The notes beneath the pieces were generated by a model. It worked only from the letters and a program-made list of their open reading frames with translations. It was not told where the DNA came from and made no database searches. Made by a program: the position numbers and the translations under genes. This document shows, in pieces, positions 1 to 33,218 of a DNA stretch of 33,218 nucleotides (within the stretch, counting starts at the first letter, position 1; each line of letters starts with the position of its first letter). This DNA comes from an uncultured Roseibacillus sp. (GTDB lineage: Bacteria > Verrucomicrobiota > Verrucomicrobiia > Verrucomicrobiales > Akkermansiaceae): NCBI GenBank assembly GCA_963935445.1, contig CAWWCX010000001.1, positions 1 through 33,218 on the forward strand. Reading direction: 5' to 3'.

Positions 1-117
1 GATCGGGGTTTCGCTCGGGGAGTGGCAGCAGCTTTGGGGTCTCCTCCGGTTGCTTCAGGAGCATTAACCCGGAGCGGAGGGCAAAGGTGGGCAGTTGAAA
101 GTATTTCGGGTGTTACT

Positions 118-327
118 CTAGAGGGGATCATCGAAGTCCTCGGCCATCCAGAAGCCGGGGCCACTGGCCGAGCCCCGCTGCGGTTTGGTCGGCTCATTAC
201 TGGGTGGGCGTAATTCGGCCACAGCACGGCCGTGCTTGGTGATCTGGAAGATCTCACCCTGCGACATGATCTCAGCCACGATTGCGCTCAGCCTGGTCTT
301 GGCCTCAAAGATCCCTATCCTCCTCAC
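118..327 (-). CDS. Type II antitoxin, Phd/YefM (prevent-host-death) family
   Basis: The ORF track gives 118..402. From VRRIGIFEAKTRLSAIVAEI...ITKHGRAVAEL...FWMAEDFDDPL the sequence matches the Phd/YefM antitoxin N-terminal signature and the typical acidic C-terminus. The 25 aa upstream of the GTG at 327 (MITTKEALFSFCSFPNK...) are not antitoxin-like, so the start is placed at GTG 327. Stop TAG at 118-120. Confidence 0.75.
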   Translation of the reverse strand: MRRIGIFEAKTRLSAIVAEIMSQGEIFQITKHGRAVAELRPPSNEPTKPQRGSASGPGFWMAEDFDDPL

Positions 328-335
328 GGAGAAAT

Positions 336-354
336 AAACTAGTCTAACTAGTTT
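336..354. promoter_or_regulatory. Perfect inverted repeat AAACTAGT-cta-ACTAGTTT immediately upstream of the antitoxin start, a candidate autoregulatory operator
   Basis: The 8-nt arms are exact reverse complements. The repeat lies 8 nt upstream of GTG 327 in a locally AT-rich stretch (about 330-430). Type II antitoxins classically bind palindromes that overlap their own promoter. Confidence 0.45.
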
Positions 355-547
355 GTTTGGAAAAGAGCAAAATGAGAACAGTGCTTCTTTTGTTGTAATC
401 AATTAATAAGCAGTAAGTTATCTTATTATGGAGGGCAATTGGCGATGAGGGGTCGGGACGAACTGGACCGGGCTATTGTGCCACCGGGGCGCTGAGAGCC
501 CCGGTTCCATAGCCAATTCAGGGTTTCTGGAAGGGTGATTCGTGTTA

Positions 548-1579
548 ATGAAAGAGCGCATGAAGACCGGGCTCCTGCTGTCTATACTCGTGTCGGTCTC
601 TTTGGCGGGAATGCTGGTTTTGGCGGTGAATCGAATTTCGGATCTTGAGAACCAGCTTGCGGATACGAGAGAGGAGCGTGCGATCAGGAAGTCGGAGGCG
701 GGAGCAGCAGGCCCGGTAGTTTCGGGGGGCCAGGCTCTCCCTGCGGTTCGAGGTGGCAACGGCAGGGCCAAGAGTGAACGGCCGGGGGCTGAAGCTCGCT
801 CGGCGGATCTTGCGGCGGGGTTGACGGAGGGCGGTGACTCCCAGAGTCCCGATGAGGTGGTGGGACAGTTAATTCGCGCCCTGATGCAGACCGATGCGGG
901 CAGGAAAATGGCTTTGGAGGAGAGTGTGGAGAATGCGGAGGAACGTTTTGCCCCGCTTCTGGAGGATTTTGCCTTTTCCGATGAAGAGCGTGCGCACTTT
1001 CTTGAGCTGGCGGGCGCCGAGCTTGGCTCGGAGGACATGCTCTGGATGGAGCTCCTGATGGCCAAAGACGAAGATCGTGAGCGCATCATGCAGACGTGGG
1101 AAACGGACCGGGAGCGGCGTCTCAGGGAGATGAAAGCTTTTCTGAATGATGAGGAAGACTGGGACCGGTATCGCCGCTACCAGGCAAGGGTGCCGGAGTA
1201 TGAGCAGATGGACGGCCTGCGGACTGTCATGATGGAGGAGGGAGTGCCCATGACCGCGGAACAGGAGGCCCAGCTCGTCGACCTCCTTTACCGCGCCCGG
1301 GTTGAAAGCGGCATGCGCGAGCGTTGGGAAGGGCGAGGAGTGCTCGAACAGCTTTCTGAACCAGGGATGGTGCAGCGCCTCCGGGATGACTGGAAGTCCG
1401 GGGTCTCCTCCATGGGGGATGCGCCGCGTCAGATTCTCTCCGGCCGGCAGGCAGAGATCTTCGAGGTGGTCCAGGCGGAGATGATGGAAACGGTGACGGA
1501 GGAGCTCAGCGAAGGGCTCCGTTTCCTGCGTCCCGAGCCCGGGCCGGAACCTGCTGCGCGAGAGGGGGGCGAAGAGTAG
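548..1579 (+). CDS. Hypothetical membrane-anchored, Glu/Arg-rich (acidic, helical) protein
   Basis: Long ORF (track 542..1579). N-terminal signal-anchor MKERMKTGLLLSILVSVSLAGMLVLAV is followed by a Gly/Ala-rich linker and a highly charged E/D/R-rich domain. I recognise no family. The start could be GTG 542, ATG 548 or ATG 560. Confidence 0.6.
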   Translation: MKERMKTGLLLSILVSVSLAGMLVLAVNRISDLENQLADTREERAIRKSEAGAAGPVVSGGQALPAVRGGNGRAKSERPGAEARSADLAAGLTEGGDSQSPDEVVGQLIRALMQTDAGRKMALEESVENAEERFAPLLEDFAFSDEERAHFLELAGAELGSEDMLWMELLMAKDEDRERIMQTWETDRERRLREMKAFLNDEEDWDRYRRYQARVPEYEQMDGLRTVMMEEGVPMTAEQEAQLVDLLYRARVESGMRERWEGRGVLEQLSEPGMVQRLRDDWKSGVSSMGDAPRQILSGRQAEIFEVVQAEMMETVTEELSEGLRFLRPEPGPEPAAREGGEE

Positions 1580-1646
1580 CGGATGAGGCGGCTCCCGGAC
1601 GAGGAGCTGGATTTTCCTGTGGCGCCAGGTGCGTGACGGGTCCCTA

Positions 1647-2441
1647 TCAGGTCTGCACCTGGTAATACTTGCGATAAGCGGTGGGGGACATATGCATCAC
1701 GCTGGTGAATGCCCGGGTGAAGGAAGCGTGCTCCAGGTAGCCGAGGGATTCCGCGATCTCGCCCACGCTCATGGGAGTTTGGAGGAGACGATCGCAGGCG
1801 GCGGCGATCTTTGCATGCAGAATAAAGCGCTTGGGTGAGGTGCCGAGGTGGCTCCGGAAGCGGCGTTCGAGGGTGCTGATGGACATGCCCGCTCTCTTGG
1901 ACAGTTCATCCACGCTGAGCGGCTGATTCACGTTGTCGTGCACAAAATTGACAAGCTCCGACAGTGCGCGGTAGGGGGCCGGCAGTGGGTGTCCCTCACG
2001 CTGGTCGAGTCGTCTGGAGATCCCGGAAGTTCCCACCAGCTCGCCATCGTTACTGACGAGGGGAACCTTGGAGGTCATGCGCCATTCGATTCCGCCAGCC
2101 TTGCGGGTTACCAGCTCCATCTTGTTGAGGATCGACTTTCCAGTTTCAAAGACAGTCTGGTCATCCTGAAGGAAGGAGCGGGCAATTTCGGCGGGGAAGA
2201 TATCGGTGTCGGTGCGACCGATGAAGTCCTCGGGCCGTCGGCGAATGAGGTCGCTGAAGGCGCGGTTTACGAAAATGAACCGGCTTTGCCGGTCCTTGAT
2301 CCAGAAGAGGACATCGGGAAGGGCTTCAAAGAGCCCGAGGGCGATCTGGCCGGGGCGCAGGGTGCTCACAAAGGACTCGAATCCGCAGATTGGTGAATTC
2401 GTGGGTGCGGCAGATCCTGCTACATCGGATTCGCTGGTCAT
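1647..2441 (-). CDS. AraC-family transcriptional regulator with N-terminal PAS-like sensor domain
   Basis: The C-terminus has the AraC HTH signature (LSVDELSKRAGMSISTLERRFRSHLGTSPKRFILHAKIAAACDRL...GYLEHASFTRAFTSVMHMSPTAYRK). The N-terminal half is PAS-like (LFWIKDRQSRFIFVNRAFSDLI...GRTDTDIFP...ETGKSILNKMELV). Transcribed divergently from xylA. Confidence 0.85.
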   Translation of the reverse strand: MTSESDVAGSAAPTNSPICGFESFVSTLRPGQIALGLFEALPDVLFWIKDRQSRFIFVNRAFSDLIRRRPEDFIGRTDTDIFPAEIARSFLQDDQTVFETGKSILNKMELVTRKAGGIEWRMTSKVPLVSNDGELVGTSGISRRLDQREGHPLPAPYRALSELVNFVHDNVNQPLSVDELSKRAGMSISTLERRFRSHLGTSPKRFILHAKIAAACDRLLQTPMSVGEIAESLGYLEHASFTRAFTSVMHMSPTAYRKYYQVQT

Positions 2442-2627
2442 TGGACAATCCGTTCCTGCGGAATTGGGTTAAATAGGGACTCGGGAAAATTCCTTTCTTC
2501 CGACAAACGTGCAACGATTTTCAACAAAAAGATGGCGGATTTCTTTCTGGCCCGACAGGAGGGGGGGCTGTAGCGTCGCGCGCCCTGAACGCCCTCGGTT
2601 CAAGGTGTAAAAACGTTTTCGTATATC

Positions 2628-3947
2628 ATGTCAGACTACTTCCCCAACGTCTCCAAGATCGAATTTGAAGGGCCGGATTCGGACAATCCCCTCGCCTTCC
2701 GTCACTACAATCCTGACGAGCTGGTCGCCGGGAAAAGCATGAAGGACCACCTGCGCTTTGGTGCCGCCTACTGGCACTGCATGCGTAACCCACTGGGCGA
2801 TCCTTTTGGGGTCGGAACTGCGCTCATGCCCTGGGATGACGGGAGCGAGTCGTTGGACAATGCCCTGGCGCGCGTGCCGGTCTTTTTTGAGTTTCTCGAG
2901 AAGTGCCAGATCGATTGGTATTGCTTTCATGACCGGGATGTCTCGCCGGAGGGCAGCAGCTGGGCAGAAACTCACTCCAACCTGGAGCGGGTGACCCAGG
3001 AGCTCAAGGGGGGGCAGGACGGGAGCGGCCGGAAGCTCCTGTGGGGAACGGCCTGCCTGTTCGCTCATCCGCGCTATGCGCAGGGTGCCGCCACTTCTCC
3101 CAACGCCGACGTGTTTGCCTATGCCGCCAGTCAGGTGAAGCACGCCCTGGAGGCGACCCACGCCCTGGGAGGGGCCGGTTACGTTTTCTGGGGAGGCAGG
3201 GAGGGATACGCCTCACTGATCAATACGGACATGAAGCGCGAGCTTGATCATCTTGCACGTCTTCTGCACATGGCGGTTGATCATGCCAAGAAGATCGGAT
3301 TCACCGGTCAGTTTTATATTGAGCCCAAGCCGCGGGAGCCGTCGACCCACCAGTATGACTCCGATGCGGCGGCCTGCCTCAATTTCCTGAGGGAGTATGA
3401 TCTTCTGGATCACCTCAAGCTCAATATCGAAACCAACCACGCGGAGTTGGCGGGGCATACCATGGAGCACGAACTCGATGTGGCCTCCGCAGCGGGGGCC
3501 CTGGGCTCGATTGATGCCAACCGCGGCGATCAGTTGATCGGCTGGGATACAGACCAGTTTCCGACTAATATCTACAGCTGTGCCAACATCATGTTGCGGG
3601 TATTGAAAATGAACGGGGGGCAGGGCTTCACCACCGGGGGGCTCAACTTTGACGCCAAGCGCCGACGTGAATCCCATCTTCCGGAAGATCTCTTCCACGC
3701 TCATGTCGGCGGGATGGATGCCTTTGCACGTGGACTCAAGATCGCGGCCAGAATCATTGAGGATGGGCGCTTTGATGAGTTTGTGAAGGCCCGCTACTCG
3801 TCGTACGACAGTGGGGTGGGGGCGGACATTGAATCCGGATCCTCCAGCTTGGACTCTCTGGACGCCTATGCACTCGGGATTGACTCGCCCACCTTGGAGA
3901 GTGGTCGACAGGAGATGCTGGAAAACCTCCTCAACGATTACCTCTAA
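2628..3947 (+). CDS. xylA: Xylose isomerase (class II)
   Basis: 439 aa. The N-terminus [46 protein letters not shown], plus [21 protein letters not shown] and [13 protein letters not shown], are hallmark XylA motifs. Confidence 0.97.
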
Positions 3948-4078
3948 GCCTTCGCCCTGTGGAGGTTAAGGCGCAGACGGCGCGGATGACCTGCCGGAAA
4001 AACCCAATGAAACCGAGAGATCTTCCGCGCCGCTGCTAGCAACACGCTATGGAAAACAAAGCACCTGCCGTGCCAATC

Positions 4079-4098
4079 GGACCTCCTGCAGGTCCTTT
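4079..4098 (+). terminator. Weak hairpin (GGACCT-cctgc-AGGTCC) followed by a T-rich tract in the xylA-xylB spacer, a possible attenuator or partial terminator
   Basis: Perfect 6-bp stem, 5-nt loop, then TTTGGCTCCTTTGTTTATT. It lies inside an unusually long (about 250 nt) spacer between two same-strand pathway genes. The stem is short, so support is weak. Confidence 0.3.
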
Positions 4099-4198
4099 GG
4101 CTCCTTTGTTTATTGGTGTCGAGGGGGCGCTCGCCAGCTGAGTGCGCTCCGGCCTCCCTTCCGAAGCCCAGCCCGAATATCGCCGCTAACATTCCGTC

Positions 4199-5767
4199 AT
4201 GCCCACCGTTCTCGGACTAGACTCATCGACCCAGAGCGTCTCGGCTGTCGTGCTGGACACGGAATCCGGATCGATTATCCACGAAGAAGCCGTGAGCTTT
4301 GGTGGTGATCTGCCGGACTATGGGCAGCCCTCGGGATTCATCCCCGGCGGTGAGGGTGGGGAGGTTCACAGCGATCCCCTGATGTGGCTCGATGCCCTCG
4401 AGCTGCTTTTTGAGCGCCTTTCCGCAAGCGAGGTCAACCTTGGGGAGATCGCGGCCATTGCGGGCTCTGGCCAACAGCATGGCAGTGTCTACCTTGACGA
4501 GGGATTTGCGGACACGGTGCGCCATCTCGATGCGAACCGGACCTTAAAATCCCAGGTCCTCTCCCATCTCACCCGGCAGACCGCTCCGATCTGGATGGAC
4601 ACCGCGACCAGCGAGGAGTGTGCAGAAATCGCCCGGGCGGTAGGTGGTAATGCCGAGGTCTGCAGCCGGAGCGGTTCAATTGCGATCGAGCGCTTCACCG
4701 GTCCGCAGATACGCCGCTTCGCCAAATTGCATGTCGACGCTTGGGAACTGACCGGGGTGATCCACCTCGTAAGCTCGTTCATGGCATCGATTCTTGCCGG
4801 CCGGAGCGTGCCCATTGATCATGGTGATGGAGCGGGAATGAACCTGCTCAACCTGGCTTCCGGAGACTGGGATGACACTCTCCTGGATGCTACCGTCCCC
4901 GGGCTGCGTGGGAAGCTCCCACCTGCGCAGGCCTCCTCCACGATTGCAGGAACTGTGAGTTCCTTCTTCGTGGAGAAATACGGCCTCAGTGCGGACTGTG
5001 AGGTCGTGCTGTTTTCCGGGGACAACCCCTGCAGCCTGGTGGGCATGGGGGCGTCCCGGCCGGGCAAGGTAGTCATCAGCCTGGGGACAAGTGACACCCT
5101 GTTCGCCGCCATGCCGGAGCCGCGCACGGACCCGAACGGCTATGGGCACGTCTTCGGAAATCCGATGGGTGGGTTCATGAGCCTGATTTGTTTCCTGAAC
5201 GGCTCCCTTGCACGGGAGCGGGTCAAGGAGGACCTGGGGCTGGAGTGGGCCGACTTCGACCGGGAGGGACTGGCCAAGACGCCGATGGGCAACGAGGGGC
5301 GTCTGATGCTGCCGTTCTTTGGCCCTGAGATCACGCCGCGTGTAGAGTCCAGCGGGGTGGTCTCCGTGGGGCTGGATTCTGCGGAACCGGCTGCCGTTGT
5401 GCGGGCCGTGCTGGAAGGACAGTTCCTCAACATGAAGGTGCATGCGCGCTGGCTCGGCGTGGATCCCGAGACCATCTACCTGACCGGTGGGGCCTCCCGG
5501 AACGACGGTATCGCACAGACAGTCGCCAGCGTGTTTGGCGTTCCTGTTTCGCGGCTGAGCGTGACGGGATCCGCGGCCCTTGGAGCGGCCATGCGCGCAG
5601 CGGAGGCTTCCTGCGGCATTCCCCTGGAAGAGCTGGAAGCTTCGTTCTGCCAGCCGGAAGCAGGTTCGACCGTGACTCCCGAGGAGGGCGCGGGCGACAT
5701 TTACAACGATCTTGAGCAAAAGTGGGTCTCAGCCTTGCACGAGGCGTTTTCGCTCACTAATGACTAA
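4199..5767 (+). CDS. xylB: Xylulokinase (FGGY carbohydrate kinase, eukaryote-like D-xylulose kinase type)
   Basis: 522 aa. [17 protein letters not shown] and [13 protein letters not shown] resemble the D(L/S)STQ and SG.QQHGSVY motifs of XKS1/XYLB-type xylulokinases rather than E. coli XylB (GQMHG). FGGY C-terminal motif [10 protein letters not shown] is present. Sits downstream of xylA. Confidence 0.9.
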
Positions 5768-6857
5768 GGACAACAGCAACAGCAATCCGCAACCACACAA
5801 ACCGATGGCACGACCAGTAACATTATTCACCGGCCAGTGGGCCGACCTTTCTCTCGCTCAGCTGCTCCCCCTGGTCAAGGAGATGGGCTATGATGGAGTT
5901 GAACTCGCCTGCTGGGGCGACCACTTTGATGTGCAGAAGGCGCTCAACGAGGACGGCTACGTCGAGGGTCGCTGGGAGCTTCTGAAGCAGCACGACATGG
6001 TGTGCTATGCGATCTCGAACCATCTGGTAGGGCAGGCGGTTTGCGACAATATTGACGAACGCCACCAGGCCATTCTCTCCCCCGAGGTGTGGGGCGATGG
6101 TGACCCGGAAGGCGTGCGACAGCGGGCGGCCCAGGAGATGATCGACACGGCCCGGGCCTGTCGTAAACTCATTGATGCGGGCGCAGACTACATGTCCGGC
6201 AAGCCGGCCGGAAACGGCCGCGCGGTGGTGAACGGATTCACCGGATCCAGCATCTGGCATTCCATCTACGCCTTCCCGCCCACCAACCAGGCGTATTACC
6301 AGAAGGGCTTTGACGACTTTGCGGCCCGCTGGAAGCCAATTCTCGATGAATTTGATGCCGTCAACGTGGATTTCGGACTGGAAGTGCATCCTACGGAAAT
6401 CGCCTTTGACATTGCCTCTGCTTCGCGGGCCATTGAGGCCGTCGACGGGCACAAGCGGTTCGGGTTCAACTACGATCCAAGTCACCTGGGCTACCAGGGT
6501 GTCGATTATGTGAAGTTCATCCGTGATTTCGCGGACCGTATTTTCCACGTGCACATGAAGGACGCCTGGTGGGGTCATGGTGATGGCACGGTGGGAGTCT
6601 TTGGTGGTCACACCGACTTTACGGATGCACGGCGCTTCTGGGATTTTCGTTCGGTTGGACGGGGTGACACCGACTTCGAGGAAATCATCGTGGCCCTGAA
6701 TGACATTGCCTATGCCGGACCGCTTTCAGTTGAGTGGGAGGATGGCCGGATGGACCGTTTCCACGGGGCCGCGGAAAGCTGCGCCTTCACCAGGGACCTC
6801 GATTTCGCGCCCAGTGACGTGATCTTCGACTCGGCCTTCGACAAGGAGAACCAGTAA
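5760..6857 (+). CDS. Sugar phosphate isomerase/epimerase (xylose-isomerase-like TIM barrel) family protein
   Basis: [41 protein letters not shown] plus later HVHMKD and SVEWED are typical of this family. The ORF track starts at 5712, inside xylB. ATG 5760 overlaps the xylB stop by 8 nt. ATG 5805 (MARPVTLF...) is an equally plausible start. Confidence 0.85.
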
Positions 6858-6878
6858 TTTTCAACCGCGTTTCAGATC

Positions 6879-7955
6879 ATGGCAACAAAGGTAGGGGTCA
6901 TTGGAGCGGGAGGGATGCTCCAGTATCATGCTCCCGGGTTCCAACAAGGTGGGGGCGAACTGTCTGCCATCGCGGACGTGAACCGGGAAGCGGCGCAGGC
7001 GTCGGCAGATAGCTGGAATATCCCCAATGTTTTCGGGGATACCGGGGAGTTTCTCGAGTCGGATATCGATGCGGTCAGCATTATTGTTCCCAACAAGTTC
7101 CATGCACCGCTTGCCATTCAGGCTCTGGAAGCGGGGAAGCATGTCTTCTGCGAGAAGCCGCCGGCCCTTAATGCAGCAGAGGTCGAGGAGATGATTGCTG
7201 CAGCTGAAAAGGCGGGCAAGGTCCTCATGTTCAACTTCAACAACCGGGCCCGGCCTGAATCCCAGGCCATGATGAAGCTGATCGCGGATGGGACGGTGGG
7301 CACGATCAATTCTGCCCAGTCGCAGTGGATTCGCCGGACTGGGATCCCGGGCTTCGGGGGCTGGTTCACCACCAAGGAACTCTCAGGCGGAGGTCCGGTC
7401 ATTGATCTGCTGCACATGATTGACCTGGCCTTGTATTTCATGGGCTACCCCGAACCGGCGCATGTCCTGGGGCAGACCTTTGACGACTTCATCACTGACA
7501 AGTCGTTCAAGGGTCCATGGGGAATTCCTGACAATGCGGAGGGGAAGACGGACGTGGAAGCTGCTGCGCACGGACTGGTGACCTTCAAGAGTGGACAGGT
7601 TCTCAGCCTGCGGAATTCCTGGGCGGAAATGATCGAGCGGGAAGTCGTCTCGGTCGTGTTTCAGGGAAGCAGGGCCGGAGGGAAGGTCGAGCGTCTCTTT
7701 GGAAGCGACGGGCTTGACGAAACCGCCATAGATTCCTGTGAGCTGTATGTGCAGGAGGATGGCAAATCGGTGAACCGCAGTATTGAAACGGAGCCCTGCG
7801 AAGACATGGGGCGGATTGCCTCCGCGGCCAACTTCGTGGAGACCATCGAGGGGACGGCCGAACCCCTGAATACTCCAGATGAGGCTCTCAAGCTCATGAA
7901 GATCATTGATGCGCTGTACGAGTCAGCGAGCTCGGGGGCACCGGTTGCCCTCTGA
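6879..7955 (+). CDS. Gfo/Idh/MocA family NAD(P)-dependent oxidoreductase
   Basis: N-terminal Rossmann motif KVGVIGAGGM, the family signature GKHVFCEKPPALN, and a C-terminal alpha/beta domain. No signal peptide. Confidence 0.9.
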   Translation: MATKVGVIGAGGMLQYHAPGFQQGGGELSAIADVNREAAQASADSWNIPNVFGDTGEFLESDIDAVSIIVPNKFHAPLAIQALEAGKHVFCEKPPALNAAEVEEMIAAAEKAGKVLMFNFNNRARPESQAMMKLIADGTVGTINSAQSQWIRRTGIPGFGGWFTTKELSGGGPVIDLLHMIDLALYFMGYPEPAHVLGQTFDDFITDKSFKGPWGIPDNAEGKTDVEAAAHGLVTFKSGQVLSLRNSWAEMIEREVVSVVFQGSRAGGKVERLFGSDGLDETAIDSCELYVQEDGKSVNRSIETEPCEDMGRIASAANFVETIEGTAEPLNTPDEALKLMKIIDALYESASSGAPVAL

Positions 7956-8017
7956 ATACTTTCCGACGGGTTCCGCGCCTGTCCTCAATCCAAATTCATC
8001 TCTCACAGTTTACAGAC

Positions 8018-9178
8018 ATGGCACTCAACAGAAAACTCCGCATGGGAATGGTTGGCGGTGGGCGCGGCGCGTTCATCGGCGCAGTGCACCGCATGGCGGC
8101 CAACCTGGATGGTAAGATCGAACTGGTGGCGGGAGCCTTCTCGTCCGATCCTGAAAAATCGAGGCTCAGCGGGGCGGACTTCTTTCTCGATCCGGACCGT
8201 GTCTATGGGTCCTACGAGGAGATGGCCGAGAAGGAGGCAGCCCGGGAGGACAAGATCGATTTCGTGACCATCGTGGTGCAGAACCACCTGCACGTCCCGG
8301 TAGCGAAAACCTTCCTGGAAGCGGGATTCAATGTGATTTGCGACAAGCCGCTTTCCAGTAACCTCGAGGATGCCAAGGACCTGCAGCAGCTCGTTCATGC
8401 CAGCGGCAAGGTCTTCTGCCTGACGCACAACTATACGGGATATCCGATGGTCAAGGAGGCTCGCCGGATGGTGCAGGATGGCGAGCTTGGCCGCCTGCTC
8501 AAGGTGGTGGCCGAGTATCCGCAGGGTTACGCGGTCGGCGACGTGGAAGGCGATGGGCAGGGTAAGATCTCCAACTGGCGGGCTGACCCGGGTATTGCGG
8601 GGGCTTCCAACTGCATGGGGGATATCGGGACGCACGCGCACAACCTGGTTCGTTACATCTGCGGTGTGGAGGTGGAGGAACTCGCGGCGGAGTTGTCTGC
8701 CTTTATTCCGGGGCGGGAACTCGACGACGACGGGAACTGCCTTGTGCGCTTTACGGACGGGGTGAAGGGAATCATCTACGCGTCCCAGATTTCCAACGGC
8801 GACGAGAATAATCTCAATATCCGGGCCTACGGAACCAAGGCCTCCATCGAGTGGCATCAGGAAGATCCCAACGAACTCATCGTGAAGTATGCCAATGCGC
8901 CCCGGAAAACCTACCGGCGTGGCAACGATTACCTGGGGGAGGCGGCCTCCTCGAACTCCCGGACTCCCTTTGCACATCCCGAGGGATTCATCGAGGCCTT
9001 TGCGAATATCTACCTCGCCGCAGGCCGGGCCATCAGCGACCAGATTGAGGGCAATGAGCCTCCTGCCGGGGGCTATGACCATCCCGGAGTAGACGACGGA
9101 GTGGCCGGCAATGCCTTTATCAAGGCCTGCGTGGAATCTTCCCGTAACAATGCGGCCTGGACCAAGTTGGATCTCTAG
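8018..9178 (+). CDS. Gfo/Idh/MocA family oxidoreductase (second paralogue type)
   Basis: LRMGMVGGGRGAFIGAVHRMAA, GFNVICDKPLSSN and HNYTGYPMV are typical of the long Gfo/Idh/MocA subgroup. No signal peptide. Confidence 0.9.
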   Translation: MALNRKLRMGMVGGGRGAFIGAVHRMAANLDGKIELVAGAFSSDPEKSRLSGADFFLDPDRVYGSYEEMAEKEAAREDKIDFVTIVVQNHLHVPVAKTFLEAGFNVICDKPLSSNLEDAKDLQQLVHASGKVFCLTHNYTGYPMVKEARRMVQDGELGRLLKVVAEYPQGYAVGDVEGDGQGKISNWRADPGIAGASNCMGDIGTHAHNLVRYICGVEVEELAAELSAFIPGRELDDDGNCLVRFTDGVKGIIYASQISNGDENNLNIRAYGTKASIEWHQEDPNELIVKYANAPRKTYRRGNDYLGEAASSNSRTPFAHPEGFIEAFANIYLAAGRAISDQIEGNEPPAGGYDHPGVDDGVAGNAFIKACVESSRNNAAWTKLDL

Positions 9179-9435
9179 CCCGGGCCGCGGTCGCCAACGC
9201 ACGTGAGTGCGTGCGCGGCAGTGATTATTCCCATGGCGAGAGGATGCTGGCTGCCCCCTGCAGCCAGGGGGTGATGCGGACGGCCGAAGGGCACTCCAGC
9301 AGGTGCGGAGGGGGGTGCAGCGAGTGAGGATTCAACTCGTGACCAATGAGTTGTGAGGCGTGGTGCCTCGAATGAAAGATTGCGTCGCTTCGATCTGAGC
9401 TCTATCTTTGCTAGGCAACTATCAGGTCAAATACG

Positions 9436-10335
9436 ATGAAAAACCACCTCTCCATTATCCTGCCGATCGCTCTGGCGACTGCCATGGTTCCGCTGGCTAT
9501 TGGCCAGAAAGATGGCAAGCCCGAGGGCAAGAATGCCGATAAGATCGCGCCCAGCCTGCCCGAGAAAGCCTTCGCTGAGCCCAAGAAGAAGCGCAAGCTC
9601 CTTGTGTTTTCCCGAACCGGTGGATTTCGCCACGGCTCAATCCCGACGGGACTGACTGCGGTCAGGATGATGGGGGAGAAGACCGGAGCCTATGAAGCGG
9701 TCCTGAGCGATGACCTCGGCAACTTTGAGAGTGACAGGATCAACGAGTTCGATGCCATCCTGTTCCTCAACACTACCGGAGATCCCTTTCTGGAGAAGGG
9801 TCAACCAGATGCTCAGGCCCGTTCCGAGCGGCTGCAGAAGAACCTTCAGGACTTCGTAAAAAGCGGCAAGGGATTTGCCGGGTTTCACTCCGCGACGGAC
9901 ACTCTCAAGCCGAGGGGAAGCCATACCCCTGAATATTCCAAGATGATTAACGGAGCCTTTGACGGGCACCCCTGGGGAGGGGGCAGCAATGTCACGATCG
10001 CGGTGGAGAAAGGTCAGGAGAAGCATCCCATCGTCGCACATCTCGACGGTGAAAGCATGGCCTTCAAAGAGGAAATCTACCAGATGCGGGACCCCTATGA
10101 CTCCAGCAAGGTGCAGATGCTCCTGCGCCTTGACCTTGAAAAAAGTGACAAGAAGCGTCTCAAGCGGGCCGATCGCGATTATGGGGTGGCTTGGGTGCGC
10201 AAGTGGGGCGAGGGACGGGTCTTCTATTGCTCGCTGGGTCATAATGACGCGATGTACTGGCATCCCGATGTGCTGAAGATCTACCTGGGAGGCTTGCAGT
10301 ATGCTCTTGGGGACTTTGACGTGCCTTCGAAGTAG
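9436..10335 (+). CDS. ThuA-domain (trehalose-utilisation-like) protein with N-terminal signal peptide
   Basis: Signal-like N-terminus MKNHLSIILPIALATAMVPLAIGQ. ThuA-type motifs KLLVFSRTGGFRHGSIP, GFAGFHSATDT and VAWVRKWGEGRVFYCSLGH. Confidence 0.85.
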   Translation: MKNHLSIILPIALATAMVPLAIGQKDGKPEGKNADKIAPSLPEKAFAEPKKKRKLLVFSRTGGFRHGSIPTGLTAVRMMGEKTGAYEAVLSDDLGNFESDRINEFDAILFLNTTGDPFLEKGQPDAQARSERLQKNLQDFVKSGKGFAGFHSATDTLKPRGSHTPEYSKMINGAFDGHPWGGGSNVTIAVEKGQEKHPIVAHLDGESMAFKEEIYQMRDPYDSSKVQMLLRLDLEKSDKKRLKRADRDYGVAWVRKWGEGRVFYCSLGHNDAMYWHPDVLKIYLGGLQYALGDFDVPSK

Positions 10336-10364
10336 GGTGCGCCGGGATGATTCCCAGGCAGAAG

Positions 10365-10394
10365 GCCCGCGGCTTTGGCTGCGGGCTTTTCGTT
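10365..10394 (+). terminator. Rho-independent terminator after the ThuA-like gene
   Basis: GCCCGCGGC-tttg-GCTGCGGGC (9-bp stem with one G-U pair, 4-nt loop) followed by TTTTCGTT, about 30 nt after the stop codon. Confidence 0.65.
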
Positions 10395-10670
10395 GGGGAA
10401 GGAAGCTGCCAGGGCCTTTGGATGCCTGAATCAAAGCGGGAATGCGCGGCAGGAACTTCCCGTGGGGCAGCGGGCCGGAAACCCGGAAAACAGGGGGTGA
10501 TGGGGCGCGGCGCTGTGCGGGCAGGGAAATCGGCAGACTTATTCACAAGGCACTTCCAGAGCGGCCCATTTTTGTGGTGTTTGAACCAGTTTGGTGTTGC
10601 TTGAAATCAGGGAGCTTATTATTGCGGCGGTGCTCCAATTTTCCCCTGCGGAGTGACCCATAAATCACGC

Positions 10671-10688
10671 TTGTGAAAAGTTTCACAA
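10671..10688. promoter_or_regulatory. CRP/FNR-type palindrome 1: TTGTGAAA-AG-TTTCACAA (contains TGTGA-N6-TCACA)
   Basis: The 8-nt arms are perfect reverse complements. The core equals the CRP-type consensus TGTGA-N6-TCACA. Located 53 nt upstream of the actA ATG. Confidence 0.6.
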
Positions 10689-10693
10689 TCTCC

Positions 10694-10711
10694 TTGTGAA
10701 AAATTTCACAA
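10694..10711. promoter_or_regulatory. CRP/FNR-type palindrome 2: TTGTGAAA-AA-TTTCACAA
   Basis: A second perfect copy whose centre lies 23 bp downstream of the first. It ends 30 nt before the actA ATG at 10741. The GTG at 10696 used by the ORF track lies inside this palindrome. Confidence 0.6.
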
Positions 10712-10740
10712 AGTGTAACTGTCTTCCCAACCTTAAGCCG

Positions 10741-11457
10741 ATGGCCAATTTTTTCCCGCGCTGGACGAATGTTTTGCCGCTTAAGATCGCGGTGTGCCTA
10801 GGGGTAGCTGGGGCAGGGGTGGTAGTTGCGTTCTCCTACTACGCCACGCCCAAGGCGCAACGGGTCGGATACCAGCCCGCTCAGCCCATTCCCTATGACC
10901 ACGAGCTGCATGTGAACCAGCTCGGGATGGATTGCCGCTATTGCCATAGCTTCGTCGAGCACTCCGGGCATGCCAACATCCCGTCCGCGAGCACCTGCTG
11001 GAACTGCCACCAGCACGTGCGCAAGGACAGTGAGAAGCTCAAGCCGCTGCGACGGGCCTTTGACACGGAATACTCCGAGTATGATGGCGAGCCCATCAAG
11101 TGGGTGCGGGTCCACAAGAACCCCGATTACGTATTCTTCAACCACTCGGCGCACGTGAACCGGGGAGTTTCCTGTGCGTCCTGTCACGGCAAGGTGAACG
11201 AGATGGAGGTGGTCTATCAGGCTGAATCCCACTCGATGGGCTGGTGTCTCGACTGCCACCGCAACCCGGAGGAGCACCTGAGGCCGCTGGAAGAAGTCTT
11301 CAATCTCGACTATGACGCCGAAAAGTGGCTGGCGGAGAACAAGATCAAGGATCCGGAGTCAGGAAAGGAACTTAAGACCCAGAAAGAGCTTGGCCTCTTT
11401 CTCAAGGGGCACTGGAACATCAAGGCCAAGGAGAGCTGTTCGACCTGCCACCGCTAA
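10741..11457 (+). CDS. actA: Alternative complex III subunit ActA (pentahaem cytochrome c)
   Basis: N-terminal TM anchor and five CxxCH motifs (CRYCH, CWNCH, CASCH, CLDCH, CSTCH). First gene of the act cluster. Start placed at ATG 10741 (MANFFPRW...) rather than GTG 10696. Confidence 0.9.
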   Translation: MANFFPRWTNVLPLKIAVCLGVAGAGVVVAFSYYATPKAQRVGYQPAQPIPYDHELHVNQLGMDCRYCHSFVEHSGHANIPSASTCWNCHQHVRKDSEKLKPLRRAFDTEYSEYDGEPIKWVRVHKNPDYVFFNHSAHVNRGVSCASCHGKVNEMEVVYQAESHSMGWCLDCHRNPEEHLRPLEEVFNLDYDAEKWLAENKIKDPESGKELKTQKELGLFLKGHWNIKAKESCSTCHR

Positions 11458-11460
11458 ACC

Positions 11461-14400
11461 ATGAGCAAACGCATCTGGCATCATCCGGAGATTCCTGTGG
11501 AGGACGAGGGTATCGCTTCCTGGCGGAGCGTGGGGGAGCTCGAGCGGAGCCCTGCATTCCAGGAACAGCTGAACCGTGAGTTCCCGGAAGGGTCCGGTCA
11601 TCTCAGTGAGGAAGACCAGCAGGCCTCCCGTCGGAGCTTTCTGAAGCTCATGGGGGCCTCGTCCGCGTTGAGCGGGTTGACCCTCGTGTCCTGTCGTCGT
11701 CCGGAGTCCTACATCGTGCCCTACAAGAAGGCACCGGAGTGGGTCATTCCCGGTAAGCCACTCTACTACGCGTCCTCTCGCCCTCGGGCGGAAGGGGCAG
11801 TTCCCCTGGTGGTGACCACCTTCGAGGGGCGGCCGACAAAACTGGAGCCGAACGGTGGGCACGGCGAGGGATGCGGTACGGACGCCCTGACGCAGGCTTC
11901 CGTTCTCAATCTCTACGATCCCAAGCGCTCCCGTGACTTCCTCAAGGGCGGGCAGAAGGCCTCGCAGAAGGAGTTTGAGGCGGTATTCTCCTCGATTGCA
12001 CAGGAGGGCGGGAAGCTCGCCGTTTTGGTGGGAGAGGACGATTGTCCGACCCGTAACCGGCTGAAGTCCGAGATAGAAACGGCCTACCCGGGATCGCGAT
12101 TTTACAGCTACGAAGCGCTTCGAGGAGAAGCCCGGCGGGAGGTTCACACGGAAGTGTTCGGAGACGGCAGCGAGGTGGTGGTGGATTTTTCCAAGGCTGA
12201 CCGGATTCTTTCGCTCGATTGTGATTTTCTGGGCGTTGACCCGATGGGGAGTCACGCGCAATTTTCGGAAAGAAGGCAAGGTGGGGCCGGGGATTACCGG
12301 CAGCAGATTGATCCCGAGGTCATGAACCGCTTGTACGCGGTGGAAACCGCCTACAGCCTGACCGGCGGCATGGCCGATCACCGGTTGCGGGCCAAACCGA
12401 GTCAGATCGCCAAGATCGCGGCGGAGGTGGCGGCAGGGCTTGATATCACGGTTGGGGGTTATGAAGCGGGCAGGATTTCGGCCGAGGAAAAGACGGCCCT
12501 CCTGGGGAGCGCTGAGAACTTCGATAAATGGATTGAGGGCTGTGTGGAGGATCTCAGGGCCCACGAAGGAAAGGCCGTAGTCCTGACCGGAAGCCGTCAC
12601 AGTGAGGACGTGCAGCGCATCGCCGTTGCCATCAACAAGAAACTTGGTGCCTACGGTGAGACTCTGGTGGCCTACGCCACTGGGCGCGAGGGATATGGAA
12701 CGATTGCGGAGCTCGAGGCCGAGGTCGATTCTGACACGACTGTTCTCTTACTTGGCCCTTCCAATCCGGTTTACGATCGTCCGGGAGGCAAGTTCGCAAG
12801 CCTCCTCAGCAGGGCGAAGGTGAGCATCCATCTTGGGCTTCGGACCGACGCCACGGCGCGGGCCAGCGATTGGCACGTGCCGGCGGCCCATTATCTGGAG
12901 AGTTGGGGCGATACCCGGACAGCGGGCGGAACCTATTCTCTGGTGCAGCCCATGATCCTGCCGCTCTACGGGGGCTTCTCGGAAATCGAGATCCTGTCCC
13001 AGCTTCTCGCCTGGCGGGCGGTGGACTGGTCCCAGGTCGATAGCGGTAATGCGGAGGACAGTATCCCTGCGCCAAAGCTCATTGCAGGAGAAGGACCTGA
13101 GGGGGCAGCGTCTCCGGCTCTTGCGGAAGTGCGCAAGACCTTCGCGCTTCCCTCCAATGCCAACGACGAGAGCGACACCGCCTGGAAGGAAGCCCTGAAG
13201 AACGGCTACCTGCAGAGCAGCAGCTACAGCAGTGTGGAGGTTGGCGATCCTGCGCCCATGCTTACCGCACGCAAGTCAGATGGAATTGAGCTCAACTTTC
13301 TGGCGGACGCCTCCGTCTGGGATGGCCGTTACATAGACAATGGCTGGTTGCAGGAAGCGCCCGATCCCATTTCCAAGCTCTCCTGGGATAATGCCGCGTT
13401 GGTCTCCCCGAAGACCGCCAAGTCGCTCGGGGTCTATGATGCGGTCCAGGAACTGGAGCCGGAGACGGATGTCCCGCTGCTTGGCAAGGTGAAGAATGCG
13501 CCCAAGCCGCTGATTGACGAGGGGCAGAACGCCGCTGCTCCGATGGTGCGGATCAAGACCGCGGCGGGGCGGATGGAAATTCCAGTTCTGGTGGCCTTTG
13601 GTCATGCTGACGACTGCATTTCGATTGCCCTGGGTTACGGTCAGGGCGCATCGGACAAGCGGGATGGGGTGGAGCCGGCAAGTGAAGATGATCCCCATGC
13701 GGTGGTTGGACTGGTAGGCGTCAATACGGGGTTCAATGCCAACCAGCTGCGAAGCGACGCCTCCTTCAGCGGAGTGGCAGCCGATGTGGCGAGGACCGGA
13801 GAAAGGTACGCGGTTGCGCTCGTCCAGGAGCACAACGCCATGAATGGCCGTGCCCTAGCACGTGAGATCTCAACCGGCGAGGTAGGCTACCACGGGAAGA
13901 CGCTCCCTTTTGAGAAGCAAGTCGCCAAGGTCCGCGAACAGGGGCCGGTGGACTCGCATGCCCCGGAAAACATCTCCCTCTACAAGCGACGTGGTTCCAC
14001 CACGTGGGAGGGGGACAAGGACAAGCAGGAGGATCTCATCAGTGATAAGATCCACCAGTGGGGAATGGCCATTGACCTCAACACATGCACCGGCTGCAAC
14101 GCCTGCCTGGTTGCCTGTCAGGCAGAGAACAACATCCCGATCGTAGGTAAGCAGCAGGTTGCGATGGGACGAGAGATGCACTGGGTGCGGATGGACCGTT
14201 ACTTCGCCACGCCTGTCTACGAGCACGACGAGAAGGGTTACATCAAGAAGGAGGGAGGCAAGAAGGTGCCCGTCCCCGACTGGGTGAAGGAGAACCCGGA
14301 GATGGTGCCCCAGCCGGTTTCCTGTGTGCAGTGTGAGAATGCGCCCTGCGAAACTGTGTGCCCGGTCAATGCCACCGTGCATACCGAGGAAGGGCTTAAC

Positions 14401-15030
14401 TCGATGGCCTACAACCGGTGCATCGGGACCCGCTACTGTGCCAACAACTGTCCCTACAAGGCGCGGCGGTTCAACTATTTCGATTACAACAAGTACAACC
14501 CTCTGGTTGCGCACAACCTCTACAAGGGGCCAGCTGGTGAGACACAGCGAGGTACCGCACCCCATCTTCAGCGTAACCCGAATGTCTCGGTACGCATGCG
14601 CGGAGTGATGGAGAAGTGCACCTATTGTGTGCAGCGTCTGGAGAGCGCCAAGATCAAGCAGAAACAGATCGGGCGCGACAAGACTCTCCGCTCCGGGGCG
14701 AAGTCGACCGAGGTAGCTGTCAGTGCGGAGGATCTGCGGATCAAGCCGGATTCCGTCAAGGTCGCCTGTCAGGATGCCTGCGACGCGAACGCCATCAGCT
14801 TTGGTAACCTGCTCGACAAGGAGGAGGCCAAGGTCTGGAGGGCGAAGTACAAGGGTGAGAAGAAGAACGACAAGGGCTTTGTCGAGGTCATTCACAACCC
14901 GCGAAACTACGACGTTCTGCAGTATATCGGGACGGCCCCGCGGACCAGCTATCTGGCTCGCGTGAAGAACCCCAACCCGGACATGCCGGATGCGGAATAC
15001 CGTGGGCTGGCCACCATTCACACCGCTTAA
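11461..15030 (+). CDS. actB: Alternative complex III subunit ActB (fused molybdopterin-oxidoreductase-like and 4Fe-4S ferredoxin domains)
   Basis: 1189 aa. Tat-type motif SRRSFLKLMGASSAL and a large MopB-like N-domain. The C-domain has Fe-S cysteine clusters CTGCNACLVAC, CVQCENAPCETVCP, CIGTRYCANNCP and CTYCVQR. Confidence 0.93.
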   Translation: MSKRIWHHPEIPVEDEGIASWRSVGELERSPAFQEQLNREFPEGSGHLSEEDQQASRRSFLKLMGASSALSGLTLVSCRRPESYIVPYKKAPEWVIPGKPLYYASSRPRAEGAVPLVVTTFEGRPTKLEPNGGHGEGCGTDALTQASVLNLYDPKRSRDFLKGGQKASQKEFEAVFSSIAQEGGKLAVLVGEDDCPTRNRLKSEIETAYPGSRFYSYEALRGEARREVHTEVFGDGSEVVVDFSKADRILSLDCDFLGVDPMGSHAQFSERRQGGAGDYRQQIDPEVMNRLYAVETAYSLTGGMADHRLRAKPSQIAKIAAEVAAGLDITVGGYEAGRISAEEKTALLGSAENFDKWIEGCVEDLRAHEGKAVVLTGSRHSEDVQRIAVAINKKLGAYGETLVAYATGREGYGTIAELEAEVDSDTTVLLLGPSNPVYDRPGGKFASLLSRAKVSIHLGLRTDATARASDWHVPAAHYLESWGDTRTAGGTYSLVQPMILPLYGGFSEIEILSQLLAWRAVDWSQVDSGNAEDSIPAPKLIAGEGPEGAASPALAEVRKTFALPSNANDESDTAWKEALKNGYLQSSSYSSVEVGDPAPMLTARKSDGIELNFLADASVWDGRYIDNGWLQEAPDPISKLSWDNAALVSPKTAKSLGVYDAVQELEPETDVPLLGKVKNAPKPLIDEGQNAAAPMVRIKTAAGRMEIPVLVAFGHADDCISIALGYGQGASDKRDGVEPASEDDPHAVVGLVGVNTGFNANQLRSDASFSGVAADVARTGERYAVALVQEHNAMNGRALAREISTGEVGYHGKTLPFEKQVAKVREQGPVDSHAPENISLYKRRGSTTWEGDKDKQEDLISDKIHQWGMAIDLNTCTGCNACLVACQAENNIPIVGKQQVAMGREMHWVRMDRYFATPVYEHDEKGYIKKEGGKKVPVPDWVKENPEMVPQPVSCVQCENAPCETVCPVNATVHTEEGLNSMAYNRCIGTRYCANNCPYKARRFNYFDYNKYNPLVAHNLYKGPAGETQRGTAPHLQRNPNVSVRMRGVMEKCTYCVQRLESAKIKQKQIGRDKTLRSGAKSTEVAVSAEDLRIKPDSVKVACQDACDANAISFGNLLDKEEAKVWRAKYKGEKKNDKGFVEVIHNPRNYDVLQYIGTAPRTSYLARVKNPNPDMPDAEYRGLATIHTA

Positions 15031-15051
15031 TCACGAACCCGGAAATTCTTC

Positions 15052-16545
15052 ATGGCAGATACCGCCACCAAGACTGCAAGTGAGGCGTCCGCGCCCCGGG
15101 AAGTGAAGCTCCCGGTGCTGGAGCGTGAGAAGCTTGTTCTCAACAAGCGGTCCTACCACTGGATTACCGAGCGCGTCTGCGGGGTGATTGAGAACAGGCA
15201 GCCCCGGATCTGGTGGGCCCTCTTCATTCCGACCGTCATCATGGCGATCGTGGGCGTGGGCGGAGGGCTGATCTACCTGGTGACAACCGGGGTGGGAGTC
15301 TGGGGCAATACGAACCGCGTGATGTGGGGGTGGCCGATCGTAAACTTCGTGTTCTGGATTGGAATTGGCCACGCCGGAACCCTCATTTCCGCGATCCTCT
15401 TCCTGACCCGCCAGAACTGGCGGACATCGATCAACCGGGCGGCCGAGGCGATGACGATCTTCGCGGTGATCTGTGCCGGAATCTTCCCGGCCTTCCACGT
15501 GGGAAGGGTCTGGATGGCCTGGTATCTCGCGCCCATTCCGAACGCGAATGCGATCTGGCAGAACTTCAAGTCGCCGCTCCTCTGGGACGTCTTCGCGGTC
15601 TCGACCTACTTCTCGATCTCACTCGTGTTCTGGTTCCTCGGGATGGTGCCCGACCTGGCAACCATCCGGGACCGTTGCAAGCGCGGGGTGAAGAAGGCCC
15701 TTTACGGGTTATTCTCCCTTGGGTGGCGCGGTAGTAACCGGCATTGGAGCCACTACGAGATGGCCTACCTTCTCCTCGCGGCGCTCTCGACCCCGCTCGT
15801 CCTTTCGGTGCACTCGGTGGTGAGCTTTGACTTCGCAACCTCCATCGTGCCCGGGTGGCACACCACGATTTTCCCGCCCTACTTCGTGGCGGGAGCCATC
15901 TTCGGAGGGTTCGCGATGGTGCTCACGATCATGATCCCGGCCCGTTTCTTCTACGGGTTGGACGACATGATCACGATGAAGCACATCGACAACATGGCCA
16001 AGATCATCCTCCTGACGGGTTCGATCGTCGGCTATGCCTACCTGATGGAGCTTTTCGTGGCCTTCTACTCGGGGGCCAAATACGAGATGGCGGCCTTCAC
16101 CTACCGGATCACCGGTCCCTACTGGTGGGCCTACGTGGCGATGATGAGCTGTAACGTGCTTTCACCCCAGCTCTTCTGGTTCAAGTGGTGTCGTGAGAAC
16201 CTCTGGGTCGTCATGGGAGTGTCGATGTGTGTGAACGCCGGGATGTGGTTCGAGCGCTTTGTGATTATCGTGACCACCCTCGCGCGTGACTTCATGCCCG
16301 CGAACTGGAAATACTACAACGCAAGCTGGGTGGATATTGGCCTGTTCCTGGGAACGATCGGCCTGTTCACCGCGCTGTTCCTTCTCTTCCTGCGTTTTCT
16401 GCCCTGTATCAACATCGCGGAGGTCAAGTGGGCCAAGGAGGAAAGCGATGTACACTTCGACGACAAGAAGGCGCACCCCGACGAGGGCACGGTTGTGGAA
16501 GCCTCCTACCAGCACGAACTTGAGAAAGGAACTGCCGAAGTCTGA
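15052..16545 (+). CDS. actC: Alternative complex III subunit ActC (NrfD/PsrC-like quinol-interacting membrane subunit)
   Basis: 497-aa polytopic membrane protein of NrfD type directly after actB. Its stop overlaps the actD start (TGATG). Confidence 0.9.
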
Positions 16546-17102
16546 TGAGCACATCTGTCAAACGCGTTTACGGCTACCTGGCCGAGTTTGAAAGCGCCTC
16601 CGCCCTCTACAAGGCGGCCCAGAAGGTGCGTGATGCCGGATTCCGGAAGTGGGATTGCTACACGCCCTACCCGGTGCATGGACTCGACTCCGCCATGGGC
16701 CTGAAGCGCTCAATCCTGCCTTACTTCGTATTCTTCGGCGGTGTTACCGGGCTCATCACCGCCTTCATCCTGGCATACGTGACACAGGTGGGAATCTACC
16801 CCACGGTGGTTCAGGGCAAGCCGGCCAACATCTTTACGGTGCCGGCATTCTTCCCGATCATGTTCGAGCTCACCGTGCTCTTCTCCGGATTTACGACTCT
16901 CTTTGCCTGTCTGGGCCTCTGCCAGCTTCCACGCTGGAACCATCCGCTCTTTGCAAGCCGGCAGTTTCACCGGGTAACCGACGATGGATTCTTCATCGCG
17001 ATTGAAGCGCGGGATCCCAAGTTCTCGGCGGAAGGAACGAAGGGGTTCCTCGATGAAATCGGGGGCGATAATATTGAACTGGTCGAGGACGACGGAAAGT
17101 AA
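16545..17102 (+). CDS. actD: Alternative complex III subunit ActD (DUF3341-type membrane protein)
   Basis: N-terminus YGYLAEFESASALYKAAQKVRDAGFRKWDCYTPYPVHGLD and two TM helices are characteristic of ActD. Its position in the cluster agrees. Confidence 0.88.
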   Translation: MSTSVKRVYGYLAEFESASALYKAAQKVRDAGFRKWDCYTPYPVHGLDSAMGLKRSILPYFVFFGGVTGLITAFILAYVTQVGIYPTVVQGKPANIFTVPAFFPIMFELTVLFSGFTTLFACLGLCQLPRWNHPLFASRQFHRVTDDGFFIAIEARDPKFSAEGTKGFLDEIGGDNIELVEDDGK

Positions 17103-17117
17103 GTTGACGCTGACACC

Positions 17118-17879
17118 ATGAAGTACTTCTTCCTCGCCTTTATCGGAGCAATCGTCCTGACGATCGGAATCTTCGGGTTTCGTGGTGACAAGACGACCAA
17201 CACGCCGATCGAAATCTTCCCGGACATGGACCGCATGGATTTTGTCAAGGGGCAGAAGCCGAGTGATTTCTTCCACGATGGCATGGGAGCGCGCCTTCCG
17301 GTGAGCGGGACGGTGCCGCATGCCAGTGACGACGGCGTCTTTCCGGTGGAATTCGGAGAAGGCAGGACGGGGCACTATTTCACCGGTGCGATCAACGACT
17401 ATTTTGCGAGAGGCCTGCCACTGGAGGAGCTTGGTTTGATTGGGGACGGGGCCGCCGGGGAGATGCAGGCACTGCTGCGGCGTGGGCAGGACCGTTACTC
17501 GATTTTCTGTGCGATCTGCCACGGCGAGGTGGGAGACGGGACAGGCACGGTCAGCCGATACATGGCTGCCAAGATCGCTAACCTGCACGACCCCCGCTTC
17601 GGCAGCGACCAGTATCCCGATGGGATGCTGTATCATGTCATTGCCCAGGGGAAGGGGTTGATGAGCGGATACGGTGCGAGTATTCCGGTGCGGGATCGCT
17701 GGGCCATCGTGGCCTACGTCCGGGCCCTGCAGGATTCGAAGAAGCCGTCGGCTGCTCCTGAGCCGGACGGAGACACCCCGACCGAAGAAAACACCGCGAA
17801 AACGGTGCCAGAGGAGCCTGAAGCCCTGGAACCAGTCGCCTCGGCGAACGACAACCCGGCAGGAGGGGCCACTAACTGA
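17118..17879 (+). CDS. actE: Alternative complex III subunit ActE (monohaem cytochrome c)
   Basis: TM anchor, the conserved IEIFPDMDRM motif, a single CAICH haem site and MSGYG...RWAIVAYVRALQ. The Pro/Glu-rich C-tail is low complexity. Confidence 0.88.
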   Translation: MKYFFLAFIGAIVLTIGIFGFRGDKTTNTPIEIFPDMDRMDFVKGQKPSDFFHDGMGARLPVSGTVPHASDDGVFPVEFGEGRTGHYFTGAINDYFARGLPLEELGLIGDGAAGEMQALLRRGQDRYSIFCAICHGEVGDGTGTVSRYMAAKIANLHDPRFGSDQYPDGMLYHVIAQGKGLMSGYGASIPVRDRWAIVAYVRALQDSKKPSAAPEPDGDTPTEENTAKTVPEEPEALEPVASANDNPAGGATN

Positions 17880-17887
17880 TTTCCGGC

Positions 17888-19225
17888 ATGGCACACGAAC
17901 TGGTCACATCAGCAGATATCCCGGTCGACGGCGAAAAGCTGGAAGCCGACAAGCTGAGCCGCATCAAGGTGGTGTCCCTGGGCATCTTTGGTGTCGGGTT
18001 CATCCTGAGTATCCTGTTGCTCCTCGGGGCTTTCGGGCGGGGGATCCAGGGATCCTACAGCTTCTCCTGGCTTTATGCCTTTTTCTTCTTCGCCACCCTT
18101 GCTCTGGGTGGCTGCTTCTGGACCCTGCTTCACAATGTCTCCAATTCCGGCTGGGGAGTCTCAGTGCGACGGGTGATGGAGAACGTCGGATACGTCTTTC
18201 CCTGGATGATCATCCCCGTTATCCCGCTCCTTCTGCCGCAGGTTCAGGAATTCCTCTACGAATGGATGGAGAAACACCGGATGGCCGGGGGCGGAATCGG
18301 AAAGTCGGCTGCCGATGGCCTGCATCATGGAGAACACACCGATCACCTGCTCTCCAGCAAGTACTGGTATCTCAACATCAGCTTCTGGTACTTCCGGGTG
18401 ATCGCTTATTTCGCGCTTCTGGGGTTTGTAATTCACTTTTTGCGCAAGCTGTCCGTCGACCAGGACATGGACCCGGAACCGGGTGTGAGCCGTCTTTACC
18501 GCGCACGCTTTCACTCCTGCTGGGGGGTTCCCGTGTTCGCGGTTGTGCTCACCTTCCTTGCCATCGATCTCGTCAAGGGACTCGACTACAAGTGGTTCTC
18601 CACGATGTGGGGGGTCTACGTGTTCGCGGGGAGTGCTCTCAACGCGATGGCGGTTATCATCCTCGTTACGATCGCCCTCCGCCGCATGGGCTACCTGAAG
18701 AACGTGGTCGGTCCCGAGCATGACCACCTGATGGGCAAACTGGCCTTTGCGTTCACGGTGTTCTGGGCCTATATATCCTTCGACCAGTATTTCCTCTACT
18801 GGTATGCCAACATCACGGAAGAGACCCGCTACTTTGTCCTTCGTAACACCGGCGGGTGGAACTACGTGAGTATCCTTTTGGTCTTTGGACACTTTGCCGC
18901 ACCTTTCCTTCTCCTCATCCGACAGGATCTCAAGCGTCGGAACGGCTATATGATCATTGTCGCCGGCTACCTCCTCTTCATGCACATGATCGATGTCTAT
19001 CACATGATCATCCCCGAACGCGGGCCTTCCGTGAGCAAGATCCTCAATCCCGATGACCCGGAGAAGTGGGTCCTCTGGCTCAATGGTTCGCTCGTGGGAG
19101 ATATCCTCGCCTTTGTGACGGTGGGGGCCTTTTTCCTGTTCGTCCTCCTGCGCAACCTCGGGTCGGCCGCTCTCTATCCGCACCGCGACCCGCGTATTCT
19201 CGAATCAGCCAACGTGCATAACTGA
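17888..19225 (+). CDS. actF: Alternative complex III subunit ActF (second NrfD-like membrane subunit)
   Basis: 445-aa polytopic membrane protein following actE. Its stop overlaps the next start (TGATG). Confidence 0.85.
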   Translation: MAHELVTSADIPVDGEKLEADKLSRIKVVSLGIFGVGFILSILLLLGAFGRGIQGSYSFSWLYAFFFFATLALGGCFWTLLHNVSNSGWGVSVRRVMENVGYVFPWMIIPVIPLLLPQVQEFLYEWMEKHRMAGGGIGKSAADGLHHGEHTDHLLSSKYWYLNISFWYFRVIAYFALLGFVIHFLRKLSVDQDMDPEPGVSRLYRARFHSCWGVPVFAVVLTFLAIDLVKGLDYKWFSTMWGVYVFAGSALNAMAVIILVTIALRRMGYLKNVVGPEHDHLMGKLAFAFTVFWAYISFDQYFLYWYANITEETRYFVLRNTGGWNYVSILLVFGHFAAPFLLLIRQDLKRRNGYMIIVAGYLLFMHMIDVYHMIIPERGPSVSKILNPDDPEKWVLWLNGSLVGDILAFVTVGAFFLFVLLRNLGSAALYPHRDPRILESANVHN

Positions 19226-19995
19226 TGGACTCGGCGAACGACAATCCTCTCAAGCGATTCTCCACCTTCTGGGTCGGGCTGGTTCTTTTTGCCGCTTTCG
19301 GGCTGGTGGGTCTGGTCCTGGGTATGATCGGTTTCAACAAGCCTGTCAAAAACGGCTACGACGAGGTGAACTCCGAGCGCCGTGAAACAATCAGGGAAGA
19401 GGTCGATAAGACTCACTCAGGAGCCAGGGAGTTGGCGGACAAGAGCTTCGAACGGGTGGGTGCCGTTTATCTCGAGAGTGCTCCCGTGGCGGTGGAAAAG
19501 CCCGAGTTCATTCTGCCGGGTTCTGCCACCCAGCTCGGCAAGGCGTCCGGCGGAACGGGAGTGAAGGTTCCGGCAGGATTCCCGGAAGTGGCCGCCGACG
19601 CGCCCATCGACCCGGCCGTGATGGCCAAGGGGCAGGCTCTCTACGCGGTCTGCTCAGCTTGCCACGGACCCAACGGAGAGGGGATGTATCACATCAACAA
19701 GACGGGACCGCCGCTCGCAGACTCGGAGTGGGTCGTGGGCCCGGTGGCCAATTTGATCGCCATCCAGTTCCGCGGCTTGAACGGGACGATCGAGGTGAAC
19801 GGCAAGTCCTACACCCCGGTTGCCCCAATGGCTCCCCTTCCTCTCGACGACGAGTCGGTTGCGGCCGTGCTCACTTATATTCGAAACAGCTTTGGGAACA
19901 AGGCCTCGCCGGTCACCGCGGAGCAGGTGAAAGCCATGGAAGGGGAGAAGGGCAAGCCCATGTTGAGCCCGGCCGATCTCATTCCGCCAAAATAA
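19225..19995 (+). CDS. Membrane-anchored monohaem class I cytochrome c
   Basis: One N-terminal TM helix (FWVGLVLFAAFGLVGLVLGMIGF), a linker, then a c-domain with CSACHG, PPLADSEWV and TYIRNSFGN. Translationally coupled to actF. Confidence 0.85.
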   Translation: MDSANDNPLKRFSTFWVGLVLFAAFGLVGLVLGMIGFNKPVKNGYDEVNSERRETIREEVDKTHSGARELADKSFERVGAVYLESAPVAVEKPEFILPGSATQLGKASGGTGVKVPAGFPEVAADAPIDPAVMAKGQALYAVCSACHGPNGEGMYHINKTGPPLADSEWVVGPVANLIAIQFRGLNGTIEVNGKSYTPVAPMAPLPLDDESVAAVLTYIRNSFGNKASPVTAEQVKAMEGEKGKPMLSPADLIPPK

Positions 19996-20013
19996 ATCAA
20001 CGGACGCTCACCA

Positions 20014-21510
20014 ATGGTCACAGACACTGACAGCGATACGGCGTTGCAAAAGGATCTTGAGCTGCGGGCAAGAATTGACCGCTCGCTGCGGCACCCCGTG
20101 ATGTTCTTCTTTACCAGCGGGGCGGCGTGGCTGGCAGTGGCGGTCCTGCTCGGATTCATTTCCTCATTCAAGTCGCACGATTCGACCTTCCTCGCGAACC
20201 TGGGCTTTCTGAACTATGGGCGGGTGTACCCGGCCCACCTCACGGTCCTGATCTACGGCTGGGGTTGCCAGGCGGCCTTCGGACTCATCATCTGGCTCAT
20301 GGCGCGCCTCTCCCGCAAGGAGTGCACTTCGGTCGGGGTGATTCTTACCGCCGGACACCTCTGGAATTTCGGGGTGAGCGTGGGGGTGCTCGGAATTCTT
20401 GCAGGATATGGATCGGGACGCCCCTGGATGGAGTTTCCCGCGGCAGTCTGGCCCTTGCTGCTGGTGAGTTACTTTTTCATCACAATCTGGTCCTTCATCC
20501 AGTTCCGTTGCAGTGAAGGGGGCAAGACCTATGTGGCGCAGTGGTACCTGGTCGCAGCACTCTTCTGGTTTCCCTGGATCTACCTGAGCGCCCACCTGTT
20601 TGTCTTTGTTTTCAACGGGCACCCCGTCATGGCCGCCGGCGTGAATGCGTGGTTCAAGTATGCGCTTATTTTCCTGTTCTTCACCCCGGTGGCTCTTGGA
20701 ACGGCCTACTACCTTGCGCCCAAGGTCACGGGGCGTCCTGTTTACAGTTACACGCTGGCGCTTTTCGGATTCTGGGCCCTTGCGGTCATTGGCCCCTGGG
20801 CTGGAATGCAGAAGCTGGCGGGCGGTCCACTCCCGCAGTTTCTTCCCTATCTGGGTGCGGCGGCGACCGTTCTCATTCTCATTCCGGCCCTCGCGGTGGG
20901 AGTGAACATTCTCCTGACATTGCGTGGACACGAGGCCGAGGTGGCCGCCAGTCCATCGCTGCGCTTCACCATCGGGGGTATTGTCAGCTTCGTGATACTC
21001 GGGGTGATGGGGCTGGGCCTGAATACTCCGGCATCCCTCAAGATGACTCAGTTTTCACTCGCCGGGTATGGCTTTGAGGTGCTTGCCATTTATGGCTTCT
21101 TCAGCATGTGCGCCTTCGGGGGGATCTATTTTATCGTCCCGCGGATTACCCGGCGTGAGTGGTTGTCGCGTCGTTTCATCTCGTGGCACTTCTGGCTCAG
21201 TCTCTACGGGATCGGAACCGTGGTGGTCTGCTCGATCCTGGGCGGGCTTTTCCAGGGAGCGGCCCAAGAGGCTTACAACTCCGCTTGGTCTGATGCCGCC
21301 ACCCGAAATTACGCTTACAATGTCGGAACAACCGTGGCCTGGGGTTTAATCATCTTCAGTAGTCTCTTCTTTCTCCTCCATCTCCTTCTGATGTGGGCCC
21401 GTCTCGGTCGGCGCAGTCAGCATCCGACTCTCCTGAAGGGTGACCATCACGAGGATTCGCCCCACGGGCCGGATGGCGATCTCGATGAACTCCAAACCGC
21501 GGAAGCCTGA
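20014..21510 (+). CDS. CcoN-like (cbb3 oxidase subunit I homologue) polytopic membrane protein lacking the CuB, haem b3 and second haem b histidine ligands
   Basis: 498 aa, about 12 TM helices. Collinear with CcoN at YGRVYPAHLTVLIYGWG, AYYLAPKVTGRPVYSY and SWHFWLSLYG. The canonical WWYGH, GPHH and GHVH ligand motifs read AWFKY, GMQK and GFEV. See findings. Confidence 0.75.
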   Translation: MVTDTDSDTALQKDLELRARIDRSLRHPVMFFFTSGAAWLAVAVLLGFISSFKSHDSTFLANLGFLNYGRVYPAHLTVLIYGWGCQAAFGLIIWLMARLSRKECTSVGVILTAGHLWNFGVSVGVLGILAGYGSGRPWMEFPAAVWPLLLVSYFFITIWSFIQFRCSEGGKTYVAQWYLVAALFWFPWIYLSAHLFVFVFNGHPVMAAGVNAWFKYALIFLFFTPVALGTAYYLAPKVTGRPVYSYTLALFGFWALAVIGPWAGMQKLAGGPLPQFLPYLGAAATVLILIPALAVGVNILLTLRGHEAEVAASPSLRFTIGGIVSFVILGVMGLGLNTPASLKMTQFSLAGYGFEVLAIYGFFSMCAFGGIYFIVPRITRREWLSRRFISWHFWLSLYGIGTVVVCSILGGLFQGAAQEAYNSAWSDAATRNYAYNVGTTVAWGLIIFSSLFFLLHLLLMWARLGRRSQHPTLLKGDHHEDSPHGPDGDLDELQTAEA

Positions 21511-21518
21511 ACCCTACC

Positions 21519-22250
21519 ATGACCTTCAAAGCCTTCATGTCTGCGCTGGCGGTGAGCTTCGCCGTCCCATGGTTTCTCATCATCGTGGTCCCCTACGGAA
21601 AGATGCGTGATCTCGAGCCGGTGCACTTCGAGCAGGACAGTGATGGTCGCGATGAGGTATACGTGCCCCGTCGCTCGGGCAGGATTTCAACCGGTTCCGC
21701 GGTATATGGAGCCAATGGGTGCTACGTCTGCCATACCCAGATGATTCGCAAGGGCTTTGCAGGGTCGGAACTGGGTCGGCCGGACTGGGCAGGTTTCCGC
21801 GTTCAGGATGAGAGCGGTGTCAGCATCAACACGTCCCGGGAAACGACGCCGTATGACTTTGTCGGGGAAGAGTTTGCCCATGTCGGGATCATGCGTGTCG
21901 GGCCGGATCTCAGTAACGTTGCGGGACGCGTTCAGAAATATCTGGATCACCCGCTCACCAAGGCGGACAGCCCGGAGGGTTGGCTATACCTGCATCTCTA
22001 CAACTCAGCGCTCAAGACGGTAACCTTGAACAACAAGTTCGGGTGTCCGCGACAGACTCATCTTTTCAAGGAACAGCCCCGCGTAGGGCAGGGCAGCCCG
22101 GATGCCGTTCCGGGGTTGGAAAATGAGGGGATGGAAGTCCTGCCCACTGGAAATGCCAAGGCGCTGGTCAGCTACCTCCTTTCCCTGAAGAAGGACGATG
22201 CGGTGCCTTACAGTATCAATTACAGCCGCGATAAGAAGAAGGCCGAGTAA
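21519..22250 (+). CDS. CcoO-like monohaem cytochrome c (cbb3 oxidase subunit II homologue)
   Basis: N-terminal TM helix, GCYVCHTQMIR (compare CcoO GCxGCHSQMIR), RVGPDLSNVAGR (CcoO GPDLARVGGR) and WLYLHLYN (CcoO WHRAHLYNP). Confidence 0.8.
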   Translation: MTFKAFMSALAVSFAVPWFLIIVVPYGKMRDLEPVHFEQDSDGRDEVYVPRRSGRISTGSAVYGANGCYVCHTQMIRKGFAGSELGRPDWAGFRVQDESGVSINTSRETTPYDFVGEEFAHVGIMRVGPDLSNVAGRVQKYLDHPLTKADSPEGWLYLHLYNSALKTVTLNNKFGCPRQTHLFKEQPRVGQGSPDAVPGLENEGMEVLPTGNAKALVSYLLSLKKDDAVPYSINYSRDKKKAE

Positions 22251-22270
22251 CCCCCCCAGTCAACGAAGCG

Positions 22271-23059
22271 ATGGCCCATTCCAAGGATTCCGAAAACCAG
22301 CGTCCCGACCTCGAGGACAGCACCAACGTGGTGGAAGCGCACGCCTCCCTGCTGGCCACCGGAGCGGCCCAGTCGAGGGAGAGACGTATTGAGGAAACCG
22401 GGATGGAACCGGTGTCCCTGTGGGTCTTCCTCGGTAGCGCGATCGTTCTCCTGGTAGGAGGGGCGGTAGTGGGTGCGGGGGGTAAGCTGTTCAACTACGA
22501 CCCCCATCCAACCAGCTACGTGCGGCCGGAGTATATCAGCGATGCCGACAGTGGGCCGACGATCGGGCCCATCATGGAAGCCCTCATGAAGCGGGGTAAG
22601 AATATCTATACCAAGTGCAGCGGCTGCCATGGTTCCAGCGGAGCGGGGGACGGAGGCAACCGGCCTCCTCTTGCGAATTCCGAGTGGGTCACGGGGAGCC
22701 CCGAGCGTCTCGCAATGATCATCCTGAACGGGGTGAAGGGACCGATCGTGGTTGACGGCAAGACCTACGGGGCGGACGTCATGGACGGGCAGGGGCCGCT
22801 TACTGCGGATGAACTCGCTGGGATCATGACATACGTGCGCAACAGCTTTGGAAACGAGGTGGGCGACGTGGTGACTCCCGAGCAGGCCGCGGAGGCCATC
22901 AAGATATCCAATGCCCGTGCCGGAGCGCACATGAGTGCCGACGAATTGAACGCGAACCACGACAAGGTGCTCGAGGGTGATCCCATCGACCCAAGCACGC
23001 CGGTGGACTTTGAAACCCTCAAGCCCGTGGAGGGGTCAGCCCCCGCTCCAGCCGAGTAA
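22271..23059 (+). CDS. Membrane-anchored monohaem class I cytochrome c (paralogue of 19225..19995)
   Basis: One TM helix (LWVFLGSAIVLLVGGAVVGAG) and a c-domain with CSGCHG, PPLANSEWV and TYVRNSFGN, collinear with the c-domain of the 19225 gene. Confidence 0.85.
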   Translation: MAHSKDSENQRPDLEDSTNVVEAHASLLATGAAQSRERRIEETGMEPVSLWVFLGSAIVLLVGGAVVGAGGKLFNYDPHPTSYVRPEYISDADSGPTIGPIMEALMKRGKNIYTKCSGCHGSSGAGDGGNRPPLANSEWVTGSPERLAMIILNGVKGPIVVDGKTYGADVMDGQGPLTADELAGIMTYVRNSFGNEVGDVVTPEQAAEAIKISNARAGAHMSADELNANHDKVLEGDPIDPSTPVDFETLKPVEGSAPAPAE

Positions 23060-23080
23060 CAATCCCCAGCCTGAACGACG

Positions 23081-24988
23081 ATGAGTGCAGAAGCGGCAGC
23101 AGATCACGGTCATGGTCACGACGACCATCACGACGACCATCACCACGACCCCCCGTTCTATAAGAAGTATATCTGGTCCACCGATCACAAGGTGATTGGT
23201 ATCCAGTATGGGATTACCGCGCTGCTTTTCCTGGCGTTCGGATTTTTCCTGATGATGGTGATGCGCTGGAGCATTGCCTATCCCGAAGAGCCTCTCCCAT
23301 GGTACCTGAACTGGATTTTCAGCGAGGAATGGAAGGCCCGGTGGCTGGTCGATGGCAAGGTTACCGGTGATACCTACAACATGTTCGGTGCCATGCATGG
23401 AACCATCATGGTTTTCCTTGGTATCGTGCCTCTTGGATTCGCGGCCTTCGGGAACTTTGTCACCCCACTCCAGATTGGAACGGTCGACATGGCTTTCCCG
23501 CGCCTGAACATGCTCAGTTACTGGTGCTACCTCGTAGGTGGCCTCGTCATGTGTGCGAGCTTCTTCATGGAGTCCGGAGCGGCAAAGTCCGGTTGGACGA
23601 ACTACTCTCCCCTCGCCAACTTCGCGGATGGGCAGATTGTGAACCAGTTCCTGGCGGGTCAGACGCAATGGCTCCTCGGAATGGTCTTCCTGATCACATC
23701 CTCTCTCCTCGGTGCGGTCAACTTCCTGACTACTCTCATCAACCTGCGTGCCAAGGGCATGACCTGGATGCGAATGCCCTTCTTCTGCTGGGCCATGCTT
23801 GTGACCGGGTTCCTCCTTCTCCTCGCCTTTCCGCCCCTCGAGGTGGCCGCCCTGATGCAGTTGATGGACCGGACGGTCGGTTCGAGTTTCTTCATGCCCA
23901 GCGGACTCTACACCTCCGGCTCAGGTGTCGTGGAGGCGTCCGGGGGAGGCAGCCCGCTGCTCTATCAGCATCTTTTCTGGTTCCTTGGGCACCCGGAGGT
24001 CTACGTCCTCCTCCTGCCCGCGATCGCCTGTGTGGCGGAAATCATACCGGTAAACACACGGAAGCCACTCTGGGGCTACAAGCCCATGGTCTGGTCGATC
24101 GTGATCCTTGGTTTCCTGAGCTTCATCGTATGGGCCCACCACATGTATCTTACCGGGATGGGACCGGTTGTTTCCACATGGTTCCAGACCACTACGGTGT
24201 TGATTTCGGTGCCCTCGGTCATCCTGCTGACATCCATGATCGTGTCTCTCTGGGGAGGCTCGATCCGATTCAACGTTCCGATGTTGTGGGCAGTTGCGTT
24301 CCTGCCCATGTTCGGAATCGGGGGCCTGACAGGCCTTCCCCTCGCTTTCAACCTGGTGGACCTGCACCTGCACGATACCTATTACGTGATCGGGCACTTC
24401 CACTATGTGGTGGCCCCCGGGGTGCTCTTCGGTCTCTTTGCCGGCATCTACCACTGGTATCCGAAGATCACAGGTCGGCACATGAATACGACTCTCGGGC
24501 ATCTCCATTTCTGGCCGTCCCTGATTTTCATGAACGTTCTCTTCTTCCCGATGCTCATCCAGGGCATGGCCGGGTTTCACCGGCGGTGGTATAACGGAGG
24601 TGACGCCTACCTGGCCAAGGCAGCCGGAAGCGAGAACATCTTTGGCAATACCGTGGCGGAATGGATTCACCTCAATCCGGTGATGACCTGGGGTGCGTTC
24701 CTGCTCGCCCTGTCCCAGATTCCCTTCTTCATCAATTTCTGGTCCAGCCTGTTCGTCGGGGAAAAGATCAAGAACGACAACCCCTACGATGCGACCACTC
24801 TCGAGTGGGCGACTCCTACCCCGCCGCCGCATGGGAACTTCACCTTCGACGTGGCGGCCTACCGTGGTCCATACGAATACAGCCGTGATGACCACGAGGG
24901 GGACTTCTTTCCCCAGTGGGAAGAACCCAGGCGAGAGAAACCAGCCGAGCAACCGGATCCTGAACCGGAAGCCGAGCCAGCCCCGTAA
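23081..24988 (+). CDS. ctaD: Haem-copper oxidase subunit I, A-type (aa3-type cytochrome c oxidase)
   Basis: All canonical motifs are present: STDHKVIGIQY, AMHGTIMVF, VDMAFPRLN, GWTNYSPL, FWFLGHPEVYVLLLP, VWAHHMY and HLHDTYYVIGHFHYV. Confidence 0.96.
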   Translation: MSAEAAADHGHGHDDHHDDHHHDPPFYKKYIWSTDHKVIGIQYGITALLFLAFGFFLMMVMRWSIAYPEEPLPWYLNWIFSEEWKARWLVDGKVTGDTYNMFGAMHGTIMVFLGIVPLGFAAFGNFVTPLQIGTVDMAFPRLNMLSYWCYLVGGLVMCASFFMESGAAKSGWTNYSPLANFADGQIVNQFLAGQTQWLLGMVFLITSSLLGAVNFLTTLINLRAKGMTWMRMPFFCWAMLVTGFLLLLAFPPLEVAALMQLMDRTVGSSFFMPSGLYTSGSGVVEASGGGSPLLYQHLFWFLGHPEVYVLLLPAIACVAEIIPVNTRKPLWGYKPMVWSIVILGFLSFIVWAHHMYLTGMGPVVSTWFQTTTVLISVPSVILLTSMIVSLWGGSIRFNVPMLWAVAFLPMFGIGGLTGLPLAFNLVDLHLHDTYYVIGHFHYVVAPGVLFGLFAGIYHWYPKITGRHMNTTLGHLHFWPSLIFMNVLFFPMLIQGMAGFHRRWYNGGDAYLAKAAGSENIFGNTVAEWIHLNPVMTWGAFLLALSQIPFFINFWSSLFVGEKIKNDNPYDATTLEWATPTPPPHGNFTFDVAAYRGPYEYSRDDHEGDFFPQWEEPRREKPAEQPDPEPEAEPAP

Positions 24989-25009
24989 CGATCTTCCACT
25001 CCCTGCACT

Positions 25010-26998
25010 ATGGAGATTCCCTATACAGTCACCGCTCGGAAGGATACCGGCCTTTTCAATTCGAAGGTTGGAATCTGGCTCTTCCTTGCCTCGGAAGTGA
25101 TGCTCTTTGGCGGCCTATTCTCGGGCTACGTGTTCCTGCGGATTTATGCCGATTACCCATGGCCCGAGCGCGCCCTGCCGATCGTGCCCGGCCTCATCAA
25201 CACCTTCGTTCTCATCGGGTCATCAGTCACGGTGGTCTTTGCGTGGGCTTCCCTGAAGATGCGGCAATGGCGCCGGTTCCAGATATTCATGGGCCTCACC
25301 ATTGTCTGTGCGGGAATGTTCATGGTCCTCAAGGGGATCGAGTATAAGGCAAAGTGGGGACACCAGGCCGTACGCATGGATGACTTCACCATCGTGGAGG
25401 GCCACACCCACTACGGTGCAATCATGTCCAACGGGGAGGTGCAGCGCTTCCAGAAGAAGGACAAGGCCAAGGAGGCTGCGAAGAAGGACGCTGAGGCATT
25501 CAATAAGGAGGCCGAAGCGAAGGCGAAGGCCGCAGCCCAGGCAAAGGGCGAGGATTTTGCCGGCCTCCCCGATGACCAGAAGTGGCAGGCGGGTGATTAT
25601 TTCAAGGCCAACACGGTTCTCTTTCAGCCAGATACGGTTGAGTTCTCGCTGGCGCGGGCCCACCGCAACTGGGTGAACGATCTCGTCGCGCAGGCGGAGA
25701 AGCGGCAGTCGAGTTTCGTGACCGGAAAGGACGTCTTCATATACGGAGACATCGAGGATTATTCGGGAAGCGAAGAGAAGCCGAAGTCGAATGACGAGCG
25801 TGGCCGGGAAGAGGCCGAGATCATCAAGGAATATGCCGCTGCGGAGAAGATGCCCCGCAAGCTGGGCAGCAATTCGCTCTTCATACCGGCCGGGACCCCG
25901 CTCAGCTACTCGTTGCTCAAGGAAGCGCGCGAGGTCTACCTCGCAGGCCGGGCACACAACTCCGAAACCCGCACAGCCATCCTTCGGGATAACTGGAAAA
26001 GGGTGAAGGAAGAACGGCCGGATGACAAATACTGGGAGCAGGCCCCTGATGCCCAGATCGACTCCGCCAGCCAGTTGGACGAACAGCTCGATGAGGCCGG
26101 TAAGGTCACCTCGGGGAGCAAAGTCGTTTCCATTGTGTCGACCCTGTCTTTCCGCATGGATCCACCGCAGCCGCTGGTGATCAAGCGTGGATGGGTGAAG
26201 CGGCCCGTCAAGGAGTCCGACGGGAAGGCGGAGTTAAAGGACGACACGGCCCTTAATGCCGGAACGGACGGCCGGGCGGAGGTAGCTCCGGGTCTGCTGG
26301 AGAGTCCGCTGGCGCTCTCGGTTGATGCGGTCGATTTCCGCTGGATGGCCCAGAAGGCCGAGGAAGCGAACAAGAAGCCGCTTGATGTGATCGAGGGCAG
26401 CTGGATCTTCTCGGACGAGAACAAGCACGCAGGCACCTACAAGAAGCTCTGGAAACTCCACAAGAAGAGGATTGCTCACCTGGAAGAGCGACTGAAGGAC
26501 AAGTATGGCACGGATGAGGAAGGTAATCCCAAGCGTGTGCCTACCGAGACTGAGCGCTATCGAATGGGCTGGCAGGACCTCGTTCAATACGCGCGGGCAG
26601 AAAATGATGACCAGCGGGCTGTTCCCGGCGATGCCGCCTTCGACGACCTGCGGCCCAAGTTCTACCATGGATTTGCCGGCCCCAATCACAAGGACGAGGA
26701 GATCCACAAACTGCATGCCTTTCCCGAGCTGGAGATTCCCCATGAGAAGGTGTCCTTGCAGTCCATGTTCACTCCGAAGTGGAACACCTACTACGCAATC
26801 TACTTCACTCTCACGGGCCTTCACGGGCTTCACGTGATTGGTGGGGCAATCGTGCTCGCCTATTACCTGTTCTGCAGCAAGGGGCTTTACCGACGCAATC
26901 CTGAGTGGCTCGCCAACCGGGTGGAGGTTGGAGGACTCTTCTGGCACTTCGTCGATCTCGTCTGGATCTTTCTCTTTCCGATCCTATATCTCATGTAA
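25010..26998 (+). CDS. ctaE: Cytochrome c oxidase subunit III (5-TM form) carrying a roughly 470-aa hydrophilic insertion
   Basis: The N-terminal 112 aa (WLFLASEVMLFGG..., ...LKGIEY) and the C-terminal about 70 aa (YFTLTGLHGLHVIGG, GGLFWHFVDLVWIFLFPILY) are canonical CoxIII. Residues about 113-591 between them are charged, have no TM helix and contain no Cys. Confidence 0.88.
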   Translation: MEIPYTVTARKDTGLFNSKVGIWLFLASEVMLFGGLFSGYVFLRIYADYPWPERALPIVPGLINTFVLIGSSVTVVFAWASLKMRQWRRFQIFMGLTIVCAGMFMVLKGIEYKAKWGHQAVRMDDFTIVEGHTHYGAIMSNGEVQRFQKKDKAKEAAKKDAEAFNKEAEAKAKAAAQAKGEDFAGLPDDQKWQAGDYFKANTVLFQPDTVEFSLARAHRNWVNDLVAQAEKRQSSFVTGKDVFIYGDIEDYSGSEEKPKSNDERGREEAEIIKEYAAAEKMPRKLGSNSLFIPAGTPLSYSLLKEAREVYLAGRAHNSETRTAILRDNWKRVKEERPDDKYWEQAPDAQIDSASQLDEQLDEAGKVTSGSKVVSIVSTLSFRMDPPQPLVIKRGWVKRPVKESDGKAELKDDTALNAGTDGRAEVAPGLLESPLALSVDAVDFRWMAQKAEEANKKPLDVIEGSWIFSDENKHAGTYKKLWKLHKKRIAHLEERLKDKYGTDEEGNPKRVPTETERYRMGWQDLVQYARAENDDQRAVPGDAAFDDLRPKFYHGFAGPNHKDEEIHKLHAFPELEIPHEKVSLQSMFTPKWNTYYAIYFTLTGLHGLHVIGGAIVLAYYLFCSKGLYRRNPEWLANRVEVGGLFWHFVDLVWIFLFPILYLM

Positions 26999-27019
26999 TT
27001 GCTTCTGATCCGACCGGCC

Positions 27020-27394
27020 ATGGCTGATACACCTGAAGACATCAAGAACGCCCAGAAGAAGTATCTCCTGATCGGGCTTATTCTATTCATCTTCACCGTC
27101 GTGACGGTGGCGGTGGCGACCGTTCCCTGGCTTGACTTTGGCGAGCATGGCTTCGACGGAATCGACGCCGTCATCGGCCTCCTGATCGCCAGCGTAAAGG
27201 CGACCCTCGTGGGTGCGATTTTCATGCACCTCAATCACGAGAAGCGGACTATTTACGGTCTGATTGTGCTTGGGGTCCTGATGGGCCTCTGTCTGGTGGT
27301 CCTGACGGGATGGTCCTTCATCGACCCCATTGAGTATGGCAGCCCCGTGGAAGGGGACGGCTTTTACAACCCGCCGGAAACAGTAAACCAGTAA
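27020..27394 (+). CDS. ctaF: Prokaryotic cytochrome c oxidase subunit IV family protein
   Basis: About 124 aa and 3 TM helices. KKYLLIGLILFIFTVVTVAVA and ASVKATLVGAIFMHLNHEKR fit the small subunit IV (CtaF/CyoD-like) pattern. The track start TTG 26999 was replaced by ATG 27020. Confidence 0.75.
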   Translation: MADTPEDIKNAQKKYLLIGLILFIFTVVTVAVATVPWLDFGEHGFDGIDAVIGLLIASVKATLVGAIFMHLNHEKRTIYGLIVLGVLMGLCLVVLTGWSFIDPIEYGSPVEGDGFYNPPETVNQ

Positions 27395-27407
27395 CCAGCT
27401 CCAAGAC

Positions 27408-27611
27408 ATGTCCCTTCGTGGATTTCACATCGTATTTATTACCGTAACGACCATCCTCAGTCTCTTTCTGGCGGGATGGGCGATCTTTCTGGCGCCAGCC
27501 AGCGGGGGGGTAGTGAGGACAATCCTGATGGTGACCGGGTGTGCCGGGGCGATCCTCTTCCCAGTCTACGGAATCTATTTCTACCGCAAGGCGAGAAAAC
27601 TCATCCTCTAG
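27408..27611 (+). CDS. Small two-TM membrane protein (67 aa), function unknown
   Basis: ORF packed 13 nt after subunit IV, with two hydrophobic helices and a basic C-terminus (YRKARKLIL). Support comes only from operon context and hydrophobicity. Confidence 0.55.
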   Translation: MSLRGFHIVFITVTTILSLFLAGWAIFLAPASGGVVRTILMVTGCAGAILFPVYGIYFYRKARKLIL

Positions 27612-27632
27612 CAAGTAACCGGAATCCTGATC

Positions 27633-27827
27633 ATGAATGTTGAGTCCATCCAGCTAGCCTGCACGACCTGCGCGAACGCTTTCAAGGAAGGCGGAGGTGA
27701 TGCCGCCGGCTGGTCCATCCTCTTCATGCTGGCGATGATTGTTCCTGTCCTGGGGGCTACGGGCGTCTGCATGATCCGGATCGTGCGCCGTGAGCGGGAA
27801 GCACTCGATCCCAAGTACGCTGATTAA
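27633..27827 (+). CDS. Small single-TM protein (64 aa) with N-terminal CxxC motif, function unknown
   Basis: ACTTCANAFKEGGGDAAGWSILFMLAMIVPVLGATGVCMI, then a basic stretch RIVRRERE. Packed 21 nt after the previous ORF and 45 nt before coxII. Confidence 0.55.
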   Translation: MNVESIQLACTTCANAFKEGGGDAAGWSILFMLAMIVPVLGATGVCMIRIVRREREALDPKYAD

Positions 27828-27872
27828 GAACGGCCCCCGATTTCCTCTCACTCCTTTAATCACGAATCAGTC

Positions 27873-28745
27873 ATGGACCTCCTCTTCTCCTCCACTCTCC
27901 TCGACTACATGGGCATGCCGGAGAACTACGCGGAACATGGAGGCAGTGTGGACCACATGATCGAGATCGTGCACTGGTTCATGATCGCACTCTTCGTGGG
28001 CTGGACCTCCTTCTTCCTGTTTGCCTGCTGGAGATTCTGGCAGCGGCGTCAGGCGAAGGCGTCCTACCATGGAGTGCGGAACCACGTGACAACCCACCTT
28101 GAGATCGGGGTAGCAATCTTCGAGGGAGTGCTGCTTCTTGGTTTCGCTTTCCCGCTCTGGGCGGAGCGGACCGATCGATTTGAAGACATCCAGGCCCAGG
28201 ACCCTGTCCGTGTCAGGGTGATCGGCTATCAGTTCGCGTGGAGCTACCATTACCCGGGGGCGGATGGAAAGTTCGGCCGGATCGACCGGCATCTCGTCCA
28301 GAAGCCGGGGGATGCATGCATCGACCCGGAGGATCCCAATGGCTGGGATGACTTTGTCTCACCCATCCTCAAGATTCCGGTCGGAGAGCCCTGCATCCTG
28401 CAGGTGACCTCCACAGACGTGATTCACGGTTACGCGATCGTGCCGATGCGGATCCAGCAGGATGCCATCCCGGGAACGGACATTCCGATGTGGTTCCGTC
28501 CCTTGAAGGAGCTGGAGACCAGCGTGGTGTGTGCCCAGCTGTGCGGGGAGCAGCACGGGGACATGGTCGGAATCATGCAGGTGGTCAGCAAGGGTGCCTT
28601 CACCTCATGGTCGGAGGAGCAGAGCAGCGCGGCCTACGACCGGAACTCGAAAGCCGCCGCAGCGGTTGAAGAAGTCGCCGGCGGGGCAGAAGACGTTGAA
28701 GGGGGTGCTGCCGCAGCTCCCGATACCCTGCCAGCGGGTGGTTAG
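27873..28745 (+). CDS. ctaC: Cytochrome c oxidase subunit II (CuA cupredoxin, no fused cytochrome c domain)
   Basis: Two N-terminal TM helices. CuA ligand pattern DVIHGYAIVPMRIQQDAIPG ... CAQLCGEQHGDM (H, C-x3-C-x3-H-x2-M). Low-complexity Ala/Gly/Glu C-tail and no CxxCH. Confidence 0.9.
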   Translation: MDLLFSSTLLDYMGMPENYAEHGGSVDHMIEIVHWFMIALFVGWTSFFLFACWRFWQRRQAKASYHGVRNHVTTHLEIGVAIFEGVLLLGFAFPLWAERTDRFEDIQAQDPVRVRVIGYQFAWSYHYPGADGKFGRIDRHLVQKPGDACIDPEDPNGWDDFVSPILKIPVGEPCILQVTSTDVIHGYAIVPMRIQQDAIPGTDIPMWFRPLKELETSVVCAQLCGEQHGDMVGIMQVVSKGAFTSWSEEQSSAAYDRNSKAAAAVEEVAGGAEDVEGGAAAAPDTLPAGG

Positions 28746-28782
28746 AGGGCCCCGGTAACCGGTTGTCCGCCCAAGCCGAACA

Positions 28783-28808
28783 GGGATCGCGGACGCGGTC
28801 CCTTTTTT
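28783..28808 (+). terminator. Rho-independent terminator closing the respiratory operon
   Basis: GGGATCGC-ggac-GCGGTCCC (8-bp GC-rich stem including one G-U pair) followed directly by TTTTTT, 38 nt after the ctaC stop. Confidence 0.8.
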
Positions 28809-28869
28809 GGGTTAGTGGAAAGGGGAGAAAAGAGTGTTCAAAGGAACAATCCTGCTCTGAATTAGAGGA

Positions 28870-29556
28870 ATGCTCATCCGGGACTTGCCCGAACAGAAAC
28901 GTCCGCGGGAAAAGATGATCAGCGAGGGGGCCGGGTCCCTGACGGATGCGGAGCTCCTCGCCATCTTCCTGCGGGTGGGCGTGAAGGGAGAGAGCGCGAT
29001 TGCGGTCGGGCAGCGCCTGCTGGCGACTCATGGAGGACTGGCCGCACTCGGTGCGCTCGATATCGCGCAACTGACCCAGGAGCATGGCCTCGGCCAGGCC
29101 AAGGCTGCCCAGCTCGCGGCCGCGTTTGAGCTGGGGGCCCGGGTCGCGCGGGAAAAGGCGCCCCTTCGCCAGCTTGATTGTCCCCGGGCCGCCTTGGAGG
29201 TGTTCGGACCACAGCTGCGGCATCTCGCCCATGAAACCCTTCGCGTGGCACTTCTTGATACCCGCCTGCAGGCGACTCGCTTCCTCACGCTCTCGGAGGG
29301 TAATCTCAATGCGACGGTTGCTCATCCCAGGGACATTCTGCACCCTGTCATCCTGCACCGGGCTTATGGCTTTCTTCTCGTGCATAATCACCCCTCGGGA
29401 GACCCGTCGCCGAGCAGGGCTGACCGCGAACTGACCCGGCGTGTGGCGGCGGCAGCGTCACTCCTGCAGGTGGAGTTTCTTGATCACCTCATTATCGGAA
29501 AGGCATCGGAACGTAACGAAGGCTACTTTTCGTTCCGGGACAGTGGTCTGCTCTGA
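28870..29556 (+). CDS. radC: RadC-family JAB/MPN-domain protein
   Basis: N-terminal LPEQKRPREKMISEGAGSLTDAELLAIFLRVG (HhH region) and C-terminal JAMM motif LVHNHPSGDPSPSRADRELTRR. Confidence 0.92.
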   Translation: MLIRDLPEQKRPREKMISEGAGSLTDAELLAIFLRVGVKGESAIAVGQRLLATHGGLAALGALDIAQLTQEHGLGQAKAAQLAAAFELGARVAREKAPLRQLDCPRAALEVFGPQLRHLAHETLRVALLDTRLQATRFLTLSEGNLNATVAHPRDILHPVILHRAYGFLLVHNHPSGDPSPSRADRELTRRVAAAASLLQVEFLDHLIIGKASERNEGYFSFRDSGLL

Positions 29557-29594
29557 GAGGAGGTCGCGGTCCCGGCGCGGGACGGAGGCTCCTC
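29557..29594. repeat. Nested GC-rich inverted repeat between convergent radC and the ABC permease gene, a possible bidirectional or factor-dependent terminator
   Basis: GAGGAG...GTCCCG-gcg-CGGGAC...CTCCTC starts right after the radC stop. There is no U-tract on either strand, so terminator function is uncertain. Confidence 0.3.
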
Positions 29595-29737
29595 AGGAGG
29601 ACGGGCGGGTGGATGTCTGGCCCCATCAGCCTCGGGGAACGGTCCAGCTCATGAGAGGGAGCGGCGAAGGGAGCGAGCCGGCGAGGATCAAGCGACGGGC
29701 CGCCCTGATTCCTGTTCTTGATGTCCGGCGAGGCGGT

Positions 29738-30724
29738 TCAGTCCTTGGCTGCCTTCGGATCGAGGGCATCCCGCAGTCCATCGCCGAGGAAGTTCAGGGC
29801 GAAGAGGGTCAGGGTGAAGAACAGGCCTGGCAGGATAAGCAACTGGGGATTGGTCTCCAGGTAGTTGGCGCCCTCTTTGATCAGAATGCCCCAGGAACTG
29901 TTGGGTGATTCCACCCCGAGTCCCAGATAGGAAAGGGTTGCCTCATACATGATGAAGCCTGGCACGGTGAGGGTCGCATAGACCACGGTTGGCCCGAGGG
30001 TGTTTGGAATGATGTGACGGAAGAGGACCCGGAGCCTGGACAGGCCAAGCGAGGTGGCGGCCTCGACAAACTCCCGCTCCTTGAGACTGAGTACCTGGGC
30101 GCGGACAATACGGGCAAGGGTAAGCCAGCCGAAGAGGCCAAGCGCGAAGAAGAGCGGCAGGACATTGGTGGCCCTGTTGGTGAATTCCTTGTTCCAGTTC
30201 CAGGTTTCAACAATCCATTTCGAAGTGCTCGAGGAAAACTCCGCAAGGACAGCCTGAAGAACGATTACAACCATCAGGAAAGGAATGGATAGCAGGGTAT
30301 CAACCGCCCGCATCATGAGGGCGTCAACCCGGCCCCCGTAGAAGCCGGAAATGGCTCCGTAGGTGACGCCAATGGTCACAGCCACAAAGGTGGCAACGAG
30401 GCCGACAAGGATGGATACCTGGCCACCGTAGAGAATCCGGGAAAACAGGTCTCGTCCCATCGCATCGGTTCCGAACCAATGTTGCGCGGAGGGAGAGGCG
30501 AACTTGTTGGTCAAATCCTGCTGGATCGGGTCCTTGCAGAACCATGCAAAAACGAAGCAGAGCAGACAGGTGACGATGAAGACGACCAGGCTCGCGACGG
30601 CCACCTTGTTCTTTCCCATGCGAACCCAGGCATCCCGCCATAGTGACGAACCGCGCTCCGCCGGTAGCGGCGCGTTCCCGGTTTGGCTGTCTGCGCTGTC
30701 AGCGCCCTGGTTGTCGGGGGTCAT
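29738..30724 (-). CDS. ABC transporter permease, OppC/DppC type
   Basis: 328 aa. Has an OppC-like N-terminal segment, six TM helices and the EAA-loop region (FVEAATSLGLSRLRVLFRHIIPN). Confidence 0.9.
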   Translation of the reverse strand: MTPDNQGADSADSQTGNAPLPAERGSSLWRDAWVRMGKNKVAVASLVVFIVTCLLCFVFAWFCKDPIQQDLTNKFASPSAQHWFGTDAMGRDLFSRILYGGQVSILVGLVATFVAVTIGVTYGAISGFYGGRVDALMMRAVDTLLSIPFLMVVIVLQAVLAEFSSSTSKWIVETWNWNKEFTNRATNVLPLFFALGLFGWLTLARIVRAQVLSLKEREFVEAATSLGLSRLRVLFRHIIPNTLGPTVVYATLTVPGFIMYEATLSYLGLGVESPNSSWGILIKEGANYLETNPQLLILPGLFFTLTLFALNFLGDGLRDALDPKAAKD

Positions 30725-30727
30725 TAT

Positions 30728-31666
30728 TTATTTGGAAGAGTCTCCGGTAATACGCACGCGCGGGTCCAGCATGCCGGTCAGCAGGTCAGCGGCAAGATTC
30801 ATGACCACAATCAAGAATCCAAAGAAGAGCGCCACGCCCAGCAGGAGGAACTCGTCTCGTGAGATGACGGCATTGACAAAATGCTGCCCCATGCCGGGAA
30901 CCTGAAAGATGGTTTCGACGATGAATGATCCACTGATCAGTGCTGCGAAAGCAGGCCCGATAAAGGCAACAGAGGGCAGGATTCCCCCGCGCAGGGCATG
31001 GCGGATGATCACCTTGCTGACAGGAATTCCCTTTGCGTGCGCCGTGCGGACGTAGTCCTGGGACAGGATCTCGAGCATGCCTCCGCGGGTCAGGCGGGCG
31101 AGGTAGGCTGCCGTGGCCAGTCCCAGGGTGATGGCTGGAAGCAGGATGTCCTGCGGGTTGCCCCAGCCGGCCACCTTGATGCCGGGAAGATTGGCGGCAA
31201 TCGAGATTTGCAGCAGGGGGCCAATGGTAAATGCCGGGACACAGATCCCGATCATCGCCACGCTCATGGAGCCCCAGTCCACCCAGCTGTTTTTGCGTAC
31301 AGCGGAGATGACGCCGATTGGAACGCCTATGCAGATGGCGATACCGAGAGCGCTCAGGCCAAGGATCACGGACACCTTGAAAGACTGGGAGATGATATCC
31401 TTGACCGGTCGCCCCTTGCTGGTGGAGACCGCCAGTGAACCCTCGGTGATGATATTTTTCGGGTAGATGAGATATTGCTGAAGAAGCGGTTTATCGAGGC
31501 CGTAGAGGGCTCGCTGGTAGGCCTTGGACTCCTCGGAAAGATTCTTCTCCGTGGTAAAGGGCTCTCCCGGCATGGCCTTGGCCAGAAAGAATGTAATCGT
31601 GTAGAGGGCGAAGAGCACAAACAGGCCCTGCAACAGTCGGCTGGCAATAAAACGAAGCATCTGCAA
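30728..31666 (-). CDS. ABC transporter permease, OppB/DppB type
   Basis: 312 aa. N-terminus MLRFIASRLLQGLFVLFALYTITFFL and EAA loop DYVRTAHAKGIPVSKVIIRHALR. Lies 3 nt upstream of the OppC-type gene. Confidence 0.9.
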   Translation of the reverse strand: MQMLRFIASRLLQGLFVLFALYTITFFLAKAMPGEPFTTEKNLSEESKAYQRALYGLDKPLLQQYLIYPKNIITEGSLAVSTSKGRPVKDIISQSFKVSVILGLSALGIAICIGVPIGVISAVRKNSWVDWGSMSVAMIGICVPAFTIGPLLQISIAANLPGIKVAGWGNPQDILLPAITLGLATAAYLARLTRGGMLEILSQDYVRTAHAKGIPVSKVIIRHALRGGILPSVAFIGPAFAALISGSFIVETIFQVPGMGQHFVNAVISRDEFLLLGVALFFGFLIVVMNLAADLLTGMLDPRVRITGDSSK

Positions 31667-31676
31667 AGGGGGTCTG

Positions 31677-33218
31677 TTAGTTGCCCGCGCTACGCTCGAG
31701 GCGGAGGAACTTGTAAGGGTGGTTGTCGAGGATCAGAGGGTCCCAACCCTTGACGTCGGGGTGAATGAGATAGTTCCGCGTATACCAGTAGAGGGGAAGG
31801 ATGGGGCTCTCGGAGAGGAACAGGGCCTCGGCCTCCTCCAGGATCCGGTAGCGGGCCTGCGGGTCTCCCGTGTTGCCGGCCTTTTTCAAAAGCGCTTCGA
31901 AGTCTTCATTATGCCAGCCGGTCCGGTTGTTTCCACCGTCTTTCATCCACATGTCCAGAAACGTCAGGGGATCAAGGTAATCACCGATCCAGCCCCCGGC
32001 AGCGAGGCCGTAATCCTTTTCGAACATGGTGGTGATGTAGGAGGTCCATTCCATTTGCCTGATCCTGATGCTGACCCCGAGGTTGTCCTTCCACATCGCC
32101 TGCAGAGCCTCGGCCATGGCCTTGGAGGTTTCCTTGTCGGTGGTGAGAAACTCAATTTCGGGCATGCCCTGCCCGCCGGGGTAACCGGCCTCGGCAAGCA
32201 AGCGGCGGGCTTCTTCCGGGTCGAACCCGACAGTCTTGGCAGGGCGGTATTCTCCAAAAGGTGGAACCAGGCCTCCGGCTGGTTTCTGGCCTCCTTTGAG
32301 GACGTTGGTGATCAGGGACTGCTGGTCAACCGCCTTTGAGAAGGCGATGCGGACCCGCGGGTCGGTAAAGGGCTCCCGGGTGACATTGGACCTGATAAAG
32401 TAGGTGCCGAGGTAAAGTTCGTTACGGACCTGGTCCGGATAGCGCTCCCGCGCATATTCAATCAACTCCGGGGCCAGGGTGTAGGTGATGTGCATCTGAC
32501 CGTCGAAGTACATCCGGTCCTCGGTGTAGAGGTTTGAGATGGGCAGGTAACGGATACCGTTGATGCCAACGTTGGCGCTGTCCCAGTAGCGGGGATTCCG
32601 TTCAACCTGGATATGGTCATTGAACTTCCAGGAGGTAAGAATAAAGGCCCCGTTGCTCACGATATTCTGGGGTTTGGTCCAGTCGGTGAAGCGATCTCCG
32701 ATCCTGCCGTGTTCGAGAATGCTGTGCTTGGGGACCGGATACCAGGTGTAGTGCTTGGTGATCTCGGGGAGGAAAGCGATCGGGGAGTTGAGCTTCACCT
32801 TCAGGGTGTGGGGATCGGGGGCGGTGGCTCCAAAATCAATCAGCTCCCAGAGATCCTTTCCGCTTTCTGCGAATTCGAGATTTTTTTGAATCAGGATTTC
32901 ACGCACCTCGGGGCTCACTTCATCCGGCCATTCGAAGAGCTCCGGTTTTGACTGCAGTTTCCTGATCTGTTCCGCCTTGAGGTGATCGAGTCCCTTTTGG
33001 TTGAATTCCGTGTCTCCTTTTTCATTCGGACCGAAGTCGACTTTTTTCAGGGTCTCCCATTCCACCGGGAAGGATTCATCCTTGCGGCAGGTGAGGTAGG
33101 AGCGCTGCGACTTGTGGTAGGGTTCCGCATCCCTGATATAATAGAGCATGAAAGAGTAATCCGAGGCCAGTGACGGGCTGAGGATACGCCGGAAGGAGAA
33201 CAGGAAATCCTCGGCAGT
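31677..33218 (-). CDS. ABC transporter substrate-binding protein, family 5 (peptide/nickel/oligosaccharide type), 5'-truncated by the window edge
   Basis: The reading frame stays open upstream of the track's first Met to position 33218 (...TAEDFLFSFRRILSPSLASDYSFMLYYIRDAEPY...), which is the conserved family-5 SBP motif region. The signal peptide lies outside the window. Confidence 0.88.
   Translation of the reverse strand, partial: TAEDFLFSFRRILSPSLASDYSFMLYYIRDAEPYHKSQRSYLTCRKDESFPVEWETLKKVDFGPNEKGDTEFNQKGLDHLKAEQIRKLQSKPELFEWPDEVSPEVREILIQKNLEFAESGKDLWELIDFGATAPDPHTLKVKLNSPIAFLPEITKHYTWYPVPKHSILEHGRIGDRFTDWTKPQNIVSNGAFILTSWKFNDHIQVERNPRYWDSANVGINGIRYLPISNLYTEDRMYFDGQMHITYTLAPELIEYARERYPDQVRNELYLGTYFIRSNVTREPFTDPRVRIAFSKAVDQQSLITNVLKGGQKPAGGLVPPFGEYRPAKTVGFDPEEARRLLAEAGYPGGQGMPEIEFLTTDKETSKAMAEALQAMWKDNLGVSIRIRQMEWTSYITTMFEKDYGLAAGGWIGDYLDPLTFLDMWMKDGGNNRTGWHNEDFEALLKKAGNTGDPQARYRILEEAEALFLSESPILPLYWYTRNYLIHPDVKGWDPLILDNHPYKFLRLERSAGN

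What the first reader, a model, noticed from the sequence alone, without database searches (positions are those of the whole stretch)
20014..21510. Intact CcoN homologue with the entire binuclear-centre ligand set replaced: a catalytically dead cbb3 subunit I embedded between ACIII and the aa3 oxidase
The 498-aa, roughly 12-TM product aligns along its length with cbb3 oxidase subunit I. Canonical motifs are recalled from Pseudomonas-type CcoN. Conserved segments: YGRVYPAHLTVLIYGWG versus FGRLRPLHTNAVIFAFG (helix II histidine kept as H75), AYYLAPKVTGRPVYSY versus MYYFVPKQAERPVYSY, and SWHFWLSLYGIG versus NTHFWLATIG. Every other metal-ligand position is substituted. WWYGHNAVGF becomes NAWFKYALIF (CuB His to Y216). 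WAGPHHL becomes WAGMQKL (CuB His-His to Q266/K267). HYTDWTIGHVH becomes TQFSLAGYGFEV (haem b3 and haem b His to F354/V356). The only HH pair in the protein is in the hydrophilic C-tail (DHHED). It therefore cannot bind CuB or haem b3, and probably cannot hold a bis-His haem b. Yet the ORF is full length, free of frameshifts and tightly packed in the operon, so it does not look like a decaying pseudogene. My hypothesis is that a former cbb3 module was recruited as a non-catalytic scaffold that anchors the CcoO-like cytochrome within an ACIII-aa3 supercomplex. I cannot tell from memory whether this protein family has been described.
Basis: partly seen in the sequence, partly recalled or inferred. 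Interest (0 to 1): 0.8.

Follow-up and report, generated by a model that had tools for sequence, protein, structure and literature searches.

The report
Ligand-less CcoN relic in ACIII operon
This intact, strongly conserved gene encodes a cbb3-oxidase catalytic subunit that has lost almost all its metal-binding residues; it belongs to a large, undescribed Verrucomicrobiota family always encoded next to alternative complex III and routinely mislabelled as a working oxidase.

Summary
ORF 20014-21510 (+) is a full-length, 12-helix homologue of cbb3 oxidase subunit I (CcoN). Five of its six haem/copper histidines, the cross-linked tyrosine, the Ca2+ glutamate and about half of the recalled proton-channel residues are replaced. 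Only the helix II histidine (H75) remains.

It is not a pseudogene. dN/dS is about 0.05. 142 of 498 positions are at least 97% conserved in 120 homologues. The gene order ActABCDEF-(cyt c)-CcoN*-CcoO-like-cyt c-CoxI-III-IV-II holds in every one of 80 Verrucomicrobiales loci long enough to show it.

It is not a one-off. Of 132 full-length family representatives, only 4 keep all ligands. Intact, partly decayed and fully ligand-less forms all sit directly after ActF. The aa3 oxidase is sometimes absent downstream, so the module tracks ACIII rather than aa3.

The best explanation, which is inferred, is a non-catalytic membrane platform derived from an ancestral ACIII-cbb3 unit. It would hold c-type cytochromes that pass electrons from ACIII to the real oxidase.

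Two points complicate a purely passive role. In this clade the CcoO-like haem's axial Met is a conserved Cys (81/81). A conserved Lys/Gln/Lys/acid cluster fills the former active site.

I found no published description. Verdict: a new variant of a known kind.

The parts
10696..11457 (+). ActA, pentahaem cytochrome c of alternative complex III
   Evidence: Five CXXCH motifs; Pfam Cytochrome_C7/c3; first gene of the conserved block.
11461..15030 (+). ActB, Fe-S / molybdopterin-like subunit of ACIII
   Evidence: 1189 aa with Fer4 domains; its position is conserved in the related loci that reach it.
15052..16545 (+). ActC, NrfD-like quinol-binding membrane subunit
   Evidence: Pfam NrfD, 86 bits; dN/dS 0.035 against L001.
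16545..17102 (+). ActD
   Evidence: Pfam ActD PF11821, 202 bits.
17118..17879 (+). ActE, monohaem cytochrome c
   Evidence: One CXXCH; Pfam Cytochrome_CBB3.
17888..19225 (+). ActF, second NrfD-like membrane subunit (assigned by position)
   Evidence: 445-aa polytopic protein with no Pfam hit. It occupies the ActF position in all related operons.
19225..19995 (+). cytX, membrane-anchored monohaem class I cytochrome c in the variable slot between ActF and CcoN*
   Evidence: CSACH motif; Pfam Cytochrom_C. No cytX match in 21 of the 74 related loci that extend upstream of CcoN*. The slot holds small proteins without a Pfam hit in L081/L082 and two cupredoxins in L090.
20014..21510 (+). CcoN*, the finding: a ligand-less, non-catalytic homologue of cbb3 oxidase subunit I
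   Evidence: Pfam COX1, 149 bits. TIGR00780 scores 103 bits against a cutoff of 583. Ligand columns read H75/Y216/G260/Q266/K267/F354/V356. AF2 model TM-score 0.84/0.90 to 3mk7_A. dN/dS 0.046.
21519..22250 (+). CcoO-like monohaem cytochrome c with its axial Met replaced by Cys176
   Evidence: N-terminal TM segment, GCYVCHTQMIR and GPDL motifs aligned to CcoO. Cys176 (nt 22044-22046) is present in 81/81 Verrucomicrobiales sequences, whereas other lineages have Met.
22271..23059 (+). cytY, membrane-anchored monohaem cytochrome c in the CcoP position
   Evidence: CSGCH motif; Pfam Cytochrom_C/Cytochrome_CBB3 and weak TIGR00782 ccoP. It follows the CcoO-like gene wherever the locus extends that far.
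23081..24988 (+). CoxI, intact A-type haem-copper oxidase subunit I (the real catalytic subunit)
   Evidence: Pfam COX1, 438 bits; TIGR02891, 554 bits. The motifs GHPEVY, WAHHMY, GHFHY and the helix II His can be read directly in the translation.
25010..26998 (+). CoxIII with a hydrophilic, charge-rich insertion of about 450 aa
   Evidence: COX3 homology only at the ends. Residues ~121-590 are 25-42% charged.
26999..27394 (+). CoxIV (prokaryotic subunit IV)
   Evidence: Pfam COX4_pro.
27408..27827 (+). Two small hydrophobic ORFs (27408-27611, 67 aa; 27633-27827, 64 aa)
   Evidence: Found with the ORF listing. Two unannotated ORFs of 66-87 aa occupy the same COX4-COX2 interval in L085, L089 and L090.
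27873..28745 (+). CoxII with a CuA site and no cytochrome c domain
   Evidence: Pfam COX2. The CuA motif HGY...CAQLCGEQHGDM is visible in the translation. No CXXCH.

Best explanation
The gene encodes a non-catalytic descendant of the catalytic subunit (CcoN) of a cbb3-type oxidase that was ancestrally co-encoded with alternative complex III in Verrucomicrobiota.

Shown:
- The 12-helix fold is kept.
- The ligands for CuB and haem b3, and one of the two ligands for haem b, are gone. So are the cross-linked Tyr, the Ca2+ Glu and part of the proton channel.
- The gene is under strong purifying selection.
- It is always co-encoded, directly after ActF, with a CcoO-like and a CcoP-position monohaem cytochrome c.

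Inferred:
- CcoN* no longer reduces O2. It survives as the membrane platform on which the single-helix anchors of these cytochromes assemble.
- This would form a fixed electron-transfer appendage of ACIII that hands electrons to the terminal oxidase. Here that is the intact aa3 oxidase encoded immediately downstream, whose CoxII lacks its own cytochrome c domain.
- In the window's clade the main wire is more likely cytX/cytY (ordinary CXXCH class I cytochromes) than the CcoO-like haem, whose axial Met has become Cys.
For: - Homology and fold.
- Loss of ligands and supporting residues. The intact ACIII-linked relatives (n=9) keep every one of them.
- Selection: dN/dS is 0.046 at dS 0.94 against L001, similar to ActC, ActF and CoxI. 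142 of 498 positions are at least 97% conserved over 120 homologues of 59-92% identity.
- Synteny: ActABCDEF-(cytX)-CcoN*-CcoO-like-cytY-CoxI-III-IV-II in all 80 Verrucomicrobiales loci that are long enough.
- Ancestry: the same ActF-...-CcoN-FixO-cyt c arrangement occurs with a fully intact CcoN in Nibricoccus (L081) and in L087, where aa3 follows. Partly decayed forms occur in L082, L085 and L088. Fully ligand-less forms occur in L084, L086, L089 and L090. An NJ tree rooted on a canonical CcoN places most intact forms basally, with the ligand-less radiation nested inside; one intact sequence (P0200) falls within it.
- Relay logic: the CcoO-like protein keeps CXXCH plus the SxMP Met in four lineages whose CcoN is ligand-less. 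The slot before CcoN* holds small periplasmic electron carriers: a cytochrome c here and two cupredoxins in L090. CoxII has no cytochrome c domain.
Against: - No physical evidence of a complex was obtainable. There are no proteomics data, no multimer model and no coordinates from the structure tool.
- In this clade the CcoO-like axial Met is an invariant Cys (81/81). From general knowledge, His/Cys ligation would give a low potential unsuited to a relay towards CuA.
- A conserved buried charged cluster (K/R215, Q266, K/R267, E/D355) and clade-specific invariant His residues with a conserved C-terminal tail suggest an acquired function beyond scaffolding.
- H75 is invariant in 120/120 close homologues, so residual binding of one haem cannot be excluded.
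- The NJ tree has no support values.
Confidence: 0.55

Rival explanations
1. Neofunctionalised membrane protein. The emptied binuclear pocket has been rebuilt as a new polar or ionic site (K/R215, Q266, K/R267, E/D355), possibly next to a five-coordinate haem b on H75. This site would conduct protons or ions, bind quinone, or carry out new chemistry coupled to ACIII turnover. Scaffolding would be secondary.
For: All four polar positions lie at or next to former ligand positions and are nearly invariant: Q266 in 116/120, K/R267 in 118/120, K/R215 in 118/120 and E/D355 in 120/120. By contrast, former ligand positions 216, 354 and 356 vary freely. H75 is invariant in 120/120. Three channel residues (T224, Y232, N298) are kept.
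Against: The cluster could simply be a salt bridge that fills the cofactor void. It is not conserved across the wider ligand-less family, where positions 266/267 are often deleted or Ala/Pro. Sister clades lack H75 (L or F) but keep Q-K/R. The haem-supporting residues R57 and E122 are lost here.
Confidence: 0.2
2. Sensor or regulatory module. The CcoN*/CcoO-like pair uses a His/Cys-ligated haem c as a redox or gas (O2, NO, CO, sulfide) sensor that gates electron flow through the ACIII-aa3 assembly.
For: Met to Cys at the axial-ligand position is invariant in 81/81 Verrucomicrobiales CcoO-like proteins, while other lineages keep Met. From general knowledge, His/Cys haems are typical of sensors and sulfur enzymes rather than high-potential relays.
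Against: There is no signalling output domain in CcoN*, the CcoO-like protein or the neighbouring genes. Whether Cys176 actually ligates the iron is untested. Ligand-less CcoN with a normal Met-bearing CcoO exists in other clades, so the Cys does not explain why the family is retained.
Confidence: 0.1
3. Decaying pseudogene or assembly/sequencing artefact of a once-active ccoN.
For: Ligands are lost; the TIGR00780 score is far below its cutoff.
Against: The ORF is full length. dN/dS is about 0.05. More than 1,000 cluster representatives at 90% identity come from independent assemblies. The substitutions are the same across 120 homologues. Synteny is perfect in 80 species.
Confidence: 0.01
4. 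Still an oxygen or NO reductase that uses unconventional metal ligands.
For: The HCO fold is retained, a CcoO-like electron-entry subunit is retained, and H75 is retained.
Against: There is no His at any of the five binuclear-centre and second haem b positions, no cross-linked Tyr and no Ca2+ Glu. The former ligand positions 216, 354 and 356 are variable small or hydrophobic residues. An intact aa3 oxidase is encoded in the same operon.
Confidence: 0.02

Closest known systems
cbb3-type cytochrome c oxidase subunit I (CcoN; C-family haem-copper oxidase, e.g. P. stutzeri 3MK7 chain A)
   Same: Homologous along the whole length. Same 12-helix fold (TM-score 0.84-0.90). Same gene neighbourhood logic, N then O then a third cytochrome. 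The helix II His and the motifs YYxxPK...RPxYSY and HFWL are kept.
   Different: Only 20-22% identity. Five of six metal-ligand His residues, the cross-linked Tyr and the Ca2+ Glu are replaced, as are three of the seven recalled K-channel residues (a fourth position, H243, is Gly even in the intact relatives). It scores 103 bits against the 583-bit equivalog cutoff. It therefore cannot be an oxidase.
ACIII-linked intact cbb3 oxidases of Verrucomicrobiota (e.g. Nibricoccus, L081; P0294, L087)
   Same: These are the closest relatives with a working ligand set (35-38% identity). They occupy the identical operon position after ActF, followed by FixO and a monohaem cytochrome c.
   Different: They keep HHYHHHH, R57, E122 and W203 plus the channel residues T215, Y223, S240, N289 and Y317. 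They score about 240-247 bits on TIGR00780. Their CcoO keeps the axial Met.
ACIII-caa3 supercomplexes (Rhodothermus marinus, Flavobacterium johnsoniae)
   Same: The ACIII operon is followed by an A-type oxidase operon. Direct ACIII-to-oxidase electron transfer through tethered c-type haems is established there (PMC5928083; Sun et al. 2018 as cited in PMC6688271).
   Different: Those systems have no CcoN/CcoO-derived genes between ACIII and the oxidase, and in R. marinus the relay haem sits on the oxidase (subunit IIc). Here CoxII has no cytochrome c domain, and three extra membrane-anchored cytochromes plus CcoN* are interposed.
gNOR and other divergent HCO families (Murali et al. 2024, PMC11214002)
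   Same: These are members of the HCO superfamily with altered active sites, found through environmental genomics.
   Different: [quoted passage not shown] The present family has replaced all of them and cannot bind the binuclear centre.
Cofactor-less enzyme homologues used as structural subunits of respiratory complexes (e.g. ActB1 of ACIII, a molybdopterin-enzyme homologue; from general knowledge and PMC5928083)
   Same: A catalytic scaffold is retained after loss of its cofactor, as part of a larger electron-transfer complex.
   Different: A different protein superfamily. As far as I could find, no such case has been reported for the haem-copper oxidase catalytic subunit.

Membership tests
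Haem-copper oxidase superfamily (Pfam PF00115 COX1), as a homologue | Significant match to the COX1 profile above the gathering score | tested here: met
   149.3 bits against a cutoff of 34.8, covering residues 29-436.
Haem-copper oxidase superfamily, as a homologue | 12-TM subunit I fold | tested here: met
   AF2 pLDDT 87 and pTM 0.88. Foldseek TM-score 0.84/0.90 to 3mk7_A and 0.7-0.77 to NOR, ba3 and aa3 subunit I.
cbb3-type oxidase CcoN, as a functional C-family oxygen reductase | Six conserved His ligands (haem b x2, haem b3 x1, CuB x3) | tested here: not met
   Only H75 (= His60) is kept. The others are Y216, Q266, K267, F354 and V356.
cbb3-type oxidase CcoN, as a functional C-family oxygen reductase | Cross-linked active-site Tyr on helix VII (Tyr251) | tested here: not met
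   G260 in the query and A/G in 119/120 close homologues.
cbb3-type oxidase CcoN, as a functional C-family oxygen reductase | Ca2+/haem-propionate site (Glu122, Arg57) and K(C) proton-channel residues (T215, Y223, S240, H243, Y251, N289, Y317). The residue list is recalled from the cbb3 literature; the letters were verified against the canonical sequence. | tested here: not met
   E122 becomes P137, R57 becomes Y72, S240 becomes A249, Y317 becomes F326 and Y251 becomes G260. H243 becomes G252, but this position is Gly in the intact ACIII-linked relatives too. T224, Y232 and N298 are kept.
cbb3-type oxidase CcoN, as a functional C-family oxygen reductase | NCBIfam equivalog TIGR00780 trusted cutoff | tested here: not met
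   103 bits against 583. Intact ACIII-linked relatives also fall below the cutoff at 239-247 bits, so this criterion alone is weak.
cbb3-type oxidase operon | ccoN followed by ccoO (monohaem, FixO family) and a further cytochrome c subunit | tested here: met
   The CcoO-like gene lies 8 bp downstream with the GCYVCHTQMIR and GPDL motifs. cytY follows.
Alternative complex III gene cluster | actABCDEF in order: pentahaem ActA, Fe-S ActB, NrfD-like ActC, ActD, monohaem ActE, ActF | tested here: met
   ActF is assigned by position and polytopic nature only (no Pfam hit).
Pseudogene | Frameshifts or stops, neutral evolution (dN/dS near 1), erratic presence among relatives | tested here: not met
   Intact ORF; dN/dS 0.035-0.145 over seven orthologue pairs; matched in 80/80 loci.
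ACIII-oxidase supercomplex subunit | Physical association with ACIII and/or aa3 in the membrane | not testable with these tools
   Only operon co-occurrence is available. No multimer prediction or proteomics was possible.

The most novel reading that the evidence does not exclude
CcoN* is not an inert relic. It would be the first haem-copper-oxidase fold rebuilt without its redox centre into a new functional element of an ACIII megacomplex. A buried Lys/Gln/Lys/acid network in the former active site, working with a His/Cys-ligated CcoO-like haem, would gate or couple proton or ion movement (or sense redox state or gas) during electron transfer from ACIII to aa3.
Probability: 0.15. Interest if true: 0.85.

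Novelty: new variant of a known kind. Interest (0 to 1): 0.66.

Why it matters
1. It contradicts the working assumption that the active-site histidines are conserved throughout the haem-copper oxidase superfamily. Murali et al. 2024 name gNOR as the first family to replace even one. Here is a large, selected family that has replaced them all, with living intermediates (HHSHHHH, HRYHHHH, HNAQRYH and others). This gives a natural series for studying how a respiratory enzyme turns into a structural subunit.

2. It suggests an unrecognised architecture for the link between ACIII and the terminal oxidase in Verrucomicrobiota, an abundant soil, freshwater and marine phylum. Cultured carriers (Luteolibacter algae, Roseibacillus ishigakijimensis) make it directly testable by cryo-EM.

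3. There is a practical consequence. Where sources give these proteins a functional name, NCBI and JGI label them 'cbb3-type cytochrome c oxidase subunit I'. Genome-based claims of high-affinity, microaerobic respiration in Verrucomicrobiota that rest on a ccoN hit are likely to be false positives unless the ligand columns are checked.

Tried and rejected
- The search for related loci with the 40-sequence diverse alignment A1 failed because no stretch was conserved enough. The 8-sequence alignment A2 worked but returned only Verrucomicrobiales among the best 80 loci. Distant contexts therefore had to be obtained one at a time with the look-up of encoding contigs.
- Structure prediction returns no coordinates. 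I could not measure distances around H75, the K215/K267/E355 cluster or the cytoplasmic His residues, and I could not test a multimer with the CcoO-like protein, ActC/F or CoxI/III.
- Eight literature searches and targeted reading found no description of a ligand-less CcoN. Subscription-only papers (Refojo 2010/2012 BBA, Sousa 2012 BBA, Ducluzeau 2008 MBE) could not be searched.
- The 'unknown group' of COX1 sequences mentioned in PMC5492636 (after Muntyan 2015) was not followed up.
- Rejected readings: misalignment (three independent alignments plus the structural match agree), sequencing error or pseudogene, and an oxidase with alternative ligands.
- I considered that the module is an aa3 accessory. 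I rejected this because a ligand-less member occurs with ACIII alone (L084).
- The NJ tree is crude (Kimura distances, no bootstrap, one intact sequence nested among ligand-less ones). I use it only for the broad statement that intact forms are basal.
- I could not check whether these genomes carry another, intact ccoN elsewhere.
Full report
**1. The observation**

Window 20014-21510 (+) is an uninterrupted 498-codon ORF. It matches Pfam COX1 at 149 bits. Among NCBIfam models it matches only the cbb3 models, far below their cutoffs (TIGR00780: 103 bits against 583). phmmer against all PDB chains finds only cbb3 CcoN subunits (E 5e-24 to 1e-19).

- PLHTN / PAHLT: the His is kept as H75.
- WWYGH / WFKY: His becomes Y216.
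- WAGPHHL / WAGMQKL: the two His become Q266 and K267.
- TIGHVH / GYGFEV: the two His become F354 and V356.

A MAFFT alignment that included a canonical CcoN gave HHYHHHH for the canonical protein and HYGQKFV for the query at the same columns.

I recalled further functional residues of P. stutzeri CcoN and verified the letters in the canonical row. They are also lost in the query: Arg57 to Y72, the Ca2+ ligand Glu122 to P137, Trp203 to A212, Ser240 to A249, the cross-linked Tyr251 to G260, Tyr317 to F326 and Glu323 to M332. Thr215, Tyr223 and Asn289 remain.

The AlphaFold2 model is confident (pLDDT 87.2, pTM 0.88). Its best PDB matches are CcoN chains (3mk7_A: TM-score 0.84/0.90, rmsd 2.7 A, 20% identity).

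**2. The surroundings**

The gene sits in a tightly packed 18-kb plus-strand block with intergenic gaps of -1 to 21 bp. The order is:
- ActA (five CXXCH), ActB, ActC (NrfD), ActD, ActE (one CXXCH), ActF
- cytX, a membrane-anchored monohaem cytochrome c
- CcoN*
- a CcoO-like monohaem protein (TM anchor, GCYVCHTQMIR, GPDL)
- cytY, a monohaem cytochrome in the CcoP position
- CoxI, CoxIII, CoxIV, two small hydrophobic ORFs, CoxII

These assignments rest. CoxI carries all the canonical A-type motifs (helix II His, GHPEVY, HHMY, HFHY). CoxII has a CuA motif but no cytochrome c domain. The real terminal oxidase of the operon is therefore aa3.

**3. Not a pseudogene and not a one-off**

A word-indexed search found more than 1,199 cluster representatives. 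The best 120 are 59-92% identical. Every one that a source names is labelled 'cbb3-type cytochrome c oxidase subunit I', and the organisms named are Roseibacillus, Luteolibacter, Akkermansiaceae and other Verrucomicrobiota.

In these 120 sequences H75 is invariant and the other five ligand positions are essentially never His. A single sequence has His at 266 and one has His at 267. 142 of 498 positions are at least 97% conserved.

Against the closest orthologue (L001, 92% amino-acid identity, dS 0.94), dN/dS is 0.046. The same comparison gives 0.035 for ActC, 0.032 for ActF and 0.020 for CoxI.

A scan of one genome per GTDB species returned 589 loci. The best 80 are all Verrucomicrobiales, and all show the same gene order wherever the contig is long enough.

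**4. The wider family and its history**

An exhaustive HMMER search of 1.84 billion 50%-identity representatives gave 306 clusters at E<=1e-30. The best 150 score 185-618 bits, compared with about 88 bits for canonical CcoN in the PDB search.

Of 132 full-length representatives, only 4 carry the full HHHHHH set plus the Tyr. Most of the rest lack even the helix II His, which is usually Ala. Every one of these clusters for which a source names an organism is from Verrucomicrobiota: Verrucomicrobiales, Opitutae, Limisphaerales or Verrucomicrobiia. One basal intact cluster is from Burkholderiales.

The genomic contexts of nine members outside the window's Verrucomicrobiales clade are decisive:

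| Locus | Ligand columns (75/216/260/266/267/354/356) | Context |
|---|---|---|
| L081 (Nibricoccus) | HHYHHHH, intact | ActABCDEF - small ORFs - CcoN - FixO - cyt c; no oxidase genes after |
| L087 | HHYHHHH, intact | Same block followed by COX2-COX1-CtaA-CtaB-COX3 |
| L088 | HHSHHHH, cross-link Tyr lost | ACIII block; CcoO Met becomes Glu |
| L082 | HRYHHHH | ACIII block |
| L085 | HNAQRYH, both haem b His kept | ACIII block plus aa3 |
| L089 | Binuclear-centre His all lost (helix II His kept) | ACIII block plus aa3 |
| L090 | Ligand-less | ACIII block plus aa3; two cupredoxins in the cytX slot |
| L084 | Ligand-less | Operon ends after the cytochrome; no aa3 adjacent |
| L086 | Ligand-less | Same ActE-ActF-small ORF-CcoN*-FixO-cyt c block; contig ends soon after |

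An NJ tree rooted on a canonical CcoN places most intact forms basally and the ligand-less radiation inside this ACIII-linked clade. One intact sequence (P0200) is nested among the ligand-less ones. The tree is crude and has no support values. TIGR00780 scores fall in step: about 240-247 bits for intact forms, about 160 for L085 and L084, and 103-122 for the window and L089.

The simplest reading is as follows. Verrucomicrobiota ancestrally had an ACIII-cbb3 operon. The catalytic centre of CcoN decayed stepwise in many lineages. The N-O-cytochrome module was nevertheless always kept next to ACIII.

**5. Mechanism**

Shown:
- O2 reduction by CcoN* is excluded.
- The protein is maintained by selection.
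- It always travels with the CcoO-like and CcoP-position cytochromes and with ActF.

Inferred:
- In cbb3 oxidases the single-helix anchors of CcoO and CcoP pack on CcoN (established structure 3MK7; general knowledge). CcoN* is therefore most plausibly kept as the membrane platform for these cytochromes.
- Together they would form a fixed electron-output arm of ACIII towards the terminal oxidase. Here that is aa3, whose CoxII has no haem c domain of its own.
- In four lineages with ligand-less CcoN the CcoO-like protein keeps both CXXCH and the SxMP Met. This fits a relay.

I put this explanation at about 0.55.

**6. Complications that keep rival explanations alive**

(a) In the window's clade the axial Met of the CcoO-like protein is Cys176 in 81/81 sequences. 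From general knowledge, a His/Cys haem would have too low a potential for a relay towards CuA. In this clade the wire is therefore more likely cytX/cytY, and the CcoO-like haem may be structural or a sensor.

(b) The former active site carries a clade-specific, nearly invariant cluster: K/R215, Q266, K/R267 and E/D355 (acidic in 120/120). The true ex-ligand positions 216, 354 and 356 drift among small or hydrophobic residues. This may be a void-filling salt bridge or a new functional site.

(c) H75, together with clade-specific invariant H27, H115, H456, H470 and H484 and the tail LMWxRLGRRSxHPTLL, points to acquired constraints.

**7. Comparison with what is known**

CcoN* is a homologue of CcoN but fails the defining features of a functional C-family oxidase (see the membership table).

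ACIII operons followed by oxygen-reductase operons, and ACIII-caa3 supercomplexes, are known (PMC5928083). Authors have taken the ACIII-adjacent 'cbb3' of Verrucomicrobia at face value, for example in Methylacidiphilum (PMC6688271).

Murali et al. 2024 state that gNOR is the first HCO family to replace even one active-site histidine (PMC11214002). I found no paper describing an HCO subunit I family without the binuclear-centre ligands. No solved structure is closer than canonical cbb3. Subscription-only literature could not be searched.

**8. Verdict**

The feature is real and is a functional gene. It is a new variant of a known kind: a cofactor-less, non-catalytic derivative of the cbb3 catalytic subunit, fixed as part of the ACIII gene cluster across Verrucomicrobiota. 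Interest is 0.66. It would surprise specialists in respiratory enzymes, it is directly testable in cultured strains, and it corrects a widespread annotation error.

Noticed in passing
window 21519-22250 (Cys176 = nt 22044-22046): The CcoO-like cytochrome keeps CXXCH (C68YVCH). The axial-Met motif SxMP of CcoO is FGCP here. Cys is invariant in 81/81 Verrucomicrobiales orthologues, while five other lineages, including two (L084, L086) with a ligand-less CcoN, keep Met. This implies His/Cys or otherwise altered haem ligation.
   Followed up: partly
window 20014-21510, residues K215, Q266, K267, E355: A nearly invariant basic/amide/acidic cluster occupies the former binuclear-centre positions in the Verrucomicrobiales clade (E/D355 in 120/120). 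The true ex-ligand positions vary. It is either a salt-bridge plug or a new site.
   Followed up: partly
window 20014-21510, residues H27, H115, H392, H456, H470, H484 and tail 459-474: There are invariant His residues. From their positions in the sequence they appear to lie mostly towards the cytoplasmic side. There is also a conserved C-terminal motif LMWxRLGRRSxHPTLL. All except H392 are specific to this clade and absent from intact or other ligand-less relatives. This could be a metal site or a docking surface.
   Followed up: no
window 25010-26998: CoxIII is 662 aa. COX3 homology is confined to the two ends. Between them lies a charge-rich hydrophilic insertion of about 450 aa. COX3 length varies widely among related operons: 201, 291, 424 and 544 aa in L087, L085, L089 and L090.
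   Followed up: partly
window 27408-27611 and 27633-27827: Two small hydrophobic ORFs (67 and 64 aa) fill the apparent 478-bp gap between CoxIV and CoxII. Two unannotated ORFs of 66-87 aa lie in the same place in L085, L089 and L090. They are probably extra oxidase or supercomplex subunits.
   Followed up: partly
window 19225-19995; L090 7629-8976; L081 9481-9982: The slot between ActF and CcoN* is variable. It holds a monohaem cytochrome c here, two cupredoxin (Copper-bind) proteins in L090, and small proteins with no Pfam hit in other lineages. About a quarter of the Verrucomicrobiales loci gave no cytX match.
   Followed up: partly
L088 9001-11111: This looks like an early-decay state. CcoN has all six His but Ser in place of the cross-linked Tyr (HHSHHHH), and its CcoO has Glu in place of the axial Met (SIEP). 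No aa3 genes are adjacent.
   Followed up: no
L019 and L043 (same MAG, Akkermansiaceae JTS-AC276): Two separate contigs of one MAG each carry the ACIII-CcoN*-aa3 block (the L043 contig begins within it, at ActC). This is either a true duplication or a mixed bin.
   Followed up: no
P0237 cluster (Ottowia, Alicycliphilus; Burkholderiales): The most basal intact relative of the family in the NJ tree is a betaproteobacterial 'cbb3 subunit I' of 543-551 aa, with 79 members in its 90%-identity cluster. Its genomic context was not examined.
   Followed up: no
window 1-10335 and 28870-33218: The flanking genes look ordinary. Upstream are sugar-metabolism genes (xylose isomerase-like TIM barrel, FGGY kinase, GFO/IDH/MocA oxidoreductases, ThuA). 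RadC lies downstream. Further downstream ORFs (including one on the minus strand resembling an ABC-type permease) were not scanned.
   Followed up: no

Follow-up and report, generated by a model that had tools for sequence, protein, structure and literature searches.

A domain of about 470 residues within cytochrome oxidase subunit III is common to the bacterial order Verrucomicrobiales and has no known relatives

Few parts of the haem-copper oxidases are as conserved and as sparsely decorated as subunit III. The window analyzed here, a stretch of 33,218 nucleotides from an uncultured Roseibacillus sp. (contig CAWWCX010000001.1), encodes in the ORF 25010..26998 (+ strand) a 662-aa subunit III (CoxIII) of the 5-TM type, and an earlier note on this DNA had claimed that its core was split by an insert of about 470 residues. 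The locus raised the question of whether such an insert is genuine, where it came from and what it might do.

The ORF was matched by Pfam COX3 (PF00510) with 58.2 bits (gathering cut-off, 23.8) in two separate stretches. When compared with the PDB by phmmer, residues 9–119 were aligned to 608–718 of 2yev_A and residues 592–661 to 723–790 of the same chain; the C-terminal half was also aligned to 134–201 of 8hcr_G. Since the two halves align to 2yev separately, about 472 residues stand where the loop of 2yev has about 5. The alignment with mycobacterial CtaE gave the same split, the V-VI loop of 8hcr_G having about 18 residues. The split core was thereby borne out, and the stretch given for the insert, 25346–26782, corresponded exactly to residues 113–591. 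The parts of the protein are listed below.

25046..25354, + strand: TM helices equivalent to III, IV and V (residues 13–115), with the end K108-G-I-E111-Y112
25355..25450, + strand: N-side beta-strands of the pedestal (residues 116–147; AF2 strands 118–123, 128–133, 135–138, and 144–147)
25454..25552, + strand: long helix rich in Lys, Ala and Glu, the KAE helix (residues 149–181; AF2 helix 150–178)
25601..26719, + strand: inner alpha/beta ectodomain (residues 198–570), from conservation and a pLDDT mostly above 90
26720..26782, + strand: C-side pedestal strands (residues 571–591; AF2 strands 573–576 and 581–586)
26783..26995, + strand: TM helices equivalent to VI and VII, with GLHGLHV (residues 592–662)

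Five TM segments were detected by hydropathy, and the helices were also seen in the AF2 model (13–48, 58–83, and 87–115 on the N-side of the core; 593–622 and 631–661 on the C-side). The motif GLHGLHV at residues 603–609 and the pair S28-E29 were aligned with the same motifs in 2yev; both family marks, the GxHGxHV motif of helix VI and the conserved acidic residue of helix III, were present. K108, E111, and K115 were invariant in the column counts, and Y112 was found in 76 of 77 Verrucomicrobiota sequences. The V-VI loop is not short, with about 470 residues versus about 5–20 in solved oxidases. This length is an architectural departure and no ground for excluding the protein from the COX3 family. 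The NCBIfam models of the named subfamilies CtaE (NF050119), CyoC (TIGR02842, NF007944), and QoxC (TIGR02897) gave 60–79 bits against cut-offs of 190–340 and, because these scores are far under the equivalog cut-offs, the protein lies outside all three.

An unusual length, the sole prompt for this suspicion, could come from a frameshift, an intein or the remnant of a mobile element, and nothing was found in favor of such an origin. Four marine metagenome runs, independent of one another, gave contigs that cover the ORF; these differed by substitutions only and contained no indels. Metatranscriptome contigs at ≥99% identity were also found inside the insert-coding part (25162–25352, 25688–25969, and 26113–26261). 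The best 120 homologues measured 524–662 aa, nearly all of them spanning 100% of the query; full-length orthologues were found at 97, 88, and 86% identity, and homologues occurred in sequenced isolates of Roseibacillus, Luteolibacter, and Rubritalea. Against the 86%-identical orthologue, dN/dS was 0.05 over the insert versus 0.03–0.06 in the TM core; it was 0.03–0.07 in those conserved blocks of the inner domain where dS could be estimated. A missed frameshift or the joining of two genes was ruled out by the indel-free contigs, the full-length homologues and this purifying selection. An intein was also rejected: no Hint or endonuclease domain was matched in Pfam even at E-values up to 10, the alpha/beta fold contains long helices, no Cys or Ser nucleophile stands at the N-side junction of the Cys-free insert, and N592 belongs to the CoxIII core, aligning to N723 of 2yev. 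With the GC content flat along the gene as well, an artefactual or mobile origin is extremely improbable, and the insert is genuine.

The earlier note had considered the insert foldable, and the models agreed. The full-length AlphaFold model reached a mean pLDDT of 86.7 and a pTM of 0.78, most of the insert being above 90, and a model of the insert on its own reached 88.9 and 0.81, which ruled out a disordered linker. Three outcomes that had been named as fatal to the idea, namely two genes, disorder and poor conservation, were contradicted by the indel-free contigs, the pLDDT and the dN/dS of 0.05. Neither a Cys in the insert nor a CxxCH anywhere in the protein was found by motif scan, so this is not a cytochrome c domain as in caa3-type fusions, and the highest 19-residue hydropathy within the insert was 1.07, under the level of a TM segment; the absence of all three had been correctly noted before. 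Judged from its sequence, the insert is without a redox or catalytic motif. Lys and Arg residues numbered four in the IV-V loop, four in the VI-VII loop and one in the III-IV loop. This charge bias, in accord with the topology established for subunits III of the 5-TM type, indicated that the insert most likely faces the periplasm, the side that had been proposed for the V-VI loop.

The architecture of the insert was nested, with an outer beta pedestal and an inner alpha/beta domain. The first hairpin (residues 116–133) was conserved throughout the phylum, H118, D125, G131, and H132 being invariant or nearly so, and the occupancy of residues 111–130 was 1.00 in the short, mid and long insert classes. 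The C-side of the pedestal was conserved phylum-wide as well, with P589 invariant and an occupancy of 1.00 in all classes. The earlier note had placed a coiled-coil-like Lys/Ala/Glu stretch at the beginning of the insert. This had to be corrected, since the conserved beta-hairpin 116–147 comes first and the KAE helix (about 149–181) follows it, being neither the start nor the core of the domain. This helix was gapped in 50–77% of homologues, with an occupancy of 0.03–0.14 in the long class, and many relatives carried tracts rich in His, Asp and Gly in its place; by its alignment pattern it is a lineage-specific decoration. Conserved blocks of the inner domain were located at 201–240, 291–340, 371–415, 431–465, 481–530, and 551–560, residues 241–290 being variable, and many charged or aromatic positions across it were invariant, including D411, D439, D442, R518, W465, W481, and W521. 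The net charge of the insert was -11, with 2.7% His and 1.5% Met. Internal repeats or a duplicated module had been suspected from the recurring hairpin-helix pattern; comparison of nine sub-blocks by hhalign gave trivial overlap only.

Relatives of the insert were then sought. No credible match was obtained in Pfam (E up to 10), NCBIfam, or the PDB by phmmer or profile search. Structural similarity searches, which had been proposed to follow the prediction of a fold, gave no Foldseek match at E ≤0.001 for the full and insert-only models against the PDB or for the insert-only model against BFVD; the best matches were generic ferredoxin-like alpha+beta units at E ≥0.25, or COX3 chains aligned through the TM part. 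A phmmer search of 1.84 billion representatives with the insert yielded 29 matches, of which the 10 longest were all CoxIII and the others shorter sequences, probably fragments. A profile search of 5.8 billion proteins yielded 41, 40 of them with a precomputed Pfam COX3 match, the match to COX3 being weak in the remaining one (P0121). No free-standing or otherwise-fused homologue was found among the matches checked in these phmmer and profile searches. Named database homologues bore only the names “cytochrome c oxidase subunit 3” or “hypothetical protein,” and no prior description of the insert was found in full-text literature searches. The subunit III domain of about 470 residues is a real feature, common to a whole bacterial order and without known relatives.

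A survey of CoxIII lengths in related genomes, also proposed earlier, revealed graded inserts. The beta pedestal was common to all Verrucomicrobiota sampled. The insert measured about 50–120 aa in Methylacidiphilales and others, and in Verrucomicrobiales an inner domain of 260–480 aa was present in addition; over the whole range of about 50 to about 480 aa, entire segments were present or absent between lineages. An HMM of the inner domain gave strong matches on all long-class CoxIII except two, weak or no matches on the mid class, and none on the short class. The two ends of the insert pair as a small beta-sheet pedestal, out of which the alpha/beta domain of about 260–480 residues grew in the order Verrucomicrobiales; the Roseibacillus-like marine lineage gained the KAE helix and a second variable segment as well.

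The genes around CoxIII include those of an alternative complex III (ACIII).

10696..19225, + strand: ACIII genes ActA, ActB, ActC, ActD, and ActE and an ORF in the ActF position, upstream of CoxIII (Pfam for ActA to ActE)
19225–19995, + strand: monohaem cytochrome c (Pfam, NCBIfam)
20014–21510, + strand: divergent CcoN-like protein (Pfam, NCBIfam)
21519–22250, + strand: divergent CcoO-like protein (Pfam, NCBIfam)
22271–23059, + strand: second cytochrome c, hydrophobic over a stretch near the N-terminus (Pfam, NCBIfam)
23081..24988, + strand: CoxI of the A-family, containing GHPEVY (Pfam COX1, 438 bits)
26999–27394, + strand: CoxIV, probable start 27020 (Pfam, NCBIfam; gene calls in locus L081)
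27408–27611 and 27633–27827, + strand: two small TM ORFs (ORF list, conservation)
27873–28745, + strand: CoxII with CuA ligands and without haem c (Pfam, NCBIfam)

The ORF in the ActF position (17888–19225) had no Pfam match; the synteny of the ACIII genes was seen in 47 loci and in L081/L082. The synteny of CoxI, CoxII, and CoxIV around CoxIII held in 82 of 82 related loci, as far as the contigs extended. All 44 loci with mid or long inserts and at least 6 kb of upstream flank had CoxIII in an ActBCDEF / CcoN-like / CcoO-like / cytochrome c / CoxI-III-IV-II cluster. The large-insert lineages are one clade, and therefore this co-occurrence represents a single evolutionary event and not independent replication. 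Three short-insert loci of Methylacidiphilales (insert of about 75 aa) lay in the same ACIII-oxidase cluster. Because these keep the cluster with so small an insert, the gene association does not depend on the large domain, nor, presumably, does electron transfer from ACIII to the oxidase. The lengths of CoxI, CoxII, CoxIV, cytochrome c, CcoN, and CcoO and the haem-motif counts were constant across the insert classes. Compensation for a loss elsewhere was thereby ruled out and, since the partner proteins do not change in size with the insert, the domain adds to the enzyme and replaces no part of it. No gene in the neighborhood was correlated with the insert besides respiratory genes.

With regard to function, we favor, at about an even chance, the reading that the nested periplasmic V-VI ectodomain is a built-in supernumerary structural domain, forming a cap over the outer face of the oxidase on the side of subunit III, which is where ACIII is contacted in the one ACIII-aa3 supercomplex that has been solved. 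Such a cap would stabilize or organize contacts with its co-encoded partners, namely the haem subunits of ACIII, the cytochromes c and, possibly, the cbb3-like oxidase. That the domain serves a structural or docking purpose is plausible because the large-insert loci (44/44) and the three short-insert loci lie in the ACIII-oxidase cluster. In the account given in PMC8361435, moreover, the 5-TM subunit III mediates the ACIII-oxidase contacts of the Flavobacterium johnsoniae supercomplex, as does CtaE in M. smegmatis, and by analogy a scaffold or docking role of the ectodomain is a plausible hypothesis. Nevertheless, the Methylacidiphilales loci, with their small insert in the same cluster, and the single-clade origin of the large inserts count against it, and purifying selection would be expected as well if the domain needed only to fold harmlessly in an essential subunit. 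A bolder version, in which the ectodomain, its fold without a PDB relative, is a periplasmic bridge that holds aa3, ACIII and the co-encoded cytochromes c, perhaps together with the cbb3-like oxidase, locked in an obligate megacomplex of the Verrucomicrobiales, is put forward tentatively and is rather unlikely.

Neutral or constructive-neutral elaboration would instead hold that a permissive pedestal accreted sequence, the domain being kept only to fold and having no specific partner or activity. The size range of the insert, with segments that come and go between lineages, the interchange of KAE and His/Asp/Gly low-complexity tracts at one position, and the weak or absent response of the mid class to the long-class HMM are what such a history would leave; in addition, since no free-standing homologues exist among the matches, there is no sign that a pre-existing functional domain was captured. 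However, dN/dS in the core blocks (0.03–0.04) equaled that of the TM helices, the invariant charged and aromatic positions listed above run throughout the domain, and the domain has been kept over the whole order, which makes this account a doubtful, if serious, one. The near-invariant H118, D125, G131, and H132 of the pedestal could also suggest that the outer face carries a module for handling metals or protons, for instance to capture copper in CuA assembly or to act as a buffering or proton-collecting surface. Of 81 locus proteins, 27 indeed have His-rich tracts (at least 5 His in 20 aa) in the insert, as do 37 of 120 database homologues, and the N-terminus of CoxI is His-rich too. Yet ordinary subunit III has H118 as well (its counterpart lies in the YHH of 2yev), the His-rich tracts are confined to variable segments and do not occur in the window protein, the insert of which lacks Cys, is poor in Met and hence offers no recognizable Cu(I) motif, and no likeness to Sco, PCuAC or any metal-binding fold emerged from Foldseek, Pfam or profile searches; we consider such a module improbable. 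A domain of this kind, large, acidic, periplasmic and without relatives, whose weak Foldseek matches are to generic ferredoxin-like units, might alternatively have a binding partner that is not part of the respiratory chain (the cell envelope or a soluble ligand, for example) and act as a tether or regulatory sensor. There is little chance of this, given that no peptidoglycan-binding, solute-binding or sensor family was matched, Foldseek gave nothing at E ≤0.001 and the neighborhood correlates are respiratory only.

That subunit III should contain a folded periplasmic domain of 30–50 kDa, fixed throughout an order of bacteria that are abundant in the environment, was not to be expected. Should the capping domain indeed organize an assembly of ACIII with the oxidase, bacteria would have a counterpart to the supernumerary subunits by which mitochondrial supercomplexes are shaped, and the graded series from an ordinary loop through a 75-aa pedestal to a domain of 260–480 aa would serve as a dated case of the evolution of such additions. 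Since carriers are available in culture (Roseibacillus persicicus, R. ishigakijimensis, Luteolibacter sp. SL250, Rubritalea marina DSM 17716, and R. tangerina), the role of the domain is directly testable.

Among known systems, the short-insert CoxIII of Methylacidiphilales, Chthoniobacterales, and unclassified MAGs (255–310 aa) shared the pedestal flanks EYxxKFHHxxVxLxDGTxxxGHL ... DIxFxSxFTPxxNTYY and the gene order CoxI-III-IV-II, those of Methylacidiphilales also the ACIII/CcoNO cluster. Unlike in Verrucomicrobiales, the inner domain was wholly absent from them, and its HMM found nothing. Both TM halves were also aligned to the 5-TM subunit III of the T. thermophilus caa3 oxidase (I+III fusion, 2YEV), CtaE (6ADQ/8HCR), E. 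coli CyoC (1FFT), and B. subtilis QoxC (6KOB), with phmmer E-values down to 1e-15 for 2yev, 1e-13 to 1e-11 for CtaE, and about 1e-10 to 1e-9 for CyoC and QoxC. With these chains the protein shares the EY...H motif behind helix V, GLHGLHV in helix VI and a gene placed beside CoxI and CoxIV. Their V-VI loop has about 5–20 residues, whereas here it is a folded domain of about 470.

To our knowledge, the subunit III of F. johnsoniae has no ectodomain, and we know of no oxidase supercomplex structure for the Verrucomicrobial lineage. The F. johnsoniae supercomplex (Sun et al., 2018, as presented in PMC8361435) joins ACIII to a cytochrome aa3 with a 5-TM subunit III, a pairing that is co-encoded here. 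The Verrucomicrobial cluster, known from its genes, differs by an extra cbb3-like oxidase pair and two monohaem cytochromes c.

The supernumerary mass of mitochondrial complexes is generally assumed to have a structural function or one in supercomplexes. The enlarged COX3 of Chlamydomonas (382 aa, 9F5X) and the nuclear-encoded accessory subunits of complex IV resemble the present case in adding mass to the catalytic core with no new cofactors. The Chlamydomonas protein is unrelated in sequence and, because only the C-terminal part of its 382-aa chain aligns, its extra mass lies outside the V-VI loop; the accessory subunits are separate polypeptides, unlike the Verrucomicrobial domain, which is part of subunit III itself.

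The cytochrome oxidase subunit III (CoxIII) of the window is encoded by a single ORF:

25010..26998, + strand: CoxIII, 662 aa

Pfam COX3 matched this protein in two separate stretches (58 bits; cut-off, 23.8). When it was compared with all PDB chains, residues 9-119 and 592-661 corresponded to residues 608-718 and 723-790, respectively, of the T. thermophilus caa3 I+III fusion (2yev), whose V-VI loop comprises ~5 residues, whereas that of the window protein comprises ~472. The alignments with CtaE of mycobacteria, CyoC of E. coli and COX3 of mitochondria were likewise split around the insert. These results confirmed the claim of the earlier note that a large insert splits the CoxIII core; the coordinates proposed there, 25346-26782, correspond to residues 113-591. 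As had also been stated, neither Cys, CxxCH nor a hydrophobic, membrane-spanning segment was found in the insert (top 19-residue hydropathy, 1.07). Five TM segments were present in the protein. Nevertheless, the insert does not begin with the Lys/Ala/Glu-rich stretch described in the note: its actual start is a conserved hairpin, and the Lys/Ala/Glu helix (residues 149-181), like the segment 241-290, is missing in most relatives, many of which carry His/Asp/Gly-rich tracts at the helix position.

The G+C content was 57-63% across the window, and the CoxIII gene showed no compositional break. The best 120 database homologues were 524-662 aa long, nearly all covered the full query, and orthologues at 97, 88 and 86% identity were among them. 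Contigs of four independent marine metagenome runs spanned the ORF with substitutions only and zero indels, so the missed frameshift or stop between two genes, considered in the note as a possible refutation, did not come true. Metatranscriptome contigs of at least 99% identity fell within the insert-coding part, where DNA carry-over is possible. Against the 86%-identical orthologue (locus L081), dN/dS was 0.05 for the insert, 0.03-0.06 for the TM parts and 0.03-0.04 for the insert core blocks 291-530. A frameshift, two genes and junk sequence were excluded by the full-length homologues, the indel-free contigs and the low dN/dS.

AlphaFold2 modeled the full CoxIII (58-sequence alignment) with a mean pLDDT of 86.7 and a pTM of 0.78, the insert being mostly above 90; the insert alone (17 sequences) reached 88.9 and 0.81. 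The domain is predicted to be mixed alpha/beta, and the suggestion that it is foldable and not disordered held in these models. The parts conserved throughout the phylum were the first (118-123, 128-133) and last (573-576, 581-586) strands, which we read as putatively pairing into a small pedestal sheet. In the short loops, Lys/Arg counts were 4 (IV-V), 4 (VI-VII) and 1 (III-IV). Five-helix subunit III proteins such as CyoC have the N-terminus inside and the V-VI loop outside. Both lines agree in placing the insert putatively in the periplasm, the side anticipated in the note.

No credible match to the insert came from Pfam (E up to 10), from NCBIfam, or from the PDB when searched by phmmer and with a profile. 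Foldseek returned nothing at E <=0.001 with the full and insert-only models against the PDB or the insert-only model against BFVD; its weak matches were generic ferredoxin-like units or, over the TM part, COX3 chains. Searching 1.84 billion representative proteins with the insert by phmmer gave 29 matches, the ten longest of which were checked and were all CoxIII. When 5.8 billion proteins were searched with a profile, 41 matched; 40 of these had a precomputed Pfam COX3 domain and one (protein P0121) a weak COX3 match. Beyond these matches, no relatives of the domain were found in the sequence databases searched, the PDB or BFVD, and hhalign detected no internal repeats in the insert.

Scanning a single genome of each species yielded 80 loci, labeled Verrucomicrobiota except L071 (see below), L041 (only "metagenome") and L052 ("uncultured bacterium"). 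Their CoxIII lengths fell into three groups:

Short: CoxIII 255-310 aa, insert ~50-120 aa; Methylacidiphilales, Chthoniobacterales, unclassified MAGs
Mid: CoxIII 444-517 aa, insert ~260 aa upward; Verrucomicrobiaceae, Prosthecobacter, Brevifollis
Long: CoxIII 530-662 aa, insert up to ~480 aa; Akkermansiaceae-labeled MAGs, Luteolibacter, Haloferula, Rubritalea, Roseibacillus, the window

The insert flanks EYxxKFHHxxVxLxDGTxxxGHL and DIxFxSxFTPxxNTYY were common to all three. An HMM built on the inner region, residues ~140-567, matched all long-class CoxIII but two (E 1e-44 to 1e-125), gave mostly weak matches confined to a central beta block in the mid class, with none in nine proteins, and had zero matches in the short class. 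By single-linkage BLAST, every mid and long insert fell in one family. In the simplest history, the pedestal would have arisen early in the phylum and the large domain grown from it once in Verrucomicrobiales, followed by fast divergence. Additionally, the L071 contig, assigned in binning to "Candidatus Chromulinivoraceae" (a Dependentiae family), carried a Verrucomicrobia-type short-insert CoxIII with CoxI, CoxIV and CoxII and is probably mis-binned. The aa3 operon in several lake MAGs labeled "Akkermansia muciniphila" (L060, L065, L078) suggests that these labels are unreliable.

The gene lies in a co-oriented cluster:

ActA, ActB, ActC, ActD, ActE, then an ActF-position ORF without Pfam hit
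cytochrome c; CcoN-like, CcoO-like; cytochrome c; CoxI, CoxIII, CoxIV; two small TM ORFs; CoxII

This order was preserved in a Tara Oceans relative, in all 44 mid- or long-insert loci whose upstream flank was 6 kb or longer and in three of ten short-insert loci (Methylacidimicrobium tartarophylax and two MAGs labeled Methylacidiphilales). The size of the cytochromes and of the other oxidase subunits was independent of insert size.

In the oxidase gene run 23081-28745, CoxII comes last, as compared with the common CoxII-CoxI-CoxIII-CoxIV order, in the Verrucomicrobiota loci examined wherever the contig extends to CoxII. Between the ACIII and aa3 genes (20014-22250), the CcoN-like (498 aa) and CcoO-like (243 aa) proteins, a pair retained there in 47 related loci, scored 103 bits against 583 and 27 against 201 for the cbb3 equivalog cut-offs, suggesting a haem-copper oxidase that is C-family-like but divergent. 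The small predicted membrane proteins of 67 aa (27408-27611) and 64 aa (27633-27827; a CxxC motif and a hydrophobic stretch) were also called as genes in L081 and the further relative L082, and are candidates for additional subunits of the oxidase or for assembly factors. By blastp, the former was found in 67/82 loci and the latter in 39/82, mostly with long-insert CoxIII. A RadC-like JAB-domain gene (28870-29556) directly follows CoxII, likewise in L081 and L082; the only further RadC match among the loci was in L027, on the opposite strand. The CoxI N-terminus (23081-23160) is strongly His/Asp-rich (DHGHGHDDHHDDHHHD); metatranscriptome contigs there had loose ends, together with a 35-base "goes back" joint (23116-23150), which suggests that this repeat either differs in length between strains or, being simple, was cross-matched. 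ActB (11461-15030) has 1189 aa and is longer than the ~1000-aa ActB of characterized ACIII.

Regarding function, no cofactor motif or catalytic signature was found in the inserted domain. According to a review (PMC8361435), subunit III is where the oxidase meets ACIII in the F. johnsoniae supercomplex and complex III in mycobacteria, and the insert-bearing CoxIII is co-encoded with ACIII. Taken together, these points favor a structural or docking role, and we give roughly even credence to a built-in supernumerary domain that would cap the oxidase on its outer face and help to organize contacts with ACIII or the cytochromes. Nevertheless, the cluster is kept in Methylacidiphilales without the large domain, and the co-occurrence of large insert and cluster represents one phylogenetic event. 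A rival reading is that the insert grew by neutral elaboration and persists only because it has to fold. This would suit the variable insert segments but is doubtful in view of the core dN/dS and of a set of invariant residues that are charged or aromatic (D411, D439, D442, R518, W465, W481 and W521).

Tracts rich in His, with 5-8 His per 20 aa and frequently made of HGxxH repeats, occurred in variable insert parts of L006, L027, L036, L046, L052, L056, L074 and other loci, in total 27/81 locus proteins and 37/120 database homologues; in the examples read, they stood after the N-side hairpin or before the C-side pedestal strand. Their recurrence would fit a metal or proton-handling surface, which is improbable, however, as they lie in variable parts and are absent from the window protein. 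We would attach just as little weight to a ligand- or envelope-binding domain, and an artefact or intein is barely conceivable.

A description of a large CoxIII loop domain was not found in the literature searched, and named homologues are labeled "cytochrome c oxidase subunit 3", "heme/copper-type cytochrome/quinol oxidase subunit 3" or "hypothetical protein". The window CoxIII belongs to the COX3 family, as judged from its profile match, its motifs and its gene context; its scores lie far under the cut-offs of the named CtaE, CyoC and QoxC subfamilies and, therefore, it is not a member of these. The large domain in the loop departs from the architecture of the COX3 family; it is a solid structural oddity of a well-studied enzyme, and cultured carriers are available for testing.
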